From positions 32,210 through 96,209 of the forward strand of contig CAYSDZ010000008.1 in NCBI GenBank assembly GCA_964429915.1: a stretch of DNA of 64,000 nucleotides. Direction: 5' to 3'. The notes under the pieces were generated by a model, which did no database searches, was not told the origin of the DNA, and was given only the letters and a program-made list of their open reading frames with translations. Below are positions 1 to 64,000 of this stretch, one piece after another. Position 1 is the first letter of the stretch, and every line of letters begins with the position of its first letter. The position numbers were made by a program, and so were the translations under genes. Source of the DNA: an uncultured Alteromonas sp. (lineage in GTDB: Bacteria > Pseudomonadota > Gammaproteobacteria > Enterobacterales > Alteromonadaceae).

Positions 1-2
1 AA

Positions 3-929
3 GTGCCTCTTGCACACGAAGAGGAGGAGGAAGAAGAAGGCGAAGAAGAGGAAGAGTTAACGCTTGTTGAGTTTGACGATGTAAGCTATACCAGTGTGTC
101 ACTATCCGCTGGGTACAACTGGGCCTATAGTGATGGATATTCTTTAGCCTTAAATTTATCTCGTTCAGAACGCGCTCCTAGTGCGCAGGAATTATTTTCT
201 GCCGGTGAACACGTCAGTACACGCACATTCGATTTGGGCGCGCTATTTACTACCAATGAAGAAGGTGGTATCGAGTTTGTGGGTGAAGAAGTCTCAGAAG
301 AAGTATCGAACAACATCGACTTAACATGGCGTAAATTTTCGGGGAATTGGGGCTTTACTGTCACCGCTTTCTATAATCAGATAGACGATTACTTATATCA
401 GGCTGATACAGGCTTTGTATTTGAGGAAGGTCATCACGAAGAAGAAGGCGTCGAGGAAGACGGCGACGAAGAGGAAGAAGGATTGCCTATTCTTAACTTT
501 GTACAAGAAGATGCTGATTTGTATGGGTTTGAAGCCGAAGTCCATTATCAAATTGATGATGTATGGTCGGTAAGTGGTTTCGGTGACTTTACTCGTGCAG
601 AAGTGGACAGTGGAAACTTACCGCGTATTCCTCCGTTGCGTTTGGGCGGTGAAGTTGCGTTTGCTTACAACGGTTGGCAAGGCGATGTTGGCGTGATTTG
701 GTATGATGATCAGGATCGCGTTGCTGATTTTGAATCGCAAACCGATGGTTATACTTTAATCGAAGCTGGCGTGGACTACACATGGGCCACTCAAGACGTT
801 CGATGGATATTCTACGCAAGAGGAACAAACTTGACCGATGAAGAAGCGCGAGTGCACTCATCGTTCTTGGTTGATGACGCACCACTTCCCGGTAGAGGGT
901 TTACTCTAGGAGTGAGAGCGCAGTTTTAA
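3..929 (+). CDS. TonB-dependent receptor, C-terminal part (5' truncated by window edge); ZnuD-like metal receptor with Glu/His-rich loops
   Basis: Amphipathic beta-strands, NLPRIPPLRLG motif, C-terminal LPGRGFTLGVRAQF ending in Phe; loops HEEEEEEEGEEEEE and EEGHHEEEGVEEDGDEEEE. Confidence 0.85.
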   Translation: MPLAHEEEEEEEGEEEEELTLVEFDDVSYTSVSLSAGYNWAYSDGYSLALNLSRSERAPSAQELFSAGEHVSTRTFDLGALFTTNEEGGIEFVGEEVSEEVSNNIDLTWRKFSGNWGFTVTAFYNQIDDYLYQADTGFVFEEGHHEEEGVEEDGDEEEEGLPILNFVQEDADLYGFEAEVHYQIDDVWSVSGFGDFTRAEVDSGNLPRIPPLRLGGEVAFAYNGWQGDVGVIWYDDQDRVADFESQTDGYTLIEAGVDYTWATQDVRWIFYARGTNLTDEEARVHSSFLVDDAPLPGRGFTLGVRAQF

Positions 930-947
930 GCGTTCAGAAAGCATCGC

Positions 948-976
948 AAACGCCTCATAATTGAGGCGTTTTTTTT
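948..976 (+). terminator. Rho-independent terminator after the TonB-dependent receptor
   Basis: AAACGCCTCA-taat-TGAGGCGTTT stem-loop followed by a T run. Confidence 0.85.
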
Positions 977-1019
977 AGACAGTATTTAAGATAAGCGTAT
1001 TTTAGATGAGTAAGCATTC

Positions 1020-3497
1020 ATGCCAATTCAAAGGCTAATTATTTTATTGATTTTGTTTTTTATATCAGGGATGGCAGGCTTACTCTATCAAGTAATGTGG
1101 ATGAAAGAGCTAAGTTTATTATTTGGCGGATCAACGCAAAGTGCAGCAGTGACCATTAGTGCGTTCTTTCTTGGTTTAGGGTTAGGAGCTAATAAAATAG
1201 GTGCTTGGGTGAACCAATATAAACGCAGACGTTCCTTAGCATTTCACCATTATTTAAAAATTTATGCGCTTATCGAGATTGCAATTGCACTGTCCGCACT
1301 TTTGTATTTTGCTATCTATCCCCTTTTTACTGCCGTCTACGGGCAGTTTTACGACACTATTTCGCCGACTTGGTTAGTCGCACTTAAGTTGTTTCTCGCC
1401 GTTCCGCTATTATCGGTGCCTGCGTTCTTTATGGGTGGAACCTTACCTGTTATGGCTGAATTGGTGGTAGACGTAAAGCAACATTTTGCGTCTCGTGTAT
1501 CAAATATTTACTTCATTAATACGTTAGGGGCCTGTGCCGGTGCCATAGCAGGTGGGTTTGTATTGCCTGAAAACCTTGGATTTAGAATAACCTATTTTAT
1601 TGCCATCGGCTTATCATTAAGCTTGGCTATAGCATCTGCGGTGTATTCGATATTTTGTCGTAAACCAAAAAATCAATCACAAAGTCAGTCTGTGAAAACA
1701 ACGTCTAAACAAGTGCCATTGCCTATTTCTATTAGTTTAATGGCCGCTTGGTCAGGGTTTGCAAGTTTAGCGCTTCAGGTTTTATGGACACGACTTTTCG
1801 CTCAAGTCTTACAAAATTCTACCTATACTTTTTCTGCGATTTTAGTGGTATTCCTTTTGTCATTAGCTCTGGGTGCATTACTTGCGCAGCGACTCACTCG
1901 CGTAGCTCATACGCATATCGTGTTGCCGATAGTATTTTTAATAAGCGGTTTTTTCATTGCATTAACTCCATGGCTTTACATGCAAATGACCAATGACATG
2001 ACCTATATTGGCGGCAGCGGCAATTTTGCTGATTATCTAGTGAGTGTGCTTGGCGTGGTGAGTGTCGTTATAGGGCCTGCTGTTGTGAGTATGGGAGTAA
2101 CGTTACCGTTTTTGTATAAGCTCGTAGAGCAACACGCAGCTGAGCGCTATGCCGCGATGGTGGGAAAAATAAATGCGATCAACACGTTTTCAGCCATTGC
2201 AGGTAGTGCAGCCGCGGGTTTTTTATTATTCCAGTGGCTTGGCACATGGCAAGCTATTTATTCAATGGCGCTATGTTACGTATTGTTTGGGGTTGTGATA
2301 CTGGCCAATCAACAAAAGAGAGTGTCTAGTTTGGGCTGGACTACGATTGTTGGGCTGTGTTTGGCGGTTATTTTTCTAAACCCAAATACATTACCTGTTG
2401 TGCCTATCGATCCAATAGGCAAGCAAGAACGCCTGTTAGAATATTGGGAGACCAGTGCAGGTACAGTGGCGGTAGTAGAAAAAGACGGTAATTTAAAAAC
2501 GAAGTTGAATAATTGGTATGCTTTGGGAGGAAGCAAAGCAGGGCAAATGGAAGCCATGCAAAGCCATCTTCCCATTGCGCTTCATGGTAAGCCTGAATCG
2601 GTGTTTTACTTGGGTTTAGGAACAGGTATTACTGCAGGCACCTCACTCGCTTATCCAGTGAAAACGGTAGTGGTTGCTGAGTTGGTGAATAAAGTGATTA
2701 TAGCATCAAAACGGTATTTCTCAGACTTCACTAATGCGCTGTTTGATGACGAAAGGGTGAGGGTCGTGAACGAAGATGGCCGTCACTTTTTACGCGCAAC
2801 GCAACAACAATTTGATTTAATGATTGCCGATTTATTTATTCCTTGGCGAGCAGGCGTAGGCAATTTATACGCGCTAGAGCATTATCAAACCGCGCTTTCA
2901 AAGCTAAACCACGAGGGTTTGTACGTGCAGTGGATACCCATGTATCAAGTCAGCGAGAATGAATTTGCTGTCATTGCGAAAACCATGCAGCAAGTTTTCC
3001 CCTTGGTGACAGTGTGGCGAGGAGATTTTTTTGCCAATAAACCCGTTATGGCCTTAATCGGTCATCAATCCAGTCAGCCTCTCGCCACTCATTCCGCGTT
3101 TAGGCAGCTTGGCATAAAAGCATTACGCGATTATCCAGAGAAGAAGCAAGTCCCTTTATTGTCGCATTTCGTGGGTCAGCTTAAGCCAGATTTACGCTTG
3201 TTTGAAAACAGCCCTATTAATACCGATAATCTTCCTATTATAGAATATCAGGCACCGCGTTCGCACAGAGCCGAAAAGAACGGTTCGGTAGAATGGTTGT
3301 CAGGCCCCTATTTGCTCGAATTAATGCATCAAATGAGAGAAACTCAATCGGGTTTTTTGGAAGGTGTTTCTGAGGTGGAGAGAAATGCAATCCATGCAGG
3401 TTATTTTTTGCATGCGGCACAAATTGCAAAAGAGATAAAAGACGATCGCGCACATCGCAGCGCCATGCGACAATTTAATCAGTTGCTTCCAAAATAG
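1020..3497 (+). CDS. Fused multi-TM membrane domain / spermidine-synthase-like SAM-binding protein
   Basis: About 450 aa of hydrophobic helices (YQVMWMKELSLLFGG, GGTLP, LQVLWTRLF), then a Rossmann SAM-binding domain (LGLGTG, VAEL, NEDGRHFL, DLMIADLF, GLYVQWIP). Confidence 0.8.
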   Translation: MPIQRLIILLILFFISGMAGLLYQVMWMKELSLLFGGSTQSAAVTISAFFLGLGLGANKIGAWVNQYKRRRSLAFHHYLKIYALIEIAIALSALLYFAIYPLFTAVYGQFYDTISPTWLVALKLFLAVPLLSVPAFFMGGTLPVMAELVVDVKQHFASRVSNIYFINTLGACAGAIAGGFVLPENLGFRITYFIAIGLSLSLAIASAVYSIFCRKPKNQSQSQSVKTTSKQVPLPISISLMAAWSGFASLALQVLWTRLFAQVLQNSTYTFSAILVVFLLSLALGALLAQRLTRVAHTHIVLPIVFLISGFFIALTPWLYMQMTNDMTYIGGSGNFADYLVSVLGVVSVVIGPAVVSMGVTLPFLYKLVEQHAAERYAAMVGKINAINTFSAIAGSAAAGFLLFQWLGTWQAIYSMALCYVLFGVVILANQQKRVSSLGWTTIVGLCLAVIFLNPNTLPVVPIDPIGKQERLLEYWETSAGTVAVVEKDGNLKTKLNNWYALGGSKAGQMEAMQSHLPIALHGKPESVFYLGLGTGITAGTSLAYPVKTVVVAELVNKVIIASKRYFSDFTNALFDDERVRVVNEDGRHFLRATQQQFDLMIADLFIPWRAGVGNLYALEHYQTALSKLNHEGLYVQWIPMYQVSENEFAVIAKTMQQVFPLVTVWRGDFFANKPVMALIGHQSSQPLATHSAFRQLGIKALRDYPEKKQVPLLSHFVGQLKPDLRLFENSPINTDNLPIIEYQAPRSHRAEKNGSVEWLSGPYLLELMHQMRETQSGFLEGVSEVERNAIHAGYFLHAAQIAKEIKDDRAHRSAMRQFNQLLPK

Positions 3498-3645
3498 TTG
3501 TAACGGGAGGCAATCACTCATTTTAGTTTCGATGTATTCGATGTAAATGACACCTATCCTATCGGTTTATGAACGACTATTATTTTTAAGTCGGTCTCTA
3601 TATCATTGCGTGTCTTCTTTGTACTGAATAGCAATTGAAAAAAAC

Positions 3646-4374
3646 ATGTTGAGTGTTGTACTCCCTACATTAAATGAATCTAAAACAGATTATTTGCCTC
3701 GCATTCTTGGGCAATTCAGTCAACGTTCTGATTGTGAGCTTATCTGTGTCGACGGAGGGAGTACTGATAACACCGTATCGCTTATTGAACAGTCAAATGC
3801 ACGGTTGTATCTCACTCACATTCGTTCCAGAGCAGGGCGTTTAAATATAGGTATCGAAGCCGCTCGGTATCACTTTGTATTATTGCACCATCCGCGAAGC
3901 TGTATTGAAGAACAGGGAATCGACCAAATTATCGATGGCATTGAAACTATAAAGTGGGGCGCGTTTACGCATCAGTTTGACCATTCCCATCCTTTGTTGG
4001 CATTTACGTCTTGGTATTCAAATTTCATCAGAGGTGATTTGCGGCATATTTACTATTTGGACCACTGTTTATTTGCACAAAAGGAATTGCTGAATCAAAT
4101 AGGCTCAGTGCCTGACATAGATATTTTTGAAGACACCCAATTGTGCCTCCGGCTAAGAAAAAAAGCGAAGCCGCAGCGTCTCAGCGCGATAAGCAAAACA
4201 TCCGCGGTTCGCTTTTTGAAAAACAGCATAGTGAAGCAGGCCTTCCTCAACCAAAAATTAAAGTGGCACTATTATTTAAAACGTTCGCACAAAAGTATGA
4301 ACGAAGAATATGAAAAAGGGCTTGAGTTGAATAGTCGCTATTCCGACTCAAGTAAATCGAAGGATACACCCTAA
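3646..4374 (+). CDS. Glycosyltransferase family 2, TIGR04283-like, with atypical catalytic motifs
   Basis: LSVVLPTLNE, ICVDGGSTD, RAGRLNIG, FEDTQLCLRL, TSAVRF. Confidence 0.75.
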   Translation: MLSVVLPTLNESKTDYLPRILGQFSQRSDCELICVDGGSTDNTVSLIEQSNARLYLTHIRSRAGRLNIGIEAARYHFVLLHHPRSCIEEQGIDQIIDGIETIKWGAFTHQFDHSHPLLAFTSWYSNFIRGDLRHIYYLDHCLFAQKELLNQIGSVPDIDIFEDTQLCLRLRKKAKPQRLSAISKTSAVRFLKNSIVKQAFLNQKLKWHYYLKRSHKSMNEEYEKGLELNSRYSDSSKSKDTP

Positions 4375-4387
4375 GAGTAAGCATTTG

Positions 4388-5386
4388 ATGTACATTAACG
4401 AATTTAACAAAGACAATTTTCAGCAGCTAATAGACAGTTATAACACCGCACTTTCGACGTCCTTTACCTCCCCGATAAAGGCGGTTCAAAAAGCAGGCGA
4501 GGGGAATATGAATTTCACTTACAGGGTGTTTTTTGAATCAGGTAAATCTGTCATTATCAAACAAGCCCCGCCTTTTTGTGCAAAATTCCCCGATATTGCA
4601 GCACCTCAGCAACGCATCGGTACGGAATCTTATTTTTATCAATTAGTGTTGGCTCAATCAAGCTTGGACCAATTTTTTCCCAATGTCATACATTACGATG
4701 ATACGCGACATATATTGTTGATGGAGGACTTGGGGAATGCCAATGACTTTACCGCGTTGTATCAAGGGAAGCCCTTACACGATAAGGAAGCGACTCAGCT
4801 AGTTGCGGCGCTAACAGCCATTCATTCGATAGAACTTGATACCCCAATTGAAAATAGTGGTATGAAAACGCTGAATCACGCACACATTTTTGATATCCCG
4901 TTGACTCGAAATAACGGCCTTAATTTAAATGACATCACTTCTGGCTTGGAAAACGAAGCAAAAAAACTGATTTGCGATGCAAAGTATAAAGGTTTGGTGT
5001 ATGAGTTAGGGCAAGTGTATTTATCGTCCGGAAAGCGTTTACTGCATGGCGATTTTTACCCAGGAAGTTGGCTAGCCTGTAAAAATAATGTGGCGATCAT
5101 CGACCCTGAGTTTTGTTTTTCAGGTGCGGTAGAGTTTGATCTAGGTGTTATGCTCGCGCACCTTGTATTAAGCGAGCAAAGCGAGCAGTTGATTAACTCA
5201 GTGGTAAAGGCTTATTCGCCTAAGCAGCGTTTCGATTTGGATATGGCCTTGATGTTCTGTGGAGCGGAAATAATGCGTCGTTTAATTGGCTATGCCCAAT
5301 TGCCACTAGCAAATTCGATTCAAAATAAGAAGCAGTGGCTAGAGATGAGTATGGCGCTAGTGCGTGACCCTAAAATGATTTGGTAA
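4388..5386 (+). CDS. 5-methylthioribose kinase-like phosphotransferase (APH/ChoK fold)
   Basis: GEGNMNFTYRV, IIKQAPPF, LLHGDFYPGS, IIDPEF and GAEIMRRLIG match MtnK-type motifs; ATG at 4388 (TTG at 4385 also possible). Confidence 0.75.
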   Translation: MYINEFNKDNFQQLIDSYNTALSTSFTSPIKAVQKAGEGNMNFTYRVFFESGKSVIIKQAPPFCAKFPDIAAPQQRIGTESYFYQLVLAQSSLDQFFPNVIHYDDTRHILLMEDLGNANDFTALYQGKPLHDKEATQLVAALTAIHSIELDTPIENSGMKTLNHAHIFDIPLTRNNGLNLNDITSGLENEAKKLICDAKYKGLVYELGQVYLSSGKRLLHGDFYPGSWLACKNNVAIIDPEFCFSGAVEFDLGVMLAHLVLSEQSEQLINSVVKAYSPKQRFDLDMALMFCGAEIMRRLIGYAQLPLANSIQNKKQWLEMSMALVRDPKMIW

Positions 5387-5696
5387 CAGACAAACGAATA
5401 ATGGCGTTACCTTCGTGCAATAACGGGTTATTAATGGTGCTAAAATTACTGCGCGTTAATCCATCGTATGACGGGCGCATTACCGCTACGTCTAAATGGA
5501 GTTTTTCTTTTACAGACGTCATTAATTCACGTGACAAGCCTTGCTTTAGCTTGGTGTACGCCGAACTGTTTATTTTAGTGTCAGCTAACGAGTCGAGTTC
5601 AGATGAAAGTAAATTCGCAGGATTCGAAAAAAGCGTTTCTTTTGCTTCACAAAGTTGAATCGATAAACATATTACAAAAGCACATAACCACTTCAT
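5370..5696 (-). CDS. Small exported hypothetical protein
   Basis: Signal-peptide-like N-terminus, C-terminal IIRLSVTKSF; converges on the kinase gene with a 17-bp overlap. Confidence 0.55.
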   Translation of the reverse strand: MKWLCAFVICLSIQLCEAKETLFSNPANLLSSELDSLADTKINSSAYTKLKQGLSRELMTSVKEKLHLDVAVMRPSYDGLTRSNFSTINNPLLHEGNAIIRLSVTKSF

Positions 5697-5801
5697 ACCA
5701 AAGCCTCATATCATTAACGCTATCCCGTTGATGAATTGAGTATGACTGCAAAATGGCTGTTTAATATGTTTAAAAAATATACATGGTATAGTTTTAAATA
5801 C

Positions 5802-6458
5802 TTATATGGAAAGTAGAAAGCGCTCTTTCCGCGGTAGGAAATAATTATCGTAGTCAAACGATACCACTACCTTGTCAGACTTACCGATAATCTCGTCTCT
5901 TGGCACAAAGCCGATGACTCTTGAATCTGCGCTGTTGTCGCGGTTATCCCCCATAGCCAAAACGTGACCTTCTGGAACAACAACTGCGGGAAAACTAGAT
6001 AAGGCAGATCCTAATTTATGAATCTGAATATGATGTTCACTATTACTAAAGATTTCAGTTTGTATTACGTATTGTCCATTTTGAACAGGTTCACGGTACT
6101 GAATAGCTTGGTGATTGATAAATAGCTGATTGTTTACCAATTCAATTTGGTCCCCTGCGGTGCCGATGACTCGCTTGACTAAGCGCTTTCCAGATGTTTT
6201 AGAATCAAAAATAATGATGTCACCCGCGACAGGATCAGCGAGTTTTGCCAATGAAATATGCGTAAACGGTACTCTGATATCATAGGCGAGTTTATTCACT
6301 AAAATTCTGTCGCCTTCGACAATGGTTGGATTCATCGACCCTGTTGGTACGTCATTCCAATCTGCGACGGCACTGCGAAAAATTACCATAAGAAAAATAA
6401 ACAAAATAAAGTGTTTATTGTTTTTTAACAGCGAGACCAGCTTGGCTTTTACATTCAT
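5802..6458 (-). CDS. lepB: Signal peptidase I (short, single-TM paralog)
   Basis: VPTGSMNPT (catalytic Ser), LVKRVIG (catalytic Lys), GDNRDNSADSR. Confidence 0.92.
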   Translation of the reverse strand: MNVKAKLVSLLKNNKHFILFIFLMVIFRSAVADWNDVPTGSMNPTIVEGDRILVNKLAYDIRVPFTHISLAKLADPVAGDIIIFDSKTSGKRLVKRVIGTAGDQIELVNNQLFINHQAIQYREPVQNGQYVIQTEIFSNSEHHIQIHKLGSALSSFPAVVVPEGHVLAMGDNRDNSADSRVIGFVPRDEIIGKSDKVVVSFDYDNYFLPRKERFLLSI

Positions 6459-6671
6459 ACTGATATTTACCTTGTGAACTGATGAGTCCTGAAATTACGA
6501 GTCTTTAATTTAGTGACCTAGCTTGATAAGTTCAAGCGTCAGAGCGGCCCAAAAGAGAAAATAATGTTACAAAACATGACTCAAGGGGTTTTAAGAGACG
6601 TGGTAAGTCTGATCAGAAAGTGCAGTAAGCGCCACAGCATAAAGTCATAGCGCTTTAAAAATCGTTAGTGA

Positions 6672-7721
6672 TTAGTTATCTAGGGTTTCAAAAATATGGC
6701 GCGACAAACTTTTCTCATTCCCATTTCTTAACGTTCTCACTCGGGCACCAAAACTCCACCAACGTTTTCTTGTTTGATCATCAAAATCAATAACCAAGCC
6801 ATTAGCACTGACATTATTAATGACAGTAGCAAACTCACTTCCGTCCCGGTTATCGGCGATCGCCTCAAAATGGTCGGTGTTTTCGCCCATCAAGATGGGA
6901 TAGTGGTTAAAATACAGCGATGCCGGAGCACGGGTTCTCGCTAGCTTTCCGTTGGGGCGAATTGAATTCACGCACGAAAGAAAGTCACCTTGGCTGCGCG
7001 CGCCGCAACTGCTGTGCAAAGGAACAATACTGTCACCCGCGCCTTCTAGAAACGGTCGAGTCACACCCAGAAAAGTAGAGCCTGTACCAACGAAGCGAAG
7101 TCTTGGAAAAGGTTGATTGTTTATTGCAATGTTACGCGCTGTGGCAGGGCGCAAATCATTCACTACTCCGAGGTTTTGTGAACGAGGGTTGAAGCCAACA
7201 AATAGCTCTACTACATTGCGAATAACGCTATTAAAAAATCCTGAGCTTTGTGAAACATCGACCGCCAAATCAGCCAATTCAGTGCCACCTCCAGCGCCTG
7301 CAATATCGAGTACCGCGAGCACTTTTACTCTGTCTCGGTCAATTCCCCATTGACCAAGCCGAGACAATGCATCTCGCAAGACCAAATCACCCGATGAATG
7401 GGTCAACCAAACGCAACCATCAATACATAATCCACTGTTTTCAAGTGCTTGAAAATGCCGCCTAAATTGGTCTTTAATGCCTCCGGAGACGCGCTCAGAC
7501 GACGGCCAAAAGTGATGAACTTCTGCTCTTGATGTCCAAAATTCGTTGAAATATTCTTCAGAGCGCTGCTGTAAAAACCCTTCGTCTGTAGAGGGGTTTT
7601 GAATAACATCAAATTGAAATCCATGCACCAAAATTAAGGGTTTACCAGCAAGACTAGCCAAAGACATGACGCTGAAGGTTAAGCAGATAAAACCAATCAG
7701 GGTTACTATCAATCTTTTCAT
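6672..7721 (-). CDS. Secreted alpha/beta-hydrolase (lipase-like)
   Basis: Signal peptide, LILVHGF oxyanion motif, WLTHSSG nucleophile elbow, GDSIVP, paired Cys. Confidence 0.65.
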   Translation of the reverse strand: MKRLIVTLIGFICLTFSVMSLASLAGKPLILVHGFQFDVIQNPSTDEGFLQQRSEEYFNEFWTSRAEVHHFWPSSERVSGGIKDQFRRHFQALENSGLCIDGCVWLTHSSGDLVLRDALSRLGQWGIDRDRVKVLAVLDIAGAGGGTELADLAVDVSQSSGFFNSVIRNVVELFVGFNPRSQNLGVVNDLRPATARNIAINNQPFPRLRFVGTGSTFLGVTRPFLEGAGDSIVPLHSSCGARSQGDFLSCVNSIRPNGKLARTRAPASLYFNHYPILMGENTDHFEAIADNRDGSEFATVINNVSANGLVIDFDDQTRKRWWSFGARVRTLRNGNEKSLSRHIFETLDN

Positions 7722-7745
7722 TGTTCTCTCTCTTTTTTTTGTTTT

Positions 7746-8843
7746 CTATCGGGTTAGTGAGCGTAGAAATTGAATACGTTCGTCAGCAAACTCGTTGTGG
7801 TATGGAATGTCTTCGTATGTATCGAAACTAAACTGCGGGATCTTAAACGAGGGTTGCGAAACTTTACCTGGTAGGTCGAATTGCTCCCCATACTCTGCGC
7901 CACGGTGTAGAGTGATATTTTTTAAAGTGTATGGCCCTTCAGATTGTTTGGCTTTTAATGCTTGAAAATGCGCGTGTAGGGTTAATATATCTGCACCTTC
8001 AGTGAGGCGGCCTTCGGATTGCAGTTTGATTAGCGGTATCTGACTTTTTGTATCTTCAAGTACAGCGGAAATAAAATAATAGCCGGAATCAAACACCTCG
8101 ATTTCAATTGGAATGTCTAAGTTTTCGCGATTGACTGCAACCTCGCCCAAGCCTGTCACTTCTGCTGATGGAACCGTATAAATAAAACCCACCGTGGTAA
8201 AGAGCGGTTCGTTATCAACAACAATAGATAGCGAGATAAGCAACTCTGGATTATCAGGCCGAGTTTGTAGTGAAGTGGTATCGATGCGTGCTGAAAATGC
8301 TGAATAGTCTGCTTGAGCAGGAGTTAGTGCTATTTTACGAATATCTTCACCTTGTAAATAGCCTAATACGGCTTCGGCCTCAATGACAGCGCTTGGTGGA
8401 GCGTTTTTAATCGCGGCTTCAAATAATATCGTATCGCCAGTGAAATACTGATAATCGTCGGTGGCAGCGTGCAAATAGATCACATTACCACTTGTTGTTG
8501 GGAAGGGAATAGACACGGCAGTTTCTTCAAAAGGGAGAGGCTCCCTGACATCAAGTGCATGGGAAATGGGTTGAGAATAAACAGGGTAATTGACGGTTTG
8601 TGCATACGCTGCAGAAATAGATTTAATTTGTTCGTTTAATTCCTTAGGAAGAGCAGGGGATGATGTTGCCGTCAATGTGGTTTGTTCCAGAGGCTGTTGT
8701 GGGCGTGTTTTTTTTGTCACAGTAGTTTTTACAGCGTGGTTTTGATTATTTGGCTGTGTGCTGTCTTCATTCAGCCAAAGAAAAAAAATAGCAAGGATTG
8801 TGCTTAACACAATGAAAGAGATGAGCAGTGTTTTATGTTTCAT
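7746..8843 (-). CDS. Membrane-anchored or exported hypothetical protein upstream of the hydrolase
   Basis: 365-aa ORF with an N-terminal hydrophobic anchor and a Thr/Gln/Pro-rich linker; 24 bp from the hydrolase. Confidence 0.7.
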   Translation of the reverse strand: MKHKTLLISFIVLSTILAIFFLWLNEDSTQPNNQNHAVKTTVTKKTRPQQPLEQTTLTATSSPALPKELNEQIKSISAAYAQTVNYPVYSQPISHALDVREPLPFEETAVSIPFPTTSGNVIYLHAATDDYQYFTGDTILFEAAIKNAPPSAVIEAEAVLGYLQGEDIRKIALTPAQADYSAFSARIDTTSLQTRPDNPELLISLSIVVDNEPLFTTVGFIYTVPSAEVTGLGEVAVNRENLDIPIEIEVFDSGYYFISAVLEDTKSQIPLIKLQSEGRLTEGADILTLHAHFQALKAKQSEGPYTLKNITLHRGAEYGEQFDLPGKVSQPSFKIPQFSFDTYEDIPYHNEFADERIQFLRSLTR

Positions 8844-8986
8844 GCCTATTCCTTCTGAATCGACTAAGCAGGGCGAAAGACATCGGACCTGTTTTAGATG
8901 AGGATAGACTAAAGTTTATGAAATGTTAATTATTAAATATTTTTTTTAACAAAATATTCACCTTTTTGTTGGTGAGGGGCGCAGTG

Positions 8987-10300
8987 CTATTCTGAAATGC
9001 GGTACTTCTGGAGCAGAGGTTGTCTTTCGTAGGCATTTTGTAGGCTATCTGCCGAACCTAGCAGGATATAGAGTTCTTGCCTATCAGGCAGATAATCAGC
9101 ACCTATAATACCGTTTTCTCTATTTAAGGTTAAACGGCCATATTCTATGGGTGTTATTTCGTAAGGCTGTATTTCTCCGTTAAACGACTTTATTAAGTCT
9201 TCAGTATCAAACAACCAAAAAAAATTACTGTTATCGGTGCGTCCTTCTGAGCAATAGCCAGAACATTTTGAGCCATCGCTACGACGCTTGTACACTATTT
9301 CGGAATTCAGCGCAGCCGATTTACCTATGACAATGTAATGTGATGCCGAAGGAGTAAAAAATCCGAACACCGCAGTTGTTAGTTCATTCCAAAGCTGGTG
9401 GTTTTCTACGTCATCGCTTACCCCGAAGGAGCCCAGTGGATGCTCTAGCGTGTAGGTTAATAGTGGCTTGGTAGCGATGTTTTTTTGTTTTTGATACGTG
9501 CGAGCGTCAATCGCATAAAGGCTAGGACCCATTGAAAGACGACTATTGATGGGAAGATTACTTGCATAGCCTGTGTAATATTGCTTGCCCGTAAGCTGTG
9601 CTAATTTTTCAGGCATAGGGGCCATCCAACCCGCTGCTTTTACGCCATGTTCAACGTAATAATATCCCGTTCTACTGCCGCTTAAATTATTGTAGTCATC
9701 AATAATGATTGTGGTTGCTTTTTGATGGTCTTGTCCATCGTAGTATTCGGCTAGGTTCAACCAAAGTTTACCGTCTATCGTTTCCATGCCGATCAGCCTA
9801 CTGGATTTACCTTCGTTTTTATTTTTAAGTTTGATACCGTCTTTTGTGACATGAAACGGCTGGCTGTGGGGCGCTATGGGAAGCTCGGCAACATTGTCAG
9901 CTAGTTTATATTCATTTAACGCAAAGGCACCTACTGTCGATTTTTGAGCATGACCTGCCACAAACAGTTGCTTGCCATCGGGTGATATAGCCATAGCGCC
10001 TGTTGTCCATGCTATTCTTGAGTCTCCATAATTGCGTTTGTTAAGCCGTGTTTCGCCTAACAAGGTAAGGGTGTAATGAGATCCGATTGAATAGTTCCGC
10101 TGCGTTGAATTTACGCTACCGTTAGCCTGATCATCGTTGAGCGCTGGTGTATTTTGGGGCGGCTCAAGGTCTGAATTTGCCGTATGCGCGTTTTTTGGTG
10201 TGAGTTCGTCAGACATGAGCCTTTGGACTATTCCCGAACCGAAATAAAAAAGACTGCCTGCACAAAGTACAATCAAAGTCATTTTTTTGTTCACTCTCAT
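8987..10300 (-). CDS. Exported hypothetical protein, possibly beta-propeller-like
   Basis: 437-aa ORF with an N-terminal anchor; GAMAISPDGKQLFVAG resembles a propeller blade. Confidence 0.65.
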   Translation of the reverse strand: MRVNKKMTLIVLCAGSLFYFGSGIVQRLMSDELTPKNAHTANSDLEPPQNTPALNDDQANGSVNSTQRNYSIGSHYTLTLLGETRLNKRNYGDSRIAWTTGAMAISPDGKQLFVAGHAQKSTVGAFALNEYKLADNVAELPIAPHSQPFHVTKDGIKLKNKNEGKSSRLIGMETIDGKLWLNLAEYYDGQDHQKATTIIIDDYNNLSGSRTGYYYVEHGVKAAGWMAPMPEKLAQLTGKQYYTGYASNLPINSRLSMGPSLYAIDARTYQKQKNIATKPLLTYTLEHPLGSFGVSDDVENHQLWNELTTAVFGFFTPSASHYIVIGKSAALNSEIVYKRRSDGSKCSGYCSEGRTDNSNFFWLFDTEDLIKSFNGEIQPYEITPIEYGRLTLNRENGIIGADYLPDRQELYILLGSADSLQNAYERQPLLQKYRISE

Positions 10301-10368
10301 GACATAGACCTAAACACATTGACTAAATTAAATTTAGGGTATCATTTAGCTTGTCTATAGCAAGCCCT

Positions 10369-11754
10369 TTACAAACTAGGCGGCATTCTCATGCAGCTGG
10401 CATAGTAACTCGTGGTTGCCGGCCAGTCGGAAAATACGCCTAATACACCGACATCATTTGCTAATACGTTAAGCACAGTCATAACGTCTCCGTCGTCATT
10501 AATCATCGCCTCTGTGCCTAAACTGCCGTTAACAGATTGAAAATACCAACCGCCACCATTCCCAAGCTGCCCAGAACGCTCTAAGCTCCATGCGATAATA
10601 TCTAAGCCTGCTTCTCTGGCTGCAAGAGCGTAGGCAGAGGGCACTATCGTGCCATTTTCTACGGTTACTAATACCCAAATTGGGGGAGCAATAATTTGTA
10701 CTCCGCTTTCGGCAAGTTCTGCCATAGAGGGGACTAGGCGTTCAGGATTGTTGACCAATTCAGAAGCCGTTACCCCTTGCTCGTTGTTTACAAGTTGTGT
10801 CGCATATCGGTCGTCCAGATAAACGGCTTGAGTGCCAAATGCAGGTTCGTTGGCTAGCCAGTATTGAATATCATCAAGATTAAATGATTGAGGAAAAACG
10901 TCCGTTGCGTCAACACCAGCGCCTTTGTATTCATCAATCATTTTTTGTGCATAATCTTGTTGAGTAAAGCCATCAAATGGCATTGTTACCGCAGGGGTTT
11001 TTAATTCCGGAGTCATTTTCGTTTTTAACTGCTTAAATAACGCAATACTTTCAGCGTGTGTTAGCAGCGTTCCCTTGCTGTCGTACAAGTCTGTGCGCCA
11101 GTCTGCTGTGCCATTCAGGTAATCCTCTACATTGCTCGCGTTGCGATTTGCTGCGTCCATTTTACCTTTAAGGGTTTTGAACTCTGCTAGCGTGATGTCA
11201 CTTGTGCAGCACTGCGCATTGGCAAGCACGCCGTTTGCTGGATCGGCGGGGGTAAATGGTACAGAGCATTTCGACGCTAAATCAGTTGCAAGAATGTTAG
11301 TTGTAGTGTGTAAGTCGCACTGAGAATGACGACAAACCAGTTCTTTATCTTGTGTAAAGGTAACATCACACTCTAAAATCCCCGCTCCCATTCGAGCTGC
11401 GGCTTCATAGGATTCTTTCGTATGCTCGGGATACTGCAACGGGGCTCCACGATGACCAATTGAAAAGTCAGTTTTATAAAACGGCCCTTCTGAGCATTGC
11501 TGTAGTTCTGCTTTTAAAGAACTATCATCCATATCGTTTACCAAAAAGAAAGGACGTGAGCCTAATTCAACATTGTCTGCTGCACCTGCAGGCACTTCAA
11601 CGATGGTGGGTACTTCAACCGTTTCCACTACAGTCACCGTATTTTGCACGACGACTTCCCGTTCTACTTCAACTATTTCAACCGTGTCATCGTCACAGGC
11701 GGAAAGTGTAAAAGAGAGAGCACTTGCTAATAATAACTTTTTAAGGGTAGGCAT
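10369..11754 (-). CDS. Glycerophosphodiester phosphodiesterase lipoprotein (GlpQ-like)
   Basis: Lipobox LSAC; [39 protein letters not shown]. Confidence 0.9.
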
Positions 11755-11840
11755 ACTTTATCCATTCTATTGTATGAGTTTATTGGTTGAAAAAATCCAA
11801 GCAACTCGACAATAGAGCGGATAAGTGACACTTTCGCGTC

Positions 11841-11873
11841 TGTTTGATGAAGTCTTGATGGCGGAAATGTGAC
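11841..11873 (-). promoter_or_regulatory. Candidate Pho box (three 11-bp repeats) upstream of the GDPD gene
   Basis: The minus strand reads GTCACATTTCC GCCATCAAGAC TTCATCAAACA, with GTCAY-like cores at 11-bp periodicity. Confidence 0.45.
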
Positions 11874-11881
11874 CTCTTTAC

Positions 11882-13237
11882 CTAAACCACCGTTTCCCAC
11901 GGGCCCGTAATTGCGAGTGTTTTTGTGGGTGAATAGACATTAACGAACAAGGTGCTGCCATCAGGAGAGAAACAAGCGCCAGCCAACTCGGTTTGTGCAT
12001 GCAGGCGAGCAAAACTGTATACTTTACCTTCGTTTGTCACACCACGGAGGTGGTTGTCTACGACTTTGGTATATTGATCTTCACAGACTAAGAGGTGACC
12101 TTGCGGTGTAACGGTGAGATTATCTCCAAAATTGTATAAAGACTCATCAGTGCTCTCTAGGAACAGTTGTAGCTTGCCTGTTTGCTGAGCAAGCGTTGAT
12201 TCCGTGATTGAAGAAGGTGAGTAGCGCATGATCTGCCCCAAACGTTTATTCCCTCCGCTAGTGCAACAAAAATAAAGTTCATCATTAGCCCAATGTACTC
12301 CCTCTCCTCGCGCAAACAAGGTTGCCCCCTTCGCTCTGCCTCTTTGACGCAAATCATCATTTGGACTTTCTGGGTTGTCTAAGGTCACCCACTTAGCGTC
12401 TAACCATTGGTTTAAAGCAAAAGACGTTTTGTGCCAATTTCGGCTATCGAACTCGGGCTGATCTTTAATGACTAAGGCTTGCAAAATGCCGCCAGCCTGC
12501 AAGTTGCCGTATTCATTGGGAACATAGCGATAAAACAGGCTGTCATCTCTATCTTCTGTCATATAAACAATCCCTGTTTTGGGGTCGACCGCAGCCGCTT
12601 CATGATTAAACCGCCCCATGGCTTTTATCGGCTTAGCATCGACTAAGCGCGCTGCAGCAGCAGGAACTTCAAACACGTATCCATGCGCTTGTTTTATTTC
12701 GCCATTGGGCACATCGACGGATTCTTCACACGACAACCAAGTATTCCACGGCGTAACACCACCAGAGCAATTTCTGACGGTGCCGATTAGGCTCATAAAT
12801 TCCTCTGTAACTTGCTTCGAGGTCATGTCATAAACAAGCGTACTTGTGCCGCCTGGTAATGCAACGTTATCTGAGAAACTATCATACGCTTTTTCTGACA
12901 TAAATTGTTTCAACGATTCGGGCTGAGTCGTCATGTCTTTGGGTCTCAATTCATGGTTGCGAACCAACGCGACTTTATTGTTACCTAAATCAAAACATCC
13001 CATGCCGTCAGCGCGGTTAGGCACATGTAAACCATCTGACATTTTATGGTTGAATGATGAAATAATGGAATAGCTAAAGTGATTGGGTAAATCTAGCAAT
13101 CCTTTAGGGTCTGCTTTTAATGGACCATAACCAATGGAAGAGGAAAGCGAGACGGTATTTTTTCCTAATGCGCTTAACGATAAGCCCGCAAACGCAAGGC
13201 TACAGGCTCCCTTAGTAAACTGTCTTCTACTTAGCAT
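11882..13237 (-). CDS. phoX: PhoX-family alkaline phosphatase (DUF839), Tat-exported
   Basis: SRRQF twin-arginine signal; DGMG, LVRNHE, NCSGGVTPWNTWLSCEE, GRFNHEAA, DNLTVTP, LVCED, ELAGACFSPDG. Confidence 0.92.
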   Translation of the reverse strand: MLSRRQFTKGACSLAFAGLSLSALGKNTVSLSSSIGYGPLKADPKGLLDLPNHFSYSIISSFNHKMSDGLHVPNRADGMGCFDLGNNKVALVRNHELRPKDMTTQPESLKQFMSEKAYDSFSDNVALPGGTSTLVYDMTSKQVTEEFMSLIGTVRNCSGGVTPWNTWLSCEESVDVPNGEIKQAHGYVFEVPAAAARLVDAKPIKAMGRFNHEAAAVDPKTGIVYMTEDRDDSLFYRYVPNEYGNLQAGGILQALVIKDQPEFDSRNWHKTSFALNQWLDAKWVTLDNPESPNDDLRQRGRAKGATLFARGEGVHWANDELYFCCTSGGNKRLGQIMRYSPSSITESTLAQQTGKLQLFLESTDESLYNFGDNLTVTPQGHLLVCEDQYTKVVDNHLRGVTNEGKVYSFARLHAQTELAGACFSPDGSTLFVNVYSPTKTLAITGPWETVV

Positions 13238-13312
13238 TGCAATGCTGCCTTTTTGTAATTCGTGAATTCAAGGTTCATAAAAATTAAAAATAGTGTATCT
13301 AGTAAACTATTA

Positions 13313-13333
13313 AAATGATATATTATCACTCTT
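13313..13333. promoter_or_regulatory. Candidate Zur-like box upstream of the MerC-domain gene
   Basis: AAATGATATATTATCACTCTT matches AAATGTTATAwTATAACATTT at 17 of 21 positions by eye. Confidence 0.45.
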
Positions 13334-13348
13334 TTATGACCAGTTATT

Positions 13349-13384
13349 TACAACCAACGCATCGAATACAACCAACGCATCGAA
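13349..13384. repeat. Perfect 18-bp tandem duplication
   Basis: TACAACCAACGCATCGAA x2. Confidence 0.95.
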
Positions 13385-13440
13385 AAAATGTATTCAGGTT
13401 CATTTAGGTCAATGGCGTGTTTATTTAGCGAGCAGGAATA

Positions 13441-13872
13441 ATGAAAATTCAGTCTCTTTCCGATAAGTTTGCTATGGCGATCTCTTTTTTATGCCTTATA
13501 CATTGCCTTATTTTACCCGCCTTCGTTATTATGCTGCCTTCTGTTGCATTGTCGTTTTTATCAGATGAAATGTTACATAAAGTATTGCTAATTGCAGTGT
13601 TACCGTTCAGTTTTATTGCACTGGCGTTTGGTTTTAAAAGGCGTGGCAACGCATCTGTCCTTATCACTATCGTTTGTGGTTTGGTTGTTCTTTGTTTCGC
13701 CGCTTTTGCTGGACATGAATTGCTCGGTGAAACCGGAGAAGTAGCCTTAACAGTGTTTGGGTCGTTATTGGTTGCGTTGGGCCATTTTCGTAATACCCGT
13801 TTAAATACTTCCTATGGCATTTCAGGCACTTCAAAGGACGACTCACTCGCGGTGGAGTTGCCAAAGCGTTAA
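13441..13872 (+). CDS. MerC-domain membrane protein
   Basis: DKFAMAISFLCLIHCLILP, four TM helices, LGHFRN. Confidence 0.85.
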   Translation: MKIQSLSDKFAMAISFLCLIHCLILPAFVIMLPSVALSFLSDEMLHKVLLIAVLPFSFIALAFGFKRRGNASVLITIVCGLVVLCFAAFAGHELLGETGEVALTVFGSLLVALGHFRNTRLNTSYGISGTSKDDSLAVELPKR

Positions 13873-13962
13873 ATTGAACTTTACAGTTATCTTATAGTCA
13901 ACTCGCTATAGAATTGGTAAAAAATATTCCCAACGGAAGCTTGCTATTTAGGGATAAGCACA

Positions 13963-14739
13963 ATGACAATGAATGTTTCACGTCTTAATGTTTTGTTTCT
14001 CTCCACGCTATTTTTATTTCCCAAAGTCGCTTTTGCTGACAGTTTATCTGATTTACGAAACGCGTTGATGCAGTTAAATAATAACGCTGAAGTACACGCT
14101 ACACTGAAGTACACCACAAAAAATCAACGTGATTCTAGTGATGACACCACAATAAAAGAAGGCGCAGTAGACATACAAATTCATTTTGATAGTCAGGGAT
14201 TAAGGATGCAGTATAGCGATGAAGTAATGTCTCGATTGGAAGCAGAAAGTGTCAAGCAGGTGAAGGACCCAGATGCTGAAACACCTACCTTGATGGCTGT
14301 TAACAGCATCGATGCGGTCGATGTGAGCCGAATGCTTAACGCGACATTTGGGCTTACTCGCTTACTCGATCAAGCGACCTTTATTGACGAGTCGATAGAA
14401 CGTAAAAATAACAAAGCGTTACGCAAACTGAACTTCACGCTTCCTTTAGAAATACTTATTTCAGACAAACAAACGCGCAAATACGTTAGCAAGTTTAGCA
14501 ATTCATTTTCTGTTCTTATCGATGATGTAGGTATACCGTTGGAGTCGCATCTTGAGTTCAAAGGAAAAGGCCGTGCGTATATCGTCATTCGAGTAGAGGC
14601 CTCTGGTGAAACGCATTCAAGCTATACAGTTCACGAAGGTCGTTTGCTTAGAACAGCACTCACTTCTATTAACCGTTGGGACTCCACCTTTGGTTCTGGG
14701 GAGCAGGTTGATACTGAAAATATCGTGTCAGTTAAATGA
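13963..14739 (+). CDS. Exported hypothetical protein
   Basis: 258-aa ORF with signal peptide (…PKVAFA) and RBS-like GGGAT upstream. Confidence 0.7.
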   Translation: MTMNVSRLNVLFLSTLFLFPKVAFADSLSDLRNALMQLNNNAEVHATLKYTTKNQRDSSDDTTIKEGAVDIQIHFDSQGLRMQYSDEVMSRLEAESVKQVKDPDAETPTLMAVNSIDAVDVSRMLNATFGLTRLLDQATFIDESIERKNNKALRKLNFTLPLEILISDKQTRKYVSKFSNSFSVLIDDVGIPLESHLEFKGKGRAYIVIRVEASGETHSSYTVHEGRLLRTALTSINRWDSTFGSGEQVDTENIVSVK

Positions 14740-15003
14740 AACAAATGGTATTGTGTTAGTTTGAAACAAAGCGTAATTTAAAGTTTACAATATTCACTCC
14801 AAAGTTTAATATCACTTTGAACTATTCCTTCGCACCTCGGGTTGTTTGTTGACCAGTAATCATTGATGTGGTTATTATGGTGTCGAGATTGTTACTCGCT
14901 CAGTTGATAAAAAATTGTTTGAAAATAAACTGAGCTAGTCACTTCTAAAATTAAATAAATAATAAAACACTAATGTAAAAATAGTGGTCTAGGGAGACAA
15001 TTC

Positions 15004-18000
15004 ATGTTTAAAAGTTCTAGGTTAGCGTCAGCTATTAAGTTAGCAGGCGTGGTCGGAGCAGCTTCGCTTACTTTGACTTCGCCGCTTCAAGCGCAAGAAA
15101 GTGACGCTGCGGAAGGGAAAATCGAAAAAATTCAGGTTACTGGTAGTCGCTTGAATACTAATCCAAACTTAACATCGGCGAATCCGGTTCTTGAAATATC
15201 AAACCAAGAAATCAGTGCTCGAGGTGTTATCAACATAGAAGATTTGACCAACACCTTACCTCAGATTATTCCAGGTCAGACGTCTGAACAATCTAACGGT
15301 GCCTCTGGTACTTCTCAGCTTGACCTTAGAGGGCTTGGTGCAGTTAGAACCTTAAGCTTAATTGATGGTCGCCGTTTACCTTTCGGTGATTCTGGCTCTT
15401 CAGCAGTCAATATTGACATTGTTCCTACAAACCTAATCGAAAGAATTGAGGTGTTGACAGGTGGTTCGTCTGCTGTATACGGATCAGACGCGGTAAGTGG
15501 TGTTGTAAACTTTGTGCTTAAAGATGATTTTGAGGGTGCAGAGTTAAACGTTCAATATGGTTTCGCACAAAGCAATAATGAGCGTCCATTGTTTGAAGAA
15601 GTACTAATTGCTAACGAACAACCCGTTCCCGGCAGTACAGTCGATGGCGAAGAAGTTTCGGTATCATTAACGCTAGGTACTAACTTAGATGATGATAAAG
15701 GGAATATTGTTACATTTTTCTCTTATCAGAATCGTAATGAAATTATTGGTGCTGATAGAGTTGGCTCTGCATGTACATTGGGTGGTGGCGACACTAACGG
15801 GTTTGGTTGTGTAGGCTCTTCAAACTTTAGACGCTTTAATAACTTGGCGGATTTTGGCGCAACTGATTTCTTTCAGCAGGAAGATGGTACTTTTACTCCA
15901 TTTGCTGGTGGACCTGCCGAAACGTTCAACTTTGGTGCCACTAACTTTTTCTTACGTCCAGCAGAACGTTTCCAATTCTATACCAAAGCAAATTATGAGT
16001 TTGCAGAAGGACATGAATTATTTGCTGATATCGGGTACATTCAAACGGTATCAGACGCTCAGATTGCTCCTACTGCTTCGTTTGGTTTTTTCGCTCGTAG
16101 CATAAACTGTGGTAACCCTCTTATTCAAGATCCAGTAACTGAAGACGGCCGTTCTATTGCAGAAGCTGTATTACTTTGTTCTCCAGATCAAATTGCTGCA
16201 GATATTGCAAATCCAGGTTCTGTAATTATTGATGGTTTAACCGCTACACATAGAAATGTTGAAGGTGGTGAGCGTAACTCAAGGCTTGAAAACTCTACAT
16301 TTAGATTCGTTGGTGGAGTGCGCGGAGAGCTTAATGATGTTTGGGGTTATGAAGCATTTTTACAATATGCTGAATCAAGAGATGAAGACACTTCTACAGA
16401 AGATTTCCAAATAGACCAACTTGGTCAAGCCATCTTAGTGCAGCTTGACGAAGAAGGGAATGCCGTTTGTATTGATCAATCCAATGGTTGTGTTCCATAT
16501 AACATCTTCCAAAGAGGACCTAATGGTGAGTCGCTTGTAACCAGAGAAGCATTGGATTTCATTGAAGGTGTTGGAATAGTTACTGGTCAAACCGATCAGT
16601 TGGTGCTTGGTGGACATGTACAAGCCGACTTGGGGAATTATGGAATCGAATCACCGCTGGCGCCTGAGTCAGGTGTTGGATTTTTATTCGGTTTGGAATT
16701 TCGTGATGATGGATTAGCTGCATCACCTGATCAAATAAGTCAAAGAGATGATGGTGGTTTCACAGGTGTCGGTGGGTCAACATTGCCTGTTGAAGGGAAT
16801 ATTGAAGTATTCGATATTTTTACTGAATTACAAGTACCGTTAGTGACAGACGCGAGCTGGGCACAAGAGTTGGTATTTAATGCTCAATATCGCCACTCCG
16901 ATTACACAGTAAATGGAAATGGCGTTACAAACGACTTCGGTACTGATACTTATGGATTTCAGCTAACTTGGAAACCTGTAGAGGATGTTACTTTCCGAGG
17001 GCAGGTGCAACGTGCTGTTAGAGCGCCGAACGTAATCGAGCTTTTTACAGGTCAATTTACCAGTCTTCCTGAACTTTCAGCGATTGACACGCCTAACGGT
17101 GATGTATTTGACCCCTGTGCAACAGCTAACCCTGTAGCAACTCTTGATCAGTGTGCCAACACTGGGGTTACAGCAGCCCAATTTGGAAATATTCCAGACA
17201 TTGTTGCTGCTCAGGCTGGTGGTATATCAGGGGGTAATCCTGAACTAACTCCTGAAACATCTGATACAGTAACACTTGGTTTAGTGTATGTTTCGTCTCA
17301 TATAGAGGGTCTTACGGGGTCTTTGGATTATTTCGATATCTCAATAGAAGACGCTATCGTTGGTGGTATTGGAGCTCAAAATATTCTTGATAACTGTTTA
17401 GAATCTGGCAACCCACTGTTTTGTGATTTAGTAAACCGAGACGCTGCAGGTTCTTTAAACCCTGGTGTGTCAGTAGCTGAAAACATCGGTTTCTCTCTTA
17501 CTAATACGAACGCTGCGTTTCTTGAGACCAAAGGTTTTGACGTTCAATTAAACTATCAGCGTGAAATTGATAAAGTGGGTTCTATTTCTGCGCAGTATGC
17601 GGGTACGGTTGTTACTGCTAATGATTTCACGTCATTCTTAGGCTCCGATACAATTGAAAGAGAAGGTCGCTTTGTTGGTCAAGCTGGTTTACCCAGAGCC
17701 GATTACAGACACAGAGTGTTGATTAATTGGGGAACACTTGTTGAGGGCTTAACAGCAACAATAACGTGGCGTCATTTTGCAAGTGTTGAAAACGAAAGCA
17801 ATCCTAATTCTGCTATCGAAGGGTCACTACCAGCAGTCAACTATTTCGATGTCTCTGCAACATGGGAATTTCTTGATGGGTATAGGTTCAGAGCGGGTGT
17901 AAATAACCTTCTTGAGGAAGATTTCCCAATTTCGGTTTCTTCAGGGCCTGCTATAAACGGTAACAACAACACTTTCCCTGGTGTTTATGATACCGGTAGA

Positions 18001-18033
18001 CAGTTCTTCTTTGGACTAGACGTTAGGCTTTAA
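15004..18033 (+). CDS. TonB-dependent receptor
   Basis: Signal peptide, IEKIQVTGSR, LRGLGAVRTLSLIDGRR, IERIEVLTGGSSAVYGSDAVSGVVNF, C-terminal YDTGRQFFFGLDVRL. Confidence 0.95.
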   Translation: MFKSSRLASAIKLAGVVGAASLTLTSPLQAQESDAAEGKIEKIQVTGSRLNTNPNLTSANPVLEISNQEISARGVINIEDLTNTLPQIIPGQTSEQSNGASGTSQLDLRGLGAVRTLSLIDGRRLPFGDSGSSAVNIDIVPTNLIERIEVLTGGSSAVYGSDAVSGVVNFVLKDDFEGAELNVQYGFAQSNNERPLFEEVLIANEQPVPGSTVDGEEVSVSLTLGTNLDDDKGNIVTFFSYQNRNEIIGADRVGSACTLGGGDTNGFGCVGSSNFRRFNNLADFGATDFFQQEDGTFTPFAGGPAETFNFGATNFFLRPAERFQFYTKANYEFAEGHELFADIGYIQTVSDAQIAPTASFGFFARSINCGNPLIQDPVTEDGRSIAEAVLLCSPDQIAADIANPGSVIIDGLTATHRNVEGGERNSRLENSTFRFVGGVRGELNDVWGYEAFLQYAESRDEDTSTEDFQIDQLGQAILVQLDEEGNAVCIDQSNGCVPYNIFQRGPNGESLVTREALDFIEGVGIVTGQTDQLVLGGHVQADLGNYGIESPLAPESGVGFLFGLEFRDDGLAASPDQISQRDDGGFTGVGGSTLPVEGNIEVFDIFTELQVPLVTDASWAQELVFNAQYRHSDYTVNGNGVTNDFGTDTYGFQLTWKPVEDVTFRGQVQRAVRAPNVIELFTGQFTSLPELSAIDTPNGDVFDPCATANPVATLDQCANTGVTAAQFGNIPDIVAAQAGGISGGNPELTPETSDTVTLGLVYVSSHIEGLTGSLDYFDISIEDAIVGGIGAQNILDNCLESGNPLFCDLVNRDAAGSLNPGVSVAENIGFSLTNTNAAFLETKGFDVQLNYQREIDKVGSISAQYAGTVVTANDFTSFLGSDTIEREGRFVGQAGLPRADYRHRVLINWGTLVEGLTATITWRHFASVENESNPNSAIEGSLPAVNYFDVSATWEFLDGYRFRAGVNNLLEEDFPISVSSGPAINGNNNTFPGVYDTGRQFFFGLDVRL

Positions 18034-18117
18034 AAGTTAACGATATAGTTGCAGCTCCTGTACTTAAGTTGTTTTAATGGTACATATTCTGCTCTAACTT
18101 TTAATACTCGTTTACTC

Positions 18118-18150
18118 AAAAACCTCTGATTTATATCAGAGGTTTTTTTT
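18118..18150. terminator. Rho-independent terminator (bidirectional-type)
   Basis: AAAAACCTCTGAT-ttat-ATCAGAGGTTTTT plus a T run. Confidence 0.9.
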
Positions 18151-18277
18151 GCCCAGCGAAGCTGGCAAACCCGTCAGACTGAAAGAAGTTTGAGTCACCC
18201 TGATTGAAGGGAAGACAATCCGAATCGCATCCGGTGGTGCGAGAGTAGGGAGAATGTAAACTCTCCCCCTACTCGAT
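18149..18277 (+). mobile_element. ORF-less group IIC intron-like remnant (about 130 bp)
   Basis: Ends in CCGGTGGTGCGAGAG…CCCCTACTCGAT, the IIC domain V 3' half plus domain VI with bulged A and AY end; starts TTGCCCAGC immediately after a terminator stem-loop. Confidence 0.6.
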
Positions 18278-18312
18278 GTACTCACGAAACCAGTTGAAAA
18301 AAGCGATGGTTC

Positions 18313-19389
18313 TTAAAAAACATACTCCATCAAAAAATCGGGCATATTGAAGTCCATATCACAGGTTTGCTCATTAAAGCCCTCGTCTAGTACTTCTGTA
18401 ATGTAGGCCAACTCATTCTGTTGAGTCGTTATTGTACGGAGGACGTTTAATTTTTTTATCGCCAACTGTGTTTCTTTTTCGCATCCAAATTGTTTGGCCT
18501 GAAAAATTTTAGCGTAGATATCCCCCTGTTTCGCTGCTTCTACTATGAGCGCTATGCCGCCTGCTTTTAACTCAATGATACCTAAAATGAACTTTGCTCT
18601 TGCTTCATTTCGCGCATTAATTAAAAAATTCAAAATGGTTTTGGTTTTATAGCTTGAGCGAGGGTAGGGCTTGGTTTTTTGCCAAGATTTTGCAGGGAAG
18701 TAACCTTTGTAAAAAGCAAAGGCATGTTTCAAAGCTAGCTCAGTGCTAATAGAAGACAGTGAACTTGGGGAAACATCTATCGCACGATTGTTTTTTTGTT
18801 CATAAGCAAGATTTAGCTTAGCGACTTCTTCCTGCTTTTCGTTCTGAAAGCGGTACTCACTGACAACTACAGCAGTAATGCTCAACGTGATAAATGTACT
18901 GATACTCGCAATTGGAACCGCCACGAACCAACGATTTTTCACCATTTTGAAACTGTTATGTCGATTCAGTTCGACGAGTTTGTAATAAGCTTTGTGCTCA
19001 TAAAAAGCGACACGTGTCTTTGACAAATAAACAGACAGCGCAGCACCAGAGGTATAAAACAAGAAATAAACGGTGGCCCACAAGGTATTATTTGGGATCA
19101 TGGTGAGGTCTAAAGCAAATGCCGCAAGTACAAGGAGTAAATGGTTACAAAGACCAATGATTGAAAAGACAAAGCCGTAACCTTTACCAAATACGCGAAC
19201 TATTGCACCAATCAATACGCCGGATAAGGTTAACATTACTGGAGCAAGGGTGGTGTCGACTTCAACCAAGGCATACCACAAAACTAAAAAAACAGGCGTA
19301 AAAATAGGGCAAATAAGCGAAGCGCGTATCGCGTTTTGAGTTTTTAGCTTTTCGGAAACAGAGTCCAGTAAGTTTTGTTCTACATGCAT
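18313..19389 (-). CDS. Hypothetical membrane protein with a helical C-terminal domain
   Basis: Several TM segments then a soluble helical tail; start placed at MHVEQ (19389) to avoid overlapping the upstream kinase. Confidence 0.65.
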   Translation of the reverse strand: MHVEQNLLDSVSEKLKTQNAIRASLICPIFTPVFLVLWYALVEVDTTLAPVMLTLSGVLIGAIVRVFGKGYGFVFSIIGLCNHLLLVLAAFALDLTMIPNNTLWATVYFLFYTSGAALSVYLSKTRVAFYEHKAYYKLVELNRHNSFKMVKNRWFVAVPIASISTFITLSITAVVVSEYRFQNEKQEEVAKLNLAYEQKNNRAIDVSPSSLSSISTELALKHAFAFYKGYFPAKSWQKTKPYPRSSYKTKTILNFLINARNEARAKFILGIIELKAGGIALIVEAAKQGDIYAKIFQAKQFGCEKETQLAIKKLNVLRTITTQQNELAYITEVLDEGFNEQTCDMDFNMPDFLMEYVF

Positions 19390-19435
19390 ATTATGGGTCT
19401 TGGTTGCGGCTTGAATAGTAGTATTGCTTACAGTG

Positions 19436-21691
19436 TTATTGTTGTTCTGATTTAGAAAAAAGAATAGTGTCGCATGTTCGAAACAAAATAGGAATGTCAA
19501 TAGGCTTACCAATATGCGCACTGAATCCTGCTTGCTCGTAACGTGAAATATCCTCGGCGTAAACATTAGACGTCAGTGCAACAATAGGAATTGTCGGATA
19601 AGCAGCTTTGATCTGCCTGCAAGCATCAACACCGTCCAGATTCGGCATTTGAATATCCATTAAAATTAAATCAAAGTGTTGTTTGTGGGTTGTTTCAATG
19701 GCTTCGACTCCATCATGAGCAAAAACGAGTTGAGCCTGAGAAGGTGCAAGCATAGATTCAATAATGGCTCGGTTGATTTCATTGTCTTCAGCAATAAGAA
19801 AACGTTTGCCTGAATAGTCTGACTGTGGTTCAGCTAGCGTAGCTTGGGGTTGTGTAGGTTGTTTGGATGCCGTTAAGGGCAAGCTCACAATAAAACGAGC
19901 GCCTTTCCCCAACTCACTGCTCACCTTTATAGAACCGTTCATCATATCAACTAATGACTCAGTAATAGCCAAGCCAAGGCCCGTACCACCAAACTTTCGC
20001 GTGGTTGATTCATTGACTTGCTCAAACCGAGAAAACAACTTGTTCAATGCCTCATCGGGAATACCTATCCCAGTATCACTCACTTCAAAACATAATTGCG
20101 TTGAATCGATAAGATGCAGTTTCACCTCACCTTGTTCGGTAAATTTTACTGCGTTACTGCATAAATTAAGCACGATTTGTTTTATTCTTACTGGGTCGCC
20201 CAACCAACCATCACAAAAATTTTGATCGACCTTGACGGAAAAACTCAACGGTTTCTTTTGAACTAAAGGCGCGAGATCAGACTCCACCGACCTAACCACG
20301 TCAAGCATTTCAAAGTGAAGCGTTTCAAAAGTCAATTTTCCAGCTTCTATTTTTGAGTAGTCTAAGATGTCGTTAATAATGGTCATTAAATTGTGGCTAG
20401 AAAAAAGCGCTTTTTCAATTAGATGCAAGCTATGCCGCTCGCTAGTGCGGTTTTGAATGAGTTGCAAAGCACCGTGAATACCATTTAGGGGCGTACGTAT
20501 TTCGTGGCTCATATTCGATAAAAAAACAGATTTTGCGGCATTCGCCGATTCAGCTTCTTTCTTAGCAGATTCTAGCTCGCCTGTTCTTTGTATTACCAGT
20601 CGCTTCAAATTTTGGTTAAACCAATGCTGCCCCAACGAATAAAAAAGAATGATTGTGGTAATAAAAGCCCCGATAGCGAGATAGGTTTTGTTAAAGGTAT
20701 AGGCTTCTGTATTGTAATCATCTAAAAACAAGCCATTTAAATTTAACTGATTTTGCATAATGCCTAAATCTTTATAAGTTTGTGCAATACGTTCAAATCG
20801 GGCAGGAAATAAGGTACCTATTTGCACAAACTTGGGCTTGATAAGGCTTTCAATCACTTCAGCTTCGTCTAAAAGACGGGATAGAGGTATGTTTGCACCG
20901 TATTGTTCGATAATGACTTTGGCAATTTCCGCTTTATTCTCAAGTGCATACTTCCAACCTTTTCTCGACGCTTCTGTAAAAGCTTCTACGTCAGTTCGGT
21001 TATTTTTGACGTACTCTTCAGTTGTAAATAGTAAGTCACCATAAAAGTCGATACCGTAGGAAGCGGGGTCGATTATGTTGATGTCAAACTTTTTATCGGC
21101 ATAGTATAGGGGCTGGTCTGAACGATAGGCAGCCATTAAATCTGTGACGCCTTCAATTAAAGCATCATCATCAAAAGCTTGTGGTATGTACTCATAATCT
21201 TGTTCCTCTAAGCCCGCGAATAATAGCAAAGCTTGCAGAGAGGCGTCGTCAATGTTTTTTTGAAACATAATTGAACGACCGCGTAAATCGTACGCACTCA
21301 CAATATCTTTTTCTTTCAAAGACATAAAAACAAGCGGGCTTGTTTGAAACACAGATGTGGCGATTACCACAGGGTGACCATTCAAACGATGCAAAACGAT
21401 GCTTGAATCAGACAAACCGAACTGTGCTTCGCCCGTTAATACTGTTTCAAGCGGAGAACGGCTACCATCGTGTTGTTTTATGCTTACATCAAACCCTGCT
21501 TGGTCATAAAAACCTTTGTGCTTGGCAGCGTAATAACCTGCAAATTGGAAGCTATGAAACCACTTTAGTTGCAGGGTGACAGGTTCTTGAGCTGTACACG
21601 AAAATGCAGCAAGAAAGCAAAGAGCCACCGACATTGCAGCAATCAAAACTATTCGTAGAACCATTAAAATAAGACTTTGTTTTACCGTCAA
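19436..21691 (-). CDS. Hybrid sensor histidine kinase / response regulator with an NMT1/THI5-like periplasmic binding domain
   Basis: QLKWFHSFQFAGYYAA; H-box FLSNMSHEIRTPLNG; NLCSNAVKFT, DTGIG, GGTGLGL; REC DLILMDIQMP. Confidence 0.93.
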   Translation of the reverse strand: MTVKQSLILMVLRIVLIAAMSVALCFLAAFSCTAQEPVTLQLKWFHSFQFAGYYAAKHKGFYDQAGFDVSIKQHDGSRSPLETVLTGEAQFGLSDSSIVLHRLNGHPVVIATSVFQTSPLVFMSLKEKDIVSAYDLRGRSIMFQKNIDDASLQALLLFAGLEEQDYEYIPQAFDDDALIEGVTDLMAAYRSDQPLYYADKKFDINIIDPASYGIDFYGDLLFTTEEYVKNNRTDVEAFTEASRKGWKYALENKAEIAKVIIEQYGANIPLSRLLDEAEVIESLIKPKFVQIGTLFPARFERIAQTYKDLGIMQNQLNLNGLFLDDYNTEAYTFNKTYLAIGAFITTIILFYSLGQHWFNQNLKRLVIQRTGELESAKKEAESANAAKSVFLSNMSHEIRTPLNGIHGALQLIQNRTSERHSLHLIEKALFSSHNLMTIINDILDYSKIEAGKLTFETLHFEMLDVVRSVESDLAPLVQKKPLSFSVKVDQNFCDGWLGDPVRIKQIVLNLCSNAVKFTEQGEVKLHLIDSTQLCFEVSDTGIGIPDEALNKLFSRFEQVNESTTRKFGGTGLGLAITESLVDMMNGSIKVSSELGKGARFIVSLPLTASKQPTQPQATLAEPQSDYSGKRFLIAEDNEINRAIIESMLAPSQAQLVFAHDGVEAIETTHKQHFDLILMDIQMPNLDGVDACRQIKAAYPTIPIVALTSNVYAEDISRYEQAGFSAHIGKPIDIPILFRTCDTILFSKSEQQ

Positions 21692-21768
21692 TTATTGTTA
21701 TTTAAGCATAGACTAGGCATCATACGGTGCATAGCGTTTATTAATTTAAGTTCTTTATTTCCGAGTTT

Positions 21769-23094
21769 ATGCTGCACTCTTTATTAGTTCCGTTAAACAA
21801 CGTAAAAGGGAAGGGTGATTTTTGTGCTGAGCTTGAGATAGGAGAGCCGTCGCAGTTGCAAACCCTGCTACTAGACTCAGGCAGTAGCTCACTTGTGCTT
21901 TCTCCTCAACACTACGATGCCTCCATTGATCAAAGGATTGAGCCCACCACGCTATGTCAACATGTAAAATACGGTGTGGGCGAATGGTTAGGCCCAGTAG
22001 TAAGCAGTCAAATTACCATCGGTACAGGGCGGCATAAGGCCACTATTCGATCGGCTTTTTTTGCAATAGCCGAAGAACGCAAAGCGAATACCTTTGTGCG
22101 AACAAGCGGTATACTAGGCTTGGCTTATGAACCGCTGAATACTGCACATGATTTGTCGATAAATACCTTTCCATGGCGGCCAGAGTGCAGCGAAAAAGTC
22201 CAATCAGAACTTTTCTTGCGGAAGGTGTTAAACAGCCCGAAAAAACAAGTAAATACATTTTTTAGTCAATGTGTTGAACAGGGTATCGTGCCTGATCAAT
22301 TTGGCTTTTTAGTGCATCGTTCATCGGTGTTTCATTCTAAAAATAAGGAAACATCAGAGCAATTAAGCGCCCACCCACTGAATCAAGGGATGCTAGCCTT
22401 AGGCAAGCCTCATTTGCATACGCAGTTGCACAAAAACGATTTTATTCATATACCGCTAGTTTGCGATAAATACTACAATGTGAATTTATTAGGCGTGAAG
22501 GTAGAGAGCCAAGCCATGCTGACTCCTCCTCCTTTCATTGAACACAAAAGCAAGCCCAGTAACAGCAATTGCTTTGTAGATAGTGGTGCTAATGCTATTT
22601 TGTTGCCTGAAAGCCTGTTTACTGAACTTATGCAGAATTTGGCTCAGGCCGTACCTCATCAAGCGCATTTATTGTCGGCTTACCAGCAATACAACGGCAA
22701 GGAAGTGGGCATTCCTTTAAATAACCTGAACTTGTCTGAATGGCCCAATATTCAGTTTACCTTTAGCGGTAGAAAGGGGCGCAGCGAAAGCTTAATTTTA
22801 ACCCCTTATAGTTATTGGCAAACGCATGCACCTGAATGTAATCAGGCAAGTTTTAAAATAACGACGTTGCCGGGCTGGCAAGCTCAAACGATTTTAGGCC
22901 TGCCTTTAATGTGTGAGTATTACACGATATTTGATCGTCAAGCAGGTGACAAAGGTGCATTAGTATTTGCTAGCCCTAGGGTAGCTCCCCATCGTTTAAG
23001 CGACGTATTACATCACGACTGGAAAGCGATGCAGTCATTATGTAAGCATTTTTTCAAACGCGTTAATAAAAGACACAACAAAAAACAAGAGTAA
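21769..23094 (+). CDS. Pepsin-like (family A1) aspartic protease, shewasin-like, no signal peptide or propeptide
   Basis: Two catalytic motifs LLDSGSS and FVDSGAN, flap YGVG, psi-loops GILGLAY and TILGLP. Confidence 0.9.
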   Translation: MLHSLLVPLNNVKGKGDFCAELEIGEPSQLQTLLLDSGSSSLVLSPQHYDASIDQRIEPTTLCQHVKYGVGEWLGPVVSSQITIGTGRHKATIRSAFFAIAEERKANTFVRTSGILGLAYEPLNTAHDLSINTFPWRPECSEKVQSELFLRKVLNSPKKQVNTFFSQCVEQGIVPDQFGFLVHRSSVFHSKNKETSEQLSAHPLNQGMLALGKPHLHTQLHKNDFIHIPLVCDKYYNVNLLGVKVESQAMLTPPPFIEHKSKPSNSNCFVDSGANAILLPESLFTELMQNLAQAVPHQAHLLSAYQQYNGKEVGIPLNNLNLSEWPNIQFTFSGRKGRSESLILTPYSYWQTHAPECNQASFKITTLPGWQAQTILGLPLMCEYYTIFDRQAGDKGALVFASPRVAPHRLSDVLHHDWKAMQSLCKHFFKRVNKRHNKKQE

Positions 23095-23101
23095 AAGCAA
23101 T

Positions 23102-23932
23102 ATGACTCAAACCAAAGCAGGCTCCTTAGTGTGCGTAGGCACAGGCATGACTCTCGGGGCGCACATAACCCCCATAGCAAGAAGCCACATAGAAAATGCA
23201 GACATTGTTTATTGTTCTGCCGCAACGAGCTTGATGGAAGAGTGGATTATGTCGATGAATACCAACACCATCAGCTTGCAACATTACTATGAAGAAGGAA
23301 AAGATCGACGCCACACTTATAAAGCAATGGTAAATACACTACTGTCTTCGCTACGAAAAGGAATGCATGTGGTGGGCGCGTTTTACGGGCACCCGGGTGT
23401 TTTCGCAAAAGCGCCACACGACGCGGTCGCACAAGCCAAATCGGAAAGCTTTCATGCTCATATGGAAGCCGGTATATCAGCAGAAGCCTGTTTGTATGCC
23501 GATATGGGGATAGACCCAGGGAAAGTGGGGTGTCAGCATTATGAAACCACACAGTTTATGCTATATGAGCGCACTATCGACCCATCGGCTTATCTTATTT
23601 TATGGCAAATTGGCTTGGCCGGAGACCGACAAGCACAACAATTTACTACTGAAAATGCGTATAGAACGGTATTAAAAGAACAGCTTATTAGCTTGTATTC
23701 CCCTCAACACAACATCGCAATTTATGAAGCAAAATCTCTACCTACCGACACAATACGCATTGAATGGCTGGCCTTATCAGAATTAGACAAGGCTAGCGTT
23801 TTTCAACACAGCACTTTAGTGATACCGCCGATCAGCGCTCCAATTATTAATCCAAGGGCCGAGGCGCTACTCGCCGATATCGCCAGCAACAGCGTTGTTA
23901 TAAAACAGTCACAAACAGACAGTAATTTTTAA
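23102..23932 (+). CDS. Borosin-type peptide backbone alpha-N-methyltransferase (SonM-like, tetrapyrrole methylase fold)
   Basis: GSLVCVGTG, YYEEGKDRRHTY, FYGHPGVF, GISAEACLYADMGIDPG, LILWQIG, IYEA and STLVIPP align by eye with SonM/OphMA methyltransferase motifs. Confidence 0.9.
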   Translation: MTQTKAGSLVCVGTGMTLGAHITPIARSHIENADIVYCSAATSLMEEWIMSMNTNTISLQHYYEEGKDRRHTYKAMVNTLLSSLRKGMHVVGAFYGHPGVFAKAPHDAVAQAKSESFHAHMEAGISAEACLYADMGIDPGKVGCQHYETTQFMLYERTIDPSAYLILWQIGLAGDRQAQQFTTENAYRTVLKEQLISLYSPQHNIAIYEAKSLPTDTIRIEWLALSELDKASVFQHSTLVIPPISAPIINPRAEALLADIASNSVVIKQSQTDSNF

Positions 23933-23943
23933 AGGGTGAAGAA

Positions 23944-24504
23944 ATGGTGGACAGAGTTTTTGAAACATCACGATTTTTGTGCACGCCTGTGCAACAAAGT
24001 GATAGCAATTTCGTTCGAAGCCTTTATCAATCATCTTCACGTATGGCGCACTTAGGTGGTGTTTTTTCACAGCAAAACGCTCAAGCGCTGTTTGAAAAAA
24101 TGCTCGATGCCAACACCAAGCTATTTAGCTCAGAGTCTAGCTCAGAGTCTAGTTCAGGATATTGGCTAATTGAAAATAAAAACACAGGCGATAAGATGGG
24201 GGTGCAAGGAATAAGCGCAGTCACTTCGCTGCTTGCAACGGCAGAGGTCGGGATAATTTTAAATGAACAAGCAGAAGGAAAAGGCACACCGTTTGAAGTG
24301 TTAAGTGCGATGTTTAGTTATGTGTTTTCATCATTGGGTGTAGAATTATTAATTGAACGACACGTCATTTCCAACAAAGCTATTGGTAGGGTATCGAGAC
24401 GTTTGGGTTTCAACCATACTGTTGCGGTTAAATATAACGATACACCATCTGAACTCTCGGTGTTAGAGAAAAAAGACTGGTTGAAACAGTCATATTGTCA
24501 GTAA
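23944..24504 (+). CDS. GNAT N-acetyltransferase (RimJ/RimL-like)
   Basis: FETSRFLCTP, AEVGIIL…AEGKG, N-KA…RRLGF. Confidence 0.8.
   Translation: MVDRVFETSRFLCTPVQQSDSNFVRSLYQSSSRMAHLGGVFSQQNAQALFEKMLDANTKLFSSESSSESSSGYWLIENKNTGDKMGVQGISAVTSLLATAEVGIILNEQAEGKGTPFEVLSAMFSYVFSSLGVELLIERHVISNKAIGRVSRRLGFNHTVAVKYNDTPSELSVLEKKDWLKQSYCQ
24126..24157 (+). repeat. In-frame 12-bp tandem repeat inside the GNAT gene
   Basis: TAGCTCAGAGTC x2 plus TAGTTCAG, encoding SSESSSESSS. Confidence 0.9.
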
Positions 24505-24583
24505 CGTAACTCGTGATTTGGTTAAATCCACAAAAAAATAACAACACATTTATCAATAACAAAAAACAAAAAAGGAAACAGCA

Positions 24584-24814
24584 ATGACAGCAATTCAACT
24601 TTTAGAACAACTGGGTTCCTCTGCAGCACTTCAGCGCCAAGGTTGTGCCCATGCCGATGCCATTCGTGCACAGGCTATGCAATATATCGATACTATTGAT
24701 ACGCCTATCAAACAGTGGTGTATTCTATTTCCGGCAGAGGATGAGCAAGCTAACGACAATCAAGAAGACAATTCGCAAAATGATAAAGAAAAAGAAAGTG
24801 TCAAACTTAATTGA
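24584..24814 (+). CDS. Candidate split-borosin precursor peptide (76 aa)
   Basis: RBS AAGGA; N-terminal LLEQLGSSAAL resembles the borosin-binding-domain start; hydrophobic IKQWCILFPA followed by an acidic tail; lies in the methyltransferase operon. Confidence 0.7.
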   Translation: MTAIQLLEQLGSSAALQRQGCAHADAIRAQAMQYIDTIDTPIKQWCILFPAEDEQANDNQEDNSQNDKEKESVKLN

Positions 24815-26547
24815 TTTTCTGTAAATATTCTTTCAGTTTCATATTAATATTGGCTGCTCTGATTGGTGGCCAAGTCTATGGAGAAAATCTTGATGATATT
24901 TTTGCTGCGGCAGATGATTCTAGAACGTCGAATATAAGAAAATTTGCCGAGCTTTTAAATGTCCTTGGAAATAGAAAAAATGAGTTTTCAGATTATCAAA
25001 TTGATTACTTTACTTACCTTGACATTTATAAAGACTCTCTTAGCGGAGAATATATCGAATCAATTGAAAGACACAAGGAGTTGGTAAATCAGTCTGAGTT
25101 TACCGATATTAAATACAGGTCCACCTACTCAATCATTTCTATGTATGGTGTAATGCGAAAATTTTATGAAGGTGCGCAATTACTAAATAGATTGGATGCC
25201 TTAAGTCGTAAGATTGATGACCCTAAAATTTTAAACGGTGGTGAAATAACAAAAGCTATCTTTTATCAAGAGGCTAACCAATATCAACTTGCATTTAGCA
25301 TAGCCATGCAATTAACACAAAAAAGCTTGCTACCTCGCTCTAAGTGTATCGTTAGCGCTGTCCTAGTTGAATCTGCTTATTATATTGAAGCTGAACCAAT
25401 CGGTATGGGGTTCGTAAATGAATCTGAACTTTATTGCAATAGCATTGGTGAAGCGTTTTTGGGAAGTTTTATATCGATTACCAAAGCAAAAATGCACGTA
25501 GATGCTAAGCAAAATATTGAAGCACGGCAAACCCTAGAAAAAATCGAAAAAGTAGTAACAGAAACCAATTACCCAAGATTAAGTGCTATGTATTACGCGA
25601 CCAAAGCAGAGGTGCTGTATTCGCTTGGCAATTTCGAGGCGGCTATATCAAGTGCCCAGTTAGCTCTGGGACAATCAGCACAAGCAAAATTCAACAAGCC
25701 TCTTGTTTCATCCTATCTTACCTTGTCGAATATTGAACACGCGCGAGGTAACTATAAAACAGCGCTTGACTATCACAAGAGCTATGTAGCAGCAGACAAG
25801 GCGTACGACAGCGAATTGCAATCTAATCAACTGGCGTTTCAACGCGCACAATTTGAGTCTGAACTCAATGCCAGAAACTTAGAACTGGCCTACGCAGAGA
25901 ATGAATTATTATCGGCAGAGGCGATAACGGCTAAACAAGAGGCAAAAAATAGTTTGTTAGCAGCAGCACTGGCAATATCTGCCTTAGCCATTGTGTTCGT
26001 CAGCTTTTACCGCACCCATATCAACAAGAAAAAGTTTAAACAATTAGCTGAAACCGATGGGTTAACAAAATTAAAAAATCGGCGAGAGTTTTGTAAGCGT
26101 TCACAAGAAGCAATAGATTTCTGTCACGCCGGAAAGCATGCTATTAGCATGATTATTTTGGATTTAGATCACTTTAAACAAATCAACGATACTCATGGAC
26201 ATGCAGCGGGAGATGCGGTTCTAAAGTCGGTGTCGGCGTTACTGAAACAAGAATGCCGTCAAAACGATATTGTCGGTCGTTTAGGTGGCGAAGAATTTGG
26301 CATAACGTTGCCTAGTTGCGACGGTGACAAAGCTCGTTTTATAGCGGAAAGCTTAAGACAAAAAATTGAAGCCTTGCCGATTTCGCATAACGAAAAGGTG
26401 CTTAGCGCAACAGCAAGCTTTGGCATTGTCGAAGGAAAAGACAAACTACTTTCCTACGACGCATTGTTCAATGAAGCGGATGCCGCCCTTTACCAAGCCA
26501 AACATGCAGGAAGGAACAGAGTTCAGCTTATTGAAATTTCACTTTAA
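24811..26547 (+). CDS. Periplasmic-TPR / TM / GGDEF diguanylate cyclase
   Basis: Signal or TM N-terminus, TPR-like helices, TM ALAISALAIVFVSF, DGLTKLKNRR, DLDHFKQINDTHGHAAGD, RQND I-site, intact GGEEF. Confidence 0.92.
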   Translation: MIFCKYSFSFILILAALIGGQVYGENLDDIFAAADDSRTSNIRKFAELLNVLGNRKNEFSDYQIDYFTYLDIYKDSLSGEYIESIERHKELVNQSEFTDIKYRSTYSIISMYGVMRKFYEGAQLLNRLDALSRKIDDPKILNGGEITKAIFYQEANQYQLAFSIAMQLTQKSLLPRSKCIVSAVLVESAYYIEAEPIGMGFVNESELYCNSIGEAFLGSFISITKAKMHVDAKQNIEARQTLEKIEKVVTETNYPRLSAMYYATKAEVLYSLGNFEAAISSAQLALGQSAQAKFNKPLVSSYLTLSNIEHARGNYKTALDYHKSYVAADKAYDSELQSNQLAFQRAQFESELNARNLELAYAENELLSAEAITAKQEAKNSLLAAALAISALAIVFVSFYRTHINKKKFKQLAETDGLTKLKNRREFCKRSQEAIDFCHAGKHAISMIILDLDHFKQINDTHGHAAGDAVLKSVSALLKQECRQNDIVGRLGGEEFGITLPSCDGDKARFIAESLRQKIEALPISHNEKVLSATASFGIVEGKDKLLSYDALFNEADAALYQAKHAGRNRVQLIEISL

Positions 26548-27189
26548 TGATACGCCAGCTTCGTTAACATCAAGAACATCTGTTTCAGTGCTGGCTTCAT
26601 CTAGCCAACGCTGAATAGCAGCACTGTTCAATACTTTGGATTGATATTGCTTTGCATTTTCTGATAGTGCTACGTTGTAGGTTTTAAATCTCAACGCAAC
26701 TGGGGCAAACATCGCATCGGCAATACTCCAATCATCAAACAGCCAAGCGTTTGGGAACAGTAGCATTTGTGTAGACCAAATTTGATCAATGCGCGCGATG
26801 TCCTTGGCTAACCCTTCCGTTATTTCGACTTTGCGAAGGGCGCGGCAGTTCATTGGCATTTCGTTACGTAAGTGAATAAAACCGGCATGCATTTCAGCAC
26901 TCAAGGCGCGAGCTTTGGCTCTTAGTGCTCTGTCTTTTGGCCATGCCTTGTGGTCTAAGTAAGTTTCATTCACATATTCTAATATCGCAAGCGATTCCCA
27001 TACTGCTATGTCGTCGTCCAGTAAGGCAGGCACTTTTCCAGACGGAAACTCTTTTCCAAGCGCATCGTAGAAGGCTTGGGTCATTAGCGTTAATTTTTCT
27101 ACTTCGACGTCAAGATTGTATTGATCAAAAATAAGCCAAGCACGCAATGACCAGCTAGAATAATTCTGATTTGCAATATAAAGTTTCAT
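26539..27189 (-). CDS. Glutathione S-transferase family protein
   Basis: NYSSWSLRAW, GKVPAL, WESLAILEY, SAEMHAGF, FSIADAMFAPV-like. Confidence 0.92.
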   Translation of the reverse strand: MKLYIANQNYSSWSLRAWLIFDQYNLDVEVEKLTLMTQAFYDALGKEFPSGKVPALLDDDIAVWESLAILEYVNETYLDHKAWPKDRALRAKARALSAEMHAGFIHLRNEMPMNCRALRKVEITEGLAKDIARIDQIWSTQMLLFPNAWLFDDWSIADAMFAPVALRFKTYNVALSENAKQYQSKVLNSAAIQRWLDEASTETDVLDVNEAGVSLK

Positions 27190-27420
27190 TTGTATTCCTC
27201 TAAATGACCAGAATAGGTTGCATCATTTTTGCTCTTAGTAAAGGGGAAAGAGCAAATAACATACAAAAATAAAACATAGATTTGTACGACAAATGACGAA
27301 TCTATGGGGTGTATGGTAGCGCGCAATTTCAACGATATGATAAGTTTATTAACAAAGCAAAGAAATCAACATCTTATAAAAATAGTCAGTCACGACAAGA
27401 CCTTCAATAGGAAATCCAGT

Positions 27421-30400
27421 ATGCCAGTTTTAAAACCGCTTTTAACATGCAGTGCAGCGCTTGCTCTGTTGTTATCTCCGTCGCTTTACGCAGAAAAAAA
27501 AGATGCTAATCCGCTTGCCAGCATACCGCTTCGTACCATTGGGCCAGCTGCTATTTCTGGCCGAGTGTCAGATTTTGCGTTTAACCCAAAAGCAACGAAT
27601 GAGTTTTACGTTGCAACGGCTTCGGGCAATGTGTGGAAAACCACCAACAACATGACAACGTGGACACCGCTATTTGAAAATGAAGGCTCGTATTCTGTGG
27701 GGGTTATTGAAATGGCACCGTCTAACCCTGCAATATTGTGGTTAGGTTCGGGTGAAAACAATGCGCAGCGCTCCGTAGCATATGGAGATGGGGTGTATAA
27801 ATCGCTTGATGGCGGTAAAACGTGGAAAAATATGGGGCTGAAAAACTCGGGCCATATTTCACAAATCTGGATCAACCCAGACAATCAAGAACACGTGTTG
27901 GTAGCCGCACAAGGGCCACTTTGGAGCAACGGTGGCGATCGCGGCCTATACAAAACACTCGATGGTGGAGCAACTTGGCAACGCATTTTAGACATAGACA
28001 AATACACCGGTATTAATGAATTTGTAGTCGACCCTAATAACGTGGATAACATTGTCGCAACCAGTTATCAACGACGTCGCCATGTGTGGACACTCATTAA
28101 CGGAGGCCCCGGCAGTGGCATTCATAAAACCACCAACGGCGGTGAAACCTGGAGTGAGATAAGCTCAGGTTTACCCAAAGACAATATGGGGCGGATAGGT
28201 ATCGCCATGGCACCGTCGGCGAGCCAAATTTTGTACGCCATCATTGAATCTAACGATAAAGAAAAAGGGGTGTATCGCTCTGACAATTTCGGTCAAACTT
28301 GGCAAAAACGCTCAAGCCATATGACTAGCAGCCCACAATATTATAATGAACTGATTGTCGACCCGCATAACCCTGAACGACTTTACTCTGTAGACACCTT
28401 TACTAAAGTGTCTGAAGATGGCGGCAAAACGTTCACATCGCTATCAAACGAATTTCGTCATGTAGACGACCACGCTTTATGGATCGACCCAGCCAATACA
28501 GAGCATCTTATCATTGGTGGAGACGGCGGTGTGTATGAAAGTTGGGATCGTGGACAAAACTGGCGCTGGGCGCAAAACTTACCTATCGCCCAGTTCTACC
28601 GCATTCAACCTGACAATGCGTTTCCGTTTTATAACGTATGTGGCGGCACGCAAGACAATAGCTCGCTCTGTGCTCCCTCGCGCACCGATGTTATTCACGG
28701 TATTACCAATGCCGATTGGAATACCGTCATTGGTGGTGATGGTTACAAACCACAAATCGATCCCAACGATCCGAATATCATTTATGCCCAATACCAGTAT
28801 GGCGGTTTAGCGCGCTATGACAAACGAACACGCGAGCGAGTATCGATTACACCGCATCCGCTAGAGGGCGAAAAAAATTATAAATGGAATTGGAATTCAC
28901 CTATTTTGATCAGTCCGCATAAACCCACGCGTCTGTTTTACGCCGCTGAAAAAGTGTTTCAATCGGATGACCGTGGTGAAAACTGGCAAGCTATCAGCCC
29001 CGATCTCACTCGCAAGGTCGACAGAAACAAGTTGATTGTAATGGACCGAGTATGGAGTGTGGATACCATCGCCAAAAATGCTTCTACTTCCATGTATGGC
29101 TCGATTATTGCGCTAAACGAAAGCCCAATCAAGCAAGGGTTGTTATATGTAGGCACAGACGACGGCTTGATTAGTGTAAGCGAAGATAGCGGTAAAAATT
29201 GGCGTATTCAGGATAGCTTTAAAGGCGTGCCTGATATGTCTTTAGTTGAAGATATTGTGCCATCGCTGCATGAAGAAAACACGGCGTATGCTGTGTTTGA
29301 TAACCATAAGCGTGGCGATTATAAGCCTTACGTTATGAAAACCACCAACAAAGGCAAAAGCTGGAAGCTGATCAGCAACAACCTGCCAGAAAGAGGCTCA
29401 GCGCATACCATTGCCGAAGATCATATCGACCCGAATTTGCTGTTTTTGGGTACGGAATTTGGTTTATTTTTCAGCCAAAATGGCGGCGATACATGGTCTA
29501 AAATGACAGGGAATTTCCCGACTATTTCAGTCCGTGATATTGAAATTCAGCGCCGTGAAAGCGATTTGGTAGTGGGTACTTTTGGCCGCGGTATTTATAT
29601 ATTGGATGATTATTCACCATTACGCACACCGGCTAAGCGTTTGAAAGATAAGGAAGCGACCTTGTTTCCAGTTAAAGACACATGGCTGTATCTTGAGGGA
29701 TATCAGTACGGCGGTGAAGAAAAAGGTTCGAATGGCAACGCCTTTTACACTGCGAATAACCCACACTACGGCGCGGTATTTTCTTTTTACTTAAATGAAG
29801 CTTATAAAACCTTGCAAGAAACAAGGCGCGAGCAGGAAAAAGTGATAGAGAAAGATGGCGGTGATACGCCTTACCCAAGTTGGGAAACCTTGCGTAAAGA
29901 AGATCAGGAAGAAGCGCCTGCGGTATTTCTTGAGGTGAAAGACGCTCAAGGGAAAGTTGTTCGTCGAGTCAATGCCCCTACCTCAAAAGGTTTCCATCGC
30001 GTGGCGTGGGATATGCACTACCCCTCTGCAGCACCAGTGAACTTAAATACATCCAGTGGCTATGTACCACCATGGGCCATTCCCCCTAAAGGACCTATCG
30101 CTTTGCCCGGAGAGTATACGGTGACACTTAAAAAACGCCAATTTGGCAAGCTATCAGACTTATCCGAGCCACAAGCCTTTCAGCTTACGTTGCTGAATAA
30201 TAGCCCTGAGATCACCTCTGACCGAGAGGCCTTACTTGCAGTTCAGCAGCGAGCAGCCAATTTACTGCGTTCGGTGAGAGGAGCGTCAAAGGCACAGCGC
30301 GAACTTACCGACCGCATTAAGCACTTAAAAGCGGCCGTTGATCTGACGCCTTCGGCTACCGAAGAGCAGGCGCAAAAGGTCAGGGACTTGGCTGCGCGAA

Positions 30401-30687
30401 TGGTAACTTTAACTACATTGTTGAATGGTGATGCGACGGTACGCGCAAGGCATGAACCCACTCAGTGGTCGGTTGCAGGTAGAACCTCAAGTTTATATGG
30501 GGCAATTAGTGGCTCGCAAAATCGTATATCTGGGAATCATTTAGCTTCATTGGAGATAGCGGAAGCAGAATACACAAGAGTTGCTGATCAGCTGCGAGCG
30601 TTGCAGACTGAGCTTAACGAGCTTGAGGCTGAACTTGAAGCGCTAGGCGCACCATGGACACCAGGGCGTATTCCAAGCATTTCATAG
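27421..30687 (+). CDS. VPS10/BNR Asp-box repeat protein (WD40/YVTN-like glycosyl hydrolase family)
   Basis: Start placed at MPVLKP with a signal peptide; repeated S/T-x-D-G-G-x-T-W Asp boxes; GRVSD; GGTQDN. Confidence 0.88.
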   Translation: MPVLKPLLTCSAALALLLSPSLYAEKKDANPLASIPLRTIGPAAISGRVSDFAFNPKATNEFYVATASGNVWKTTNNMTTWTPLFENEGSYSVGVIEMAPSNPAILWLGSGENNAQRSVAYGDGVYKSLDGGKTWKNMGLKNSGHISQIWINPDNQEHVLVAAQGPLWSNGGDRGLYKTLDGGATWQRILDIDKYTGINEFVVDPNNVDNIVATSYQRRRHVWTLINGGPGSGIHKTTNGGETWSEISSGLPKDNMGRIGIAMAPSASQILYAIIESNDKEKGVYRSDNFGQTWQKRSSHMTSSPQYYNELIVDPHNPERLYSVDTFTKVSEDGGKTFTSLSNEFRHVDDHALWIDPANTEHLIIGGDGGVYESWDRGQNWRWAQNLPIAQFYRIQPDNAFPFYNVCGGTQDNSSLCAPSRTDVIHGITNADWNTVIGGDGYKPQIDPNDPNIIYAQYQYGGLARYDKRTRERVSITPHPLEGEKNYKWNWNSPILISPHKPTRLFYAAEKVFQSDDRGENWQAISPDLTRKVDRNKLIVMDRVWSVDTIAKNASTSMYGSIIALNESPIKQGLLYVGTDDGLISVSEDSGKNWRIQDSFKGVPDMSLVEDIVPSLHEENTAYAVFDNHKRGDYKPYVMKTTNKGKSWKLISNNLPERGSAHTIAEDHIDPNLLFLGTEFGLFFSQNGGDTWSKMTGNFPTISVRDIEIQRRESDLVVGTFGRGIYILDDYSPLRTPAKRLKDKEATLFPVKDTWLYLEGYQYGGEEKGSNGNAFYTANNPHYGAVFSFYLNEAYKTLQETRREQEKVIEKDGGDTPYPSWETLRKEDQEEAPAVFLEVKDAQGKVVRRVNAPTSKGFHRVAWDMHYPSAAPVNLNTSSGYVPPWAIPPKGPIALPGEYTVTLKKRQFGKLSDLSEPQAFQLTLLNNSPEITSDREALLAVQQRAANLLRSVRGASKAQRELTDRIKHLKAAVDLTPSATEEQAQKVRDLAARMVTLTTLLNGDATVRARHEPTQWSVAGRTSSLYGAISGSQNRISGNHLASLEIAEAEYTRVADQLRALQTELNELEAELEALGAPWTPGRIPSIS

Positions 30688-30710
30688 CTTTTTAAGTATT
30701 ATTAAAAATT

Positions 30711-30740
30711 AAAGCCACCTTGATTTCGGTGGCTTTTTTG
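30711..30740. terminator. Terminator between convergent genes
   Basis: AAAGCCACC-ttgatttc-GGTGGCTTT plus a T run. Confidence 0.8.
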
Positions 30741-30744
30741 TTTT

Positions 30745-32724
30745 TTAACGAAGCAAATGTAAAAAATGCTGATGGCGATGATATTGGTCGATAATATCGT
30801 TGATCACTGCTACTTTTGACCAGCCCATAATATCGTAATCTTGCCCGCCCTCAGCGAGATGTACTTCGGCACGATAATACAGGGTTTCATCATCGTCGTC
30901 GTTGTCTTCTACTTCGGCTGACGCAAAATCGGGTTGCTGATATTTTTGTCTGTATACTGAATACACAAAATCGTGCTCATCGCCATGCATTACTGTTAAA
31001 ACAAAACCGCGTTTTTCTCGTGTTATGCTTGCTTCGATTTGATGCGTGTCTAAGGTGCTTTTCACCTCCTCAAACGCACGTAATACGATATTGTCTAAAA
31101 ACGTCTCAACCGCTGTTTTGTTAGGAAAGTTTACAATATTGGTCAGTCTTTCTTGCCAACTGGCAGGGGAGTTGTTTGTGGCTTGCGGAACGTTGTTTAT
31201 CTGCATACTTTCTCGTTTGTAGGCTTCTATACGTAACGCTTTTATCAGCCCCAACATAGACAACAATAACACAATTGAAAACGGTAACGCAGTGGCAATG
31301 GTCATGGTTTGAAGCGCATTTAATCCGCCTGCATATAGCAAAATAGCAGCGACAACACCTACCGCAGTCGCCCAATATATTCTTTGCCATAAGGCTGTTT
31401 TATCGTCGCCATTTGAACACAGCATGTTAACTACCATCGCACCTGAATCACAGGATGTGACAAAAAACACCACAATCATTAAGGTAGCAAGCAAGGATAC
31501 AAACGCCGAGAAAGGAAATTGTTCTAAAAACACAAAAAGTGCCACCGCAGAATCTTGCTGGACCATTTGGGCGACTTCAACAATATTTTGGTTGATAACC
31601 ATATCAATTGCGCTGTTACCAAAAAAGGTCATCCATGTTAGCGTAAACGCAGTGGGGATTAACATCACGCCTAAGATGAATTCTCGTATAGTACGGCCGC
31701 GCGATATCCTCGCGATGAACAATCCCACAAAAGGTGCCCAAGCTATCCACCACCCCCAATAGAATATGGTCCAGCCACCAAACCACTCATTTTTTTCATA
31801 GGCGAATAAATTAAACGTGTTATGCACCATATCAGACAAATACGCCCCAGTATTTTGTACTAATGCCTGAAGTAAAAAAATGGTGGGTCCAAGTAACATC
31901 ACCATCACTAACAAGACAACAGCTAACACCATGTTGAGTTCAGATAGCCGTCGGATGCCTTTGTCTAAGCCTGTCGCTACAGAAATAACGGCTAGCAAGG
32001 TAACCACAAACATAATGCACAGCTGTTCGCTTAGTCCTATATTTAGGCCAAACATGTAATTAAAACCAGAATTAACTTGTGTAGCCCCTAGTCCCAATGA
32101 AGTCGCGACTCCGAAAATCGTGCTGACCACTGCAAAAATATCCACCCAATGGCCCCACCAACCATAAATTTTGTCGCCAATAAGCGGATACAGTGCACTG
32201 CGTAAGGTAAGAGGAAGGTTATGCCGATAGGCAAAGTAGGCAAGAATTAACGCCACAATCGTGTAAATGGCCCATGCATGAAATCCCCAATGGAAAAAGG
32301 TCATTTTCATTGCTTCTTTCGCCGCTTCTACAGAATTGGGCTCAGCGGTAGGAGGAGACGTAAAATGCATGATGGGTTCGGCAACACCGAAAAACATTAA
32401 ACCTATGCCCATCCCTGCAGCAAAAAGCATCGACAGCCAAGTCAATCTGTTGTAGTCGGGCGTCGCGTGGTCCGGGCCGAGTTTTATATCACCATAGCGC
32501 GATAGCCCTAGATACGCAGTTAAAACCAGAATGATTGCCACGCTAGTTACGTAAAACCAACTGGCGTTTTCAACAATGCCGCTTTGCACAGTTTTAAACA
32601 CTGAGTCTGCGTTGGAGGGGAAAAATGCAGCAAAAAACAAAAGCAGCACAATACTGCCTGATGCTGGAAAAAAGACATAACGATTAAATGATGTAGATGA
32701 TTTTTGCGACACCAATAAACTCAT
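30745..32724 (-). CDS. BCCT-family (BetT-like) choline/betaine transporter with a long C-terminal domain
   Basis: WLSMLFAAGMGIGLMFFGVAEP, FFHWGFHAWAIY, WTIFYWGWWIAWAPFVGLFIARISRGRT; C-terminal YRAEVHLAEGGQDYDIMG. Confidence 0.93.
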   Translation of the reverse strand: MSLLVSQKSSTSFNRYVFFPASGSIVLLLFFAAFFPSNADSVFKTVQSGIVENASWFYVTSVAIILVLTAYLGLSRYGDIKLGPDHATPDYNRLTWLSMLFAAGMGIGLMFFGVAEPIMHFTSPPTAEPNSVEAAKEAMKMTFFHWGFHAWAIYTIVALILAYFAYRHNLPLTLRSALYPLIGDKIYGWWGHWVDIFAVVSTIFGVATSLGLGATQVNSGFNYMFGLNIGLSEQLCIMFVVTLLAVISVATGLDKGIRRLSELNMVLAVVLLVMVMLLGPTIFLLQALVQNTGAYLSDMVHNTFNLFAYEKNEWFGGWTIFYWGWWIAWAPFVGLFIARISRGRTIREFILGVMLIPTAFTLTWMTFFGNSAIDMVINQNIVEVAQMVQQDSAVALFVFLEQFPFSAFVSLLATLMIVVFFVTSCDSGAMVVNMLCSNGDDKTALWQRIYWATAVGVVAAILLYAGGLNALQTMTIATALPFSIVLLLSMLGLIKALRIEAYKRESMQINNVPQATNNSPASWQERLTNIVNFPNKTAVETFLDNIVLRAFEEVKSTLDTHQIEASITREKRGFVLTVMHGDEHDFVYSVYRQKYQQPDFASAEVEDNDDDDETLYYRAEVHLAEGGQDYDIMGWSKVAVINDIIDQYHRHQHFLHLLR

Positions 32725-32967
32725 AAAATAGGTTTAGCTATAACTAATAAGATACCAGTCTTTACTCAAATACTCAGCTTAAAAAAGCAAAATAATCAAA
32801 AAGTAAAAACTAAAGCCGCAAAAAGTAGGCTTTTTATTCCAGTTTTATTTTCAAATGTCGATGAAAGACCTCTTCAATATTAATTAGAACTCTAATTTAT
32901 TTGATATTTAAATCCACATCACTATCCTATAGGTAAAGTTATTAAAAATTATCCCTAGGGAAACACA

Positions 32968-35625
32968 ATGCACACATATACCAAACTGAGCTGCGCGATT
33001 TTAGCGGCTTTGTCTACTGGCTCAGTACTCGCCCAGCAGTCACAAGCAGAAAAACCACCAAAAGCAGAGATAGAAACCATTGAAGTAACCGCAACGAAAA
33101 GAACAGAATCCATCCAAGATGTTCCTGTTGCAGTTTCTGCCTTAAGTGGCAAGGCGCTAGACCAGTTGGGTGTAGACAACTTTCAAGACTACGTTGAATT
33201 CCTACCTAATGTCGTGTTTCAAGGCACAGGACCCGGACAAAACGAAATTTATATTCGCGGTGCGGCTACAACTCAAACAGGAATAGCAGTTTCATCGGTT
33301 CAGGCTATTCAACCTGCCGTCGCATTTTATTTAGACGAGCAACCCGTTAGTATGCAGGGGCGAAATTTAGATATATTTGCCACTGATGTTCAACGAGTCG
33401 AAGTCTTACCAGGACCTCAGGGTACGTTGTTTGGTGCGAGTTCACAGTCAGGTACGGTAAGGCTTATTACCAACAAGCCAGATCACAGTGGCTTTTCAGC
33501 CAGTGTGGATATTGATACGGGGTTTACTCAAGGCGGAGAACTGAGCAATACCGTTGAAGCAATGATGAATTTGGCGCTGACCGATAAACTAGCAGTACGA
33601 GTGGCCGCTTATAACGACCGACAAGGTGGATGGATAGACAACATCGCAAATGATCCTAATAACGGCGGTTTCATAGGGAGTGCGGTGGTTATCGATCGTA
33701 TTTCAGGTGGTGTTTTGGCAGACCCAGAAAATACCCCAGTTGCGCCTCCTAATAACGATGAATTGGTTGAAGACGACTTTAACGACGCAGTGTACAGTGG
33801 TGCACGGTTGGGTTTGTCGTATTTAATAAACGACGATTGGTCATTACTGCTGCAACACACAGAGCAAACTCTGGAAACGGAAGGCGTGTTTGCTTACGAT
33901 CCCAATTTGGACGGCGAAAGCTCAACTAATCGTTTTATTGATGAAGGTAACGAAGACAATTTTGGCCTAACCACATGGACCTTGGAAGGTCGATTGAATC
34001 AGTTAGAAATCATCTATACCGGTGGATATTTAAATCGCGATATCAATTCGACTATCGATTACACAGGCTATACCAATGGTGGTCTATTTTCCGCATTTTA
34101 TACCTGTTCTTACGCAGGACTTCCGGCAGAGGAACAAGCTTGTTTTGACCCTACTGGGTTTTATCAAGAAGACACAGAAACCAACCGTATCACCCACGAA
34201 TTACGTGTTGTTACAGATGCGGATAAGCGCTGGCGCGTAACAGCGGGCTTGTTTTATGATGACCAAGAAGTCAATACGGTCGGCCAATTCCAATTAGGTT
34301 CGCTAGATATCGAAGGGTTTAGAAACAACAGCACCACACTGGTTGGTACCGAGGGCATCAATAGCGACGGCGGTCCATTTGGTCCAGAAGTCAGTTTTGT
34401 GAATGATGTACAGCACGCGATTGAACAAATAGCCGTATTCGGACAACTCGATTTTGATATTACCGACAAGCTCACTGCAAGTTTTGGCGCTCGTTGGTAT
34501 CAGATTGATGATATTTATCGAGGCTCAACGTCGACGGTAGATGTTACGCGCCGCATTCGGGCCTTTGGCACCTTAGATCCCGATGAACTGCGAGCGGTTG
34601 GAGAAGATCCAGTATTGGTCAATGAAGCCATAAATAATGGGCAGCTAGATGTCAGTTTATTGGGCAGTGATGGGGTGTTAACCGTTGACGATACGATTTT
34701 TAAATTTGGCTTAGATTACAAAGTATCTGATGATATTTTGGTGTTTGCTAATTACTCAGAGGGTTTTAGACCCCCTGTGACTAACCGAGTGGGTGGTGGG
34801 TTGTCTACCAGTCAACAAGGCGCGTTTGAAGGCTTCCGTATTCCGGTTTATTCCTTAACCGATACGCTAGATAATTACGAAATTGGTTTAAAGGGCGATT
34901 TCTTCGATGGTTTAGTGCGGTTGAATGCAACGGCTTACTACTCACAAATTACTGATTTACAAACGTCTCGATTCGATCCCACCAATATCAGTTTCCTTGT
35001 TTTTACCGACAACGTGGGCGACGCGGAAATCCGCGGCTTGGATGCTGAAATTACTTGGCTTGCAACAGACGACTTGATCATCGACGCAGCATTCAGTTTA
35101 CTTGACACGGAGCTAAGTGCTGTAAATCCAGAATTAGACGGCATTGCACCACCGGTAGGCAGTCAACTGCCTTTTTCTGCCGAATTTAGTGGTAACATTC
35201 GAGCGCGCTATTTCTTTGAACTTTCCGGTGGTTACAATGGCTACATGAATGCGTCTTTGAGCTACACCGGCGATCGACTGACTGGTTTAGTGTCTGACGC
35301 TTTTGTAATGGAAGATGCGACCAGATTGATTTTTGGTCAAGGCTCTGGACTAGAAATACACCAAGACGCGGCTACGTTTGCGGGCGTGAACTACACTGAT
35401 ACTAATGGTAACACGTTCGCAGCAGGGCGTTACGTAGCACAATCATATGTGCTTGCTAACCTTTCGGTAGGTGTGAGTAAAGACGATTGGTCGGCTGAGT
35501 TGTATATCAACAACCTTACCAATGAGAATGCTGAATTATATATCGACACCCAACAATTTACGCCTAAGGTTGTCACGAATCGCCCTCGAACCATTGGGGT
35601 GCGCTTGTCTTACGACTTCTATTAA
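32968..35625 (+). CDS. TonB-dependent receptor
   Basis: IETIEVTATKRTESIQDVPVAV, VEVLPGPQGTLFGASS, C-terminal RPRTIGVRLSYDFY. Confidence 0.95.
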   Translation: MHTYTKLSCAILAALSTGSVLAQQSQAEKPPKAEIETIEVTATKRTESIQDVPVAVSALSGKALDQLGVDNFQDYVEFLPNVVFQGTGPGQNEIYIRGAATTQTGIAVSSVQAIQPAVAFYLDEQPVSMQGRNLDIFATDVQRVEVLPGPQGTLFGASSQSGTVRLITNKPDHSGFSASVDIDTGFTQGGELSNTVEAMMNLALTDKLAVRVAAYNDRQGGWIDNIANDPNNGGFIGSAVVIDRISGGVLADPENTPVAPPNNDELVEDDFNDAVYSGARLGLSYLINDDWSLLLQHTEQTLETEGVFAYDPNLDGESSTNRFIDEGNEDNFGLTTWTLEGRLNQLEIIYTGGYLNRDINSTIDYTGYTNGGLFSAFYTCSYAGLPAEEQACFDPTGFYQEDTETNRITHELRVVTDADKRWRVTAGLFYDDQEVNTVGQFQLGSLDIEGFRNNSTTLVGTEGINSDGGPFGPEVSFVNDVQHAIEQIAVFGQLDFDITDKLTASFGARWYQIDDIYRGSTSTVDVTRRIRAFGTLDPDELRAVGEDPVLVNEAINNGQLDVSLLGSDGVLTVDDTIFKFGLDYKVSDDILVFANYSEGFRPPVTNRVGGGLSTSQQGAFEGFRIPVYSLTDTLDNYEIGLKGDFFDGLVRLNATAYYSQITDLQTSRFDPTNISFLVFTDNVGDAEIRGLDAEITWLATDDLIIDAAFSLLDTELSAVNPELDGIAPPVGSQLPFSAEFSGNIRARYFFELSGGYNGYMNASLSYTGDRLTGLVSDAFVMEDATRLIFGQGSGLEIHQDAATFAGVNYTDTNGNTFAAGRYVAQSYVLANLSVGVSKDDWSAELYINNLTNENAELYIDTQQFTPKVVTNRPRTIGVRLSYDFY

Positions 35626-35628
35626 ACC

Positions 35629-37611
35629 TTGAATCAGGTTAACGAGACCAACAATAACACGGTACTGGCCAACGCAAAATCTGCGTTGGCAAAAGGCCAG
35701 TTTGATGTTGTTATTACTCTATGCAAAGGCATTTCGTTTGACGAGTTGAGTCGTCAACAATATGTCGATGTTCATTACGTTTTGGCAGTAGCGTTTCGCT
35801 ACACTCAGCAATATGAACAAGCACTCGACGCTTTATCAAGTTTGCAACAAAAGAAGGCTGATCATGCTCGAAGCTGGCAGGAGCAAGGGTATGTGTATGT
35901 TGCGTTAAGTCAATGGAAATCAGCTGCACAAGCTTTTCATCAGGCAACTGTCCTCAATCCTGCATTGGTTACAAGTTGGCGAGCACTGCTTTCTTTATAC
36001 GAAAAACACAATACGATATTTAATGCTGAATTGCTGAAAAATGCCAAACAACAATTTAGCTTTTGGCAAAATTTAGCAAAGCCGTTACAAGGCGCCGCTG
36101 ATTTGCTCTACAGTGAAGAAATTGAGAAAGCCGATAAAGTATGTAGACATTTTTTACAGCAGCATAAACATCATGCCGAGGGGCTGTATGTTCTGGCTTT
36201 GATTGATATTCAAAATAAGCAATACGACGAAGCTGAGTTTTTACTAGAAAGTTGCTGTGAACTCGCACCAAATTTTGAGCGTGCAAGAGCTGAGTACGCG
36301 GCCTTACTAAACCGCATTGGTAAATATCAACTTGCTCTTGAACAGGTACAACAGTTGTTACAAGGCCAAGCTGATAATTTAAGTTATCTGGTATTGTCAG
36401 GCGTAGCAAATGCAGGCTTAGGACACAGCAAAAAGGCGATAGAACAATTTAATTCTGTACTGGCTACAGAACCACAGAGGGCAGGTTTATGGGTGCAATT
36501 GGGGCACGTTCAAAAGTCGCTAGGGAGCTTAGAAGAGGCTCAACATGCTTATAAACAAGCACTGAAATACCGCTCGAACTACGGCGATGCCTATTGGTCG
36601 CTTGCGAACACCAAATCATATCAATTTTCTGAAGACGAACTGAATACAATGCAGCAGTTGTTGCAGACGCCTCTCGCATACGAAGACCGTTATCATATTG
36701 AATTTGCATTGGGCAAAGGCTTCGAAGATAAAGGCGACTCAACCCGAGCGTTTGAATATTATTTGCAAGGCAATACGCATCAATATGAAGTAAGCCAATA
36801 CGCACCAGAGTTATTTACTGAACAAGTCAACCGGCATATTCAGTTTTTTACTCAAGCTTACTTTGAACAACATACCAAAAGCGGCTTTCCAGACCCCGCA
36901 CCTATTTTTATTTTAGGGTTGCCCCGGGCAGGATCAACCTTGTTAGAGCAAATTTTAAGTTCACATTCTAAAGTCGATGCAACCCTAGAGCTGCATAATA
37001 TACTAAGCCTAGCAAAACGCTTGAACAGACAAGGCCAGTACCCAGAAACGTTAGTACAGACTAATCCAGACTATTTTTATCAATTCGGCGAACAATATAT
37101 TCGACAAACAAAAGCCTATCGTAAAGACGGTGTGTTTTTTATTGATAAAATGCCAAACAACTTTCTCCATGTTGGGCTGATAAAACTTATTTTGCCTAAT
37201 GCAAAGATCATCGACGCAAGGCGTGACTCGATGGACTGTTGCTACAGCTGCTTCAAACAGCTTTTTGCTGAAGGACAAGATTTTACCTATGATCTCACTG
37301 CATTGGGGCGTTACTACAAAGATTATGAGAAGCTTATGGCACACTGGGATGAAGTGCTTCCTGGTTTTGTGTTACGGGTTCAACACGAGCAAATCCTTAA
37401 TGATTTAGGCGCGCAAGTAGATCGAATGCTTCACTTTTGCGAGCTCGAGTTTGAAGATGCCTGTTTAACTTTCTACAATAATCAAAGAGCAGTGCAAACA
37501 CCTAGCGCTGCTCAAGTAAGAAAGCCAATTAATAAAGAGGGTGTTGGTAAGTGGAAACCAGTGCAAGATAACTTACAATCTTTGATTCAAGCGCTCTCAA
37601 ACACCACATGA
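35629..37611 (+). CDS. TPR-repeat sulfotransferase-family protein
   Basis: N-terminal TPRs; PAPS-binding PIFILGLPRAGSTLLEQILSSHS; FIDKMPNN; QTPSAAQVRKPI. Confidence 0.9.
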   Translation: MNQVNETNNNTVLANAKSALAKGQFDVVITLCKGISFDELSRQQYVDVHYVLAVAFRYTQQYEQALDALSSLQQKKADHARSWQEQGYVYVALSQWKSAAQAFHQATVLNPALVTSWRALLSLYEKHNTIFNAELLKNAKQQFSFWQNLAKPLQGAADLLYSEEIEKADKVCRHFLQQHKHHAEGLYVLALIDIQNKQYDEAEFLLESCCELAPNFERARAEYAALLNRIGKYQLALEQVQQLLQGQADNLSYLVLSGVANAGLGHSKKAIEQFNSVLATEPQRAGLWVQLGHVQKSLGSLEEAQHAYKQALKYRSNYGDAYWSLANTKSYQFSEDELNTMQQLLQTPLAYEDRYHIEFALGKGFEDKGDSTRAFEYYLQGNTHQYEVSQYAPELFTEQVNRHIQFFTQAYFEQHTKSGFPDPAPIFILGLPRAGSTLLEQILSSHSKVDATLELHNILSLAKRLNRQGQYPETLVQTNPDYFYQFGEQYIRQTKAYRKDGVFFIDKMPNNFLHVGLIKLILPNAKIIDARRDSMDCCYSCFKQLFAEGQDFTYDLTALGRYYKDYEKLMAHWDEVLPGFVLRVQHEQILNDLGAQVDRMLHFCELEFEDACLTFYNNQRAVQTPSAAQVRKPINKEGVGKWKPVQDNLQSLIQALSNTT

Positions 37612-37929
37612 ATCACGGAATTCTCACAACCCCCTAACAAAATGTATATTATTTGATCGCAAAGTAAATGAATGTGTTATTTATGTTGTATACTATAGAT
37701 AGTGAAAGTCTTAAATTCTGTGTTCTCTAGCTTTTTCTTATCTATGAATTAGCGTGAAATATTGCATCTTGGATATTTGACAATTTTTATTATTTAATTA
37801 ACCTCTCGTTAAATTAAATGTAAATATCAAACATTAAGTTTACTTAAAATAACAATCACGTGTCTTCTGTTTAAATTGCATACAACGTGCTTTAGACGTT
37901 TTTGCTAAGTGTAAAAAGTGAGTGGTAAT

Positions 37930-40900
37930 ATGATATCAAACCAAGCAAGACCTAACAGAAAATTTACTGGCATAGCAGTGGGCGTTGCGCTAGCTATTGC
38001 AGGCGTCAGCAACGCACAAGAACAAAATACTCAAACTGAATCCGTAGATCCATCCGTAGAGGTTATCGAAGTAACCGGCGTTCGTGGAGCATTAGAAGAT
38101 GCATTAGCGGTTAAGCGTAATGCTTCATCCATCGTAGATCATCTTTCAGCCGAAGATATTGGTCAACTCCCAGCTCTAGACTTAGGTGATGCTCTGCAGA
38201 CGATCCCCGGTATTCAATTAAATGCAGATGGCAACGATAGAGCTAGCACAATTAACCTAAGAGGTTTACCCGGTGGCTTTGTATTCGATATGACCAATGG
38301 ATTGCCTTTTGCTGCAACAGGGTTATCCACAGCAGCTCAAGGTGTAAGCAACCCATTTGGTGCGTTTGAAGCTGCCATTTTTAGAGGTGCAACCGTAGTA
38401 AAAGCGCCCACTGCTGACCTTCCGGCAGGTGGTATCGCAGGGTTTATTGATAAAAAATTGCCACGAGCTTTAGATGCAAGGCGCGATAGTGTTCAGCTTA
38501 ACCTAGGCGCTCGCTATGAAGATCTATCAGGTAATGTCGACCCTGAATTTTCGATACGTGCCGACAAAAAACTCATTGAAGACAAGTTGGCAGTTTCTGC
38601 TACTTTTGCCCGCTCTAAGCAGCGTTTTCGCAGAGACAGCATTAACACCACGCGTTTTGAAGCGCTGACCGATGGCCACTTAAGAACATCAGACTTCAAT
38701 CCAAATGGTGAAGGACAGCCTACAGGCGCTCTAGACGCTTATGTTGAGTCGTTACGCGACCAAGGCGTATTTCGAGAAGGCGATGTCGACCCACTCATCC
38801 AATTCCCTAGTGAGTTACGTCAGTTTTCCGAGCAGTCTGATGGTAGCCGTCAATCGTATGCAGTGAATGTTGAATGGAAGCCATTTGAAAACTTTAAAGC
38901 CGGTCTTGATTTTATCGGCACTCGCCGAGAGCTTAACAATAACCAACAGGATGTATTCATTCTCGGTTTTCGTCAGTTTGCAGGTGGTGGTGTAAACCGA
39001 CAAGCAACGGTAAACATTACCCCTACCTCAACACCAATATTTGGCTTTGAAGACGGCCCAGATGGCCGCCCTGTTTACGTATTAACCGGGTTTGATTTTG
39101 ATAATGCACAGTTTTTTCCAGGTAATCGAGACAGAGACAGTTTGGAAGAAACCAACGGAGTAACCCTGAATTTAGATTGGTACAACGATGATTGGACAAT
39201 CAGTTCCAAGTTGCACACATCTTCGTCTGAATCGTCGCGTATCAATGCTCAGTTTGATGCTCGCTTCAACCCTATCAATAATAGTGGCGGAGGCAGAAGA
39301 CCAGCTAACAACAACCGCGAAAGAACCAACGGCATTGAGGGAAGCTTTTTCTCAGGCAATGGCAACATTGAAGATTTAGCCGTAGGCTTGTTAGGTTTTG
39401 ACAGACTCACTTTAGGTGATAATCCAGGCGATATCCAATTTAATCAACCGTTTAGAAACAGCGGAGCAAATGGTGGTTTGGGGCGAAATGACAGCAACGA
39501 CGACACCATCCACGAGCAAATTAATCGTCAGCTTGACGTAACCAGTGTAAACGCAGCTAGCGTCGACCCTGATAATCCTAACTTAAGATCAGATACTCGT
39601 TTTCTTGTAACAGGAGCGGAAACCTTCCACTTCCGTGATGTCGATACTTTCCGAATCGACTTTGAACGAAACCTCTATATTGGCCCATTGACTTCAGTGA
39701 AATTTGGTTACTACAAAAGCAGAGAGACCTTTGAGAGAGACAATAACCGACATTCGCCTGCGTTTATTGACACCAGCAACATCAGTAACGCCTTATTTAG
39801 AGGGCCAATTTCATCATCTGGCGCTGAGTTCTTCGAAGGCGACACGCCAGGAACCGTTAATGAAAACAACGGTTTCGTAGCCCTTGACGTTGATAGAGTG
39901 GTAGATGCGGTTAGCCCAGGCGTTCAGGATCGTCTTAATTCTGCTATTGAAGAGTTGCGTGCCGCACCCGTTGCACCAGACGGTGAAACACCTACTACGC
40001 CAAATGTTTTAACGGCAGACGAACGCGATCAAATAATCAATACCTTAGAGAATCTTGAACTCACCAGTTTAGGCTTTTTACCACGTATTCGGCCGGGCGA
40101 TATTCTGTCTGAATACTCTTCTGAAGTGGATATTAACGAAGCGTACATTCAGGCTAATTTTGACGGTGACTTAGGCAGTAAGCCATTCAGTGGAAACATT
40201 GGTTTCAGATACGTTGAAACAACGAATAGTAGTACCGGTTTAGAATTAGTGAGTGCAGGTAGAAATGGCTTAACCTTACTAAATGAATATGGTGAAGTGA
40301 CGACCAGTACAACCTTCTCTGATGTATTGCCCTCAGTCAATTTCAAAGTGGATTTGACTGACAATATCGAGTTACGTTCAGCTTACTATGAAGGCATTGT
40401 TAGATTAAACGCAGGTGCTCTATCTCCGGCTGACGTTATTTTGGAAAGCCCAGCCAGTACACGCTTTAGTTTTGAACAGTCTTTGACGAACTTAAATACC
40501 GCATTTTCTGCTGACTCATTTGACTTGTCACTTTCATGGTATAACCGCGAAGGCAGTGTATTCAGCCTTGGTTATTTTAGAAAGGATATTCAGCAGGCTG
40601 AGAGAACGCAAATTTGTCCAACTGGTTTCGATGAAAACGGCATCGCCAATGCAGCACCTTTCGGGATCGGCGAAGTATTTATCGACGGACAGGAAAACCT
40701 GTGTCTTGAAAGAGCGGTAACGCAAAGAACCATTCAGAATGCAGATGGTAGTTTTGAAAATATTGAAGTAAACCGTACCGTTGATATAGAAGTGGCCAGT
40801 GTTGCAGATGAGGTTTCAACTATTGAAGGGTTGGAGCTCATTGTTCAGCAAAACTTCGACTTCTTACCCGGTTTCTGGCAATACTTCGGTGGTCAGTTCA

Positions 40901-41265
40901 ACGCTTCCTTCGTTGATAATACTAGCGGTTTGCCATTACCCGGTATTTCTGACTTCTCGTACAATGCGATATTATTTTATGAAACGCCTAAGTTTAACAC
41001 GCGTATTTTATATAACTTCCGAGATGACTTCTTGTTGCAAAGTATTGGTTCATTTAACGGTACCATCGACAGACAAGTGGCTTCACGGGCGCGCTTAGAT
41101 TTTCAACTTGGGTATCGTTTTACTAACAAGCTTCGCGTGACATTCAGAGCGTTCAATATACTAAATACCCGTTTTGAGGAATTCCAGTCGAATAACCCGG
41201 CATTATTACGCCGTGTTAACCACGACGGAAGAACCTATTCATTACAAGCAAACTATCGATTCTAA
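37930..41265 (+). CDS. TonB-dependent receptor (large, carbohydrate-receptor type)
   Basis: VEVIEVTGVRGAL, AEDIGQLPALDLGDALQTIPGI, C-terminal GRTYSLQANYRF; start at ATG 37930 or GTG 37918. Confidence 0.93.
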   Translation: MISNQARPNRKFTGIAVGVALAIAGVSNAQEQNTQTESVDPSVEVIEVTGVRGALEDALAVKRNASSIVDHLSAEDIGQLPALDLGDALQTIPGIQLNADGNDRASTINLRGLPGGFVFDMTNGLPFAATGLSTAAQGVSNPFGAFEAAIFRGATVVKAPTADLPAGGIAGFIDKKLPRALDARRDSVQLNLGARYEDLSGNVDPEFSIRADKKLIEDKLAVSATFARSKQRFRRDSINTTRFEALTDGHLRTSDFNPNGEGQPTGALDAYVESLRDQGVFREGDVDPLIQFPSELRQFSEQSDGSRQSYAVNVEWKPFENFKAGLDFIGTRRELNNNQQDVFILGFRQFAGGGVNRQATVNITPTSTPIFGFEDGPDGRPVYVLTGFDFDNAQFFPGNRDRDSLEETNGVTLNLDWYNDDWTISSKLHTSSSESSRINAQFDARFNPINNSGGGRRPANNNRERTNGIEGSFFSGNGNIEDLAVGLLGFDRLTLGDNPGDIQFNQPFRNSGANGGLGRNDSNDDTIHEQINRQLDVTSVNAASVDPDNPNLRSDTRFLVTGAETFHFRDVDTFRIDFERNLYIGPLTSVKFGYYKSRETFERDNNRHSPAFIDTSNISNALFRGPISSSGAEFFEGDTPGTVNENNGFVALDVDRVVDAVSPGVQDRLNSAIEELRAAPVAPDGETPTTPNVLTADERDQIINTLENLELTSLGFLPRIRPGDILSEYSSEVDINEAYIQANFDGDLGSKPFSGNIGFRYVETTNSSTGLELVSAGRNGLTLLNEYGEVTTSTTFSDVLPSVNFKVDLTDNIELRSAYYEGIVRLNAGALSPADVILESPASTRFSFEQSLTNLNTAFSADSFDLSLSWYNREGSVFSLGYFRKDIQQAERTQICPTGFDENGIANAAPFGIGEVFIDGQENLCLERAVTQRTIQNADGSFENIEVNRTVDIEVASVADEVSTIEGLELIVQQNFDFLPGFWQYFGGQFNASFVDNTSGLPLPGISDFSYNAILFYETPKFNTRILYNFRDDFLLQSIGSFNGTIDRQVASRARLDFQLGYRFTNKLRVTFRAFNILNTRFEEFQSNNPALLRRVNHDGRTYSLQANYRF

Positions 41266-41286
41266 GTAATCAGTTAGTGTGAAAAT

Positions 41287-41320
41287 AAAAAAGCGTTGCT
41301 GTTTAGCAACGCTTTTTTTT
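41287..41320. terminator. Bidirectional intrinsic terminator
   Basis: AAAAAAGCGTTGCT-gttt-AGCAACGCTTTTTT. Confidence 0.9.
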
Positions 41321-41357
41321 AACTTTTGAATTCAACTTATAAGGTACAAGGGCAACA

Positions 41358-42254
41358 TTAAGAGGGACTTAAATCGGCGTTTTGTGCTAGGTCAATAAAT
41401 TCACCAATATAGGGGATCGCCCGATCTTCCTGTCTGATCCCAATATTGATGTGTTTGTGAATACCATCATTACCAAATCGAAGCGCTTTCACAGGCAATG
41501 ATTGCGAGAATTCATGAATAAGCCACCCAGGCAACGCGCATACGCCGCGTTCGGCAGCAACTAATTGCATCATTATCTCAGTTGTCTCTATTGTTTTGTG
41601 CTCGCGCACCGAACATTTAGCCGGGTTAAGGAACTGCGTAAATATGTCCAATCGTTGTACGTCAACAGGGTAAGAATACAACGTTTCGGCGTTAAGCTGT
41701 GAGGGTATGACGGAATCATGCTCAGCGAGAGAGTGCTGTAAGGCAACGGCAAGCTGATGCTCAAACGCAAAGACAGGAATATACTCAACACCTTTATGCA
41801 TGATTGGATCAGGTGTCACAAGAATATCAATTTCATGATTGATAAGTGCCACTAAGCCCCCAAACTGAAACGCTTGTTTAATGTCGATATCCACACCAAC
41901 CCGTGCGTCTATGTAAGGCTTTATCACGCCTAAAAGCCATTGATAGCAGGGATGACATTCCATACCAATACGCAAGTACCCAGTTTGCCCGCGAGCCATT
42001 TGTTTAAGAACAAGCTCTGTATGAGAAAATTGGGGTAATAGCCGAGTAGCAACATTGAGAATATGTTCACCCATTTGCGTGAGCTGCAAGTTGCGTCCAT
42101 CCTTTTTCCAAACGGGGCCGCCCAATTGACCTTCTAGCTTTTTGATACTATGACTTAATGCTGACTGAGACAAATTTAAGGAATCAGCGGCTTTGGTCAG
42201 CGTGCCGTGTTGTTGAATGGCTACGAGTACTTCTAAATGAAATCGTTCTAGCAT
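41358..42254 (-). CDS. metR: LysR-family regulator MetR
   Basis: LysR HTH (TLTKAADSLNLSQSALSHSIKKLE) and MetR-typical IGMECHPCYQWL; divergent from the methionine synthase genes. Confidence 0.88.
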   Translation of the reverse strand: MLERFHLEVLVAIQQHGTLTKAADSLNLSQSALSHSIKKLEGQLGGPVWKKDGRNLQLTQMGEHILNVATRLLPQFSHTELVLKQMARGQTGYLRIGMECHPCYQWLLGVIKPYIDARVGVDIDIKQAFQFGGLVALINHEIDILVTPDPIMHKGVEYIPVFAFEHQLAVALQHSLAEHDSVIPSQLNAETLYSYPVDVQRLDIFTQFLNPAKCSVREHKTIETTEIMMQLVAAERGVCALPGWLIHEFSQSLPVKALRFGNDGIHKHINIGIRQEDRAIPYIGEFIDLAQNADLSPS

Positions 42255-42307
42255 TTATGCTCACTTATCATGAATTCAAATTACCGAGTTAATAAACATC
42301 ATATTAA

Positions 42308-42320
42308 TGAATTTTATTCA
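42308..42320. promoter_or_regulatory. MetR binding site
   Basis: TGAATTTTATTCA fits TGAA-N5-TTCA in the metR/mesX intergenic region. Confidence 0.7.
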
Positions 42321-42392
42321 TCGTTGTTTGCAAAAATATCATTATTTTTAATCAGATGTTTTGTTTATTATCCTGAATCACAAAAACCAAAT

Positions 42393-42408
42393 AGACGTCT
42401 ATACATCT
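42393..42408. promoter_or_regulatory. Tandem MetJ boxes
   Basis: Perfect AGACGTCT followed in register by ATACATCT (6/8); weaker boxes at 42354 and 42424. Confidence 0.8.
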
Positions 42409-42446
42409 GAAAGTAAGTTGACTAGACGTGGCGAGAAAGAGGATGG

Positions 42447-43427
42447 GTGATGAATCACTACTTTACATTTTCAGTGACAACCACTCGGTTCGATGAACAG
42501 TACGAACCTTCTGCGAACACGAGAACCACGACGAATTTTGCTAATTTAGCACGAGGGTCAAAGCGTAAGGAAAATCTTAAAATTACATCGGATATGATCA
42601 ATAAGCGCTTCAATTCTTTGGCAAATTGGGATAATCAAAGCGGCAACCGTTACGCAGTAACGCTGGATATCGTATCGGTTGATATTGAAATTGCAGGTGC
42701 TGGACAAGGTTTTCCATCGCTTGAAGTACTAAAAACGACAATCACCGATAAGCATACGCAAAAAAGTTTCGAGGGTATTGTTGGCAATAATTTCTCTTCT
42801 TATGTACGCGATTATGACTTTAGCGTAGTGTTGAAAAATCATAACAGAAACCGCGATTCGTTTAGTATTCCTGATGATTTTGGTGAATTACACGGCAACA
42901 TTTTTCAAAGTTTTGTGCAATCCGACGTGTATCAGCAGCATTTTAAGAAGTTACCAGTAATATGTTTAAGTGTGTCGGAAAGTAAACGCTATCATCGAAC
43001 AGGCAACTACCACCCTTTACTTGGTGCAGAATACAAAGCTGAGACCTCTTCTCTCACTGAACAATACTTCAAAAAAATGGGCCTTCAAGTGCGTTATTTT
43101 ATGCCACCAAAGAGTGTCGCTCCGTTGGCTTTTTACTTTTTTGGCGATTTGCTGAACGACTACACTAATCTCGAATTAGTGAGCACTATCAGCACCATGG
43201 AAACCTTTCAAAAGATTTATCGACCAGAAATTTACAACGCAAACACGGTGGCAGGGCAACAGTATCAAGCTAGCTTGAACCAATCTGATCATAAGCGTGT
43301 GCCGGTATTTTACGACAGAGAAGAGCGCAATGAACTGGCTTTACAACAGGGTAAATTTGCTGAGCAATATTTCATCAAACCCTACCAACATATTCTAGAA
43401 CAACTCTCATTTGCTAACGCAAGTTAA
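42447..43427 (+). CDS. mesX: DUF1852 protein (MesX, partner of MesD)
   Basis: TRTTTNFANLARG, GNNFSSYVRDYDFSV, KIYRPEIYNAN; directly upstream of mesD. Confidence 0.88.
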   Translation: MMNHYFTFSVTTTRFDEQYEPSANTRTTTNFANLARGSKRKENLKITSDMINKRFNSLANWDNQSGNRYAVTLDIVSVDIEIAGAGQGFPSLEVLKTTITDKHTQKSFEGIVGNNFSSYVRDYDFSVVLKNHNRNRDSFSIPDDFGELHGNIFQSFVQSDVYQQHFKKLPVICLSVSESKRYHRTGNYHPLLGAEYKAETSSLTEQYFKKMGLQVRYFMPPKSVAPLAFYFFGDLLNDYTNLELVSTISTMETFQKIYRPEIYNANTVAGQQYQASLNQSDHKRVPVFYDREERNELALQQGKFAEQYFIKPYQHILEQLSFANAS

Positions 43428-43454
43428 ACGAACAAGCGGAACGAATTATTGATT

Positions 43455-44513
43455 ATGAAAACTTTACTACCCACCTCTACCGCAGGCAGTTTACCTAAAC
43501 CCACTTGGCTGTGTGAGCCTGAAACCTTATGGTCTGAGTGGAAGCTTAGCGGAGATGAATTGAAACTAGGCAAAAAAGATGCCTTGCGTTTGGCTTTGTA
43601 TGAACAACAGCAAGCAGGCATCGATATAGTCAGCGACGGTGAGCAAACGCGTCAGCATTTTGTGACTACTTTTATTGAGCATTTGAATGGTGTCGATTTT
43701 AATACCCGTAAAACCGTGAAAATTCGTAATCGCTACGACGCAAGCGTACCCACAGTTGTTGGTGAAGTAAGTCGAGAAAAATCGGTTTTTGTAGATGACG
43801 CGGCCTTTTTGCGTCAGCAAACTAACAAGCCAATAAAGTGGGCCTTACCCGGTCCGATGACCATGATAGACACGCTTTATGATGCCCATTATAAAAGCCG
43901 GGAAAAATTGGCGTGGGAATTTGCCAAAATTTTAAATGAGGAAGCCAAAGAACTAGAAGCAGCAGGTGTCGATATTATTCAGTTCGATGAACCAGCCTTT
44001 AATGTGTTTTTTGATGAAGTGAACGATTGGGGCGTCGCTGCGTTGGAGCGAGCAATTGAAGGCTTAAAATGCGAAACTGCGGTACATATTTGCTACGGCT
44101 ACGGCATAAAAGCTAATACCGATTGGAAGGCAACCTTAGGCTCTCAGTGGCGACAGTACGAAGAGGTGTTCCCTCGTTTACAAGCATCTAATATTGATAT
44201 TGTCTCGTTAGAATGCCATAACTCTCGTGTTCCGATAGAGTTAATAGAGCTGATCCGCGGTAAAAAAGTGATGGTTGGTGCTATTGATGTGGCTTCAAAC
44301 ACCATTGAAACTCCCCAAGAGGTCGCCAACACACTAAGAAACGCCTTACGCTACGTTGATGCAGATAAGCTCTATCCTTGCACCAATTGCGGAATGGCGC
44401 CGTTGGCAAGCTCTATTGCCTCCGGTAAACTGCGAGCGTTGGCGGCAGGAGCCAACATTGTCCGCAATGAGATTCTCGATGAGCATAGTACAGGAAATAC
44501 TCACGGTAGGTAA
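43455..44513 (+). CDS. mesD: Folate-independent core methionine synthase MesD
   Basis: About 350 aa with only the MetE catalytic half: TAGSLPKP, DGEQTRQHF, IIQFDEPAF, HICYGYG, PCTNCGMAP. Confidence 0.88.
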   Translation: MKTLLPTSTAGSLPKPTWLCEPETLWSEWKLSGDELKLGKKDALRLALYEQQQAGIDIVSDGEQTRQHFVTTFIEHLNGVDFNTRKTVKIRNRYDASVPTVVGEVSREKSVFVDDAAFLRQQTNKPIKWALPGPMTMIDTLYDAHYKSREKLAWEFAKILNEEAKELEAAGVDIIQFDEPAFNVFFDEVNDWGVAALERAIEGLKCETAVHICYGYGIKANTDWKATLGSQWRQYEEVFPRLQASNIDIVSLECHNSRVPIELIELIRGKKVMVGAIDVASNTIETPQEVANTLRNALRYVDADKLYPCTNCGMAPLASSIASGKLRALAAGANIVRNEILDEHSTGNTHGR

Positions 44514-45198
44514 CATAGATGCCGCGGTAAAACGCACCAATAGAAAGAAAACAGCGGCGATCAAGGTGGAAAAAGGACGGGTATCTATTACGGTACCAAA
44601 GCATTTGAGTGGTGAGCAAATACGCGATTTTTTATCGCGCAAAGAACGATGGATAACGAATAAGCTTGAGCAGCAAGCAGATGCTAGCCATCCTTGGTAC
44701 CAAAACAGCAGGCACTTGCAGTCTGGTGAACACTGTTTTTTACTCGGAAAAACGTTAACACTGGCAGTAACTTCCGGCGAAAATGAATCAGTAGAACTGA
44801 TTGACGATAAGTTGCTGCTTTGCGTAAAACTAGACAAAAATCACACTAGCTATAAAAAAGCATTACTAGGTCTTTGGTATCAAAACTATGCAAAACGCGT
44901 TTTAAACGAAAAAGTAGCGACGTTCAGCACAAGTATTGGTGTGACGCCTAAAGATGTGATTGTTAAGCACTATAAAAGCCGGTGGGGAAGTTGCAGTGCA
45001 AAAGGGAGCATTTATTTTAACTGGAGAATTATTATGGCACCGGAAAGCGTAGTGGATTATGTCGTTGTCCATGAGTTGTGTCATTTGATTCACTTTAACC
45101 ATTCCCCCTCATTTTGGCAGGAAGTAGAACGTCACATGTCTGAATACCGCCAAAGTCAACACTGGTTAAAAACCAATGGTTTTCGCTTGGAGATCTGA
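44479..45198 (+). CDS. M48/YgjP (DUF45, SprT-like) zinc metallopeptidase family protein
   Basis: KSRWGSCS, FNWRII, DYVVVHELCHLIHFNHS; start placed at MSIVQ. Confidence 0.88.
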   Translation: MSIVQEILTVGNIDAAVKRTNRKKTAAIKVEKGRVSITVPKHLSGEQIRDFLSRKERWITNKLEQQADASHPWYQNSRHLQSGEHCFLLGKTLTLAVTSGENESVELIDDKLLLCVKLDKNHTSYKKALLGLWYQNYAKRVLNEKVATFSTSIGVTPKDVIVKHYKSRWGSCSAKGSIYFNWRIIMAPESVVDYVVVHELCHLIHFNHSPSFWQEVERHMSEYRQSQHWLKTNGFRLEI

Positions 45199-45313
45199 CT
45201 GTTGGTTATATTGTAATAAAAAAGTGACCATTTTCTCGTGTTCTCTGGTCTATACTAGATTCTAGCAGTTTCTATTTGCATTAAACCAATAACACCAAAC
45301 ATGGAGGTATCCA

Positions 45314-46177
45314 ATGAGACATATCGTTGTCTTTCTACTTTTTATAGTTAGCCTGTGTAGCCACGCACTTGAAAAGCCTGAATTGGTTCAAGCTGTGCTT
45401 GATCAGTCGAGCCTTAAAACGTCTTTAAATAGCATTCCTAGCCAACTTGCCCAGTTGCCGGCAGCCCTACAAGCACTAGAAGCACCGGAAGAAGCCAAAA
45501 AAGAACAGTTTTTACAGTTTATGGCGCAGTTCTCGCAGAATATAGCGAGTCAGTTTAACGAAGCAGAGGCGTATGACTTTATAACGCAGTATTTTATCGA
45601 GCATGGCGACAAACAGAAGTTAGAAACCACCCTCGAATGGCTGCAAAGTCCAGTAGGTAGAACCATTACTAATAATGAAATTCAAATGCAATTAGGTGGT
45701 TTGGCAGAGATGCAAGCATTCATGGCAAGCTTTTCACCTAGCACGGTTCCAGCAGAAAGAAAGGTATTGTTCAACGAATTGATAGAGGCGACCGACATTG
45801 CTCAGATGATGGCGGGTACGCTGAAAGAGCTCATGCCAACAATGATGAAAAGCATTGGAGAAATGCTAGGGCAAGATGCAGAGGTTATCGAACAGAAAAC
45901 CTCAACATTTATGTCGGGCTTCGATCAACAAATGGCATCTATGCAAGCTGCCATGGGTGAACAAATTAAACAGCAAATGTTTGCCGCCTTTGCGTATCAA
46001 TTTAAAGATATTAGCACTGACGATTTGCGTTTATACAAAGATTATTTTGTCTCTGATGCGGGGCAGCATTTTCTAGCGCTAACGTTTGAAAGTTCTGCCG
46101 ATTACAGTTTAACGTGGTTAGTCGAATTATTGCCAAGTATCGAACGTTCACTTGAGCCTGTTGCGGCGGAACAATAA
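45314..46177 (+). CDS. Exported helical hypothetical protein (DUF2059-like)
   Basis: Signal peptide, RBS GGAGG, WLQSPVGR and YFVSDAGQ repeats typical of this fold. Confidence 0.6.
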   Translation: MRHIVVFLLFIVSLCSHALEKPELVQAVLDQSSLKTSLNSIPSQLAQLPAALQALEAPEEAKKEQFLQFMAQFSQNIASQFNEAEAYDFITQYFIEHGDKQKLETTLEWLQSPVGRTITNNEIQMQLGGLAEMQAFMASFSPSTVPAERKVLFNELIEATDIAQMMAGTLKELMPTMMKSIGEMLGQDAEVIEQKTSTFMSGFDQQMASMQAAMGEQIKQQMFAAFAYQFKDISTDDLRLYKDYFVSDAGQHFLALTFESSADYSLTWLVELLPSIERSLEPVAAEQ

Positions 46178-46208
46178 CGTATTATAACGTGAGGTACGAT
46201 TGAGTATC

Positions 46209-46775
46209 TCACGCTCTGCTTTGAAATTTTCTTTCCTCAACATTAATTTTTATTATCTCGCCCGTAGCAATATATTCTGGCACTTGCACTGTTAAGCCCG
46301 TTGTCAGCTTTGCAGGCTTGGTTCTCGCCGAGGCAGATGCGCCTTTTATTGAAGGGTCGGTCTCGATAATTTCCAGTTCAACACTTTGAGGAAGTTCGAT
46401 CGCAACGGGCACATCACTGACAATCAGTACTTGTATTCCATTGGTGTTTTCATTGAAAAACAATGATTCTTCTGCAAGCCCTTCTTTATTTAGATGGTAA
46501 GGCGTGTAATCTTCGCTATCTAAAAACACGAAATCGTCACCATCCATGTAAGAAAACATAGCAGGACGACGCATCAAATCGGCCATATCAAGCATGTCTG
46601 AATCTTTAAATGATTCGTCGAATTTTGCGCCGCTTACAATATCGTACATTCGCATACGGTAAATGCTGCCTCCGGCACGGCCTTGAGGCACTGAGCGTTC
46701 AATGTCTCTTACCACGCAAGTTTTACCGTTGAAAACGATGGTGGCGTTCTTTTTTATTTCGCTTGCCTTTGGCAT
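46209..46775 (-). CDS. efpL: Elongation factor P-like protein EfpL (YeiP)
   Basis: MPKASEIKK, loop PQGRAGG with Arg at the tip, [19 protein letters not shown]. Confidence 0.9.
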
Positions 46776-46815
46776 ATTGTTTCCTAATGAAGTACCTAAA
46801 ATATGAAACTTTCGG

Positions 46816-47169
46816 TTACGCTTTCGATGTAAGTGGACTTTTTGCGAGTATAACGCCATCTACGCCTTTTTCGCTATTCATAAAATGACGAATATTTTGA
46901 TGCGATTCTGCCTCGGGACGAATCACTACGTCCTTGAAATAATGCTCAGCAAAAAGTGCCAAGGTCTGATCCTTCGTTAAGCCGTGTAATTTTGCAAATG
47001 CGAATATTTTGCACGAACCTAAGTTTGTTCCCTCAGGATTGTCTAGGCCGTTATTATGAAACGATACCGCTTCAAAATGATAGTGTGTATCAATACAAGC
47101 GATGATGTCTTTAAAATGTAGGCTTTCAGGCGAATTGTTAACAATATCCAGTAATGTATTTTCATTCAT
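46816..47169 (-). CDS. HopJ-family (PF08888-like) small protein
   Basis: [42 protein letters not shown]. Confidence 0.85.
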
Positions 47170-47189
47170 GGCTCTTTACTCTTTACCCT

Positions 47190-47807
47190 TTACTGGGGCC
47201 TTAGTATTTCAAAATGGTTATCTGGTGTAATTGAAAAGTAGTCTCCTTTACCCCCTCCACGCATTACGGGTTGGCCTTTTACGGTTTGATACACGCCATT
47301 CTCAATAAGAGAGCCTGAAATGTGTACACCGACAACTTCTCCCATTATGAACCAACTGTTTACTGCGTCTCCTTTTGCTGTTTTTAACTGCACGACATCG
47401 GTCAGTTTACATTCCATGCTTACTAAACTTTGCTTAACTCTGGGTACACTGATTATTTTACTTTGCTCTGTATCGAGTTTAGCAAGCGTAAATTCATTTT
47501 CATCGGCAGGAATAGGCTTGCTTGTTTGATTCATTGCATCGACAAGCGAAGCTGATACCAAATTCCAACAAAACTCCTGTGTTTCCTGAACGTTTCTAAG
47601 TGAATCTTTTGCTCCTACACTGGAAAAACCCAACATGGGAGGCGTGTAATTCAGTGCGTTGAAAAAGCTATAGGGGGCTAAATTCAGCACGCCTGACGAC
47701 GATTGCGTTGAAATCCAACCAATAGGCCGAGGTGCGATAATGGCATTAAACGGATCGTGCGCTAAACCATGACCTTTTGCAGGTTCATAAAAATGTATAT
47801 CGGCCAA
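47190..47807 (-). CDS. Flavin reductase family protein (DIM6/NTAB)
   Basis: IIAPRPIGWIST, NLAPYSFFN, KDSLRNVQETQEFCWN. Confidence 0.9.
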   Translation of the reverse strand: MADIHFYEPAKGHGLAHDPFNAIIAPRPIGWISTQSSSGVLNLAPYSFFNALNYTPPMLGFSSVGAKDSLRNVQETQEFCWNLVSASLVDAMNQTSKPIPADENEFTLAKLDTEQSKIISVPRVKQSLVSMECKLTDVVQLKTAKGDAVNSWFIMGEVVGVHISGSLIENGVYQTVKGQPVMRGGGKGDYFSITPDNHFEILRPQ

Positions 47808-47890
47808 GGCGGCTTCCTAAAAGGTTTCTTCATTTAAGCATACCTCATCACGTCCTCGCTGAACAATAATTGAGGTATGCTGTGCTGCAG

Positions 47891-49102
47891 TTAGTGTGCG
47901 GGAATCTTGATTTTCTCGACGTCAGTAGAGGAGTGTGATTTTTCTTTTTCTACGCGAAAATCTAGCTGCACAAGCAAAGCTGTTTGACGCTGAGCTTGCC
48001 CGCCTTGAATACGTGGTTTGTATTCCCATTGCTTAAGGGCATCAACGGCACTGCTATCAAAGGTGCCTTTGGGGAATGATTCAATTACTTTAATGTTGTC
48101 GGTTGAACCTTTCTTAGTGATATCAAACTCTAATATCACAGAGCCTTCAACTCCTTTCTCCGCAGCGTCTTTTGGATATTCAGGGTTAACACGCATAATT
48201 GGTGTGGCTAAGTTAATTTCACTGTTATGAGTCGATGACGGCGGTGCAAGGTTTGCTAAAACCGTGTGGGTTGTAAAAATACTGCCTAATAGTATCGCGG
48301 CAATACTTATTGCTCTACTACTAGATACGGGCTGTTTGATTAAGTTAATACGTTTGATCATGGTCGATTTTTCTCCAAAGGTTGGGTAGGGCGTGATGTT
48401 GCTTGGTGAATATTCAGCACACTGAACAAGTGCTGAAGCATAGTCAATTTTGTCAACTTGGCTTTTGTATTCTAATACTTTAGCGTCGCACGCTAACTCT
48501 TGGTTAATGCGAAAAGATCGCAGGGCTACCCAAACTAACGGGTTGAACCAAAATACTGTGGCAAAGGTTAACGCAAGCAAATTCCAAAGGTGATCTCGGT
48601 GCATAAAATGCACCCGTTCGTGTTCTAAAATCATGGATTGTTGCTTTGAATTAAATTGTTCTGTAAAGCCTAAGGGAACAATAATGCGAGGCTTAATAAA
48701 TCCAAATAACATTGGCGTAGTGGCCACACTGGAGGTATAGAACTGTTGATTCAAAACGTTGTGTGAATTTTCGTGCGTAAGTGATTGATACAGAATGTAG
48801 TAATGATAACTCACGAACATGACTATGCCGGCTACACCGACGGTCCATAAAATAAGTAGTACGTTTAATGCAGGCATTTCGGCTGTAGAACCCACATTTA
48901 TGATATACCGACTTACACTTTGCGATACGAAGGGTAAACTTGTGCTAGGCAAGTTGTTAGCAATCAAGGTAAAGGGAATTAAAAACCAAAGCTGATAGGC
49001 GAATGCGGCGTTTAATTTTCTGCTCAAAAATTTTTCACAACATATCGTAAAGATAAGCGCAATAGACAATACGCCTTGTTGTTGAACTAGCCAATCAGTC
49101 AT
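47891..49102 (-). CDS. BlaR1/M56 peptidase fused to a TonB C-terminal domain
   Basis: TPMLFGFIKPRII, LEHERVH (HExxH), WFNPLVW, QELACD; C-terminal RVNPEYP…VEGSV…ALKQWEYKP; start overlaps the blaI stop. Confidence 0.88.
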   Translation of the reverse strand: MTDWLVQQQGVLSIALIFTICCEKFLSRKLNAAFAYQLWFLIPFTLIANNLPSTSLPFVSQSVSRYIINVGSTAEMPALNVLLILWTVGVAGIVMFVSYHYYILYQSLTHENSHNVLNQQFYTSSVATTPMLFGFIKPRIIVPLGFTEQFNSKQQSMILEHERVHFMHRDHLWNLLALTFATVFWFNPLVWVALRSFRINQELACDAKVLEYKSQVDKIDYASALVQCAEYSPSNITPYPTFGEKSTMIKRINLIKQPVSSSRAISIAAILLGSIFTTHTVLANLAPPSSTHNSEINLATPIMRVNPEYPKDAAEKGVEGSVILEFDITKKGSTDNIKVIESFPKGTFDSSAVDALKQWEYKPRIQGGQAQRQTALLVQLDFRVEKEKSHSSTDVEKIKIPAH

Positions 49103-49481
49103 TGTCGTTTTCCCATTGTTGAATGAGTGATTTGAGCTCGTCAATATCTTGCTTGGATAGCGTGTTTTGATTGGCGAAACCTGCCACCATAGGGGCTATT
49201 TTTCCGTTAAACAGACGGCTTACAAAATGGCTCGTTTCTTTTTTAGTGTATTCTTCACGCGCAATCAGTGGACTGTACAAGTACTGACGTTGCTGCTTTT
49301 CAAAACCGAGCACTTCCTTTTTGACTAAACGTCCAAGCAAGGTTTTCACGGTTTTTTGATGCCATTCTTTGCGCTGCTTCAGTCGAGTGATGACTTCATT
49401 GGCGGTTACAGGGTAGTCATCCCATATTACGTCTAGTACATCAAATTCTGCGTTAGATATATCGGGTCGCTGAGTTTTCAT
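49095..49481 (-). CDS. BlaI/MecI/CopY-family repressor
   Basis: ISNAEFDVLDVIW, TVKTLLGRLVKK, YLYSPLI. Confidence 0.92.
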   Translation of the reverse strand: MKTQRPDISNAEFDVLDVIWDDYPVTANEVITRLKQRKEWHQKTVKTLLGRLVKKEVLGFEKQQRQYLYSPLIAREEYTKKETSHFVSRLFNGKIAPMVAGFANQNTLSKQDIDELKSLIQQWENDND

Positions 49482-49490
49482 AATTTTATT

Positions 49491-49531
49491 GATTACAGAT
49501 GTAGTCTTTGGTTTAGATTACACTTGTAGTC
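49491..49531. promoter_or_regulatory. Two BlaI/CopY-type operators (TACA-NN-TGTA)
   Basis: GATTACAgaTGTAGTC (49491-49506) and GATTACActTGTAGTC (49516-49531), 25 bp apart, directly upstream of the repressor. Confidence 0.85.
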
Positions 49532-49681
49532 AAGAATTGCAAATGTTTTTTTAATCAACACTTAAAGTCGAAGTATTATTGATTGCAGTTACCTTATTTG
49601 CAGGCTAAATTATTCAACCATTTCCAATTTGCGAAGATTTCGAACCAATGAGAATCCTCCATCCTTGTGGACAATGAACTC

Positions 49682-50272
49682 ATGTTAAGTAACAGTCAGT
49701 TAACGAAGCTGGGAGAGAGGTTTAGGAAAAATAAACTTGAAGACGATGATCTGCAAATGCTGGAGCAATTTCGCCAGACGTTCAGTGATATCGACCAAAA
49801 AACATATGAAATAATTCAGGATGCACTCAAATTCTCTGATGAATTAGTTATTACTAAGCGAAAACGAAAAACCCAGCAGTCCATTGTTCATAAGTTGCGA
49901 AGACAAGAAAAATTGAGGCTTCCACAAATGCAAGATATTGCCGGGTGCCGCATTGTGATCCAAAGCAAAAATAGACACGCATTTGGATATTAGGCAATAC
50001 ATATCATTGTGAAAATGGATAAAAAATTCTATGAAATTCAACTCAGAACTTATGCTCAAGATATATGGGCAAATTTAGTTGAAAGCCTTTCAAATGGCGA
50101 CAACACCTTGAAATATGGAGGAAGCGAGAATGAACAGGCCTTAGTCCAAATCTTAAACCGTTTGAGTGAGAAATTTTTTTTATTGGATGAAATTGCACAT
50201 ACTATTTCGCTTAAAAATTATCGGAAAAAAATTCAAGAGGTGATGCAAAATGTTTTATCTAATCGAGCATAA
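49682..50272 (+). pseudogene. RelA/SpoT-type small alarmone synthetase (CapRel-like toxSAS), interrupted by an in-frame TAG
   Basis: ORFs 49667-49993 and 50009-50272 share one frame: RKTQQSIVHKLRR…MQDIAGCRIV…GY*AIHIIV…EIQLRT..QDIWANLVE; TAG at 49991 replaces the Arg of GYRxxH. Confidence 0.75.
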
Positions 50273-50528
50273 TCGCTCTACCAAAGAAACAACAGTCGCC
50301 GAATACGATAACTATTCTGTTGCACAAAGCGAGTGTTTCCAAAAAGAACAAAGGTTTTTTCATGAAAACCAAAGCGAAATAGAAGTTGTTATATTCGAAG
50401 CAGATTCTCTCGAAGGCCTCAAAAGTACACATAGTCGGTACTTTGCAAAGGCGCAAAAAAAAGAAAATACAAAATCAGCTTTGCTTGCCGTAGGCCTTGT
50501 GGGCTTAGGATTGTATCTACTCAGTTAG
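50250..50528 (+). CDS. Putative antitoxin of the SAS toxin, with a C-terminal hydrophobic tail
   Basis: RBS GAGGTG, 23-bp overlap with the toxin; EVVIFEADSLEGLKSTHSRYF; tail ALLAVGLVGLGLYLLS. Confidence 0.65.
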   Translation: MFYLIEHNRSTKETTVAEYDNYSVAQSECFQKEQRFFHENQSEIEVVIFEADSLEGLKSTHSRYFAKAQKKENTKSALLAVGLVGLGLYLLS

Positions 50529-50733
50529 TGATACTAATTGTTGTCTAATCTGAACCGATTTCGCGTACGCTTTTAATGCTGGCATTTCGGCTGTCGAACC
50601 AATATTTACGATATATCGACTACCACTTTGGAGAAACGTTTTTATTCTTTTTTGGCAACGCCCATAATTTGCTATACCTTAATATCACTCATTAATGTTT
50701 CTACAGTGAATAAAAAAACACAGGGGTCCGAGT

Positions 50734-51525
50734 ATGAGTAGTCCATTTCAAGCAAGTGTTGGCTTCGTTATGAGTGCCGACATTGCCGTGCCAGATTATG
50801 AACAAGTAAAGCAGTTTTATATAAAGGTGTTGACGACCGGTAACGCGCCTTTATGGCGAGATGATTTGATGAATCATCTGGGTATCCCAATTATTGGATT
50901 GGGTCGGCAAACACCCGATTATGCCAATTTACCCATTGCATGGATGCCACACATTCAAGTCACAAACGTAGCAACCAGCGTAACAGAAGCTATCGCCAAT
51001 GGTGGCAGTGAGCTTATGCACGGAAGAGATGGCGATGGAAACAGTCAATGGGCCGTATTAACTGATCCCAATGGTACTGCGTTTGGTGTTATTCCTGTGG
51101 TTTCAAAAGATGATCTGCCCAAAACTGAGGAGAGTGCTAAACAGAAGCCGTTTGGCTATATCGGCTGGTTAGATTTAACGGTGAAGAACGCAACTGAAAT
51201 ACGGGATTTTTATAAAGCGGTCATTGGTTGGAGCTCAGAAAATGTGCCTATGAGCGATGGTAATGAACAATATGCCGATTTTAATATGACAAAAGACGAT
51301 GGTCAGCCGGGAGCGGGTATTTGTCACTCACGAGGGACGAATGCTCATATGCCACCTGTATGGATGATATATTTACCTGTTGGTGATTTAGCCCTGAGTC
51401 TCGAGCATGTGCAATCCGGCGGCGGAAGAATAGTCAAAGAATACAAAAATGATGACGGTCAAACCACCTTTGCAGCCATTCAGGATCCTGTAGGTGCCTA
51501 TTTAGCGTTGATGCAGGCTGGATGA
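50734..51525 (+). CDS. VOC/glyoxalase-like protein (two domains)
   Basis: ADIAVPDY…FY, WMPHIQVTNV, DPNGTAFG, WLDLTV, WMIYLPV, DPVGAYLAL. Confidence 0.85.
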   Translation: MSSPFQASVGFVMSADIAVPDYEQVKQFYIKVLTTGNAPLWRDDLMNHLGIPIIGLGRQTPDYANLPIAWMPHIQVTNVATSVTEAIANGGSELMHGRDGDGNSQWAVLTDPNGTAFGVIPVVSKDDLPKTEESAKQKPFGYIGWLDLTVKNATEIRDFYKAVIGWSSENVPMSDGNEQYADFNMTKDDGQPGAGICHSRGTNAHMPPVWMIYLPVGDLALSLEHVQSGGGRIVKEYKNDDGQTTFAAIQDPVGAYLALMQAG

Positions 51526-51623
51526 GTGCTGATTTTCTGACTATAGCTATATAGATTTTAATTTTGGATTAGCAAAGCTACCGTAATACGCGCATAATAT
51601 AAGCATATCATGTGGAGGTGCTT

Positions 51624-51884
51624 ATGAACGTTACTCTTGGTTCAGAATTTGAAAAACGAATTAATGAGAAAGTTGCCTCTGGCCTTTATACTTCTGCCAG
51701 CGAAGTAATCAGAGATGGTTTGAGGTTGTTGTTTGAAAAAGATGTATCGAAGCAACAACAATTAGAAATATTACGTGAAGAGGTTGGCAAAGGCTTTCAG
51801 CAGTTGTCAAGCGGGCGAACTTCCGATAAGTCTGCACTAGATATATTTGCTGAGGTAAGCAAGGAAATCGATGGCAAGCTATAA
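51624..51884 (+). CDS. parD: ParD-like antitoxin (CopG/Arc RHH)
   Basis: RBS GGAGG; MNVTLG…VASGLYTSASEVIRDGLRLL. Confidence 0.88.
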   Translation: MNVTLGSEFEKRINEKVASGLYTSASEVIRDGLRLLFEKDVSKQQQLEILREEVGKGFQQLSSGRTSDKSALDIFAEVSKEIDGKL

Positions 51885-52083
51885 ACTTTCTCAGCTTGCC
51901 GAAGAAGACTTACGACACATATCAGCAAGAACCATTGATAACTGGGGTAGGCTCCAAGCAGAGAAATATGTGTCGCTTCTTCATAATGCAATGACGCAAA
52001 TCGCCAATACTCCTGATATTGGTAAAAACAGACCAGATCTGTCAGCTACCGCGAAGAGCTTTCCTACTCAAAATCAGGTTTGA
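51871..52083 (+). pseudogene. parE: ParE/RelE toxin, C-terminally truncated
   Basis: YKLSQLAEEDL…NWGRLQAEKY…PDIGKNRPDL…KSFP, then a stop at 70 aa, 4 bp before the tRNA repeat; the usual HVIFY segment is missing. Confidence 0.75.
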
Positions 52084-52087
52084 AGTA

Positions 52088-52156
52088 TGGTACCAGAGGC
52101 CGGACTTGAACCGGCAGCACTTACGGTCACCGGCCTCACGGTCGGTGGATTTTGAA
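52088..52156 (-). repeat. Duplicated 3' half of tRNA-Leu (att-like site)
   Basis: 52088-52116 is identical to 52998-53026 (29 bp); 52134-52156 matches the variable arm and anticodon region at 22/23, separated by an inserted segment. Confidence 0.88.
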
Positions 52157-52339
52157 AAGTCAGTGCCTATTTTAAGTCATATAAAAAATAACCTGAAAGG
52201 GCAAAAACGCACCTTGCAAATTCTTTGCAAGTGTTAAACAATTTTTAATCGGTGTATCTGAGCGAAATACATCGCGAATCATGTGTTCCTAGTCAAAATA
52301 GTTTTGATATGTGGTGCTATATTCAGTACCATTAATGTC

Positions 52340-52756
52340 ATGCAAAAGCCCGAGGTAGTGCTCGACATAAATGTGATTTTCTCAGGTTTATATTCATCTG
52401 ACGGCGCGTCATATCAAATTTTGAAAGCATTACCCCAGAGGACATTCGAACCTGTATTATCAGTAACGCTATTATTTGAATATGAAGACGTTTTGAGACG
52501 AAATGCAAAGATGCTTCGACTCAATAGCAGTCAGATTGAATCGGTCTTGAATAATATCTGTGATTTCTGTCGCCATCAAAAAGTACACTATAGGTGGAGG
52601 CCAAATCTGAAAGATCCAAAAGATGATCATGTTTTGGAATTGGCTGTTGCGGCTAACGCTAATTTTATTGTGACACACAATATTCGAGACTTTAAATCAT
52701 CGAATAGATTTAGTGTTCAGGCTATTTCACCCAAACAGTTTTTGGAGAAAATCTAA
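52340..52756 (+). CDS. PIN-domain toxin (PIN_3/TIGR00305-like)
   Basis: VVLDINV, LLFEYEDVL, WRPNLKDPKDDHVLELAV, IVTHNIRDF; start placed at MQKP. Confidence 0.9.
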   Translation: MQKPEVVLDINVIFSGLYSSDGASYQILKALPQRTFEPVLSVTLLFEYEDVLRRNAKMLRLNSSQIESVLNNICDFCRHQKVHYRWRPNLKDPKDDHVLELAVAANANFIVTHNIRDFKSSNRFSVQAISPKQFLEKI

Positions 52757-52992
52757 TGCCAGCAAGAAATCTGAGACTTCCAAATTCGATAGACTCTCAT
52801 TTGAAGGAAATAGCTACGAAAGAAGGGGTGTCTATCAATCAATTGATCACAACCGCTGTGTCTGAGAAAGTGTCGGCATTGATGACTGAAGATTACCTTA
52901 GAGAATGCGCGTCAAACGCAAATCATCAAGACTTTTTAGATATTCTGGATAACGTTCCAAGCAGAAAGCCCTTGGAAGGTGATGAACTTTAA
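52756..52992 (+). CDS. RHH/HicB-like antitoxin downstream of the PIN toxin
   Basis: NLRLPNSIDSHLKEIATKEGVSINQLITTAVSEKV; TAATG stop/start overlap. Confidence 0.85.
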   Translation: MPARNLRLPNSIDSHLKEIATKEGVSINQLITTAVSEKVSALMTEDYLRECASNANHQDFLDILDNVPSRKPLEGDEL

Positions 52993-52997
52993 GTAAA

Positions 52998-53084
52998 TGG
53001 TACCAGAGGCCGGACTTGAACCGGCACACCCTCACGGGCGGTGGATTTTGAATCCACTGCGTCTACCAATTCCGCCACTCTGGC
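52998..53084 (-). tRNA. leuX: tRNA-Leu(CAA), 87 nt, CCA encoded
   Basis: GCCAGAG/CTCTGGT acceptor stem, GTGGA-TTCAAAA-TCCAC anticodon arm, long variable arm, GGTTCAAGTCC T-loop. Confidence 0.95.
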
Positions 53085-53277
53085 ACTGATGTGCTACTTT
53101 CTCGGTAGGTCGCGAATTATAGCTAGGTGAATTTTTGTTGCAAGTCGTTTTTTGCATTTATCAATGCAAGTGCATGTTTACTGCACAATTTGCTCAAAAA
53201 AGCTTTGCTTACTTCTTTGAACCGTACCCTTTGTGGCACAATAAGACATTGCTAATATCAGCTAATGCATAGTGTAA

Positions 53278-53781
53278 ATGAAAACATTACCGAACACTAA
53301 CGCTCCACGAGCCACTTTCTTTAAGCGCTTAGCCGCCATGGTATACGACACGCTGGTTGCATGCGCTGTTGGCATTTTAGCTGCCCTCATTATGTCAGCC
53401 ATGCTTGTTGCATTACTAAGCTCAGGTGTGTTGTCGATGGGTGAGTTTGATGAGCCAAATCAAGCCATTGCCCATTCGCTCGGTTATACGCTTATTATTC
53501 AGTGCTGGTCTGGAATTTGGATAGTGGCATTTTTCTTAGGTTTTTGGAAAAAAGGGGGGCAAACCATTGGTATGCGGGCGTGGCGATTACGCCTTTATTC
53601 CCTTAACGAACAACCCGTTACATGGAAACGACTCGCTATTAGGTTAATATGCAGTTTAGGCGGAATAGGAACACTAGCCGTAGTGCTTGACCGTAAAAAT
53701 AAACTGGCTCTTCAAGACAGAGCATCGAACATTGAAATACTTCAACTCACTCAAGCGCAAAACGACCATAAAAACTGGTAA
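53278..53781 (+). CDS. RDD family membrane protein
   Basis: FFKRLAAMVYD, GQTIGMRAWRLR, LQDRAS. Confidence 0.9.
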   Translation: MKTLPNTNAPRATFFKRLAAMVYDTLVACAVGILAALIMSAMLVALLSSGVLSMGEFDEPNQAIAHSLGYTLIIQCWSGIWIVAFFLGFWKKGGQTIGMRAWRLRLYSLNEQPVTWKRLAIRLICSLGGIGTLAVVLDRKNKLALQDRASNIEILQLTQAQNDHKNW

Positions 53782-53788
53782 CGATCGT

Positions 53789-54853
53789 TTAACGACGTAG
53801 CAAAATCGCAGCCACAGCGGCAAACAAAAAACTGGGTAATAACGCACCCAGAAAAGGTGGTAATTGGTATACCAAGCTTAAAGGCCCAAACACTTCATTA
53901 GTAATGAAAAAGCCGAAGCCAGTTAATACTCCCATAATCACTCGGGCCCCCATTGAAACACTGCGTAGTGGGCCAAAAATAAACGATAAAGCCATTAAAA
54001 CCATAACCGCAACAGACAGAGGCTGAAAAATTTTGCGCCAGAAAGCCAGTTGATACCGCGATGAATCTTGGTCATTGTTATCTAAATATTGAACGTATTC
54101 ATACAAGCCGAAAATAGACAAGGCTTCGGGTTTCACTGCTACAATGCCCAATTTATCAGGCGTTAGGGTTGATCGCCATTCCGCAGATTCAAGCTTGGTA
54201 ACATCGATATTTTCAGGTTCAAAATTAGTAACGGTAACGTCTTTAAATTGCCAACCTTCGTTATTTTTGAACTGGGCCTGTTTGGCAAAAATCATCTGTT
54301 GTAACAACAGCCCCTCGGTAAAGCGATAAACAGTGATATCAGTTGAAAGATCGCGGGTAATTACTTGGCCTATACTCACAAAATCAGAGCCATCTTTGGC
54401 CCAGATTAATTCGTCAGAAGCGAAAAGGCTCCCCCCAGATAACGCTTCAGAACGCATTTGTTTTGCTTTTGCTTCACTGACGGGAGTGACGAATTCACCC
54501 AATGCCATTACCGCAACAATCATTAATGCGCTGGCCTGCATGGCTGAGCCGATAATATTCCATCTGCTTCGGCCCGCAGCCTGCATTACTACCAATTCAC
54601 TATTACTCGCCAACACGCCCATACCCACCAAAGCACCTAGTAAGGTGGCCATCGGAAAAAATTGTTCAATATCGCGAGGTAAGCTCAACAGCACATAAAG
54701 CGCGGCAACGGTCATATCGTAGTCGCCTTCCCCTATCTTTCTAAGTTGTTCAACAAATTTAATTAAAGCGCTTAAACCAACTAACACGGATAAAGTGGTG
54801 AACACAGTGGAAAGCAAGGTTTTTGCAATGTATCGGTCGAGAATGGTGATCAT
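53789..54853 (-). CDS. lptG: LPS export ABC permease LptG
   Basis: ILDRYIAK, ELVVMQAAG, FWRKIFQP, FIFGPLRSVSMGAR. Confidence 0.95.
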   Translation of the reverse strand: MITILDRYIAKTLLSTVFTTLSVLVGLSALIKFVEQLRKIGEGDYDMTVAALYVLLSLPRDIEQFFPMATLLGALVGMGVLASNSELVVMQAAGRSRWNIIGSAMQASALMIVAVMALGEFVTPVSEAKAKQMRSEALSGGSLFASDELIWAKDGSDFVSIGQVITRDLSTDITVYRFTEGLLLQQMIFAKQAQFKNNEGWQFKDVTVTNFEPENIDVTKLESAEWRSTLTPDKLGIVAVKPEALSIFGLYEYVQYLDNNDQDSSRYQLAFWRKIFQPLSVAVMVLMALSFIFGPLRSVSMGARVIMGVLTGFGFFITNEVFGPLSLVYQLPPFLGALLPSFLFAAVAAILLRR

Positions 54854-55992
54854 GGTTTTGGCCTCGCAGAATCTGCTTTTCCCGCTCCGCGCTTAAGTCT
54901 GACTGTTCTCAATTTTGCGCCCGTTTTGCGCTCTCTAAATAAAAGTAAAGTCGCGATAACGAGTAACATGGCATGTACCCACCACAGTCCAAGTACGTTC
55001 GGAATCTTACCGTCTTCCAATACTCTCCGGCTGGCTAATAACAGCAAAAAGTACCCCAAATACAACATGATCGCAGGTATCATTTTTCCAAAACGGCCGT
55101 TGCGAGGATTTACCGACGCTAGTGGTACGGCAACTAGCATTAATAGCGGAATAGCTAAAGGCAAAGCTAATCGCCACTGAAGTTCAGCAAACGCCTCCTG
55201 ATCGTCCGAGTGGAATAAATCGAGAGTAGGAATAACCGACACTTTCTCGCCCTTTTGTTCGGGAGTGTCTTCACTTATTTGAATTTTATACTCGTCAAAA
55301 TTAAGGACTCGATAATCCGCTTGTCCCTGCTGTCCCTCATACTGATAGCCTTGTTTTAGAATAAGATGACGCGAGCCATCGGCGTCAGTTTGAACTTCAC
55401 CCGTTTTAGCGTAAACCACCCTAACTTGTTCTTCGCTGCCTTGCTTTTGTGCTTGCTTTTGAGATAGAAAGACGCGATCTAGTAGTTCGTTTCTCGCATC
55501 AATATCATGGGCGAAAATAACCGCTTCCTGATTACCTGTTTGTTGAAATCGACCGGGTACTAACGCGGTTAATCCAGCCTCTGAAGAGGCTTTTTCTTTC
55601 AGTGAATACTCACTCTGCGCTGCCAATGGCGCAAAATACAGAGTAATAATCGCGGTTATTGTCATCACTGCGATACTCAGCAACAGCATGACTCTTGCGA
55701 CATACCACTCGCTCACACCGCACGCGCGCAACACCGTCATCTCACTGTCTACATAAAGCCGCCCGTGCGCTAGCATGACCCCTAAATAAGCACTAATCGG
55801 TAACACCAAACTCGACAATCCGGGAGTGTAAAGCGTTAAAAAACCCAATACTAAACTTGCAGGAATATCGCCATCAGACGCATCACCTAACACCCTCACA
55901 AACTTTAAAGTAATGAAAATCGCCATAAGAATGAAAAAAATGGCGACTTGCGATTTCACCGTTTCTTTTATCAGGTATCTAGCGATCAACAT
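54850..55992 (-). CDS. lptF: LPS export ABC permease LptF
   Basis: GRLYVDSEMTVLRACG, GRFQ, AELQWRL, VNPRNGRF. Confidence 0.95.
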   Translation of the reverse strand: MLIARYLIKETVKSQVAIFFILMAIFITLKFVRVLGDASDGDIPASLVLGFLTLYTPGLSSLVLPISAYLGVMLAHGRLYVDSEMTVLRACGVSEWYVARVMLLLSIAVMTITAIITLYFAPLAAQSEYSLKEKASSEAGLTALVPGRFQQTGNQEAVIFAHDIDARNELLDRVFLSQKQAQKQGSEEQVRVVYAKTGEVQTDADGSRHLILKQGYQYEGQQGQADYRVLNFDEYKIQISEDTPEQKGEKVSVIPTLDLFHSDDQEAFAELQWRLALPLAIPLLMLVAVPLASVNPRNGRFGKMIPAIMLYLGYFLLLLASRRVLEDGKIPNVLGLWWVHAMLLVIATLLLFRERKTGAKLRTVRLKRGAGKADSARPKP

Positions 55993-56173
55993 AATATTTG
56001 GGCATGAAAGTAGGCATTAATAATGAAAAACTCGCTTTAGTTGAGTACACTACCGGAGTGATAGCTTTTAAACGCATTGTGCGTATTATCAATGATTAAT
56101 GCGAAAAGATAAACACGCTCTAAGGCAGGCCTAAGATTAGCCTTCCTGCGACAGATTACAAGGGTGGAATAAC

Positions 56174-57679
56174 GTGGAATTCAGTGTAAAAAGTGGTAGT
56201 GCAGAAAAGCAACGAAGTGCATGTATCGTGGTGGGGGTATTTGAGCCGCGTCGATTAACCGCGGTTGCTGAACAACTCGACGAAATCAGTGAAGGGTATA
56301 TCAGCAATCTGCTTCGCCGTGGCGATATTGAAGGCAAAGCAGGTCAAACACTTTTATTACATCAAGTACCGAACGTGCTGAGCGAGCGAGTACTGCTAGT
56401 GGGTTGTGGGAAAGAGCGTGAGCTTGACGAACGCCAATACAAACAAATCATAGCCAAAACCATTAAAACATTGAACGAAACCGGTTCGATGGAAGCCGTC
56501 TGCTTTTTAACCGAGTTACATGTTAAAGGCCGAGATACGTATTGGAAAGTACGTCAAGCTGTCGAAGCCGCGCAGGACTGCCTATATACCTTTTTTCAGC
56601 TCAAAACTAAAAAAGATGCGCCTCGTCGACCGCTAAGAAAAATGGTATTTAATGTTTCGACGCGTAAAGAGCTTGCAGAGGGTGAAAATGCCATTGCTCA
56701 TGGTTTAGCAATAGCAAAAGGGGCCAAAGTGACCCGTGATGTGGCCAATATGCCGCCTAATATTTGTAATCCTGAATATTTATGGCAACAAGCGCAAGCA
56801 CTAGGCGAACAGTACGACACCATCACCACCGAAGTAATAAATGAAGCTAAAATGGCCGAGCTTGGAATGAATTCTTACCTTTCTGTAGGTCGAGGTTCTG
56901 AAAATGAATCCATGATGAGCCTAATTCATTATAAAGGCAGTGAAAGCGATGCAGCTCCTATTGTATTTGTTGGTAAGGGGTTGACTTTCGATTCCGGTGG
57001 CATTTCCATAAAACCGGGTGCGCAAATGGATGAAATGAAGTATGACATGGGCGGTGCTGCGTCCGTGTTGGGCTTAATGCACACTATAGCCGAGTTAAAT
57101 TTGCCATTAAACATCATTGGTATTCTTGCAGGGTGTGAAAATATGCCAGATGGCAATGCTTATCGCCCCGGAGATATTCTTACCACCATGTCAGGACAAA
57201 CCGTCGAAGTGCTCAATACAGATGCAGAAGGCCGCTTGGTGTTATGTGATGCACTGACCTACGTAGAGCGGTTTGAACCCGATACCGTTATTGATATTGC
57301 AACGTTAACCGGAGCCTGTGTGATTGCGTTAGGGAAATATGCAACGGGGCTTATGAGCCCGCACAACCCTCTTGCTCATGAATTGTTGAATGCCTCAGAG
57401 CAAAGTTCTGATCGAGCATGGCGCTTACCAATATGGGATGAATATCAAGAACAAATAGAAAGCCCGTTTGCCGATATGGCGAACGTAGGAGGCCGACCTG
57501 CTGGTGCAATAACGGCTGGCTGTTTTTTGGCTCGATTCACTAAAAAATATAACTGGGCGCATATGGACATCGCAGGTACAGCTTGGAATAGCGGTGCAAA
57601 CAAAGGTGCCACAGGTCGACCTGTCCCCATGTTAACTCAGTTCTTGTTGAACCGTTCAGGTCTTGCACACGAAGACTAA
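56174..57679 (+). CDS. pepA: Cytosol leucyl aminopeptidase
   Basis: [35 protein letters not shown]. Confidence 0.97.
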
Positions 57680-57690
57680 CAGGCTTCATT

Positions 57691-58119
57691 TTGACACAAG
57701 TGACTTTTTATTCTTTAAGTGAAACAGACAAGGCAGGGCAATCCCTGTCTTGTTCTCTTTCTGCAACACTTTACGCAAATAAGCAAAAAATGTGTGTATG
57801 GTGTGCAGATAAAACCGAAGCCGAAAGCTTCGATGAAATGTTGTGGCAATTACCCGTAGATCGCTTCATACCTCACAATTTAAGTGGTGAAGGGCCCAAA
57901 AATGGCGCGCCAGTAGAAATTTGTTGGCAAGCAGAGCAACTACGCCGTGGCACAGTGATCATTGTATTAAGCCAAGCAACACTTGCACAACCTAACGCTT
58001 TCAGACAAATCATTGACTTTGTTCCTGCCGACGACGCTCAAAAAGCGGCAGCGCGGGAGCGATATAAGTATTACCAAAGGGCCGGGTGCAATATGCACTT
58101 TACTCAGCCCGATTCTTGA
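57691..58119 (+). CDS. holC: DNA polymerase III chi subunit
   Basis: [22 protein letters not shown]; lies between pepA and valS. Confidence 0.92.
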
Positions 58120-58127
58120 GAAAACCA

Positions 58128-60914
58128 ATGGAAAAAACGTTCGACCCACAAAGTATAGAATCTTCGTGTTATTCCCGATGGGAACAGCAAGGCTTATTTG
58201 CTCCAAGCGGTGAAGGCTCGCCTTATTGTATTTTACTTCCGCCTCCCAACGTTACGGGTAGCCTGCATATGGGCCATGCTTTCCAGCATACTATCATGGA
58301 TGCCCTTATTCGTTATCGCAGAATGAAAGGCGACAACACACTATGGCAAGTGGGTACTGATCATGCGGGAATCGCTACACAAATGGTTGTTGAGCGTCAA
58401 TTAAATGCGCAAGGAAAAACCAGACACGACTTAGGCCGTGACGCGTTTATTGAAAAAATATGGGAATGGAAAGAGCTGAGTGGCGGCACCATTACCAACC
58501 AAATGCGTCGGCTCGGTGCGTCGGCTGATTGGTCGCGTGAAGTGTTTACGATGGATGAAAACTTGTCAGCAGCAGTAACAGAGGTTTTTGTTAAGCTGCA
58601 TGACGAAGGACTTATTTATCGAGGTAAGCGTCTGGTTAATTGGGATCCAGTGCTTCACACCGCCGTCTCCGATTTGGAAGTGTTAAACGAAGAAGAGGCC
58701 GGTTTTTTATGGCACATGCGTTATCCACTGGAAGACGGAAGCGGGCATCTAGTGGTTGCCACTACGAGACCCGAAACAATGCTAGGTGACACCGCCGTTG
58801 CAGTGCATCCTGACGATGAACGGTATACCGCTTTGGTGGGCAAACACATTAAATTGCCGATTACCGGACGATTAATTCCCATTATTGCTGATGACTATGT
58901 GGATATGGAGTTTGGAACGGGGTGCGTAAAAATCACTCCAGCACACGACTTCAACGACTATGACATGGGCAAACGTCATAACCTTGAAGTGATCAACGTG
59001 CTTACCGATGATGCAAAAATCAACAACACCGCACCAGAGCAATATCGGGGTTTAGATCGCTTTGATGCGCGTAAGCAAATTGTTGCTGATTTAGACGAGC
59101 AAGGCTTTTTAGAAAAAATAGAAGATCACAAACTAAAAGTACCACGTGGTGATCGCACAGGCTCCGTTATTGAACCGTACTTAACCGACCAGTGGTACGT
59201 GGCGGTTGAATCGTTGGCAAAACCTGCGATAGAAGCGGTTGAATCAGGCGAGATACGGTTTGTACCGGAAAACTGGAACAAAACCTATTACCAATGGATG
59301 CACAATATTCAAGACTGGTGTATTTCACGGCAGCTTTGGTGGGGGCACCGTATTCCAGCTTGGTATGACGACAATGGTAAGGTATATGTTGCAGCAACAG
59401 AATCTGAAGTAAGAAGTAAGTATTCACTTGGTCCAGATGTTCAGTTAAAGCAAGACAACGACGTATTAGATACTTGGTTTTCGTCTGCGCTTTGGCCTTT
59501 TGCAACCATGGGCTGGCCTGACAAAACAGAAGAACTCGACACATTTGTACCGTCTTCTGTGCTGGTAACTGGGTTTGATATTATTTTCTTCTGGGTGGCC
59601 AGAATGATCATGATGACCAAAAAGTTCACTGGTAAAATTCCGTTCAAAGACATCTATATTACGGGGCTTATTCGTGATGAAAACGGCGATAAGATGTCAA
59701 AGTCAAAAGGGAATGTGCTCGATCCTATCGACTTGATCGACGGCATTAGCGCCGAGGCTCTAGTTGAAAAACGGACATCGGGTATGATGCAGCCGCAAAT
59801 GGCTGCGAAAATTGGTAAGCGTACCAAAAAGCAATTTCCCGATGGCATTGCCGCTTACGGCACCGATGCACTGCGATTTACTTTTGCAGCTATGGCCTCA
59901 ACGAGTCGCGATATCAATTTTGATATGGGCCGCGTTGAGGGGTATCGCAACTTTTGCAATAAAATTTGGAATGCCTCGCGTTTCGTGTTGATGAACGTGC
60001 AAACGGAAACCCAAAATAAAGATGTAGGGCAAAATCAAGAAAGCAAGCGATTATCTGTGGCTGATGAGTGGATCATTGCCACGTTGCAAAAAACGCGTGC
60101 AGACGTCGAAGCTGCGCTGGCCGACTATCGTTTTGATATTGCGGCTCAATTGATGTACGAGTTTACGTGGAATCAATTCTGTGACTGGTATTTAGAACTT
60201 ACCAAACCCGTACTAAATAACGACGAAGCGAGTGAAGAAGAAAAACGAGGCACACGTCATACTTTGGTGAACGTGCTTGAACAGCTGATGCGCTTGCTAC
60301 ACCCCTTCATGCCCTACATTACCGAAAGTATTTGGCAGCAAGTTGCCCCCCTATGCGGTATCGAAGTGAATGAAAGTGCGAGTGTGATGTCACAAAATTT
60401 TGTCAACGAGCATCCCGAATTGATCAAAGATAACATTTTGAACGATATTGCTTGGTTGAAGAAATGTATTGTAGGTGTTCGAAATATTCGTGGAGAAATG
60501 GATATTTCACCTAACAGACCGCTTGATGTGTTGTTTAAAAATGCCAATACCGAAGACAAAGCCCGCGCTGAAAAGATGGACGTTTTTTTAACGCGCCTTG
60601 GTAAATTATCCTCCATCACTCATGTTAAAGACGGCGACAACATTCCTGCATCAGCGACTGCTATCGTTGGCGAAATGGAAATACTTATTCCTATGGCGGG
60701 GCTTATCGACAAAGAAGCAGAGCTAGCGCGTATCGACAAAGCCTTGGAAAAACTTAATAAGGACATACAGCGCGTAGAGGGAAAATTAGCTAACGAAAAA
60801 TTCGTAGCCAATGCTCCTGAAGCGGTCATTGCTAAAGAGCGTTCCAAATGTGATGATTTTCAATCACAAATTCGTACCTTATCGACTCAACGCGAGACTA
60901 TATCGAATCTGTGA
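58128..60914 (+). CDS. valS: Valine--tRNA ligase
   Basis: [31 protein letters not shown]-terminal coiled coil; start at MEKTF. Confidence 0.98.
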
Positions 60915-60947
60915 ATAGCGTCTAAGCAAGCTTATTACATGACCTGT

Positions 60948-60973
60948 AAAAACTGCCCTCTTGGGCGGTTTTT
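60948..60973 (+). terminator. Terminator after valS
   Basis: AAAAACTGCCC-tctt-GGGCGGTTTTT. Confidence 0.8.
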
Positions 60974-61070
60974 CTTATTATAGGCGGCTAACAATTTGTG
61001 CTTGCATTCGTTATTTCAAAGCAAATAGTGTATCGTCGATAATGCTCGTAACGAATAAGAGAAATATCCA

Positions 61071-62822
61071 ATGCCTTTTCGATTTATCCCTATTTTTTTC
61101 ACATGTTGCATATTGTCTGCATGTCAAACTCAAGAATCTAGTGAGGACTCCCCTCGACCAGTAAGCCCCAAACAACAAGCAATGGTTGTGACCGCCAATC
61201 CTCATGCCACAGAGGCTGGACTGGAAATACTGCGGGCAGGTGGTTCAGCCGTAGATGCGGCCATCGCTATTGAAGCCGTATTAAGTTTGGTCGAGCCGCA
61301 AAGCTCTGGGCTTGCCGGCGGCGCGTTTATGGTGCACTACGACAGTGAAAGCAAAGAAATTGCGGTGTACGATGGGCGGGAAACGGCACCAGCTAATGCT
61401 ACCCCTGACATGTTTTTACTTGAAGATGGAAAACGAATGGGCTTTCTTCAAGCAAAAAATAGTGGATTATCAACGGGTGCGCCAGGTGTGTTAGCTATGC
61501 TAGCGATGGCACACGAAGAACACGGTAGTTTGGAATGGAAAACACTCTTTGAAAGGGCCAGTCAGTTGGCCACTGATGGCTTTGAAATATCGCCTCGTCT
61601 GCACGGCATGATCAGCCGTTTTGGAAAGTACATTCCCAATACACCGGAAGAAGGCCCGACAGATGCGTATGAATACTTTTTTGATGAAGAAGGAAACCCT
61701 TATCCAATTGGTCATAAGCTCAGGAATCCAGACTATGCCAACACCCTAAAAATAGTGTCAAATGACGTCAACGACTATTACACAGGGTCAATTGCTAAAG
61801 AAATAGCCGCTATGGTGCAGCGTTCGCCAAGGGCAGGACGACTGACAGCAGAAGACATTGCTAACTATAAACCAGTTAAACGCAAAGCACTGTGCCAGTC
61901 CTATCGCAACACACAGATTTGTGGCGCACCGCCGCCGTCATCTTGGGTAGCGGTAGGCATGATCATGGGCATGTTAGAGAACGGACCTAAACCGAGTATT
62001 CAAGGGCCGAGCGATCCGAACAATTGGGCATTAATGGCACAGGCGCAGCAACTCGCGTATGCAGATAGAGACCAGTTTATTGCCGACCCTCAATTCGTAG
62101 ACATGCCCTTGTCGGGAATGCTACATCCCGACTATTTAGCAAAACGCGCGGCACTCATTACTAAAAAAGCGAATTCTAAAACAACCGAAATCGGCGACCC
62201 TTGGGCATACAGCGCAAAAAAAACAAATCAGACCGCAGGCTTAGATGCGACTATGGATGTGCATGGCACCACGCATTTTGTAATCGTTGATACGCAAGGT
62301 GATGTGGTCTCTATGACAGCTACAGTGGAAAGTATTTTCGGTACTACACGAATGGCGGGCGGTATGTTCCTAAATAATCAGCTTACCGATTTTTCTTTTC
62401 TTCCCGAAGATGAAAGCGGCAACCCTATTGCCAATGCAGTAGCAGCAAATAAACGACCGCGTTCTTCAATGTCGCCAACCATCGTCTTAGATAAAGAGGG
62501 TAAATTCTTAATGGCGACGGGTTCACCGGGTGGAAACAATATCATTGCCTATACTGCAAAAACCCTAGTCGGTGTTTTTGAGTGGGGTTTAAGTGCACAA
62601 GACGCAGTTGATTTACCCAATATGGTGGCGAGAGGCGAAACAGTGCGCCTAGAAAAAGGGGCTACACCGGATTCTTTAATTCAGGCAATGACCGAATTGG
62701 GTTTTAAGGTAGACGCATCAAGAGGCGAAAATTCTGGCTTAAGCGTGATTTTACGAAAGCCAGACGGAACGCTTGAAGGCGCGGCCGATAAGCGCCGAGA
62801 AGGCGTAATTGGAACGCTTTAA
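61071..62822 (+). CDS. ggt: Gamma-glutamyltransferase (lipoprotein)
   Basis: Lipobox LSAC; GGSAVDAA, EPQSSG, DGRETAP, GTTH (catalytic Thr), LNNQLTDF, RPRSSMSP, GSPGG. Confidence 0.95.
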   Translation: MPFRFIPIFFTCCILSACQTQESSEDSPRPVSPKQQAMVVTANPHATEAGLEILRAGGSAVDAAIAIEAVLSLVEPQSSGLAGGAFMVHYDSESKEIAVYDGRETAPANATPDMFLLEDGKRMGFLQAKNSGLSTGAPGVLAMLAMAHEEHGSLEWKTLFERASQLATDGFEISPRLHGMISRFGKYIPNTPEEGPTDAYEYFFDEEGNPYPIGHKLRNPDYANTLKIVSNDVNDYYTGSIAKEIAAMVQRSPRAGRLTAEDIANYKPVKRKALCQSYRNTQICGAPPPSSWVAVGMIMGMLENGPKPSIQGPSDPNNWALMAQAQQLAYADRDQFIADPQFVDMPLSGMLHPDYLAKRAALITKKANSKTTEIGDPWAYSAKKTNQTAGLDATMDVHGTTHFVIVDTQGDVVSMTATVESIFGTTRMAGGMFLNNQLTDFSFLPEDESGNPIANAVAANKRPRSSMSPTIVLDKEGKFLMATGSPGGNNIIAYTAKTLVGVFEWGLSAQDAVDLPNMVARGETVRLEKGATPDSLIQAMTELGFKVDASRGENSGLSVILRKPDGTLEGAADKRREGVIGTL

Positions 62823-62831
62823 AGGTTAAAT

Positions 62832-63341
62832 TCAAGAGTAAGTAGAAATATCTACCACCAAATCGTTTGCGATTCCTTCAAGTGATTCAGTGAGCTTGTC
62901 ACTGTCAAAAGCATCAGGCACATCAATCACGATGCTGGCTTTGAACATCAAATTGCCCCAGTTCGGGGCGCTTTCACAACACGATTCCATACTTCTAATA
63001 TTCAAATTAAATTGGTGCAAGACTGTGGTGATTTCTTGCACGATGCCCGCTTTATCATTGCCCATCACTTCAATCACCATACTTTGATGGTTAAATAAGT
63101 GATTAGAATCAGCGACAGAAACAGATTGAACTCGAATGTCTTTCACTTCATTCAAGCTAGTGATTAAGTCGTCGTGTGAGGCTTCTGGAACATGCACTTC
63201 TACAAAGCCAGCAAACTGTCCCGACATTTGAGCAAAGTTACTAGCAAGCCAATTTCCTTGATGTGCATAAACACGTTTCGCCAAAGTATCGACTAAACCG
63301 GGTTGGTCTTTGCCTATTATTGTGATTATGATGGGTTTCAT
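62832..63341 (-). CDS. Tandem ACT-domain protein (GcvR-like)
   Basis: IIGKDQPGLV and VMGNDKAGIVQEIT ACT repeats. Confidence 0.85.
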   Translation of the reverse strand: MKPIIITIIGKDQPGLVDTLAKRVYAHQGNWLASNFAQMSGQFAGFVEVHVPEASHDDLITSLNEVKDIRVQSVSVADSNHLFNHQSMVIEVMGNDKAGIVQEITTVLHQFNLNIRSMESCCESAPNWGNLMFKASIVIDVPDAFDSDKLTESLEGIANDLVVDISTYS

Positions 63342-63442
63342 TGTTACTCCTGACTGTATTCAACGAATAGGTCAAACTACTTGATCTTACGCTAACACAA
63401 CTTACACTTCGGGTCAGGAAATTTACGCCTAAAATTGGAATC

Positions 63443-64000
63443 ATGAAAACGCTTGCACAACAACAGAAAAGCAGAGCTCGAAAAGATCTGCTTATGAGCC
63501 GAATGGTCAGCCTTTTTGGTATTGGAGTGTTAGCGACGATGACTCTGTTAATGTGGTATCTGTTTTCTCGCACTGTGCCTTTGTTTCTCGACCCATGGCT
63601 AATGTTAAAAACCACCGACAATATTCAGCCGAACGCTAAAATGGAACAAACAGCAGACAATCAAATGGCATTCTCAGGTTGGTTTGAAACGGATTCAGTG
63701 ATCTTTTTGTCTGCATTACCCAATAAACGCACCGTATTCGTGGGTTATCAGAACAACAGCCTTACTCGTTGGGTACAGATTAACAAACAAGGCCAGTTTC
63801 ATTATATTCCAACCTACCGTTTACAACTGAATAGCGAAGAATGGCCTGTTCAGTTGAAAGCACATCCTTATGCAAATGCTGCATTTTTGCTGACCACGAA
63901 GCAAAGATTAATTATGTTTAACCGAGTAACAGGTGAACAGCTACATATCAACGAATTGTCGAACAGGCCATTGTCGATACAGGTATTCAGTAAAGAAATT
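63443..64000 (+). CDS. PstC-like phosphate ABC permease with a long N-terminal domain (3' truncated by window edge)
   Basis: Not in the ORF track; manual translation is open to the window end: MKTLAQQQKSRARKDLLMSRMVSLFGIGVLATMTLLMWYLFSRTVPLF…. Confidence 0.6.
   Translation, partial: MKTLAQQQKSRARKDLLMSRMVSLFGIGVLATMTLLMWYLFSRTVPLFLDPWLMLKTTDNIQPNAKMEQTADNQMAFSGWFETDSVIFLSALPNKRTVFVGYQNNSLTRWVQINKQGQFHYIPTYRLQLNSEEWPVQLKAHPYANAAFLLTTKQRLIMFNRVTGEQLHINELSNRPLSIQVFSKEI

Follow-up and report, generated by a model that had tools for sequence, protein, structure and literature searches.

We analysed a 64-kb stretch of DNA from an uncultured marine bacterium, which stems from a seawater metagenome assembly and is referred to here as the window. 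A TonB-dependent receptor gene and a gene for a 358-aa hypothetical membrane protein lie in it, and the 279-bp spacer between them holds an intrinsic terminator and a 131-nt element (Table 1). The element (18147-18277) consists of stacked hairpins, stands directly behind the terminator and ends in ...CTCGAT at 18277. A first-pass annotation of this DNA had described an intrinsic terminator followed by about 130 nt of stacked hairpins, and both were confirmed at these positions. Several Rfam sRNA models matched the terminator hairpin through their own terminator parts. No tRNA or tmRNA remnant was found in a search.

For the 358-aa protein, Pfam gave no domain above threshold, and a total of only eight relatives was found in 5.8 billion clusters. 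The start called for its gene in public assemblies is 19389 (358 aa). It is not that of the mechanical 417-aa ORF (18313-19566, minus strand), which overlaps the upstream hybrid histidine kinase gene (19436-21691, minus strand) by 130 bp.

Table 1. Coordinates of the features at the locus (positions in the window; a slash marks a boundary or separates the two strands of a stem)
Feature	Position	Strand	Remarks
TonB-dependent receptor	15004-18033	+	Plug and beta-barrel domains
Bidirectional intrinsic terminator	18118-18150	.	A5, 8-bp stem, 4-nt loop, T8
Terminator stem	18123-18130 / 18135-18142		CCTCTGAT / ATCAGAGG; A5 at 18118-18122, T8 at 18143-18150
5' exon T-run (IBS-like TTTT)	18143-18146	+	Boundary from alignment with full-length copies, stem-TTTTT/GTTTGCCC
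Intron positions 1-83, start of domain I	18147-18229	+	Three conserved hairpins; gapless alignment with 40 relatives
Hairpin CCAGC/GCTGG	18153-18157 / 18161-18165
Hairpin TCAGACT/AGTTTGA	18174-18180 / 18187-18193
Hairpin GTC.CCCT/AGGG..GAC	18194-18216
Hairpin GCATC/GGTGC	18227-18231 / 18236-18240
Deletion junction	18229/18230	+	About 1.97 kb missing between these bases
Decayed domain V 3' strand and V-VI linker	18230-18242	+	TCCGGTGGTGCGA; family, TACGGTTCTGTGA
Domain VI remnant and 3' end	18243-18277	+	Ends in the family terminal 11-mer CCCTACTCGAT
Hairpin GAGTAGGG.GA/TC.CCCTACTC	18243-18274
Gene for 358-aa hypothetical membrane protein	18313-19389	-	Convergent with the TonB-dependent receptor gene

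The spacer is predicted to be highly structured. The region 18110-18290 folded with -68.3 kcal/mol (z = -6.4), and none of 200 shuffled sequences was as good. For the element without the terminator (18151-18285), the fold gave z = -3.4, which was reached by one of 200 shuffles. The sole ORF in the element encodes 49 aa in the antisense direction (18136-18285). It lies wholly within the inherited RNA helices described below and was not considered a gene.

Full-length relatives and their class

A 22-nt motif from the first hairpin, TGCCCAGCNNNGCTGGCAAACC (18150-18171), was searched in species-representative genomes. It matched at least 120 genomic stretches and marks the 5' ends of elements. The hosts included Vibrio, Aliivibrio, Pseudoalteromonas, Alteromonas, Paraglaciecola, Shewanella, Marinomonas, Colwellia and Psychromonas, and further matches came from Pirellulaceae, Victivallales, Spirochaetes and Geobacteraceae MAGs. 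When 18 of these loci were tested, the Rfam model group-II-D1D4-3 (RF02001) matched in all but L026, and its match started about 85 nt beyond the motif. Intron_gpII, which covers domains V-VI, was found 2.0-2.1 kb downstream on the same strand in most of the 18. The full-length group IIC introns that the first-pass annotation had suggested looking for elsewhere are thus present in relatives at about 2.1 kb (2084-2186 nt). Their 5' end was uniform and read hairpin-TTTTT/GTTTGCCCAGCGAAGCTGGCAAACCCG..., with the intron starting at GTTTGCCC. The 3' end read ...GAGCCGTATACGAGGnCCGTACGTACGGTTCTGTGAGAGGG-stem-CCCT-A-CTCGAT and was aligned as ...GAGCCGTATACG..GTACGGTTCTGTGAGAGGG..CCCT-A-CTCGAT. The window element shares both this end and the 5' GTTTGCCC.

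The class of the family was examined through its protein and its flanks. One full-length copy of 2104 nt (L037) encodes a 424-aa IEP with RVT_1 and GIIM domains, which scored 412 bits on TIGR04416, and no endonuclease domain was found in this IEP. Its best solved relatives were the IIC proteins 7uim and 6ar1 (275 bits), compared with 139 bits for the IIA protein LtrA and 134 bits for the IIB protein T.el4h. Among the matches listed, 110 of 117 distinct 5' flanks had at least five T among their last 8 nt. The MFE of the 5' flanks was -17.3 kcal/mol, compared with -6.2 kcal/mol for control 42-mers (p = 1.6e-50). IIC introns are defined by their insertion behind intrinsic terminators (PMC1702495, PMC4424553). 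On the basis of the protein and of these flanks, the family was assigned to class C.

The family includes shortened forms. Enough downstream sequence was available for 38 listed copies: 17 were full length, one measured 1729 nt, five were ORF-less and 15 were 5' fragments. The ORF-less forms were 751-888 nt long (L025, 802; L029, 888; L030, 850; L056, 751; L120, 840). Rfam was run on two of them (L029 and L056) and found both D1-D4 and domain V-VI in each. When all five were compared with L037 by BLAST, each showed the 5' part of the ribozyme as well as the domain V-VI end, although the matches in the divergent L029 were patchy. Two ORF-less copies, from an Alteromonas MAG (L030:93-942) and from Thalassotalea sp. 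ND16A (L120:5743-6582), were colinear end to end at 81.5% identity and had identical deletion limits relative to full-length copies. As judged from their alignment, this ORF-less lineage has probably spread between genera with help in trans. ORF-less introns of such a kind are said to be rare in bacteria.

Several other arrangements were observed in the family. In tandem cases, one copy started directly behind the CTCGAT end of another (L027:6233-6310, L021, L075 and the 3' flank at L120:6582). Among the matches listed, the 3' end of another intron copy formed three of the 117 5' flanks, and in tandem copies the domain VI hairpin apparently takes the place of a terminator as the target. In Paraglaciecola sp. 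MB-3u-78, a 5' intron fragment (L026:1734-1980), made up of about the first 86 nt and a short piece, lies directly behind a 5S rRNA gene and thus behind the rrn operon terminator. Five loci from MAGs of Planctomycetota and Deltaproteobacteria (L035, L080, L101, L104 and L124) shared only the first ~26 nt (GTTTGCCCAGCGAAGCTGGCAAACCC) and then diverged fully. They may be highly divergent sister lineages in which the 5' hairpin is kept, or else very short stubs.

The two ends of the element

The terminator (18118-18150) would have been the target site of the intron, and its last four T (18147-18150) are already part of the intron remnant. The putative exons flanking the element are ...CAGAGGTTTT on the 5' side and GTACTCACG... 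on the 3' side, with boundaries at 18146/18147 and 18277/18278. Among the 40 relatives, 45 columns of the 5' part are invariant, and the element matched 44 of these. The closest counterpart of the 5' part among the matches listed was in an Oleiphilaceae MAG (L016; 90% identity to 18147-18229), a locus which was rejected as a full-length parent as it is cut off by a host gene within ~1.1 kb. In the domain I hairpins of the 41 sequences, 97.7% of the cells were paired and 87 double (compensatory) changes were counted. This level of covariation was reached by none of 500 shuffles, and no slid register came near it. Judged from this alignment, the hairpins described at first correspond to helices that are conserved at the start of domain I.

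The retained 3' part corresponds to the last 48 nt of the intron (18230-18277). Its terminal 11-mer is unique in the window (18267-18277) and also terminates relatives. A covariance model of domains V-VI of the family (R1) was built from 15 sequences and run on the whole window. The top match was 18222-18277 (21.1 bits, rough E ~0.003), and 25 domain V positions were deleted in its alignment. The same model gave a second-best match on the minus strand (46573-46671; 17 bits, E ~0.03), which lies inside a 216-aa ORF without Rfam support and was attributed to chance. Between the two retained parts, the remainder of domain I is missing, as are domains II-IV, which contain the RT/maturase ORF, and the loop and 5' strand of domain V. 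The first-pass annotation was correct that there is no RT ORF and that the 5' half of domain V is not recognisable, as the ORF list and the deletions in the R1 alignment respectively show. No RT/maturase ORF is present in the element.

Rfam covariance models were also searched, as had been proposed at first pass. No intron model matched the window at the gathering threshold or the region 17950-18450 at E <= 10, and only terminator-like partial matches were returned. For the catalytic hairpin of domain V, RF00029 gave no match in 17950-18450 at E <= 10, and only the decayed 3' strand is left. For ribozyme domains I-IV, there was no group-II-D1D4 match in the window or in 17950-18450 (E <= 10). 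Rfam misses the remnant because RF02001 begins near intron position 89, while positions 1-83 are kept, and because RF00029 needs domain V. The missing match is therefore uninformative as a refutation, since the surviving pieces are those that Rfam cannot score.

The retained ends also carry changes at functional positions. Position 1 of the element is T (UUUUG), compared with G (GUUUG) in 115 of 118 relatives among the matches listed. The first-pass annotation had described a domain VI with a bulged A located 7 nt from an AY end. The homologue of the branch-point A (18271) is indeed present 7 nt from an AT end, but in the best fold it pairs with T18246 and is not bulged. This A is bulged in full-length relatives, whereas in the window an extra T pairs with it. 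The element has no domain V, no exon-binding parts and no IEP, its position 1 is U, and its branch-point A is paired; therefore, neither splicing nor mobility is expected of it.

The 3' part matched 17 of the 25 invariant columns of the family, a set in which invariance is inflated because the sequences that define it were chosen by a strict pattern. This only moderate similarity, together with the rough E-value of the R1 match, counts against reading the element as a remnant of a single intron. The GGTGGTG of the domain V 3' strand also counts against it, as it resembles another IIC lineage (L069). Since the 3' half is more diverged and carries this GGTGGTG, the two ends may descend from two copies. 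The element would then be a chimera of a tandem pair or of two insertions, the loss having extended from position 84 in the first copy to domain V in the second. The listed tandem flanks (L027, L021 and L075) and the asymmetry between the two parts favour such an origin. However, the element and this same family end in an identical 11-mer, the strict selection inflates the 3' invariants, and the asymmetry is equally explained by faster decay of a half-helix without its partner. We consider a chimera rather unlikely.

Copy number and syntenic relatives

Contigs of the four metagenomes that hold the source genome (X1-X4) were mapped to 17800-18600. In these metagenomes, 18143-18177 was covered 5-60 times as deeply as the flanks, and depth over 18232-18285 equalled the flank depth. 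The junction 18229/18230 was crossed by source contigs only. Other contigs matched 18143-18202 or 18143-18229 at ~88-92% and then continued into unlike sequence; upstream of 18143 they carried different terminator hairpins. Thus, at a likeness of at least 80%, the four metagenomes contain a single copy of the junction and of the 3' part. The first-pass annotation had proposed a search for multiple copies behind terminators; in these metagenomes such copies were found for the 5' part, but not for the junction and the 3' part.

Depth also identified further pieces of the family. Contigs that track the depth of the genome across X1-X4 (179.8, 12.5, 119.7 and 15.9, compared with 187, 13.7, 118.5 and 14.9 for the genome) carry a second, shorter 5' stub, equivalent to 18143-18202. 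It consists of about the first 56 nt followed by TGCTATCTAAGCGG..., and its upstream flank is unlike that of the window element. A domain V-VI end is present on other contigs at genome depth. As judged by depth, the source genome probably contains several intron pieces. In run X1, the source assembly breaks inside the 5' module (contigs end at 18177 and start at 18148), and the L002 contig ends at the same place (window 18148-18177). The repeat of this intron family fragments short-read assemblies.

The first-pass annotation had suggested, as a possibility, a non-autonomous, MITE-like family mobilised in trans. In such a family, the RNP or IEP of full-length members would act in trans and copy the 131-nt mini-intron to new terminators. 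Related introns, or their domain I and V-VI parts, are abundant in the same metagenomes, and contigs tracking the depth of the source genome carry a domain V-VI end. ORF-less derivatives also exist and apparently spread between genera (L030 and L120). However, the single-copy state of the junction and 3' part in the four metagenomes argues against such a family. None of 121 family members among the matches listed had both ends within 700 nt, and no second copy of the element was found in the 64-kb window with blastn-short or nhmmer. A scan of JGI metagenomes for CGGTGGTGCGAGAGTAGGG, aimed at parent or sister mini copies, gave only four chance matches in GC-rich coding DNA. BLAST of the 3' 56 nt against 120 loci gave no match, with a query too short and too diverged. 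In addition, the ORF-less derivatives that spread keep domains I-III and domain V, and the window element is without both. Retrohoming requires the catalysis of the intron RNA itself; the element lacks the catalytic parts for reverse splicing, G1 is replaced by U, and the branch-point A is paired. We therefore regard mobilisation of such a family as extremely improbable.

We compared the locus with those of relatives. In one relative (L004-L006), whose neighbouring protein is 79% identical, the gene order is kept, with a histidine kinase, a 357-aa gene and a convergent receptor-sized gene. Its spacer (L004) is 75 bp long and contains a terminator and ~22 nt but no element, compared with 279 bp in the window. 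The 88% and 51% relatives of the 358-aa protein have other neighbouring genes, and the element is absent there. By this comparison of loci, the element is read as an insertion. No exact empty-site allele of the window locus, with the terminator joined directly to GTACTCACGAAACC, was found.

The same comparison bears on whether the element could have been exapted as a structured RNA, either as an sRNA or as a 3' UTR that stabilises or regulates the convergent 358-aa gene. Its predicted structure is strong on both strands (z = -6.4 and -5.4), and its 5' module is nearly unchanged at the invariant columns. It lies between the minus-strand stop codon and the bidirectional terminator, where antisense transcription is expected. 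However, a promoter scan found no promoter-like site, relatives lack the element in the orthologous spacer, and the structure is fully explained by inherited intron helices. An exapted role is very unlikely.

Origin and significance of the element

The element is, in all likelihood, an inactive remnant in which the two ends of a group IIC intron surround one large internal deletion. Both ends are homologous to the intron family, the position is behind a terminator, the core is absent, and the element is single-copy and absent from the syntenic relative. The insertion event, the mechanism of the deletion and the neutrality of the element are what we infer. The proposal made at first pass of an internally deleted group IIC intron behind a terminator is supported by the homology to many full-length introns.

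In the proposed history, a full-length intron of this marine gammaproteobacterial family would have reverse-spliced behind the terminator hairpin and T-run of the receptor gene. The RNP would have recognised the stem-loop and the T-run and inserted the intron in the sense orientation, which is the normal target choice of IIC introns, and the intron would then have been copied into DNA. A later loss of ~2 kb would have removed the part from intron position 83 to the 3' strand of domain V. It may have occurred by DNA deletion, by a template jump during cDNA synthesis or by deletion across a tandem pair. On the plus strand, the terminator would shield the element from the receptor gene. On the minus strand, the element is predicted to be read only in antisense, within the 3' UTR of the 358-aa gene, whose transcript would end at the bidirectional terminator. 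The element would today be a passive passenger.

The window element was compared with the IIC introns B.h.I1 of Bacillus halodurans, O.i.I1, GsI-IIC and E.r. IIC (PMC1702495; 6ar1, 7uim). It likewise lies behind a terminator in the sense orientation, and its termini are homologous to full-length terminator-targeting introns with endonuclease-less, IIC-like IEPs. In contrast to those introns, it keeps 131 of ~2100 nt, is without domain V, an IEP and domains I-IV past the first 83 nt, and has U at position 1 and a paired branch-point A. Among bacterial intron copies, truncated or inactivated ones are in the majority (PMC4424553), and the stub in the window, as a wreck, is consistent with this. 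Like degenerate bacterial copies, it lies outside genes, in a genome and community with related copies. Most fragments found here retain one end, whereas the window element retains both exact ends and has a single internal deletion.

Other known systems resemble the element in part. ORF-less group II introns that are assisted in trans by the IEP of a relative (PMC4424553) also have no IEP of their own, and the community of the window element contains related introns that encode one, but those ORF-less introns keep the full ribozyme, which the element does not. The group III introns of Euglena gracilis chloroplasts are 90-120 nt long and contain only domain I and domain VI motifs (PMC4424553). 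The window element is similar in size and architecture, with a domain I stub, a domain VI and no domain V. By this analogy, it could be a bacterial counterpart, a 131-nt stub still recognised, and excised or reverse-spliced, by the RNP of full-length members within one cell. Group III introns, however, are found in many copies inside essential genes and are spliced with trans-acting help, whereas the window element is bacterial, intergenic and single-copy, with G1 mutated. Such a counterpart is highly improbable.

These results indicate that the feature is an unannotated, ordinary dead relic of a known class of mobile element and not a new kind of element. Its own biological interest is small, as it adds one more dead group II intron piece in an uncultured marine bacterium, and bacteria are known to be littered with such pieces. 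The Rfam group II models cannot detect a remnant made of the first 83 nt and domain VI; the short 5' motif of the family together with the terminator context reveals it. The IIC family itself is very widespread in marine Gammaproteobacteria and also occurs in Planctomycetota, Spirochaetota, Victivallales and Desulfuromonadota-like MAGs. It breaks short-read assemblies and includes ORF-less lineages that seem to have spread.

Follow-up and report, generated by a model that had tools for sequence, protein, structure and literature searches.

Ribosomal peptides rarely carry backbone N-methyl groups, a modification that is of interest to peptide engineering. As a first-pass annotation of DNA from an uncultured Alteromonas sp. 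had proposed a complete pathway for a peptide methylated in this way, we were interested whether the end product of this locus would indeed carry the methyl group. Within the window (the whole stretch of DNA analysed, 64,000 nucleotides) the relevant features are:

21769..23094, + strand: A1 (pepsin-like) aspartic peptidase, shewasin A/SamP homologue, 441 aa (PF00026 match)
23102..23932, + strand: predicted borosin alpha-N-methyltransferase, SonM/SamM1-like, 276 aa (PDB match to SonM, alignment with SamM1)
23944..24504, + strand: GNAT acyltransferase, RimJ/RimL-like, 186 aa (PF13302 match)
24505..24583, + strand: A-rich spacer of 79 bp in which the ribosome-binding site, AGGA, stands 7 nt 5' of the precursor ATG (read directly from the sequence)
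24584..24814, + strand: predicted precursor peptide, SamA1 orthologue, 76 aa (family profile and alignments)
24719..24745, + strand: predicted recognition/cleavage motif C46-I47-L48-F49/P50-A51-E52-D53-E54, the slash marking the cut (alignment with SamA1)
24731..24811, + strand: predicted released peptide PAEDEQANDNQEDNSQNDKEKESVKLN, 27 aa (homology to the S. amazonensis PAEDEPEKEQQ... peptide)
24811..26547, + strand: membrane diguanylate cyclase with TPR and GGDEF domains, 578 aa, TTG start (PF00990, TPR_12)

All five ORFs lie on the + strand in one operon, and their coordinates confirmed the co-oriented arrangement described before, with intergenic gaps of 7, 11 and 79 bp followed by a 4-bp overlap (TTGA), in which the cyclase start codon runs into the stop of the precursor. 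Genes on the opposite strand flank the operon: that of a hybrid histidine kinase has its end at 21691, and a GST gene occupies 26539-27189. A search of the spacer (24505..24583) for promoter or terminator signals gave nothing significant. Hydrophobic segments are absent from the peptidase, the methyltransferase and the precursor, which are therefore expected to be cytoplasmic. A synteny check, as suggested by the first-pass annotation, found the five-gene module intact in 17 other independent loci with 21-67% protein identity, spanning Alteromonadaceae, Aliiglaciecola (A. lipolytica), Shewanella (two genomes) and marine metagenomes; the closest genome match of the window is an Alteromonadaceae MAG (peptidase identity 53%), and on two seawater metagenome scaffolds independent gene callers predicted the same five genes. 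The precursor ORF, a separate small gene, lies on the same strand as the methyltransferase and 651 bp further downstream, the GNAT being placed in between, and keeps its position in all module loci. As the module recurs together in 17 independent loci, the linkage of the five genes is not due to chance, and the whole module, cyclase included, is conserved well outside Shewanella, in marine Alteromonadaceae.

Pfam assigned only the generic PF00590 (E 1e-15) to the methyltransferase, and weak NCBIfam matches to YabN (44.7, cutoff 525) and CobA (12.8, cutoff 198) might suggest an ordinary tetrapyrrole/rRNA methylase adjacent by chance to a 76-aa ORF that is not a gene. However, both scores are far under their cutoffs, and a search of the PDB led to SonM (7ltc, E 4.9e-68), followed by the fungal OphMA, dbOphMA and MroMA (E 1e-37 to 1e-49), with all 25 matches being borosin enzymes and no CobA or RsmI chain reaching E 0.01. 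The enzyme groups with these proteins and not with CobA/RsmI; clustering with the latter had been named beforehand as speaking against a split borosin, and the split-borosin assignment is borne out by the borosin-only matches. The small ORF with its specific motif is conserved in 42 distinct sequences at a constant position, and the assumption of a chance neighbourhood, contradicted by this evidence, can practically be dismissed. The methyltransferase is 50% identical to SamM1 (E 3e-91), including the equivalents of R65/Y69, and Y63, R69 and Y73 of its motif YYEEGKDRRHTY align with Y58, R67 and Y71 of SonM (roles of the SonM-type catalytic residues from PMC8429565). Y95 of the YGHP motif aligns with SonM Y93, and E-A-C-L-Y-A-D is a DCLFAD-type motif aligning with SonM and SamM1 (motif definitions from Imani et al., bioRxiv 10.1101/2021.12.24.474128); the SonM-type Y…RxxxY and YGHP motifs recognized earlier are hence present and alignable. 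Judged by its sequence, the gene is that of a borosin alpha-N-methyltransferase of the split type, with methylating activity predicted. The fungal enzymes (type I-III borosins) share the homologous methyltransferase domain, but they are fused to their own core, which they methylate many times on the way to macrocyclic products, and no A1 peptidase, GNAT or GGDEF protein accompanies them.

The peptidase matched PF00026 Asp (E 5.8e-16, 59.3 bits, cutoff 19.9) and is 35% identical to SamP (E 1e-70). Both lobes align with BACE2, in agreement with pepsin family A1, the catalytic motifs are D36-S-G and D271-S-G-A with Y68 as flap Tyr, and D36, G38, Y68, D271 and G273 are invariant among 14 homologues. 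At its N-terminus neither a hydrophobic segment nor a pro-segment was found, the first catalytic Asp standing already at D36. Both catalytic Asp are kept, and the earlier description as a signal-less pepsin-like protease was correct.

By these sequence comparisons the operon is a marine relative of the sam borosin cluster that was reported from S. amazonensis in 2024, and its kind is already known. The sam cluster comprises SamP (shewasin A), a PF13302 acetyltransferase, SamM1, SamA1 and a GGDEF protein, and the cloned fragment extended from peptidase to GGDEF gene (bioRxiv 10.1101/2024.01.09.574750; also cited as Lee et al., ACS Chem Biol 2024;19:1116). According to the same work, SamM1 binds the helical leader and puts one backbone N-methyl on Phe52, the second-to-last hydrophobic residue before an invariant Pro, shewasin A efficiently cleaves Phe53/Pro54 only with the Phe52 methyl present, and the anionic PAEDEPEKEQQ... 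peptide was detected unmethylated in S. amazonensis, while the mature product of the sam pathway was left undefined (bioRxiv 10.1101/2024.01.09.574750). Shewasin A is accordingly a borosin peptidase in the literature, as the first-pass annotation had stated for Shewanella. Both operons are built from the same set of five gene families in a single orientation and have a cytoplasmic peptidase without pro-segment and with a DSGA second motif (a variant tied by the sam authors to activity near neutral pH; bioRxiv 10.1101/2024.01.09.574750), and a precursor with a C-x-hydrophobic-hydrophobic/P-A-E-D-E junction and an acidic tail. The window differs in that the GNAT follows the methyltransferase, whereas it precedes it in the Shewanella loci L005 and L006; the sam gene order is inferred only from consecutive accession numbers, with the GNAT position assumed. 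Further differences are a shorter leader, a P2-P1 pair of Leu-Phe instead of Phe-Phe, a tail richer in Asn and Gln and a Ser/Glu repeat insert in the GNAT.

For the precursor no Pfam match was obtained. A putative borosin-binding-domain-like leader, predicted to be helical, takes up its first 40 residues or so, and a recognition patch and an acidic tail follow. An AF2 model (pLDDT 62) contains helices 3-12, 15-19 and 21-35 and a disordered tail. With a leader about 13-20 residues shorter than in SamA1 or SonA and three predicted helices instead of five, the 76-aa precursor offers a naturally minimal leader for probing what methyltransferase and peptidase recognise. A family profile built without SamA1 scored SamA1 with 55 bits over the full length; SonA reached 16.5 bits in a one-to-one test, over residues 8-51 (leader only), with an hhalign probability of 7-17%, and was not retrieved by the precursor in plain sequence or profile searches of the PDB, while Foldseek returned nothing. 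The stretch C46-I47-L48-F49/P50-A-E-D-E aligns residue by residue with C50-V51-F52(Me)-F53/P54-A-E-D-E of SamA1. Of 42 distinct family members, 40 retain the Cys and 40 the Pro, P3 to P1 are always hydrophobic, and the family-wide junction motif is [IM]-[WV]-C-hydrophobic-hydrophobic-hydrophobic/P-[AE]-[DE]-[DE]. As P2 and P1 vary (Leu-Phe in the window, Phe-Phe in SamA1, Val-Val or Leu-Ala in other members), the exact methylation site may differ. The alignments identify the precursor as a SamA1 orthologue and not as an orthologue of the SonA core.

The son cluster of S. oneidensis encodes SonM, SonA, the GGDEF protein SO1480 and the efflux pump SO1481, and its product is shewanellamide A (PMC8429565, PMC10549244); the SonA core is hydrophobic, C-terminal, methylated twice and itself the product. 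The window has in common with it a type IV (split) borosin methyltransferase whose key residues are identical, a separately encoded precursor predicted to have a helical leader, and a GGDEF gene downstream. SonM-family enzymes produce a bis-N-methylated 16-mer in S. oneidensis and SonM and SamM1 are equally close to the window enzyme, so that the end product might itself be backbone-N-methylated like shewanellamide A, the protease trimming around the methylated core and the GNAT capping it; a methylated N-terminal fragment could also be trimmed to a small peptide ending in ...C-I-(Me)L-F. We consider such a route quite improbable, since the precursor profile fits SamA1 in full length but SonA in the leader only, and since a SonA-like hydrophobic C-terminal core is absent, the patch consisting of only four residues (C-I-L-F) before the invariant Pro and the acidic tail. 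In addition, the sam peptide recovered from cells was unmethylated, and the son cluster has neither protease nor GNAT. The window has no efflux pump gene.

Because the precursor aligns with SamA1 at residue level, methylation of L48, a cut at F49/P50 and release of a 27-mer are predicted, and the operon is in our view rather likely a sam-type (shewasin-type) split borosin operon. The methyltransferase would methylate the amide of L48 in a SAM-dependent reaction, the peptidase would cut the methylated precursor at F49/P50, and the unmethylated anionic 27-mer PAEDEQANDNQEDNSQNDKEKESVKLN would be set free, with the methyl retained on the 49-residue leader fragment. The predicted 27-mer has 9 acidic and 3 basic residues, a monoisotopic mass of 3087.35 Da and a pI of about 4.05, and the tails of the precursor family are about 40% acidic with a median of 26 aa. 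By analogy to sam, where the methyl stays on the leader side, what is released is probably an acidic peptide that carries no methyl group, not a backbone-methylated one, and the initially proposed pathway to a backbone-N-methylated peptide was not upheld for this SamA1-like precursor. To our knowledge, no system other than the sam type has been reported in which a leader-peptide modification licenses proteolytic release.

The GNAT matched PF13302 (E 8.4e-16, 59.4 bits, cutoff 25.4) and, weakly, models of RimJ, RimL and PseH, and a sequence search of the PDB found no relative. Its acyl-CoA loop Q-A-E-G-K-G is present, the loop being degenerate in some homologues. Among the enzymes of the module it diverges fastest (21-37% identity across the module loci), with homologues in only 12 representative clusters at E<=1e-10 among 1.8 billion. 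The enzyme could conceivably acylate the released peptide on an amine, be it the Pro N-terminus newly formed by the cut or a Lys. PF13302 occurs in about 26% of split borosin clusters (bioRxiv 10.1101/2021.12.24.474128), and the PF13302 gene of the sam cluster was flagged as a possible extra modification (bioRxiv 10.1101/2024.01.09.574750). The GNAT is thus not new to this architecture, and the first-pass statement that its chemistry is uncharacterised holds.

The cyclase matched PF00990 GGDEF (E 1.2e-43), TPR_12 and NCBIfam TIGR00254 (159.5 bits, cutoff 37.4). Hydropathy suggested a signal/TM segment at 1-20, a periplasmic TPR-like domain of ~358 aa, a TM segment at 378-404 and a cytoplasmic GGDEF domain, and activity is predicted from the active-site motif GGEEF at 492 with an RxxD I-site (R483-Q-N-D) five residues upstream. 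Borosin-linked GGDEF proteins were described as membrane-spanning with a periplasmic TPR domain (Imani et al., bioRxiv 10.1101/2021.12.24.474128), and the earlier remark that split borosins often have a GGDEF gene agrees with the 56% of clusters reported there. In the type X borosins of the same work periplasmic TPR, membrane span, GGDEF and borosin methyltransferase are likewise linked, but fused, whereas the window has separate genes with the precursor between enzymes and cyclase.

Such GGDEF-methyltransferase fusions raise the question whether the module is primarily a signalling switch, in which methylation-gated proteolysis of a small protein in the cytoplasm controls, or is controlled by, the co-translated TPR-GGDEF cyclase and so sets c-di-GMP. 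The conserved unit would then be the precursor with its translationally coupled cyclase, on which methyltransferase, peptidase and GNAT act as a post-translational switch, and the peptide or leader fragment would be a regulatory ligand tuning c-di-GMP synthesis. Precursor stop and cyclase start are separated by -8 to +30 bp in 14 of 14 loci, which is tighter than the link between precursor and enzymes. The module and the periplasmic sensor domain are inherited together, the domain aligning in full length with 23-41% identity in every locus of the module. In locus L003, a further precursor-like ORF is followed at 61 bp by a second cyclase, with no methyltransferase of their own. No exporter or immunity gene is found in the window module or in any other module locus, and the published sam and son products came from cell pellets or extracts, not supernatants. 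If true, the sam-type borosin subfamily would be a signalling device and not a source of a secreted natural product. Nevertheless, we regard this as rather unlikely: in these bacteria GGDEF genes are very frequently found as neighbours, the peptide is made in the cytoplasm whereas the sensor domain is periplasmic, and the periplasmic domains carry a net negative charge (-2 to -18), a disadvantage for binding a polyanion. Nor was any experimental link between borosins and c-di-GMP found in the literature searched. For the preferred sam-type operon releasing an anionic peptide, the co-translated cyclase with its periplasmic TPR domain might still tie the system to c-di-GMP signalling, and the compact operon allows a direct study of both the role of the GNAT and the translational coupling of cyclase and precursor.

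The five genes that the first-pass annotation had read as a split borosin operon lie on the plus strand with spacings of 7, 11, 79 and -4 bp. The 4-bp overlap is TTGA, in which the TTG start of the cyclase gene shares bases with the TGA stop of the precursor gene.

21769-23094, plus strand: A1 peptidase gene, 441 aa (PF00026 Asp, E 5.8e-16)
23102-23932, plus strand: methyltransferase gene, 276 aa (PF00590, E 1e-15)
23944-24504, plus strand: GNAT gene, 186 aa (PF13302, E 8.4e-16)
24584-24814, plus strand: precursor gene, 76 aa (no Pfam match)
24811-26547, plus strand: cyclase gene, 578 aa (PF00990 GGDEF, E 1.2e-43, plus TPR_12)
19436-21691, minus strand: hybrid histidine kinase (periplasmic NMT1/THI5-like sensor), divergent and upstream, 77 bp from the peptidase gene
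26539-27189, opposite strand to the module: GST gene, downstream

Gene content, spacings and enzyme class were all confirmed, and the cluster is real and was correctly named. A search of the PDB with the methyltransferase led to borosin enzymes as the best matches throughout, with SonM at E 4.9e-68, dbOphMA at 1.6e-49, OphMA at ~4e-46 and MroMA at 9e-37, while no CobA or RsmI chain was found at E 0.01 and the NCBIfam scores for YabN and CobA stayed far under their cutoffs. Clustering with tetrapyrrole methylases, which had been named as the finding that would speak against the assignment, is therefore disfavoured and a borosin enzyme favoured. In the alignment with SonM, the residues Y63, R69, Y73 and Y95 correspond to Y58, R67, Y71 and Y93, for which mutagenesis had shown roles in active-site organisation and cofactor binding (PMC8429565). 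Comparison with SamM1, the methyltransferase of the S. amazonensis borosin cluster (sam), gave 50% identity (E 3e-91), and the peptidase shares 35% identity (E 1e-70) with SamP, both sequences being taken from the preprint supplement. SamP (shewasin A) is a borosin peptidase, and A1 peptidases were reported in 194 of 2,699 borosin clusters, with 73 more retrieved by PSI-BLAST (10.1101/2024.01.09.574750). D36-S-G, D271-S-G-A and the flap Tyr68 of the window peptidase are invariant in an alignment with 14 bacterial homologues. As D36 is placed roughly where mature pepsin has D32, a pro-segment is missing, and as no hydrophobic segment is present, a signal peptide is missing as well. Judged from their sequences, all four enzymes carry an intact catalytic machinery, and peptidase, methyltransferase and precursor are cytoplasmic, with a conserved linkage of the module.

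Genes on the opposite strand at both sides of the module make five genes its natural extent. Membership of the kinase or other neighbours was ruled out, the flanking genes being different in every locus. The same locus was present on two near-identical scaffolds from seawater metagenomes, where independent gene callers had found the identical five genes including the 76-aa ORF, and the window sequence was detected only in DNA runs, from seawater metagenomes, and in none of the RNA runs searched. The gene spacing points to co-transcription of the module; a scan for promoters and terminators gave background level (12 found versus 13.3 expected, and 8 versus 5.5). In the surroundings, the minus-strand ORF at 18313-19566, in its longest form, shares 131 bp with the 3' end of the kinase gene; metagenome gene callers chose a later start for it, which gives 358 aa, and its sole match, to DUF6377, is sub-threshold. 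A TonB-dependent receptor (15004-18033) and, downstream, a large 1127-aa Sortilin/Vps10-BNR repeat protein (27304-30687) are unrelated to the module.

The end product had been proposed to be a backbone-N-methylated peptide, which is probably wrong for this subtype. SamM1 places one methyl group on Phe52 of the precursor SamA1, SamP cuts Phe53-Pro54 efficiently only when the precursor is methylated, and the sam peptide obtained from cells, PAEDEPEKEQQENEEEDEAPKA, is unmethylated (10.1101/2024.01.09.574750). The window precursor aligns with SamA1 directly across this junction, C46-I47-L48-F49/P50-A-E-D-E corresponding to C50-V51-F52(Me)-F53/P54-A-E-D-E (slash, cut). Among 42 distinct precursors the motif is conserved, with Cys at P4 (window C46) in 40, hydrophobic residues at P3 to P1 (I47, L48, F49) in all and Leu at P2 in 26, Pro at P1' (P50) in 40, Ala or Glu at P2' (A51) in 38, and Asp or Glu at each of P3' to P5' (E52, D53, E54) in 34-38. 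The tails of these precursors have a median of 26 residues and are ~40% acidic; that of the window comprises 27 residues, 9 acidic and 3 basic, with a monoisotopic mass of 3087.35 Da and a pI of ~4.05. By analogy, the window precursor would be methylated at L48 and cut between F49 and P50, which would release an unmethylated anionic 27-mer, single leader methylation and methyl-dependent cleavage having been demonstrated in homologues only (10.1101/2024.01.09.574750). The S. oneidensis cluster (son), unlike that of the window, has neither protease nor GNAT, and it yields shewanellamide A, a bis-N-methylated 16-mer that was detected in cell pellets only (PMC10549244). No transporter gene was found within the module in any of its loci.

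The window leader is one of a short subfamily (70-80 aa) in which ~13-20 residues of SamA1 and of SonA, the son precursor, are missing. A family profile of 29 members, with SamA1 left out, matched SamA1 from end to end with 55 bits and SonA in the leader alone with 16.5 bits, and the window leader is likely homologous to the borosin binding domain of SonA. Direct comparison of the precursor family with SonA by hhalign gave a probability of only 7-17%, a phmmer search of PDB sequences with the 76-aa peptide did not find SonA, and a profile of 18 precursors led to chance matches only in the PDB. AF2 modelling from a 29-sequence alignment predicted, at low confidence (pLDDT 62, pTM 0.23), helices at 3-12, 15-19 and 21-35 followed by a disordered tail, and Foldseek of this model against the PDB returned 0 matches.

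We compiled synteny from contigs encoding homologues and from a metagenome scan; a one-protein scan of genome contigs gave one locus. The five-gene module was found in an Alteromonadaceae MAG (L001), in a TARA scaffold, another marine scaffold, Aliiglaciecola lipolytica, Shewanella avicenniae and S. sedimentimangrovi (L002-L006), and in 11 marine metagenome loci (L009-L019 and L062). The precursor occupies the same position at every locus long enough to include it, and the gene order varies between methyltransferase-GNAT, as in the window, and GNAT-methyltransferase. Identity to the window proteins declines in parallel over the module, with 42-67% for the methyltransferase, 32-53% for the peptidase, 21-37% for the GNAT, 39-49% for the GGDEF domain and 23-41% for the cyclase sensor domain, aligned over its full ~350-400 residues. 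Since the flanking genes are unlike between loci, the module appears to move as a unit. About 60 further A1-peptidase loci, on metagenome contigs of non-marine appearance, and an Isosphaeraceae genome (L020-L061, L063-L086 and L089) showed no nearby methyltransferase, GNAT or linked GGDEF gene, in agreement with the non-borosin peptidase class of the preprint (10.1101/2024.01.09.574750). Two ORFs make up the peptidase at L053, L055 and L056.

None of the components is new, nor is the overall architecture, and biochemical work exists on the closest homologue. The cloning primers for sam span the peptidase to the GGDEF gene, so that sam holds the same five families as the window; its PF13302 acetyltransferase was given a putative role only (10.1101/2024.01.09.574750). 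In split borosin clusters, GGDEF domains occur in 56% and PF13302 in ~26% (Imani et al., 10.1101/2021.12.24.474128). The compact operon of the window is of use mainly for resolving the roles of GNAT and cyclase. The GNAT, with the acyl-CoA loop Q-A-E-G-K-G, shows only weak similarity to RimJ, RimL and PseH, had no relatives in the PDB at E<=0.01, and at E<=1e-10 gave just 12 representative clusters from 1.8 billion proteins. Within its gene, a 12-bp tandem repeat of 2.7 copies (24126-24157) encodes an SSESSSESSS insert that is absent from all 10 homologous cluster GNATs compared.

The cyclase carries GGEEF at 492, an RxxD I-site at 483 and two hydrophobic stretches (residues 1-20 and 378-404), and is predicted to consist of a signal/TM segment, a periplasmic TPR-like domain of ~358 aa, a second TM segment and a cytoplasmic GGDEF domain. 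The module may act as a signalling system, as in 14/14 loci -8 to +30 bp separate the precursor stop from the cyclase start, the spacer upstream of the precursor ranging from -4 to 335 bp, and as TPR-TM-GGDEF-methyltransferase fusions are known (type X; Imani et al., 10.1101/2021.12.24.474128). The marine scaffold L003 points the same way: at 12839-14894, another precursor-like ORF (57 aa, short tail, C-L-M-V-P conserved) precedes a second TPR-TM-GGDEF gene, a pair without its own methyltransferase, although the two lie 61 bp apart. However, the sensor domains lie in the periplasm and carry a net negative charge (-2 to -18 in 11 of 12 computable loci), which argues against a simple version of such signalling, and no experimental connection between borosins and c-di-GMP was found in the literature searched. 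Direct binding of the polyanionic peptide without bridging cations, for which basic sensor domains were expected, is disfavoured by the same charges. L003 carries an additional 53-aa leader-only ORF (9854-10015), and in S. sedimentimangrovi (L006) an extra homologous GGDEF gene (4836-6599) lies directly upstream of the peptidase gene.

Follow-up and report, generated by a model that had tools for sequence, protein, structure and literature searches.

The closest described relative of the locus analysed here is the sam cluster of Shewanella amazonensis SB2B, which encodes shewasin A (SamP), a methyltransferase (SamM1), a precursor (SamA1) and an acetyltransferase of family PF13302 (Lee et al., bioRxiv 10.1101/2024.01.09.574750). 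SamM1 installs a single α-N-methyl group on Phe52 of SamA1, and SamP cleaves the Phe53-Pro54 bond efficiently only if this methyl group is present, resulting in the release of an unmethylated, anionic peptide starting with PAEDE, the leader of SamA1 ending in the sequence FCVFF (Lee et al., bioRxiv 10.1101/2024.01.09.574750). The fragment PAEDEPEKEQQENEEEDEAPKA, corresponding to the C-terminus of SamA1 shortened by three residues, was detected in S. amazonensis, and the authors describe the system as the first case of a leader modification being needed for proteolytic release (Lee et al., bioRxiv 10.1101/2024.01.09.574750). According to the same authors, the final natural product of S. amazonensis is not settled and the GNAT may add something to it; a modification of the SamA1 cysteine was not reported. 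The type IV split borosin precursor SonA of S. oneidensis yields shewanellamide A, a 16-mer of the sequence DSSYQSYL(Me)VI(Me)SHGNGD, which is released without a protease being encoded in the cluster. The literature describes sequence as no predictor of the regiospecificity of borosin methyltransferases, and GGDEF as the accessory domain most often present in borosin clusters (56%; Imani et al.).

Here, we provide an analysis of a precursor peptide encoded within a stretch of 64,000 nucleotides of an uncultured Alteromonas sp., referred to as the window. We consider it probable that this peptide enters a sam-type split borosin pathway in which a methyl-licensed, shewasin-like cut releases its acidic tail, because the locus contains homologues of all four genes studied in the sam cluster.

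The peptide gene and its cassette

Five genes follow one another on the same strand, encoding an aspartic peptidase, a methyltransferase, a GNAT, the peptide and a TPR-GGDEF cyclase (Table 1). The peptide ORF translates into MTAIQLLEQLGSSAALQRQGCAHADAIRAQAMQYIDTIDTPIKQWCILFPAEDEQANDNQEDNSQNDKEKESVKLN (ORF listing). An earlier note, made from the DNA letters, had described this ORF by three strings, all of which we found in the translation: LLEQLGSSAAL (residues 6-16), IKQWCILFPA (residues 42-51, with 41 residues ahead of it) and AEDEQANDNQEDNSQNDKEKE (residues 51-71). The ORF is a real, conserved gene, far above chance, because the substitution pattern, the number of profile matches and the conserved gene order all support it. 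Over codons 1-54 it differs from the metagenomic relative P0002, which represents loci with about 89% DNA identity to the window locus (L001-L005), by nine synonymous and no non-synonymous changes, and the acidic tails of the two differ by several substitutions and one indel while both being acidic. An exhaustive profile search across 1.84 billion representatives, using a query profile built from six homologues, resulted in 35 proteins at E<=1e-3 (12 at E<=1e-10), nearly all of them 65-92 residues long and aligned end to end; word-indexed searches added four further relatives.

The family scans gave neither a Pfam nor an NCBIfam match for the peptide, and searching the PDB sequences with the single peptide or with a 38-sequence profile yielded chance-level matches only, SonA never being among them. 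In a promoter and terminator scan of positions 21500-27300 the sites were no more numerous than in shuffled sequence. DNA runs allowed us to trace the window locus to seawater metagenomes, and no transcript evidence for the peptide region was found among the RNA runs. The representative of the cluster containing the window peptide (P0001) has 79 residues and starts with MTAMTAIQ..., i.e. with an extra MTA; the window codon at the position of this upstream Met is GAA, so the window is not read in this way, the longer form being either a variant or the result of another gene call.

Table 1. Features of the peptide locus and its surroundings (positions in the window; entries marked predicted are transferred by homology)
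Feature	Positions	Strand	Basis or remark
Membrane ORF, 417 aa	18313-19566	-	no significant family match; overlapped by the 5' end of the sensor kinase gene
Hybrid sensor kinase	19436-21691	-	NMT1/THI5-like periplasmic domain, HisKA, HATPase_c, receiver; divergent, immediately upstream of the cassette
Pepsin-like A1 aspartic peptidase, shewasin A (SamP) homologue	21769-23094	+	Pfam PF00026, E 5.8e-16
Stand-alone split (type IV-like) borosin α-N-methyltransferase	23102-23932	+	PDB SonM 7ltc, E 4.9e-68
GNAT acetyltransferase, RimJ/RimL-like Acetyltransf_3	23944-24504	+	Pfam PF13302, E 8.4e-16; weak NCBIfam RimL and RimJ matches
Shine-Dalgarno sequence AGGA	24573-24576	+	7 nt 5' of the peptide ATG, read off the sequence
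Precursor peptide gene	24584-24814	+	76-aa ATG ORF, TGA stop 24812-24814 included
Leader, residues 1-49	24584-24730	+	alignment with SamA1; C-terminal patch W45-C46-I47-L48-F49
Cys21 (QGCAH)	24644-24646	+	second Cys of the peptide, in the leader
L48, predicted methylated residue	24725-24727	+	homology to SamA1
Predicted cut F49/P50	between 24730 and 24731	+	homology to SamA1
Predicted released product, residues 50-76, PAEDEQANDNQEDNSQNDKEKESVKLN	24731-24811	+	homology to SamA1
TPR + GGDEF diguanylate cyclase	24811-26547	+	Pfam PF00990, E 1.2e-43; TPR_12
GST-like gene	26539-27189	-	strand opposite to the cassette
Sortilin/Vps10-type BNR-repeat protein, 1127 aa	27304-30687	+	N-terminal signal-like segment; downstream of the GST-like gene
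TonB-dependent receptor	32968-35625		precedes the TPR-repeat/sulfotransferase fusion
TPR-repeat/sulfotransferase fusion	35629-37611	+	PF13469; follows the receptor gene, unrelated to the peptide

We compared the cassette proteins with SamP, SamM1 and SamA1 as given in the supplement of Lee et al. (bioRxiv 10.1101/2024.01.09.574750). The peptidase is 35% identical to SamP over 392 columns (BLASTP, E 1e-70) and has both catalytic aspartates, D36 (LLDSGSS) and D271 (VDSGAN), aligned to the SamP catalytic motifs. It also retains the Ala following the second DSG (DSGA), a residue tied to activity near neutral pH (Lee et al., bioRxiv 10.1101/2024.01.09.574750). The methyltransferase, its gene being located 652 bp 5' of the peptide gene on the same strand, shows 50% identity to SamM1 (E 3e-91) and 48% to SonM (E 6e-82), and in the PDB search it also matches the OphMA family with an E-value of about 1e-46. 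All six catalytic and lock residues of SonM (Y58, R67, Y71, Y93, F99, W166) are kept as Y63, R69, Y73, Y95, F101 and W168. A stand-alone methyltransferase of the TP_methylase fold, with the YGHPG motif and the SonM Y58/R67/Y71 set, encoded beside a precursor is the arrangement of the split borosins, and together with the matches to SonM and SamM1 it supports the earlier proposal of a borosin precursor lying next to its own methyltransferase. For the GNAT, no PDB sequence relative was found at E<=0.01.

The cyclase carries a hydrophobic N-terminus (signal or anchor), a single membrane segment further on and, shortly behind an RxxD site (RQND), a GGEEF motif. The TTG start of its gene and the TGA stop of the peptide gene share the letters TTGA (24811-24814), a 4-nt overlap of the two genes, which suggests precursor and cyclase being translationally coupled. 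The next in-frame ATG of the cyclase gene would drop the N-terminal signal or anchor. We found no second methyltransferase or precursor within the window, and the cassette encodes no second protease and no evident transporter. Peptide, methyltransferase and protease are without signal peptides, and the peptide system is therefore presumably cytosolic and reducing.

A compact leader

The leader starts with the conserved N-terminal helix MTAIQLLEQLG. An AlphaFold2 model computed with 37 sequences (pLDDT 76) predicts helices at residues 3-12, 14-17 and 22-36, with an extended segment and then a disordered tail behind them; a model based on a 6-sequence alignment, which gave one long helix of low confidence (pLDDT 65), was set aside in favour of it. 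Searching the PDB with the 37-sequence model by Foldseek resulted in no match. With 49 residues and three predicted helices, compared to a median of 63 residues in the long-leader relatives and five helices in SonA, the leader agrees with the view that the borosin-binding domain is shortened in this peptide; SonA has 61 residues ahead of its first methylated residue. The window peptide is typical of a compact subfamily, in which leaders span 42-53 residues and the median equals its own leader length of 49.

The assignment of the leader as a binding domain, suggested by homology, runs over a transitive profile link. In hhalign comparisons the compact family matches the long-leader relatives with 98% probability (E 1e-13), and these match SonA-like peptides with 83% (E 9e-6), the direct comparison of the compact family with SonA not being significant.

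The compact 'WC' precursors of Alteromonas and Aliiglaciecola (e.g. WP_274742980.1, WP_218312782.1 and WP_286282809.1) belong to the same subfamily, sharing a MSAIQLLEKLG start, a leader of 42-53 residues, a W-C-h-h-h/P site and an acidic tail often ending with I-x-L-[NH]. The RODEO-curated dataset of Lee et al. already lists this type as predicted precursors, and two of its entries are identical to our profile matches P0142 and P0148; judged from sequence the window peptide is a further member. It differs in two respects: apart from its close relatives P0001 and P0002, no representative exceeds 54% identity to it, and it has an extra Cys21, which is shared with P0002, has a nearby counterpart in P0129 and is otherwise not conserved. 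The long-leader precursors of Colwellia, Alkalimonas and most metagenomic loci share with the window peptide the N-terminal helix, a hydrophobic patch in which Cys is usual, an invariant Pro, the acidic tail behind it and the TPR-GGDEF gene downstream. In contrast, their leaders comprise about 63-66 residues with a full SonA-like motif (ITxEQxxAIxxKDxxxLE), their clusters often contain two or three paralogues, and their patch often has CC or no Cys, Trp being rare. The SonA/SonM pair resembles the window in its split architecture, the homologous methyltransferase, an N-terminal helix of the type xxLxQLG and an adjoining GGDEF gene; it differs by a five-helix binding domain of 53 residues and by two methylations (L63, I65) that are kept in the 16-mer.

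The predicted cleavage site and the acidic tail

The window peptide and SamA1 are 35% identical over 54 residues (E 2e-7), and WCILF/PAEDE is in register with FCVFF/PAEDE. WCILF thereby aligns with the end of the SamA1 leader, which argues against QWCILFP as the core, as it had been assigned previously; the Trp/Cys-containing segment and the acidic tail as such had been observed correctly. In an alignment of 38 sequences including SamA1 only two columns are invariant, Cys46 (P4) and Pro50 (P1'). Positions P3-P1 are always hydrophobic, P2'-P5' read A-E-D-[ED] with PAEDE being nearly invariant, and Trp occupies P5 in 31 of the 36 compact members. The invariance of Cys and Trp in the 35 profile matches is partly circular, as the query profile contained both; in a sample selected by the methyltransferase, Cys is still common and Trp hardly occurs outside the compact subfamily, and among the long-leader relatives from Colwellia and metagenomes some have a patch devoid of Cys.

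Shewasin was described to prefer Leu, Phe or Tyr at P1, a bulky residue at P2 and Asp at P4' (Lee et al., bioRxiv 10.1101/2024.01.09.574750), and the window peptide with Phe at P1 and Leu at P2 fits this preference. The features of the sam-type are thus found together: hydrophobic residues at P3-P1, Pro at P1' and an anionic tail starting with PAEDE, a PF00026 peptidase with both catalytic aspartates, and a co-encoded PF13302 GNAT. The methylated residue, the cut and the product listed in Table 1 are predictions transferred from SamA1, whose peptide is only 35% identical to that of the window. Methylation within the acidic tail, as in type VII-IX borosins, was considered and rejected, the SamA1 tail being unmethylated.

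The tail of the window peptide (residues 50-76) contains nine acidic and three basic residues among its 27, giving a net charge of -6. Acidity is common to all tails of the family (median net charge -9), which vary in sequence and have 20-39 residues. The selection pattern, i.e. a frozen leader and PAEDE followed by a variable but acidic tail, fits the cleavage model. The likeness to the sam cluster comprises the PF00026 peptidase, the stand-alone borosin methyltransferase, the PF13302 GNAT and a short acidic-tailed precursor with the cut-site motif aromatic-C-h-h-h/P-A-E-D-E, the tails of SamA1 and the window peptide having 25 and 27 residues, respectively. The two differ in leader length (53 residues in SamA1, 49 in the window), in the residue at P5 (Phe versus Trp), at P2/P1 (Phe-Phe versus Leu-Phe) and at the C-terminus (AVNA versus VKLN), and the window tail has more Asn and Gln and a weaker negative charge (-6 versus -9 in SamA1). 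Moreover, the window has one methyltransferase-precursor pair only.

Conservation of the cassette in other loci

The claim that the peptide would recur next to homologous methyltransferases was confirmed. In L001-L006 and L009-L011 the peptide gene is found in the same place beside a homologous methyltransferase, a PF13302-family GNAT is encoded as well, and the TPR-GGDEF gene directly follows the peptide gene, as it does in most of 80 metagenomic loci. The Alteromonadaceae MAG locus L006 has the same five genes, with a methyltransferase 67% identical to that of the window, and L009 has them with GNAT and methyltransferase in swapped order; that the five genes are kept together in these two loci speaks for a functional cassette rather than an accidental neighbourhood.

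The 80 metagenomic loci were chosen solely via the methyltransferase (49-58% identity) in a metagenome scan with an alignment. A related acidic-tailed peptide is present in 54 of them, usually directly followed by the TPR-GGDEF gene; many contain a GNAT and 12 the protease, many of these contigs being truncated. Scanning genome contigs with a single methyltransferase query gave three loci only, the alignment-based metagenome scan being far more productive.

A model of methyl-licensed release and its alternatives

Our data support a model according to which, by homology to S. amazonensis, the compact helical leader would dock the peptide on the neighbouring α-N-methyltransferase, which would place a single backbone N-methyl group on the patch, most likely on L48 (P2), the equivalent of SamA1 Phe52. 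The cluster peptidase would then read W-C-I-L(Me)-F/P-A-E-D-E and make one cut at F49/P50, resulting in the unmethylated anionic 27-mer PAEDEQANDNQEDNSQNDKEKESVKLN being freed and the methylated patch being left on the discarded leader. The methyl mark would thus act as a licence for cleavage and not be part of the product. We can only guess the later steps: housekeeping peptidases might trim about three C-terminal residues, as in SamA1, and the RimJ/RimL-like GNAT might acetylate the peptide, for which the newly exposed N-terminus is the obvious candidate site.

The earlier note had favoured another reading, in which the natural product derives from an internal core QWCILFP, with the acidic tail as a follower, a second cut needed for release and the Cys serving disulfide dimerisation or other chemistry. 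This would agree with the patch being both the expected place of methylation and the best conserved part of the peptide (C46 invariant, W at P5 in 31 of 36), with SonA, whose methylated residues are part of the product, and with the unsettled final product of the sam pathway. However, we regard it as unlikely. The only specific cut in SamA1 is located right after the patch, the fragment found in S. amazonensis cells is the unmethylated acidic tail, which makes the tail most likely the product rather than a follower, and conservation of the patch beside a tail that varies is what one usually sees where a recognition site precedes a core. A single specific cut suffices in the homologue SamA1, with a possible C-terminal trimming of about three residues, so two cuts are probably not needed, and the cassette has no second protease. 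Disulfide dimerisation was rejected, since the system appears cytosolic, with no signal peptides, the patch is free of Cys in some Colwellia and metagenomic relatives, C21 is not conserved and the SamA1 cysteine has no reported modification.

According to a second alternative, the peptide would be a small acidic regulatory protein, its processing controlling the coupled TPR-GGDEF cyclase, and no natural-product precursor at all. The position of the cyclase gene directly after the peptide gene in nearly every locus, with the 4-nt overlap in the window, would suit such a role, as would the frequency of GGDEF domains in borosin clusters (56%) and the cassette having no evident transporter. We judge this alternative improbable as a replacement, as the TPR part of the cyclase is predicted to be periplasmic and the peptide is apparently cytosolic; it is moreover compatible with the sam-type release of the tail, concerning the role of the product and not its making.

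There is also a small chance that the invariant Cys (P4) and the near-invariant Trp (P5) are more than a recognition patch in the compact subfamily, either replacing contacts of the missing helices or enabling Cys chemistry, e.g. acylation by the GNAT. If such Cys chemistry takes place, the N-methylated W-C-I-L-F leader end would be a second functional product beside the anionic tail.

Finally, a SonA-like fate, in which a housekeeping cut upstream of W45 would yield the whole C-terminal part with the methylated patch kept on the acidic tail, has the precedent of S. oneidensis, where shewanellamide A keeps two methyl groups, and a window methyltransferase about equally close to SonM (48%) and SamM1 (50%), but is very unlikely, since the son cluster has neither the pepsin-like protease nor the GNAT present in the window cassette, and the invariant P1' Pro and PAEDE match the shewasin site and not SonA, which has no acidic tail.

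If the homology model of methyl-licensed tail release holds, the window would be a further marine, Alteromonadaceae-like case of a leader modification licensing the release of an unmodified anionic peptide, a logic reported in 2024. It would also indicate that 49 leader residues with three predicted helices are enough for this arrangement, which helps to define the minimal methyltransferase-docking element. The window locus adds support for the P4 Cys and the P1' Pro as fixed points of the cleavage site.

Variation among the precursors

Two family members end just after the patch, P0130 with …QWCGVVVPDF after 53 residues and P0134, without Pro, with …QQWCVIFVEDEQKLH after 57 residues; these may be frameshifted or degenerate copies. 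In six of the loci chosen via the methyltransferase (L022, L024, L029, L058, L059, L068) the acidic-tail precursor is present as a tandem pair and/or the TPR-GGDEF gene is present twice, the window having one of each. In L036 (about 4812-5588) and L070 (about 1721-2146) a single peptide has two hydrophobic-Cys patches with an acidic stretch following each, as in ...NSVCCMIYAPEQEGEEKTRPADNVCCLIYAPEGEEQ... and ...NNVCCALMYDDHEEDD...SNMCCLMVCGDGDEDE..., and such double-patch peptides may apply the same cleavage logic to more than one core.

Follow-up and report, generated by a model that had tools for sequence, protein, structure and literature searches.

Relic of a two-gene PhRel/CapRel-type toxSAS module with a twice-disrupted toxin gene and an intact, tailed antitoxin gene in an uncultured Alteromonas

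Organization of the locus

The window analysed here, a 64,000-nucleotide stretch of contig CAYSDZ010000008.1 from an uncultured Alteromonas sp., contains the remains of a RelA/SpoT-type small synthetase (toxSAS) gene, overlapped at its 3' end by a small intact gene on the same strand. The features of the locus, with the evidence for each in brackets, are as follows.

49682..49993, + strand: N-terminal fragment of the toxSAS pseudogene, M1-Y103 and then TAG (translation, Pfam, PADLOC, alignment)
49961..49966, + strand: junction of an in-frame 25-codon deletion at Q94/S95, placed to within one residue in the alignment (alignment, P0002 model, sibling contigs)
49991..49993, + strand: premature stop codon TAG (translation, sibling contigs, public runs)
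49994..50272, + strand: remaining toxSAS frame (AIHIIVK...EIQLRTYAQDIWAN...helices), ending with TAA at 50270-50272 (translation, alignment)
50237..50244, + strand: Shine-Dalgarno-like GAGGTGAT, 5 nt 5' of the antitoxin ATG, which is 9 nt from the GAGG core (read from the sequence)
50250..50528, + strand: intact antitoxin gene, 92 aa, ATphRel/ATcapRel family by sequence (ORF, PADLOC, family searches, AF2, BLASTP)
50430..50441, + strand: codons of H61-S62-R63-Y64, counterpart of the YXXY neutralisation motif (aligned with CapRel Y352-P-N-Y355)
50478..50522, + strand: C-terminal hydrophobic tail, residues A77-L91 (ALLAVGLVGLGLYLL), a putative transmembrane helix of tail-anchor type (hydropathy, AF2 helix 75-91)

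The synthetase frame, extending over 49682-50272, had been annotated as two fragments. When translated on the + strand, 49682-50275 reads as one frame interrupted by a single stop (MLSNSQ...DIAGCRIVIQSKNRHAFGY*AIHIIVKMDKKFYEIQLRTYAQDIWAN...), as had been proposed in the original prediction, and the start at 49682 agrees with the M(T)LSNSQ start of homologues. The N-terminal fragment runs from the N-terminal helices through strand 1 (TKRKRKTQQS) and strand 2 (DIAGCRIV) to the G-loop Gly-Tyr, and the TAG lies directly 3' of the Gly-Tyr codons (...RHAFGY*AIHIIVK...EIQLRT...). In the TAG allele, the sequence from 49994 to 50272 is not translatable as part of an enzyme. With a 25-codon deletion and a TAG after Y103, this copy lacks an intact catalytic domain, and the two annotated pieces together make up a single, dead toxSAS gene. 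The first 23 nt of the downstream gene, read in a different frame, coincide with the end of the toxin frame; the gene encodes ...EVVIFEADSLEGLKSTHSRYF... followed by the hydrophobic tail. A promoter scan of positions 49400-50800 returned no sites, and the locus was present in none of the RNA-seq runs searched.

Two lesions in the toxin gene and their order

Alignment of the window toxin with eleven homologues reveals 25 residues missing between CRIV(I/L)Q and SK.RH..GY (alignment columns 98-122), leaving a spacing of 9 residues (IQSKNRHAF) between CRIV and GY, compared to 34 in intact homologues. The additional deletion suspected from this short spacing in the original prediction is therefore real. 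The missing residues correspond to residues 96-120 of the homologue P0002, comprising the whole of helix 98-114, which connects strands 2 and 3, and the beginning of strand 3 (residues 118-126) in the AlphaFold2 model (pLDDT 93.7). Outside the deletion, the toxin remnant retains all of the invariant residues in the alignment. Judging from the modelled structure, loss of this segment would by itself have abolished activity.

Ten independent seawater metagenome contigs contain this locus next to the same neighbours, and all of them carry the deletion. The codon at 49991-49993 is CAG (Gln) in four of these sibling contigs and TAG in the other six. In contigs from four public runs, position 49991 is T at 118x, 68x and 16x depth in three runs and C at 13x depth in the fourth. 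Across the toxin family, the residue after Gly-Tyr is R, H or Q. The original prediction took the TAG to replace the Arg of a GYRxxH motif, but in the window lineage the lost codon is CAG (Gln), altered by a C-to-T transition at 49991. Because all ten contigs carry the deletion and only some of them the TAG, the deletion predates the stop: it is fixed in the sampled population, while the CAG-to-TAG nonsense change came later and is still polymorphic. The population data thus provide a clean record of two-step toxin decay, by deletion and then by nonsense codon. Two nearly identical copies in Endozoicomonas metagenome-assembled genomes (L016 and L031) were considered as independent decay events and set aside as evidence, as each has a single frameshift that is possibly a long-read indel error.

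Two other accounts of these lesions were weighed against decay in two steps. In one, the gene is whole, and the stop either arose in sequencing or assembly or is a TAG that is read through or recoded. The presence of CAG at the same place in some sibling contigs could be taken in this sense, but the TAG recurs in assemblies made independently from three runs, with depths of up to 118x, and is genuine. TAG also terminates 5 of the 37 long ORFs in the window, as an ordinary stop with no sign of recoding, and the 25-codon deletion is found in every copy whichever stop allele it carries, leaving this account with almost no probability. In the other, the 196-aa deletion form encoded by the CAG allele is still a (partly) active toxin, and the TAG is the sole real knock-out and has been selected. 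The in-frame nature of the deletion, the retention of all invariant residues in the rest of the sequence, the persistence of the open 196-aa frame in the four CAG contigs and the dominance of the TAG allele in the deepest samples are all compatible with this account. However, the deletion removes an entire helix and the start of a core strand, the shortest of the 120 homologues listed among 190 is 218 aa long, and a large active-site deletion rendered the PhRel of Mycobacterium phage Squirty non-toxic (PMC7229694). Residual activity of the 196-aa form is accordingly regarded as improbable, and the deletion is preferred as the first inactivating event.

Relationship of the toxin to the PhRel/CapRel clade

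The profile search suggested in the original prediction, using the read-through toxin, returned matches to Pfam RelA_SpoT (E 4e-11) and to the PADLOC candidate model PDC-S33 (E 2.5e-24). An intact toxin homologue matches PDC-S33 at positions 7-230 of 349 (E 3.5e-27). CapRelSJ46 of phage SJ46 matches it over nearly the full profile length at E 7e-87, and PDC-S33 therefore represents the fused CapRel family. No paper on PDC-S33 was found in a literature search. A search of 5.8 billion proteins yielded 190 homologues of the toxin, of which the 120 listed are 218-233 aa in length, mostly 220 aa. When the toxin family profile was compared with PDB sequences, CapRelSJ46 (7ztb, 9erv) was the top match (E 7e-10, covering residues 3-211), with structures of the housekeeping YjbM/YwaC enzymes close behind at smaller coverage. 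A Foldseek search with the P0002 model likewise placed CapRel (9erv/7ztb) first (E 1e-8, TMq 0.67), and RelP/RelQ next (E ~1e-6, TMq ~0.5).

These matches bear on whether the toxin gene could be the remnant of a housekeeping small alarmone synthetase (RelQ/RelP/RelV-like), beside an unrelated gene for a small membrane protein. Such a relative was looked for, and the RelQ/RelP structures are indeed significant in both fold and sequence, but CapRel ranks first by both measures with fuller coverage, and the score against the NCBIfam equivalog for YjbM (NF053588, GTPPhKinYjbM) is 23 bits, far from the curated cut-off of 320. In addition, the small gene, which always adjoins the toxin gene, has a homologue among the validated toxSAS antitoxins, and the usual context of the pair is a restriction-modification operon. 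A housekeeping origin is thus very improbable, and the gene is better placed among the toxSAS toxins.

The description of the toxin as CapRel-like in the original prediction stands insofar as CapRelSJ46 is its best relative of solved structure, but the family HMM is nearer to PhRel, scoring 70.5 bits against PhRel gp29 of phage Phrann and 49.6 bits against CapRelSJ46. Profile alignment with hhalign gave E 8.5e-14 to Phrann gp29 and 3.3e-11 to CapRelSJ46. The toxin family belongs to the PhRel/CapRel clade and, judging by these few comparisons, lies slightly closer to PhRel. The ATP-site residues R61/R63, R91, G128-Y129 and E144/Q146/R148 are invariant in 48 intact homologues, and include the counterparts of CapRel R116 and Y155, with one of R61/R63 corresponding to R79. 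Their invariance is as expected if the intact homologues are active enzymes. At the C-terminus, toxins of this branch fall ~60-70 aa short of three phage toxSASs that are paired with tail-less antitoxins.

The antitoxin gene

The antitoxin ORF matches no family in Pfam or NCBIfam. It matches PDC-S33 at positions 265-332 of 349 (E 4.5e-6), corresponding to the C-terminal antitoxin part of the model, and is 43% identical to Phrann gp30, a validated ATphRel (BLASTP, E 1e-7), which reads MPGFLIEFNRRT...SLETLKRTHSRYF. Common to its 42 close relatives (58-107 aa) are MYYLIEHNR, EMEVVVFEADSLEDLKRTHSRYF and, after a variable linker, the hydrophobic end ALLAVGLVGLA.YLL(KK). An exhaustive profile search extended the family to 238 cluster representatives, most of which are tail-less proteins of 70-100 aa that keep FLIEYDR...EVV.L.A.SL..L..TH(S/G/A)RYF. 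The window copy retains every family-invariant residue, in addition to its Shine-Dalgarno sequence. From these sequence relationships the small gene is identified as an ATphRel-family antitoxin gene, and should be annotated as such.

The parallel drawn by eye in the original prediction between this protein and the YPNYF segment of CapRel is borne out by alignment. A profile of 131 distant small proteins matches residues 307-364 of CapRelSJ46 at 14.7 bits, the maximum for 2000 shuffled CapRel sequences being 7.1 bits, and sets HsRYF on YPNYF, such that HSRYF of the window antitoxin aligns with the neutralising segment. The narrow antitoxin profile gives the same register in hhalign with a weak score (E 0.14), and the significant antitoxin-CapRel matches come from the broader profile and the PADLOC model only. 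The motif is identical to THSRYF of Phrann gp30 and invariant in the narrow family alignment. The original prediction assigned the pair to a two-gene HxxY subtype, but unfused ATphRel-type antitoxins normally carry TH(S/G/A)RYF, and the motif does not mark a new subtype.

In the AF2 model of the antitoxin (pLDDT 81), strands at 2-8 and 14-19 are followed by a helix at 22-38, a strand at 44-50 and a second helix at 54-60; S-R-Y at 62-64 forms a short helical turn, residues 69-79 a disordered linker, and residues 75-91 a helix. Foldseek comparison of this model with the PDB gave no significant match (best E 0.74), with neither CapRel nor ATfaRel2 recovered, and the kinship to the C-terminal antitoxin domain (pZFD) of CapRel therefore rests on sequence profiles and not on fold. 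A search of PDB sequences with the antitoxin profile gave 0 matches, and a scan of viral contigs with the narrow profile found no relatives. The best match of the model in BFVD is an 84-aa protein (E 1.6e-3), equal in length to the small protein of a Pasteurella phage; in this phage, and in Corynebacterium phage IME1320_01, similar small genes follow toxSAS genes.

The hydrophobic tail

The hydrophobic C-tail of the antitoxin noted in the original prediction is real and marks this toxSAS branch: a similar tail occurs in 41 of the 42 close members, compared to 10 of 143 wider-family representatives. Over its 15 residues, the Kyte-Doolittle mean is 2.41 and the Hessa-scale values sum to -1.35 kcal/mol. 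The conserved positions A80, L83, V84, L86, A87, L90 and L91 are spaced partly along one helix face with recurrent small residues, a pattern suggesting specific helix packing rather than mere greasiness. Based on hydropathy, this tail of 15-17 residues may insert into the inner membrane, where it would probably anchor or oligomerise the antitoxin. In FaRel2, the C-terminus of the toxin stabilises a heterotetrameric complex (PMC11782079), and by analogy the tail could possibly have taken over this role at the membrane. No description of a membrane-anchored toxSAS antitoxin was found in open-access text.

Distribution and genomic context of the branch

A scan of one genome per species identified 18 toxin loci in Gamma-, Beta- and Zetaproteobacteria, and a Leptospira protein is also among the toxin protein matches. 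Co-occurrence of the small gene with toxin homologues is complete: in all 18 loci it overlaps the toxin end, and there, as in the window, the two ORFs are in different frames with an overlap of 17-23 nt, encoding no single fused polypeptide. In 13 of the 18 loci, the pair sits within a type I restriction-modification operon, exactly between hsdM and hsdS, with hsdM (75-87% identical to the reference) ending at the toxin start or within ~40 nt of it. In most of these 13 loci the antitoxin gene is followed by hsdS, often rhuM, and hsdR. Other copies occur beside RhuM and HipA, or alone. PADLOC PDC models are candidates defined by such operon embedding (bioRxiv 10.1101/2024.01.29.577857). The restriction-modification context suggests that the branch acts as an abortive-infection back-up, a second line of defence, this role being proposed because of the type I operon embedding and the relatives of the pair.

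In the window, no hsd genes or hsdM/hsdS remnants were found, either beside the pair or elsewhere. The pair is flanked by a divergently transcribed blaI-blaR1-like operon and a glyoxalase-like gene, and has a G+C content of 36.6% compared to 42.7% for the window. The neighbouring BlaI protein clusters at 90% identity with that of Marisediminitalea aggregata, which points to a marine, probably Alteromonadaceae-like gammaproteobacterial host. A second pair consisting of a dead toxin and an intact antitoxin, with a truncated ParE and a whole ParD, is located 1.3 kb away.

A decayed toxin-antitoxin module

Taken together, the locus is considered to be what remains of a type II toxin-antitoxin module with two genes, from the PhRel/CapRel toxSAS clade (probability about 0.85). 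The central claim of the original prediction, an unfused CapRel-like toxSAS pair in which the toxin is dead and the antitoxin intact, held in every test run. The pairs phRel:aTphRel and capRel:aTcapRel are validated and share a homologous antitoxin (PMC7229694), and both PhRel and CapRel specifically inhibit translation (bioRxiv 10.1101/2021.04.30.441581). Pyrophosphorylation of the tRNA CCA end was demonstrated biochemically in vitro for FaRel2 and PhRel2 (bioRxiv 10.1101/2021.04.30.441581) and reported for CapRelSJ46 (PMC11782079), although the tRNA substrate has no clear sequence signature (bioRxiv 10.1101/2021.04.30.441581). By analogy, the intact relatives are most likely type II modules, in which the toxin would pyrophosphorylate the tRNA CCA end, and the ~92-aa antitoxin made from the overlapping frame would bind the toxin. 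The TH-S-R-Y turn of the antitoxin is presumed to enter between two conserved arginines of strands 1 and 2, where it would block the ATP (donor) site, a YXXY mechanism shown for ATfaRel2 and proposed for CapRel's C-terminal domain (PMC9712102, PMC11782079). To this arrangement the branch adds the hydrophobic C-terminal helix, probably serving in anchoring or oligomerisation at the inner membrane. In the window copy, the toxin would have been inactivated twice, by the in-frame 25-codon deletion and later by the CAG-to-TAG nonsense change.

On the simplest view, the antitoxin is an orphan left by recent decay. Identity to the nearest homologue is ~71% for the toxin remnant and ~71% for the antitoxin, and this similar divergence makes recent decay the simplest account of antitoxin survival. 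Alternatively, the orphan antitoxin may be kept by selection, protecting the cell against homologous toxSASs arriving with phages, plasmids or restriction-modification cassettes (anti-addiction or immunity). Consistent with selection, the ORF is fully intact with all family-invariant residues and a strong Shine-Dalgarno sequence, there are 0 polymorphisms in the antitoxin ORF compared to 4 variable sites in the toxin frame over 10 contigs, and the ParE/ParD pair nearby shows the same pattern. However, for ORFs of this length the difference between 0 and 4 sites is non-significant, divergence of the toxin remnant does not exceed that of the antitoxin, as fits recent decay, and type II toxSAS antitoxins failed against toxSASs of other subfamilies in tests (PMC7229694). 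Maintenance by selection is thus an unlikely, though not a negligible, explanation, and survival of the antitoxin through recency of decay is preferred.

The branch itself is probably an undescribed variant, combining a minimal ~220-aa toxin, a tailed antitoxin and the hsdM-hsdS position. The minimal PhRel/CapRel-like toxin, the conserved tailed antitoxin and the hsdM-hsdS position were not found described together in the searched literature. A more speculative proposal, put forward tentatively, is that it constitutes an undescribed toxSAS immunity variant, in which the Gly/Ala-rich membrane helix of the antitoxin tethers or oligomerises the complex with the 220-aa PhRel/CapRel-like toxin at the inner membrane, the genes being placed between hsdM and hsdS. 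The helix might then replace the toxin C-terminal extension by which other two-protein toxSAS complexes are stabilised, or couple toxin release to a membrane-level phage event, and orphan antitoxins might confer immunity against incoming cassettes. The branch ranges over Gamma-, Beta- and Zetaproteobacteria and Leptospira, and includes cultured carriers (Psychrosphaera algicola G1-22, Roseateles asaccharophilus DSM 25082 and Curvibacter sp. CHRR-16) that make membrane anchoring of a toxSAS antitoxin, and its effect on triggering, directly testable.

Comparison with known systems

The PhRel:ATphRel pair (gp29:gp30) of Mycobacterium phage Phrann has been validated as a toxin-antitoxin pair and is a prophage defence system (PMC7229694). 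It likewise consists of separate genes, the one for the small antitoxin immediately following that for the toxin, and gp30 shares FLIE.NR and SLE.LK.THSRYF with the window antitoxin. By contrast, gp29 (292 aa) has ~80 extra C-terminal residues relative to the 220-aa toxins of the branch, and gp30 (71 aa) lacks the hydrophobic tail of the branch antitoxins. The Phrann pair is phage-borne and found in Actinobacteria, whereas the branch is chromosomal, found in Proteobacteria and usually located at hsdM-hsdS, with the copy in the window dead. The PhRel of phage Squirty, with its active-site deletion, is a precedent for such decay in a different lineage, with no nonsense codon reported.

The fused CapRelSJ46 (7ZTB, PDC-S33) provides the closest solved structure to the toxin domain, and its arginine pair and G-loop tyrosine are also conserved in the branch toxin. 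It is a single polypeptide of 373 aa, whereas the window contains two overlapping genes, and the first residue of its neutralisation motif is Tyr (YPNYF) rather than the His of the window antitoxin (HSRYF). CapRel lacks a hydrophobic tail, and its C-terminal domain senses a phage capsid protein. Fusion and fission are reported to have happened repeatedly, and unfused CapRel to be common in Actinobacteria (PMC9712102). The unfused CapRel:ATcapRel of the actinobacterium Mycobacterium sp. AB308, to which the branch is likened by description, is also bicistronic, with CapRel and PhRel being sister groups that have a homologous antitoxin (PMC7229694).

FaRel2:ATfaRel2 from Coprobacillus sp. D7 (8PU1) is the only solved two-protein complex of a tRNA-targeting toxSAS (PMC11782079). 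In this complex, the compact antitoxin ATfaRel2 places a YXXY turn in the ATP donor site (PMC11782079), the mechanism proposed here for the branch. FaRel2 belongs to a different toxSAS subfamily and is a weak structural match (Foldseek rank 49), and its antitoxin has a permuted topology and lacks the tail that distinguishes the branch.

Haplotypes of the dead toxin frame

Among the sibling contigs (seawater metagenome contigs carrying the same locus), the inactivated toxin reading frame occurs in four haplotypes, with variable sites at 49991, 50098, 50122 and 50171. Two backgrounds carry the TAG (T-C-A and T-A-G at 49991, 50098 and 50122), and the non-synonymous change at 50171 (K to Q) is limited to TAG copies. 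This pattern of substitutions is compatible with the stop having arisen once, followed by more drift.

Genes and relics around the toxSAS pair

The pair is neighbored by a divergently transcribed blaI-blaR1-like operon. The BlaR1-like protein (47891-49144) contains a peptidase M56 domain and a C-terminal TonB_C domain, the latter replacing the penicillin-binding sensor domain. On the minus strand, blaI is separated from the plus-strand toxSAS gene by 200 nt, and this gap contains two copies of a 16-nt repeat, which look like BlaI/MecI-type operators:

49491-49506, 16-nt repeat GATTACAnnTGTAGTC, first copy, putative operator
49516-49531, the same 16-nt repeat, second copy, putative operator

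Directly downstream of the antitoxin gene lies a 66-nt blaR1-like coding fragment (50565-50630; minus-strand product QSGSRYIVNIGSTAEMPALK), which shares 85% identity with 48859-48922 within the intact blaR1-like gene, 1.7 kb apart, and looks as if it were left over from either another copy of the gene or a rearrangement.

The window also contains a second pair consisting of a dead toxin and an intact antitoxin, which is ParD/ParE-like (51612-52083) and is followed by a tRNA-Leu islet:

51612-51884, ParD-like antitoxin gene, whole
51871-52083, ParE-like ORF of 70 aa, covering profile positions 1-53 of 89 only
52087-52156, partial direct copy of the 3' part of tRNA-Leu(CAA)
52283-52756, PIN_3-domain gene, inside the islet
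52998-53084, minus strand, tRNA-Leu(CAA)

The ParE-like ORF ends 3 nt short of the partial tRNA-Leu copy, which together with tRNA-Leu(CAA) itself flanks the islet of ~840 bp (52087-53084 with both tRNA sequences included). No integrase is present within this islet, which looks like what remains of an element that once inserted at this tRNA.

toxSAS modules in other genomes

One Endozoicomonas metagenome-assembled genome (MAG) contains two nearly identical copies of the module (locus L016, 6632-6940, and locus L031, 5995-6662). One copy is frameshifted within the tail region of the antitoxin and the other within the toxin; these shifts may reflect indel errors in long reads and not real biological differences. 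P0189, a protein recovered by exhaustive profile search of the ATphRel-like small antitoxin family, joins in a single ORF of 231 aa the N-terminal half of a toxSAS, running to ...VAGVRIV... plus a little more, and a complete ATphRel-like domain ending in THARYF; it is either a further decay product or a gene-calling fusion.

In 13 of the 18 loci from the one-genome-per-species scan (L014-L031), the toxSAS-antitoxin pair separates hsdM from hsdS in a type I restriction-modification (RM) operon, in which hsdR is often preceded by rhuM (e.g. L017, 4432-12426). Because the HsdM proteins of these operons, from Beta-, Gamma- and other Proteobacteria, share 75-87% identity, horizontal transfer of the entire RM and toxSAS cassette is suggested. 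In an Aliikangiella MAG (L015 / L035), the toxin-antitoxin pair is intact and the restriction system around it has decayed, with hsdM shortened (378 aa, of which 247 aa are matched) and hsdS reduced to a 93-aa remnant, the reverse of the situation in the window.
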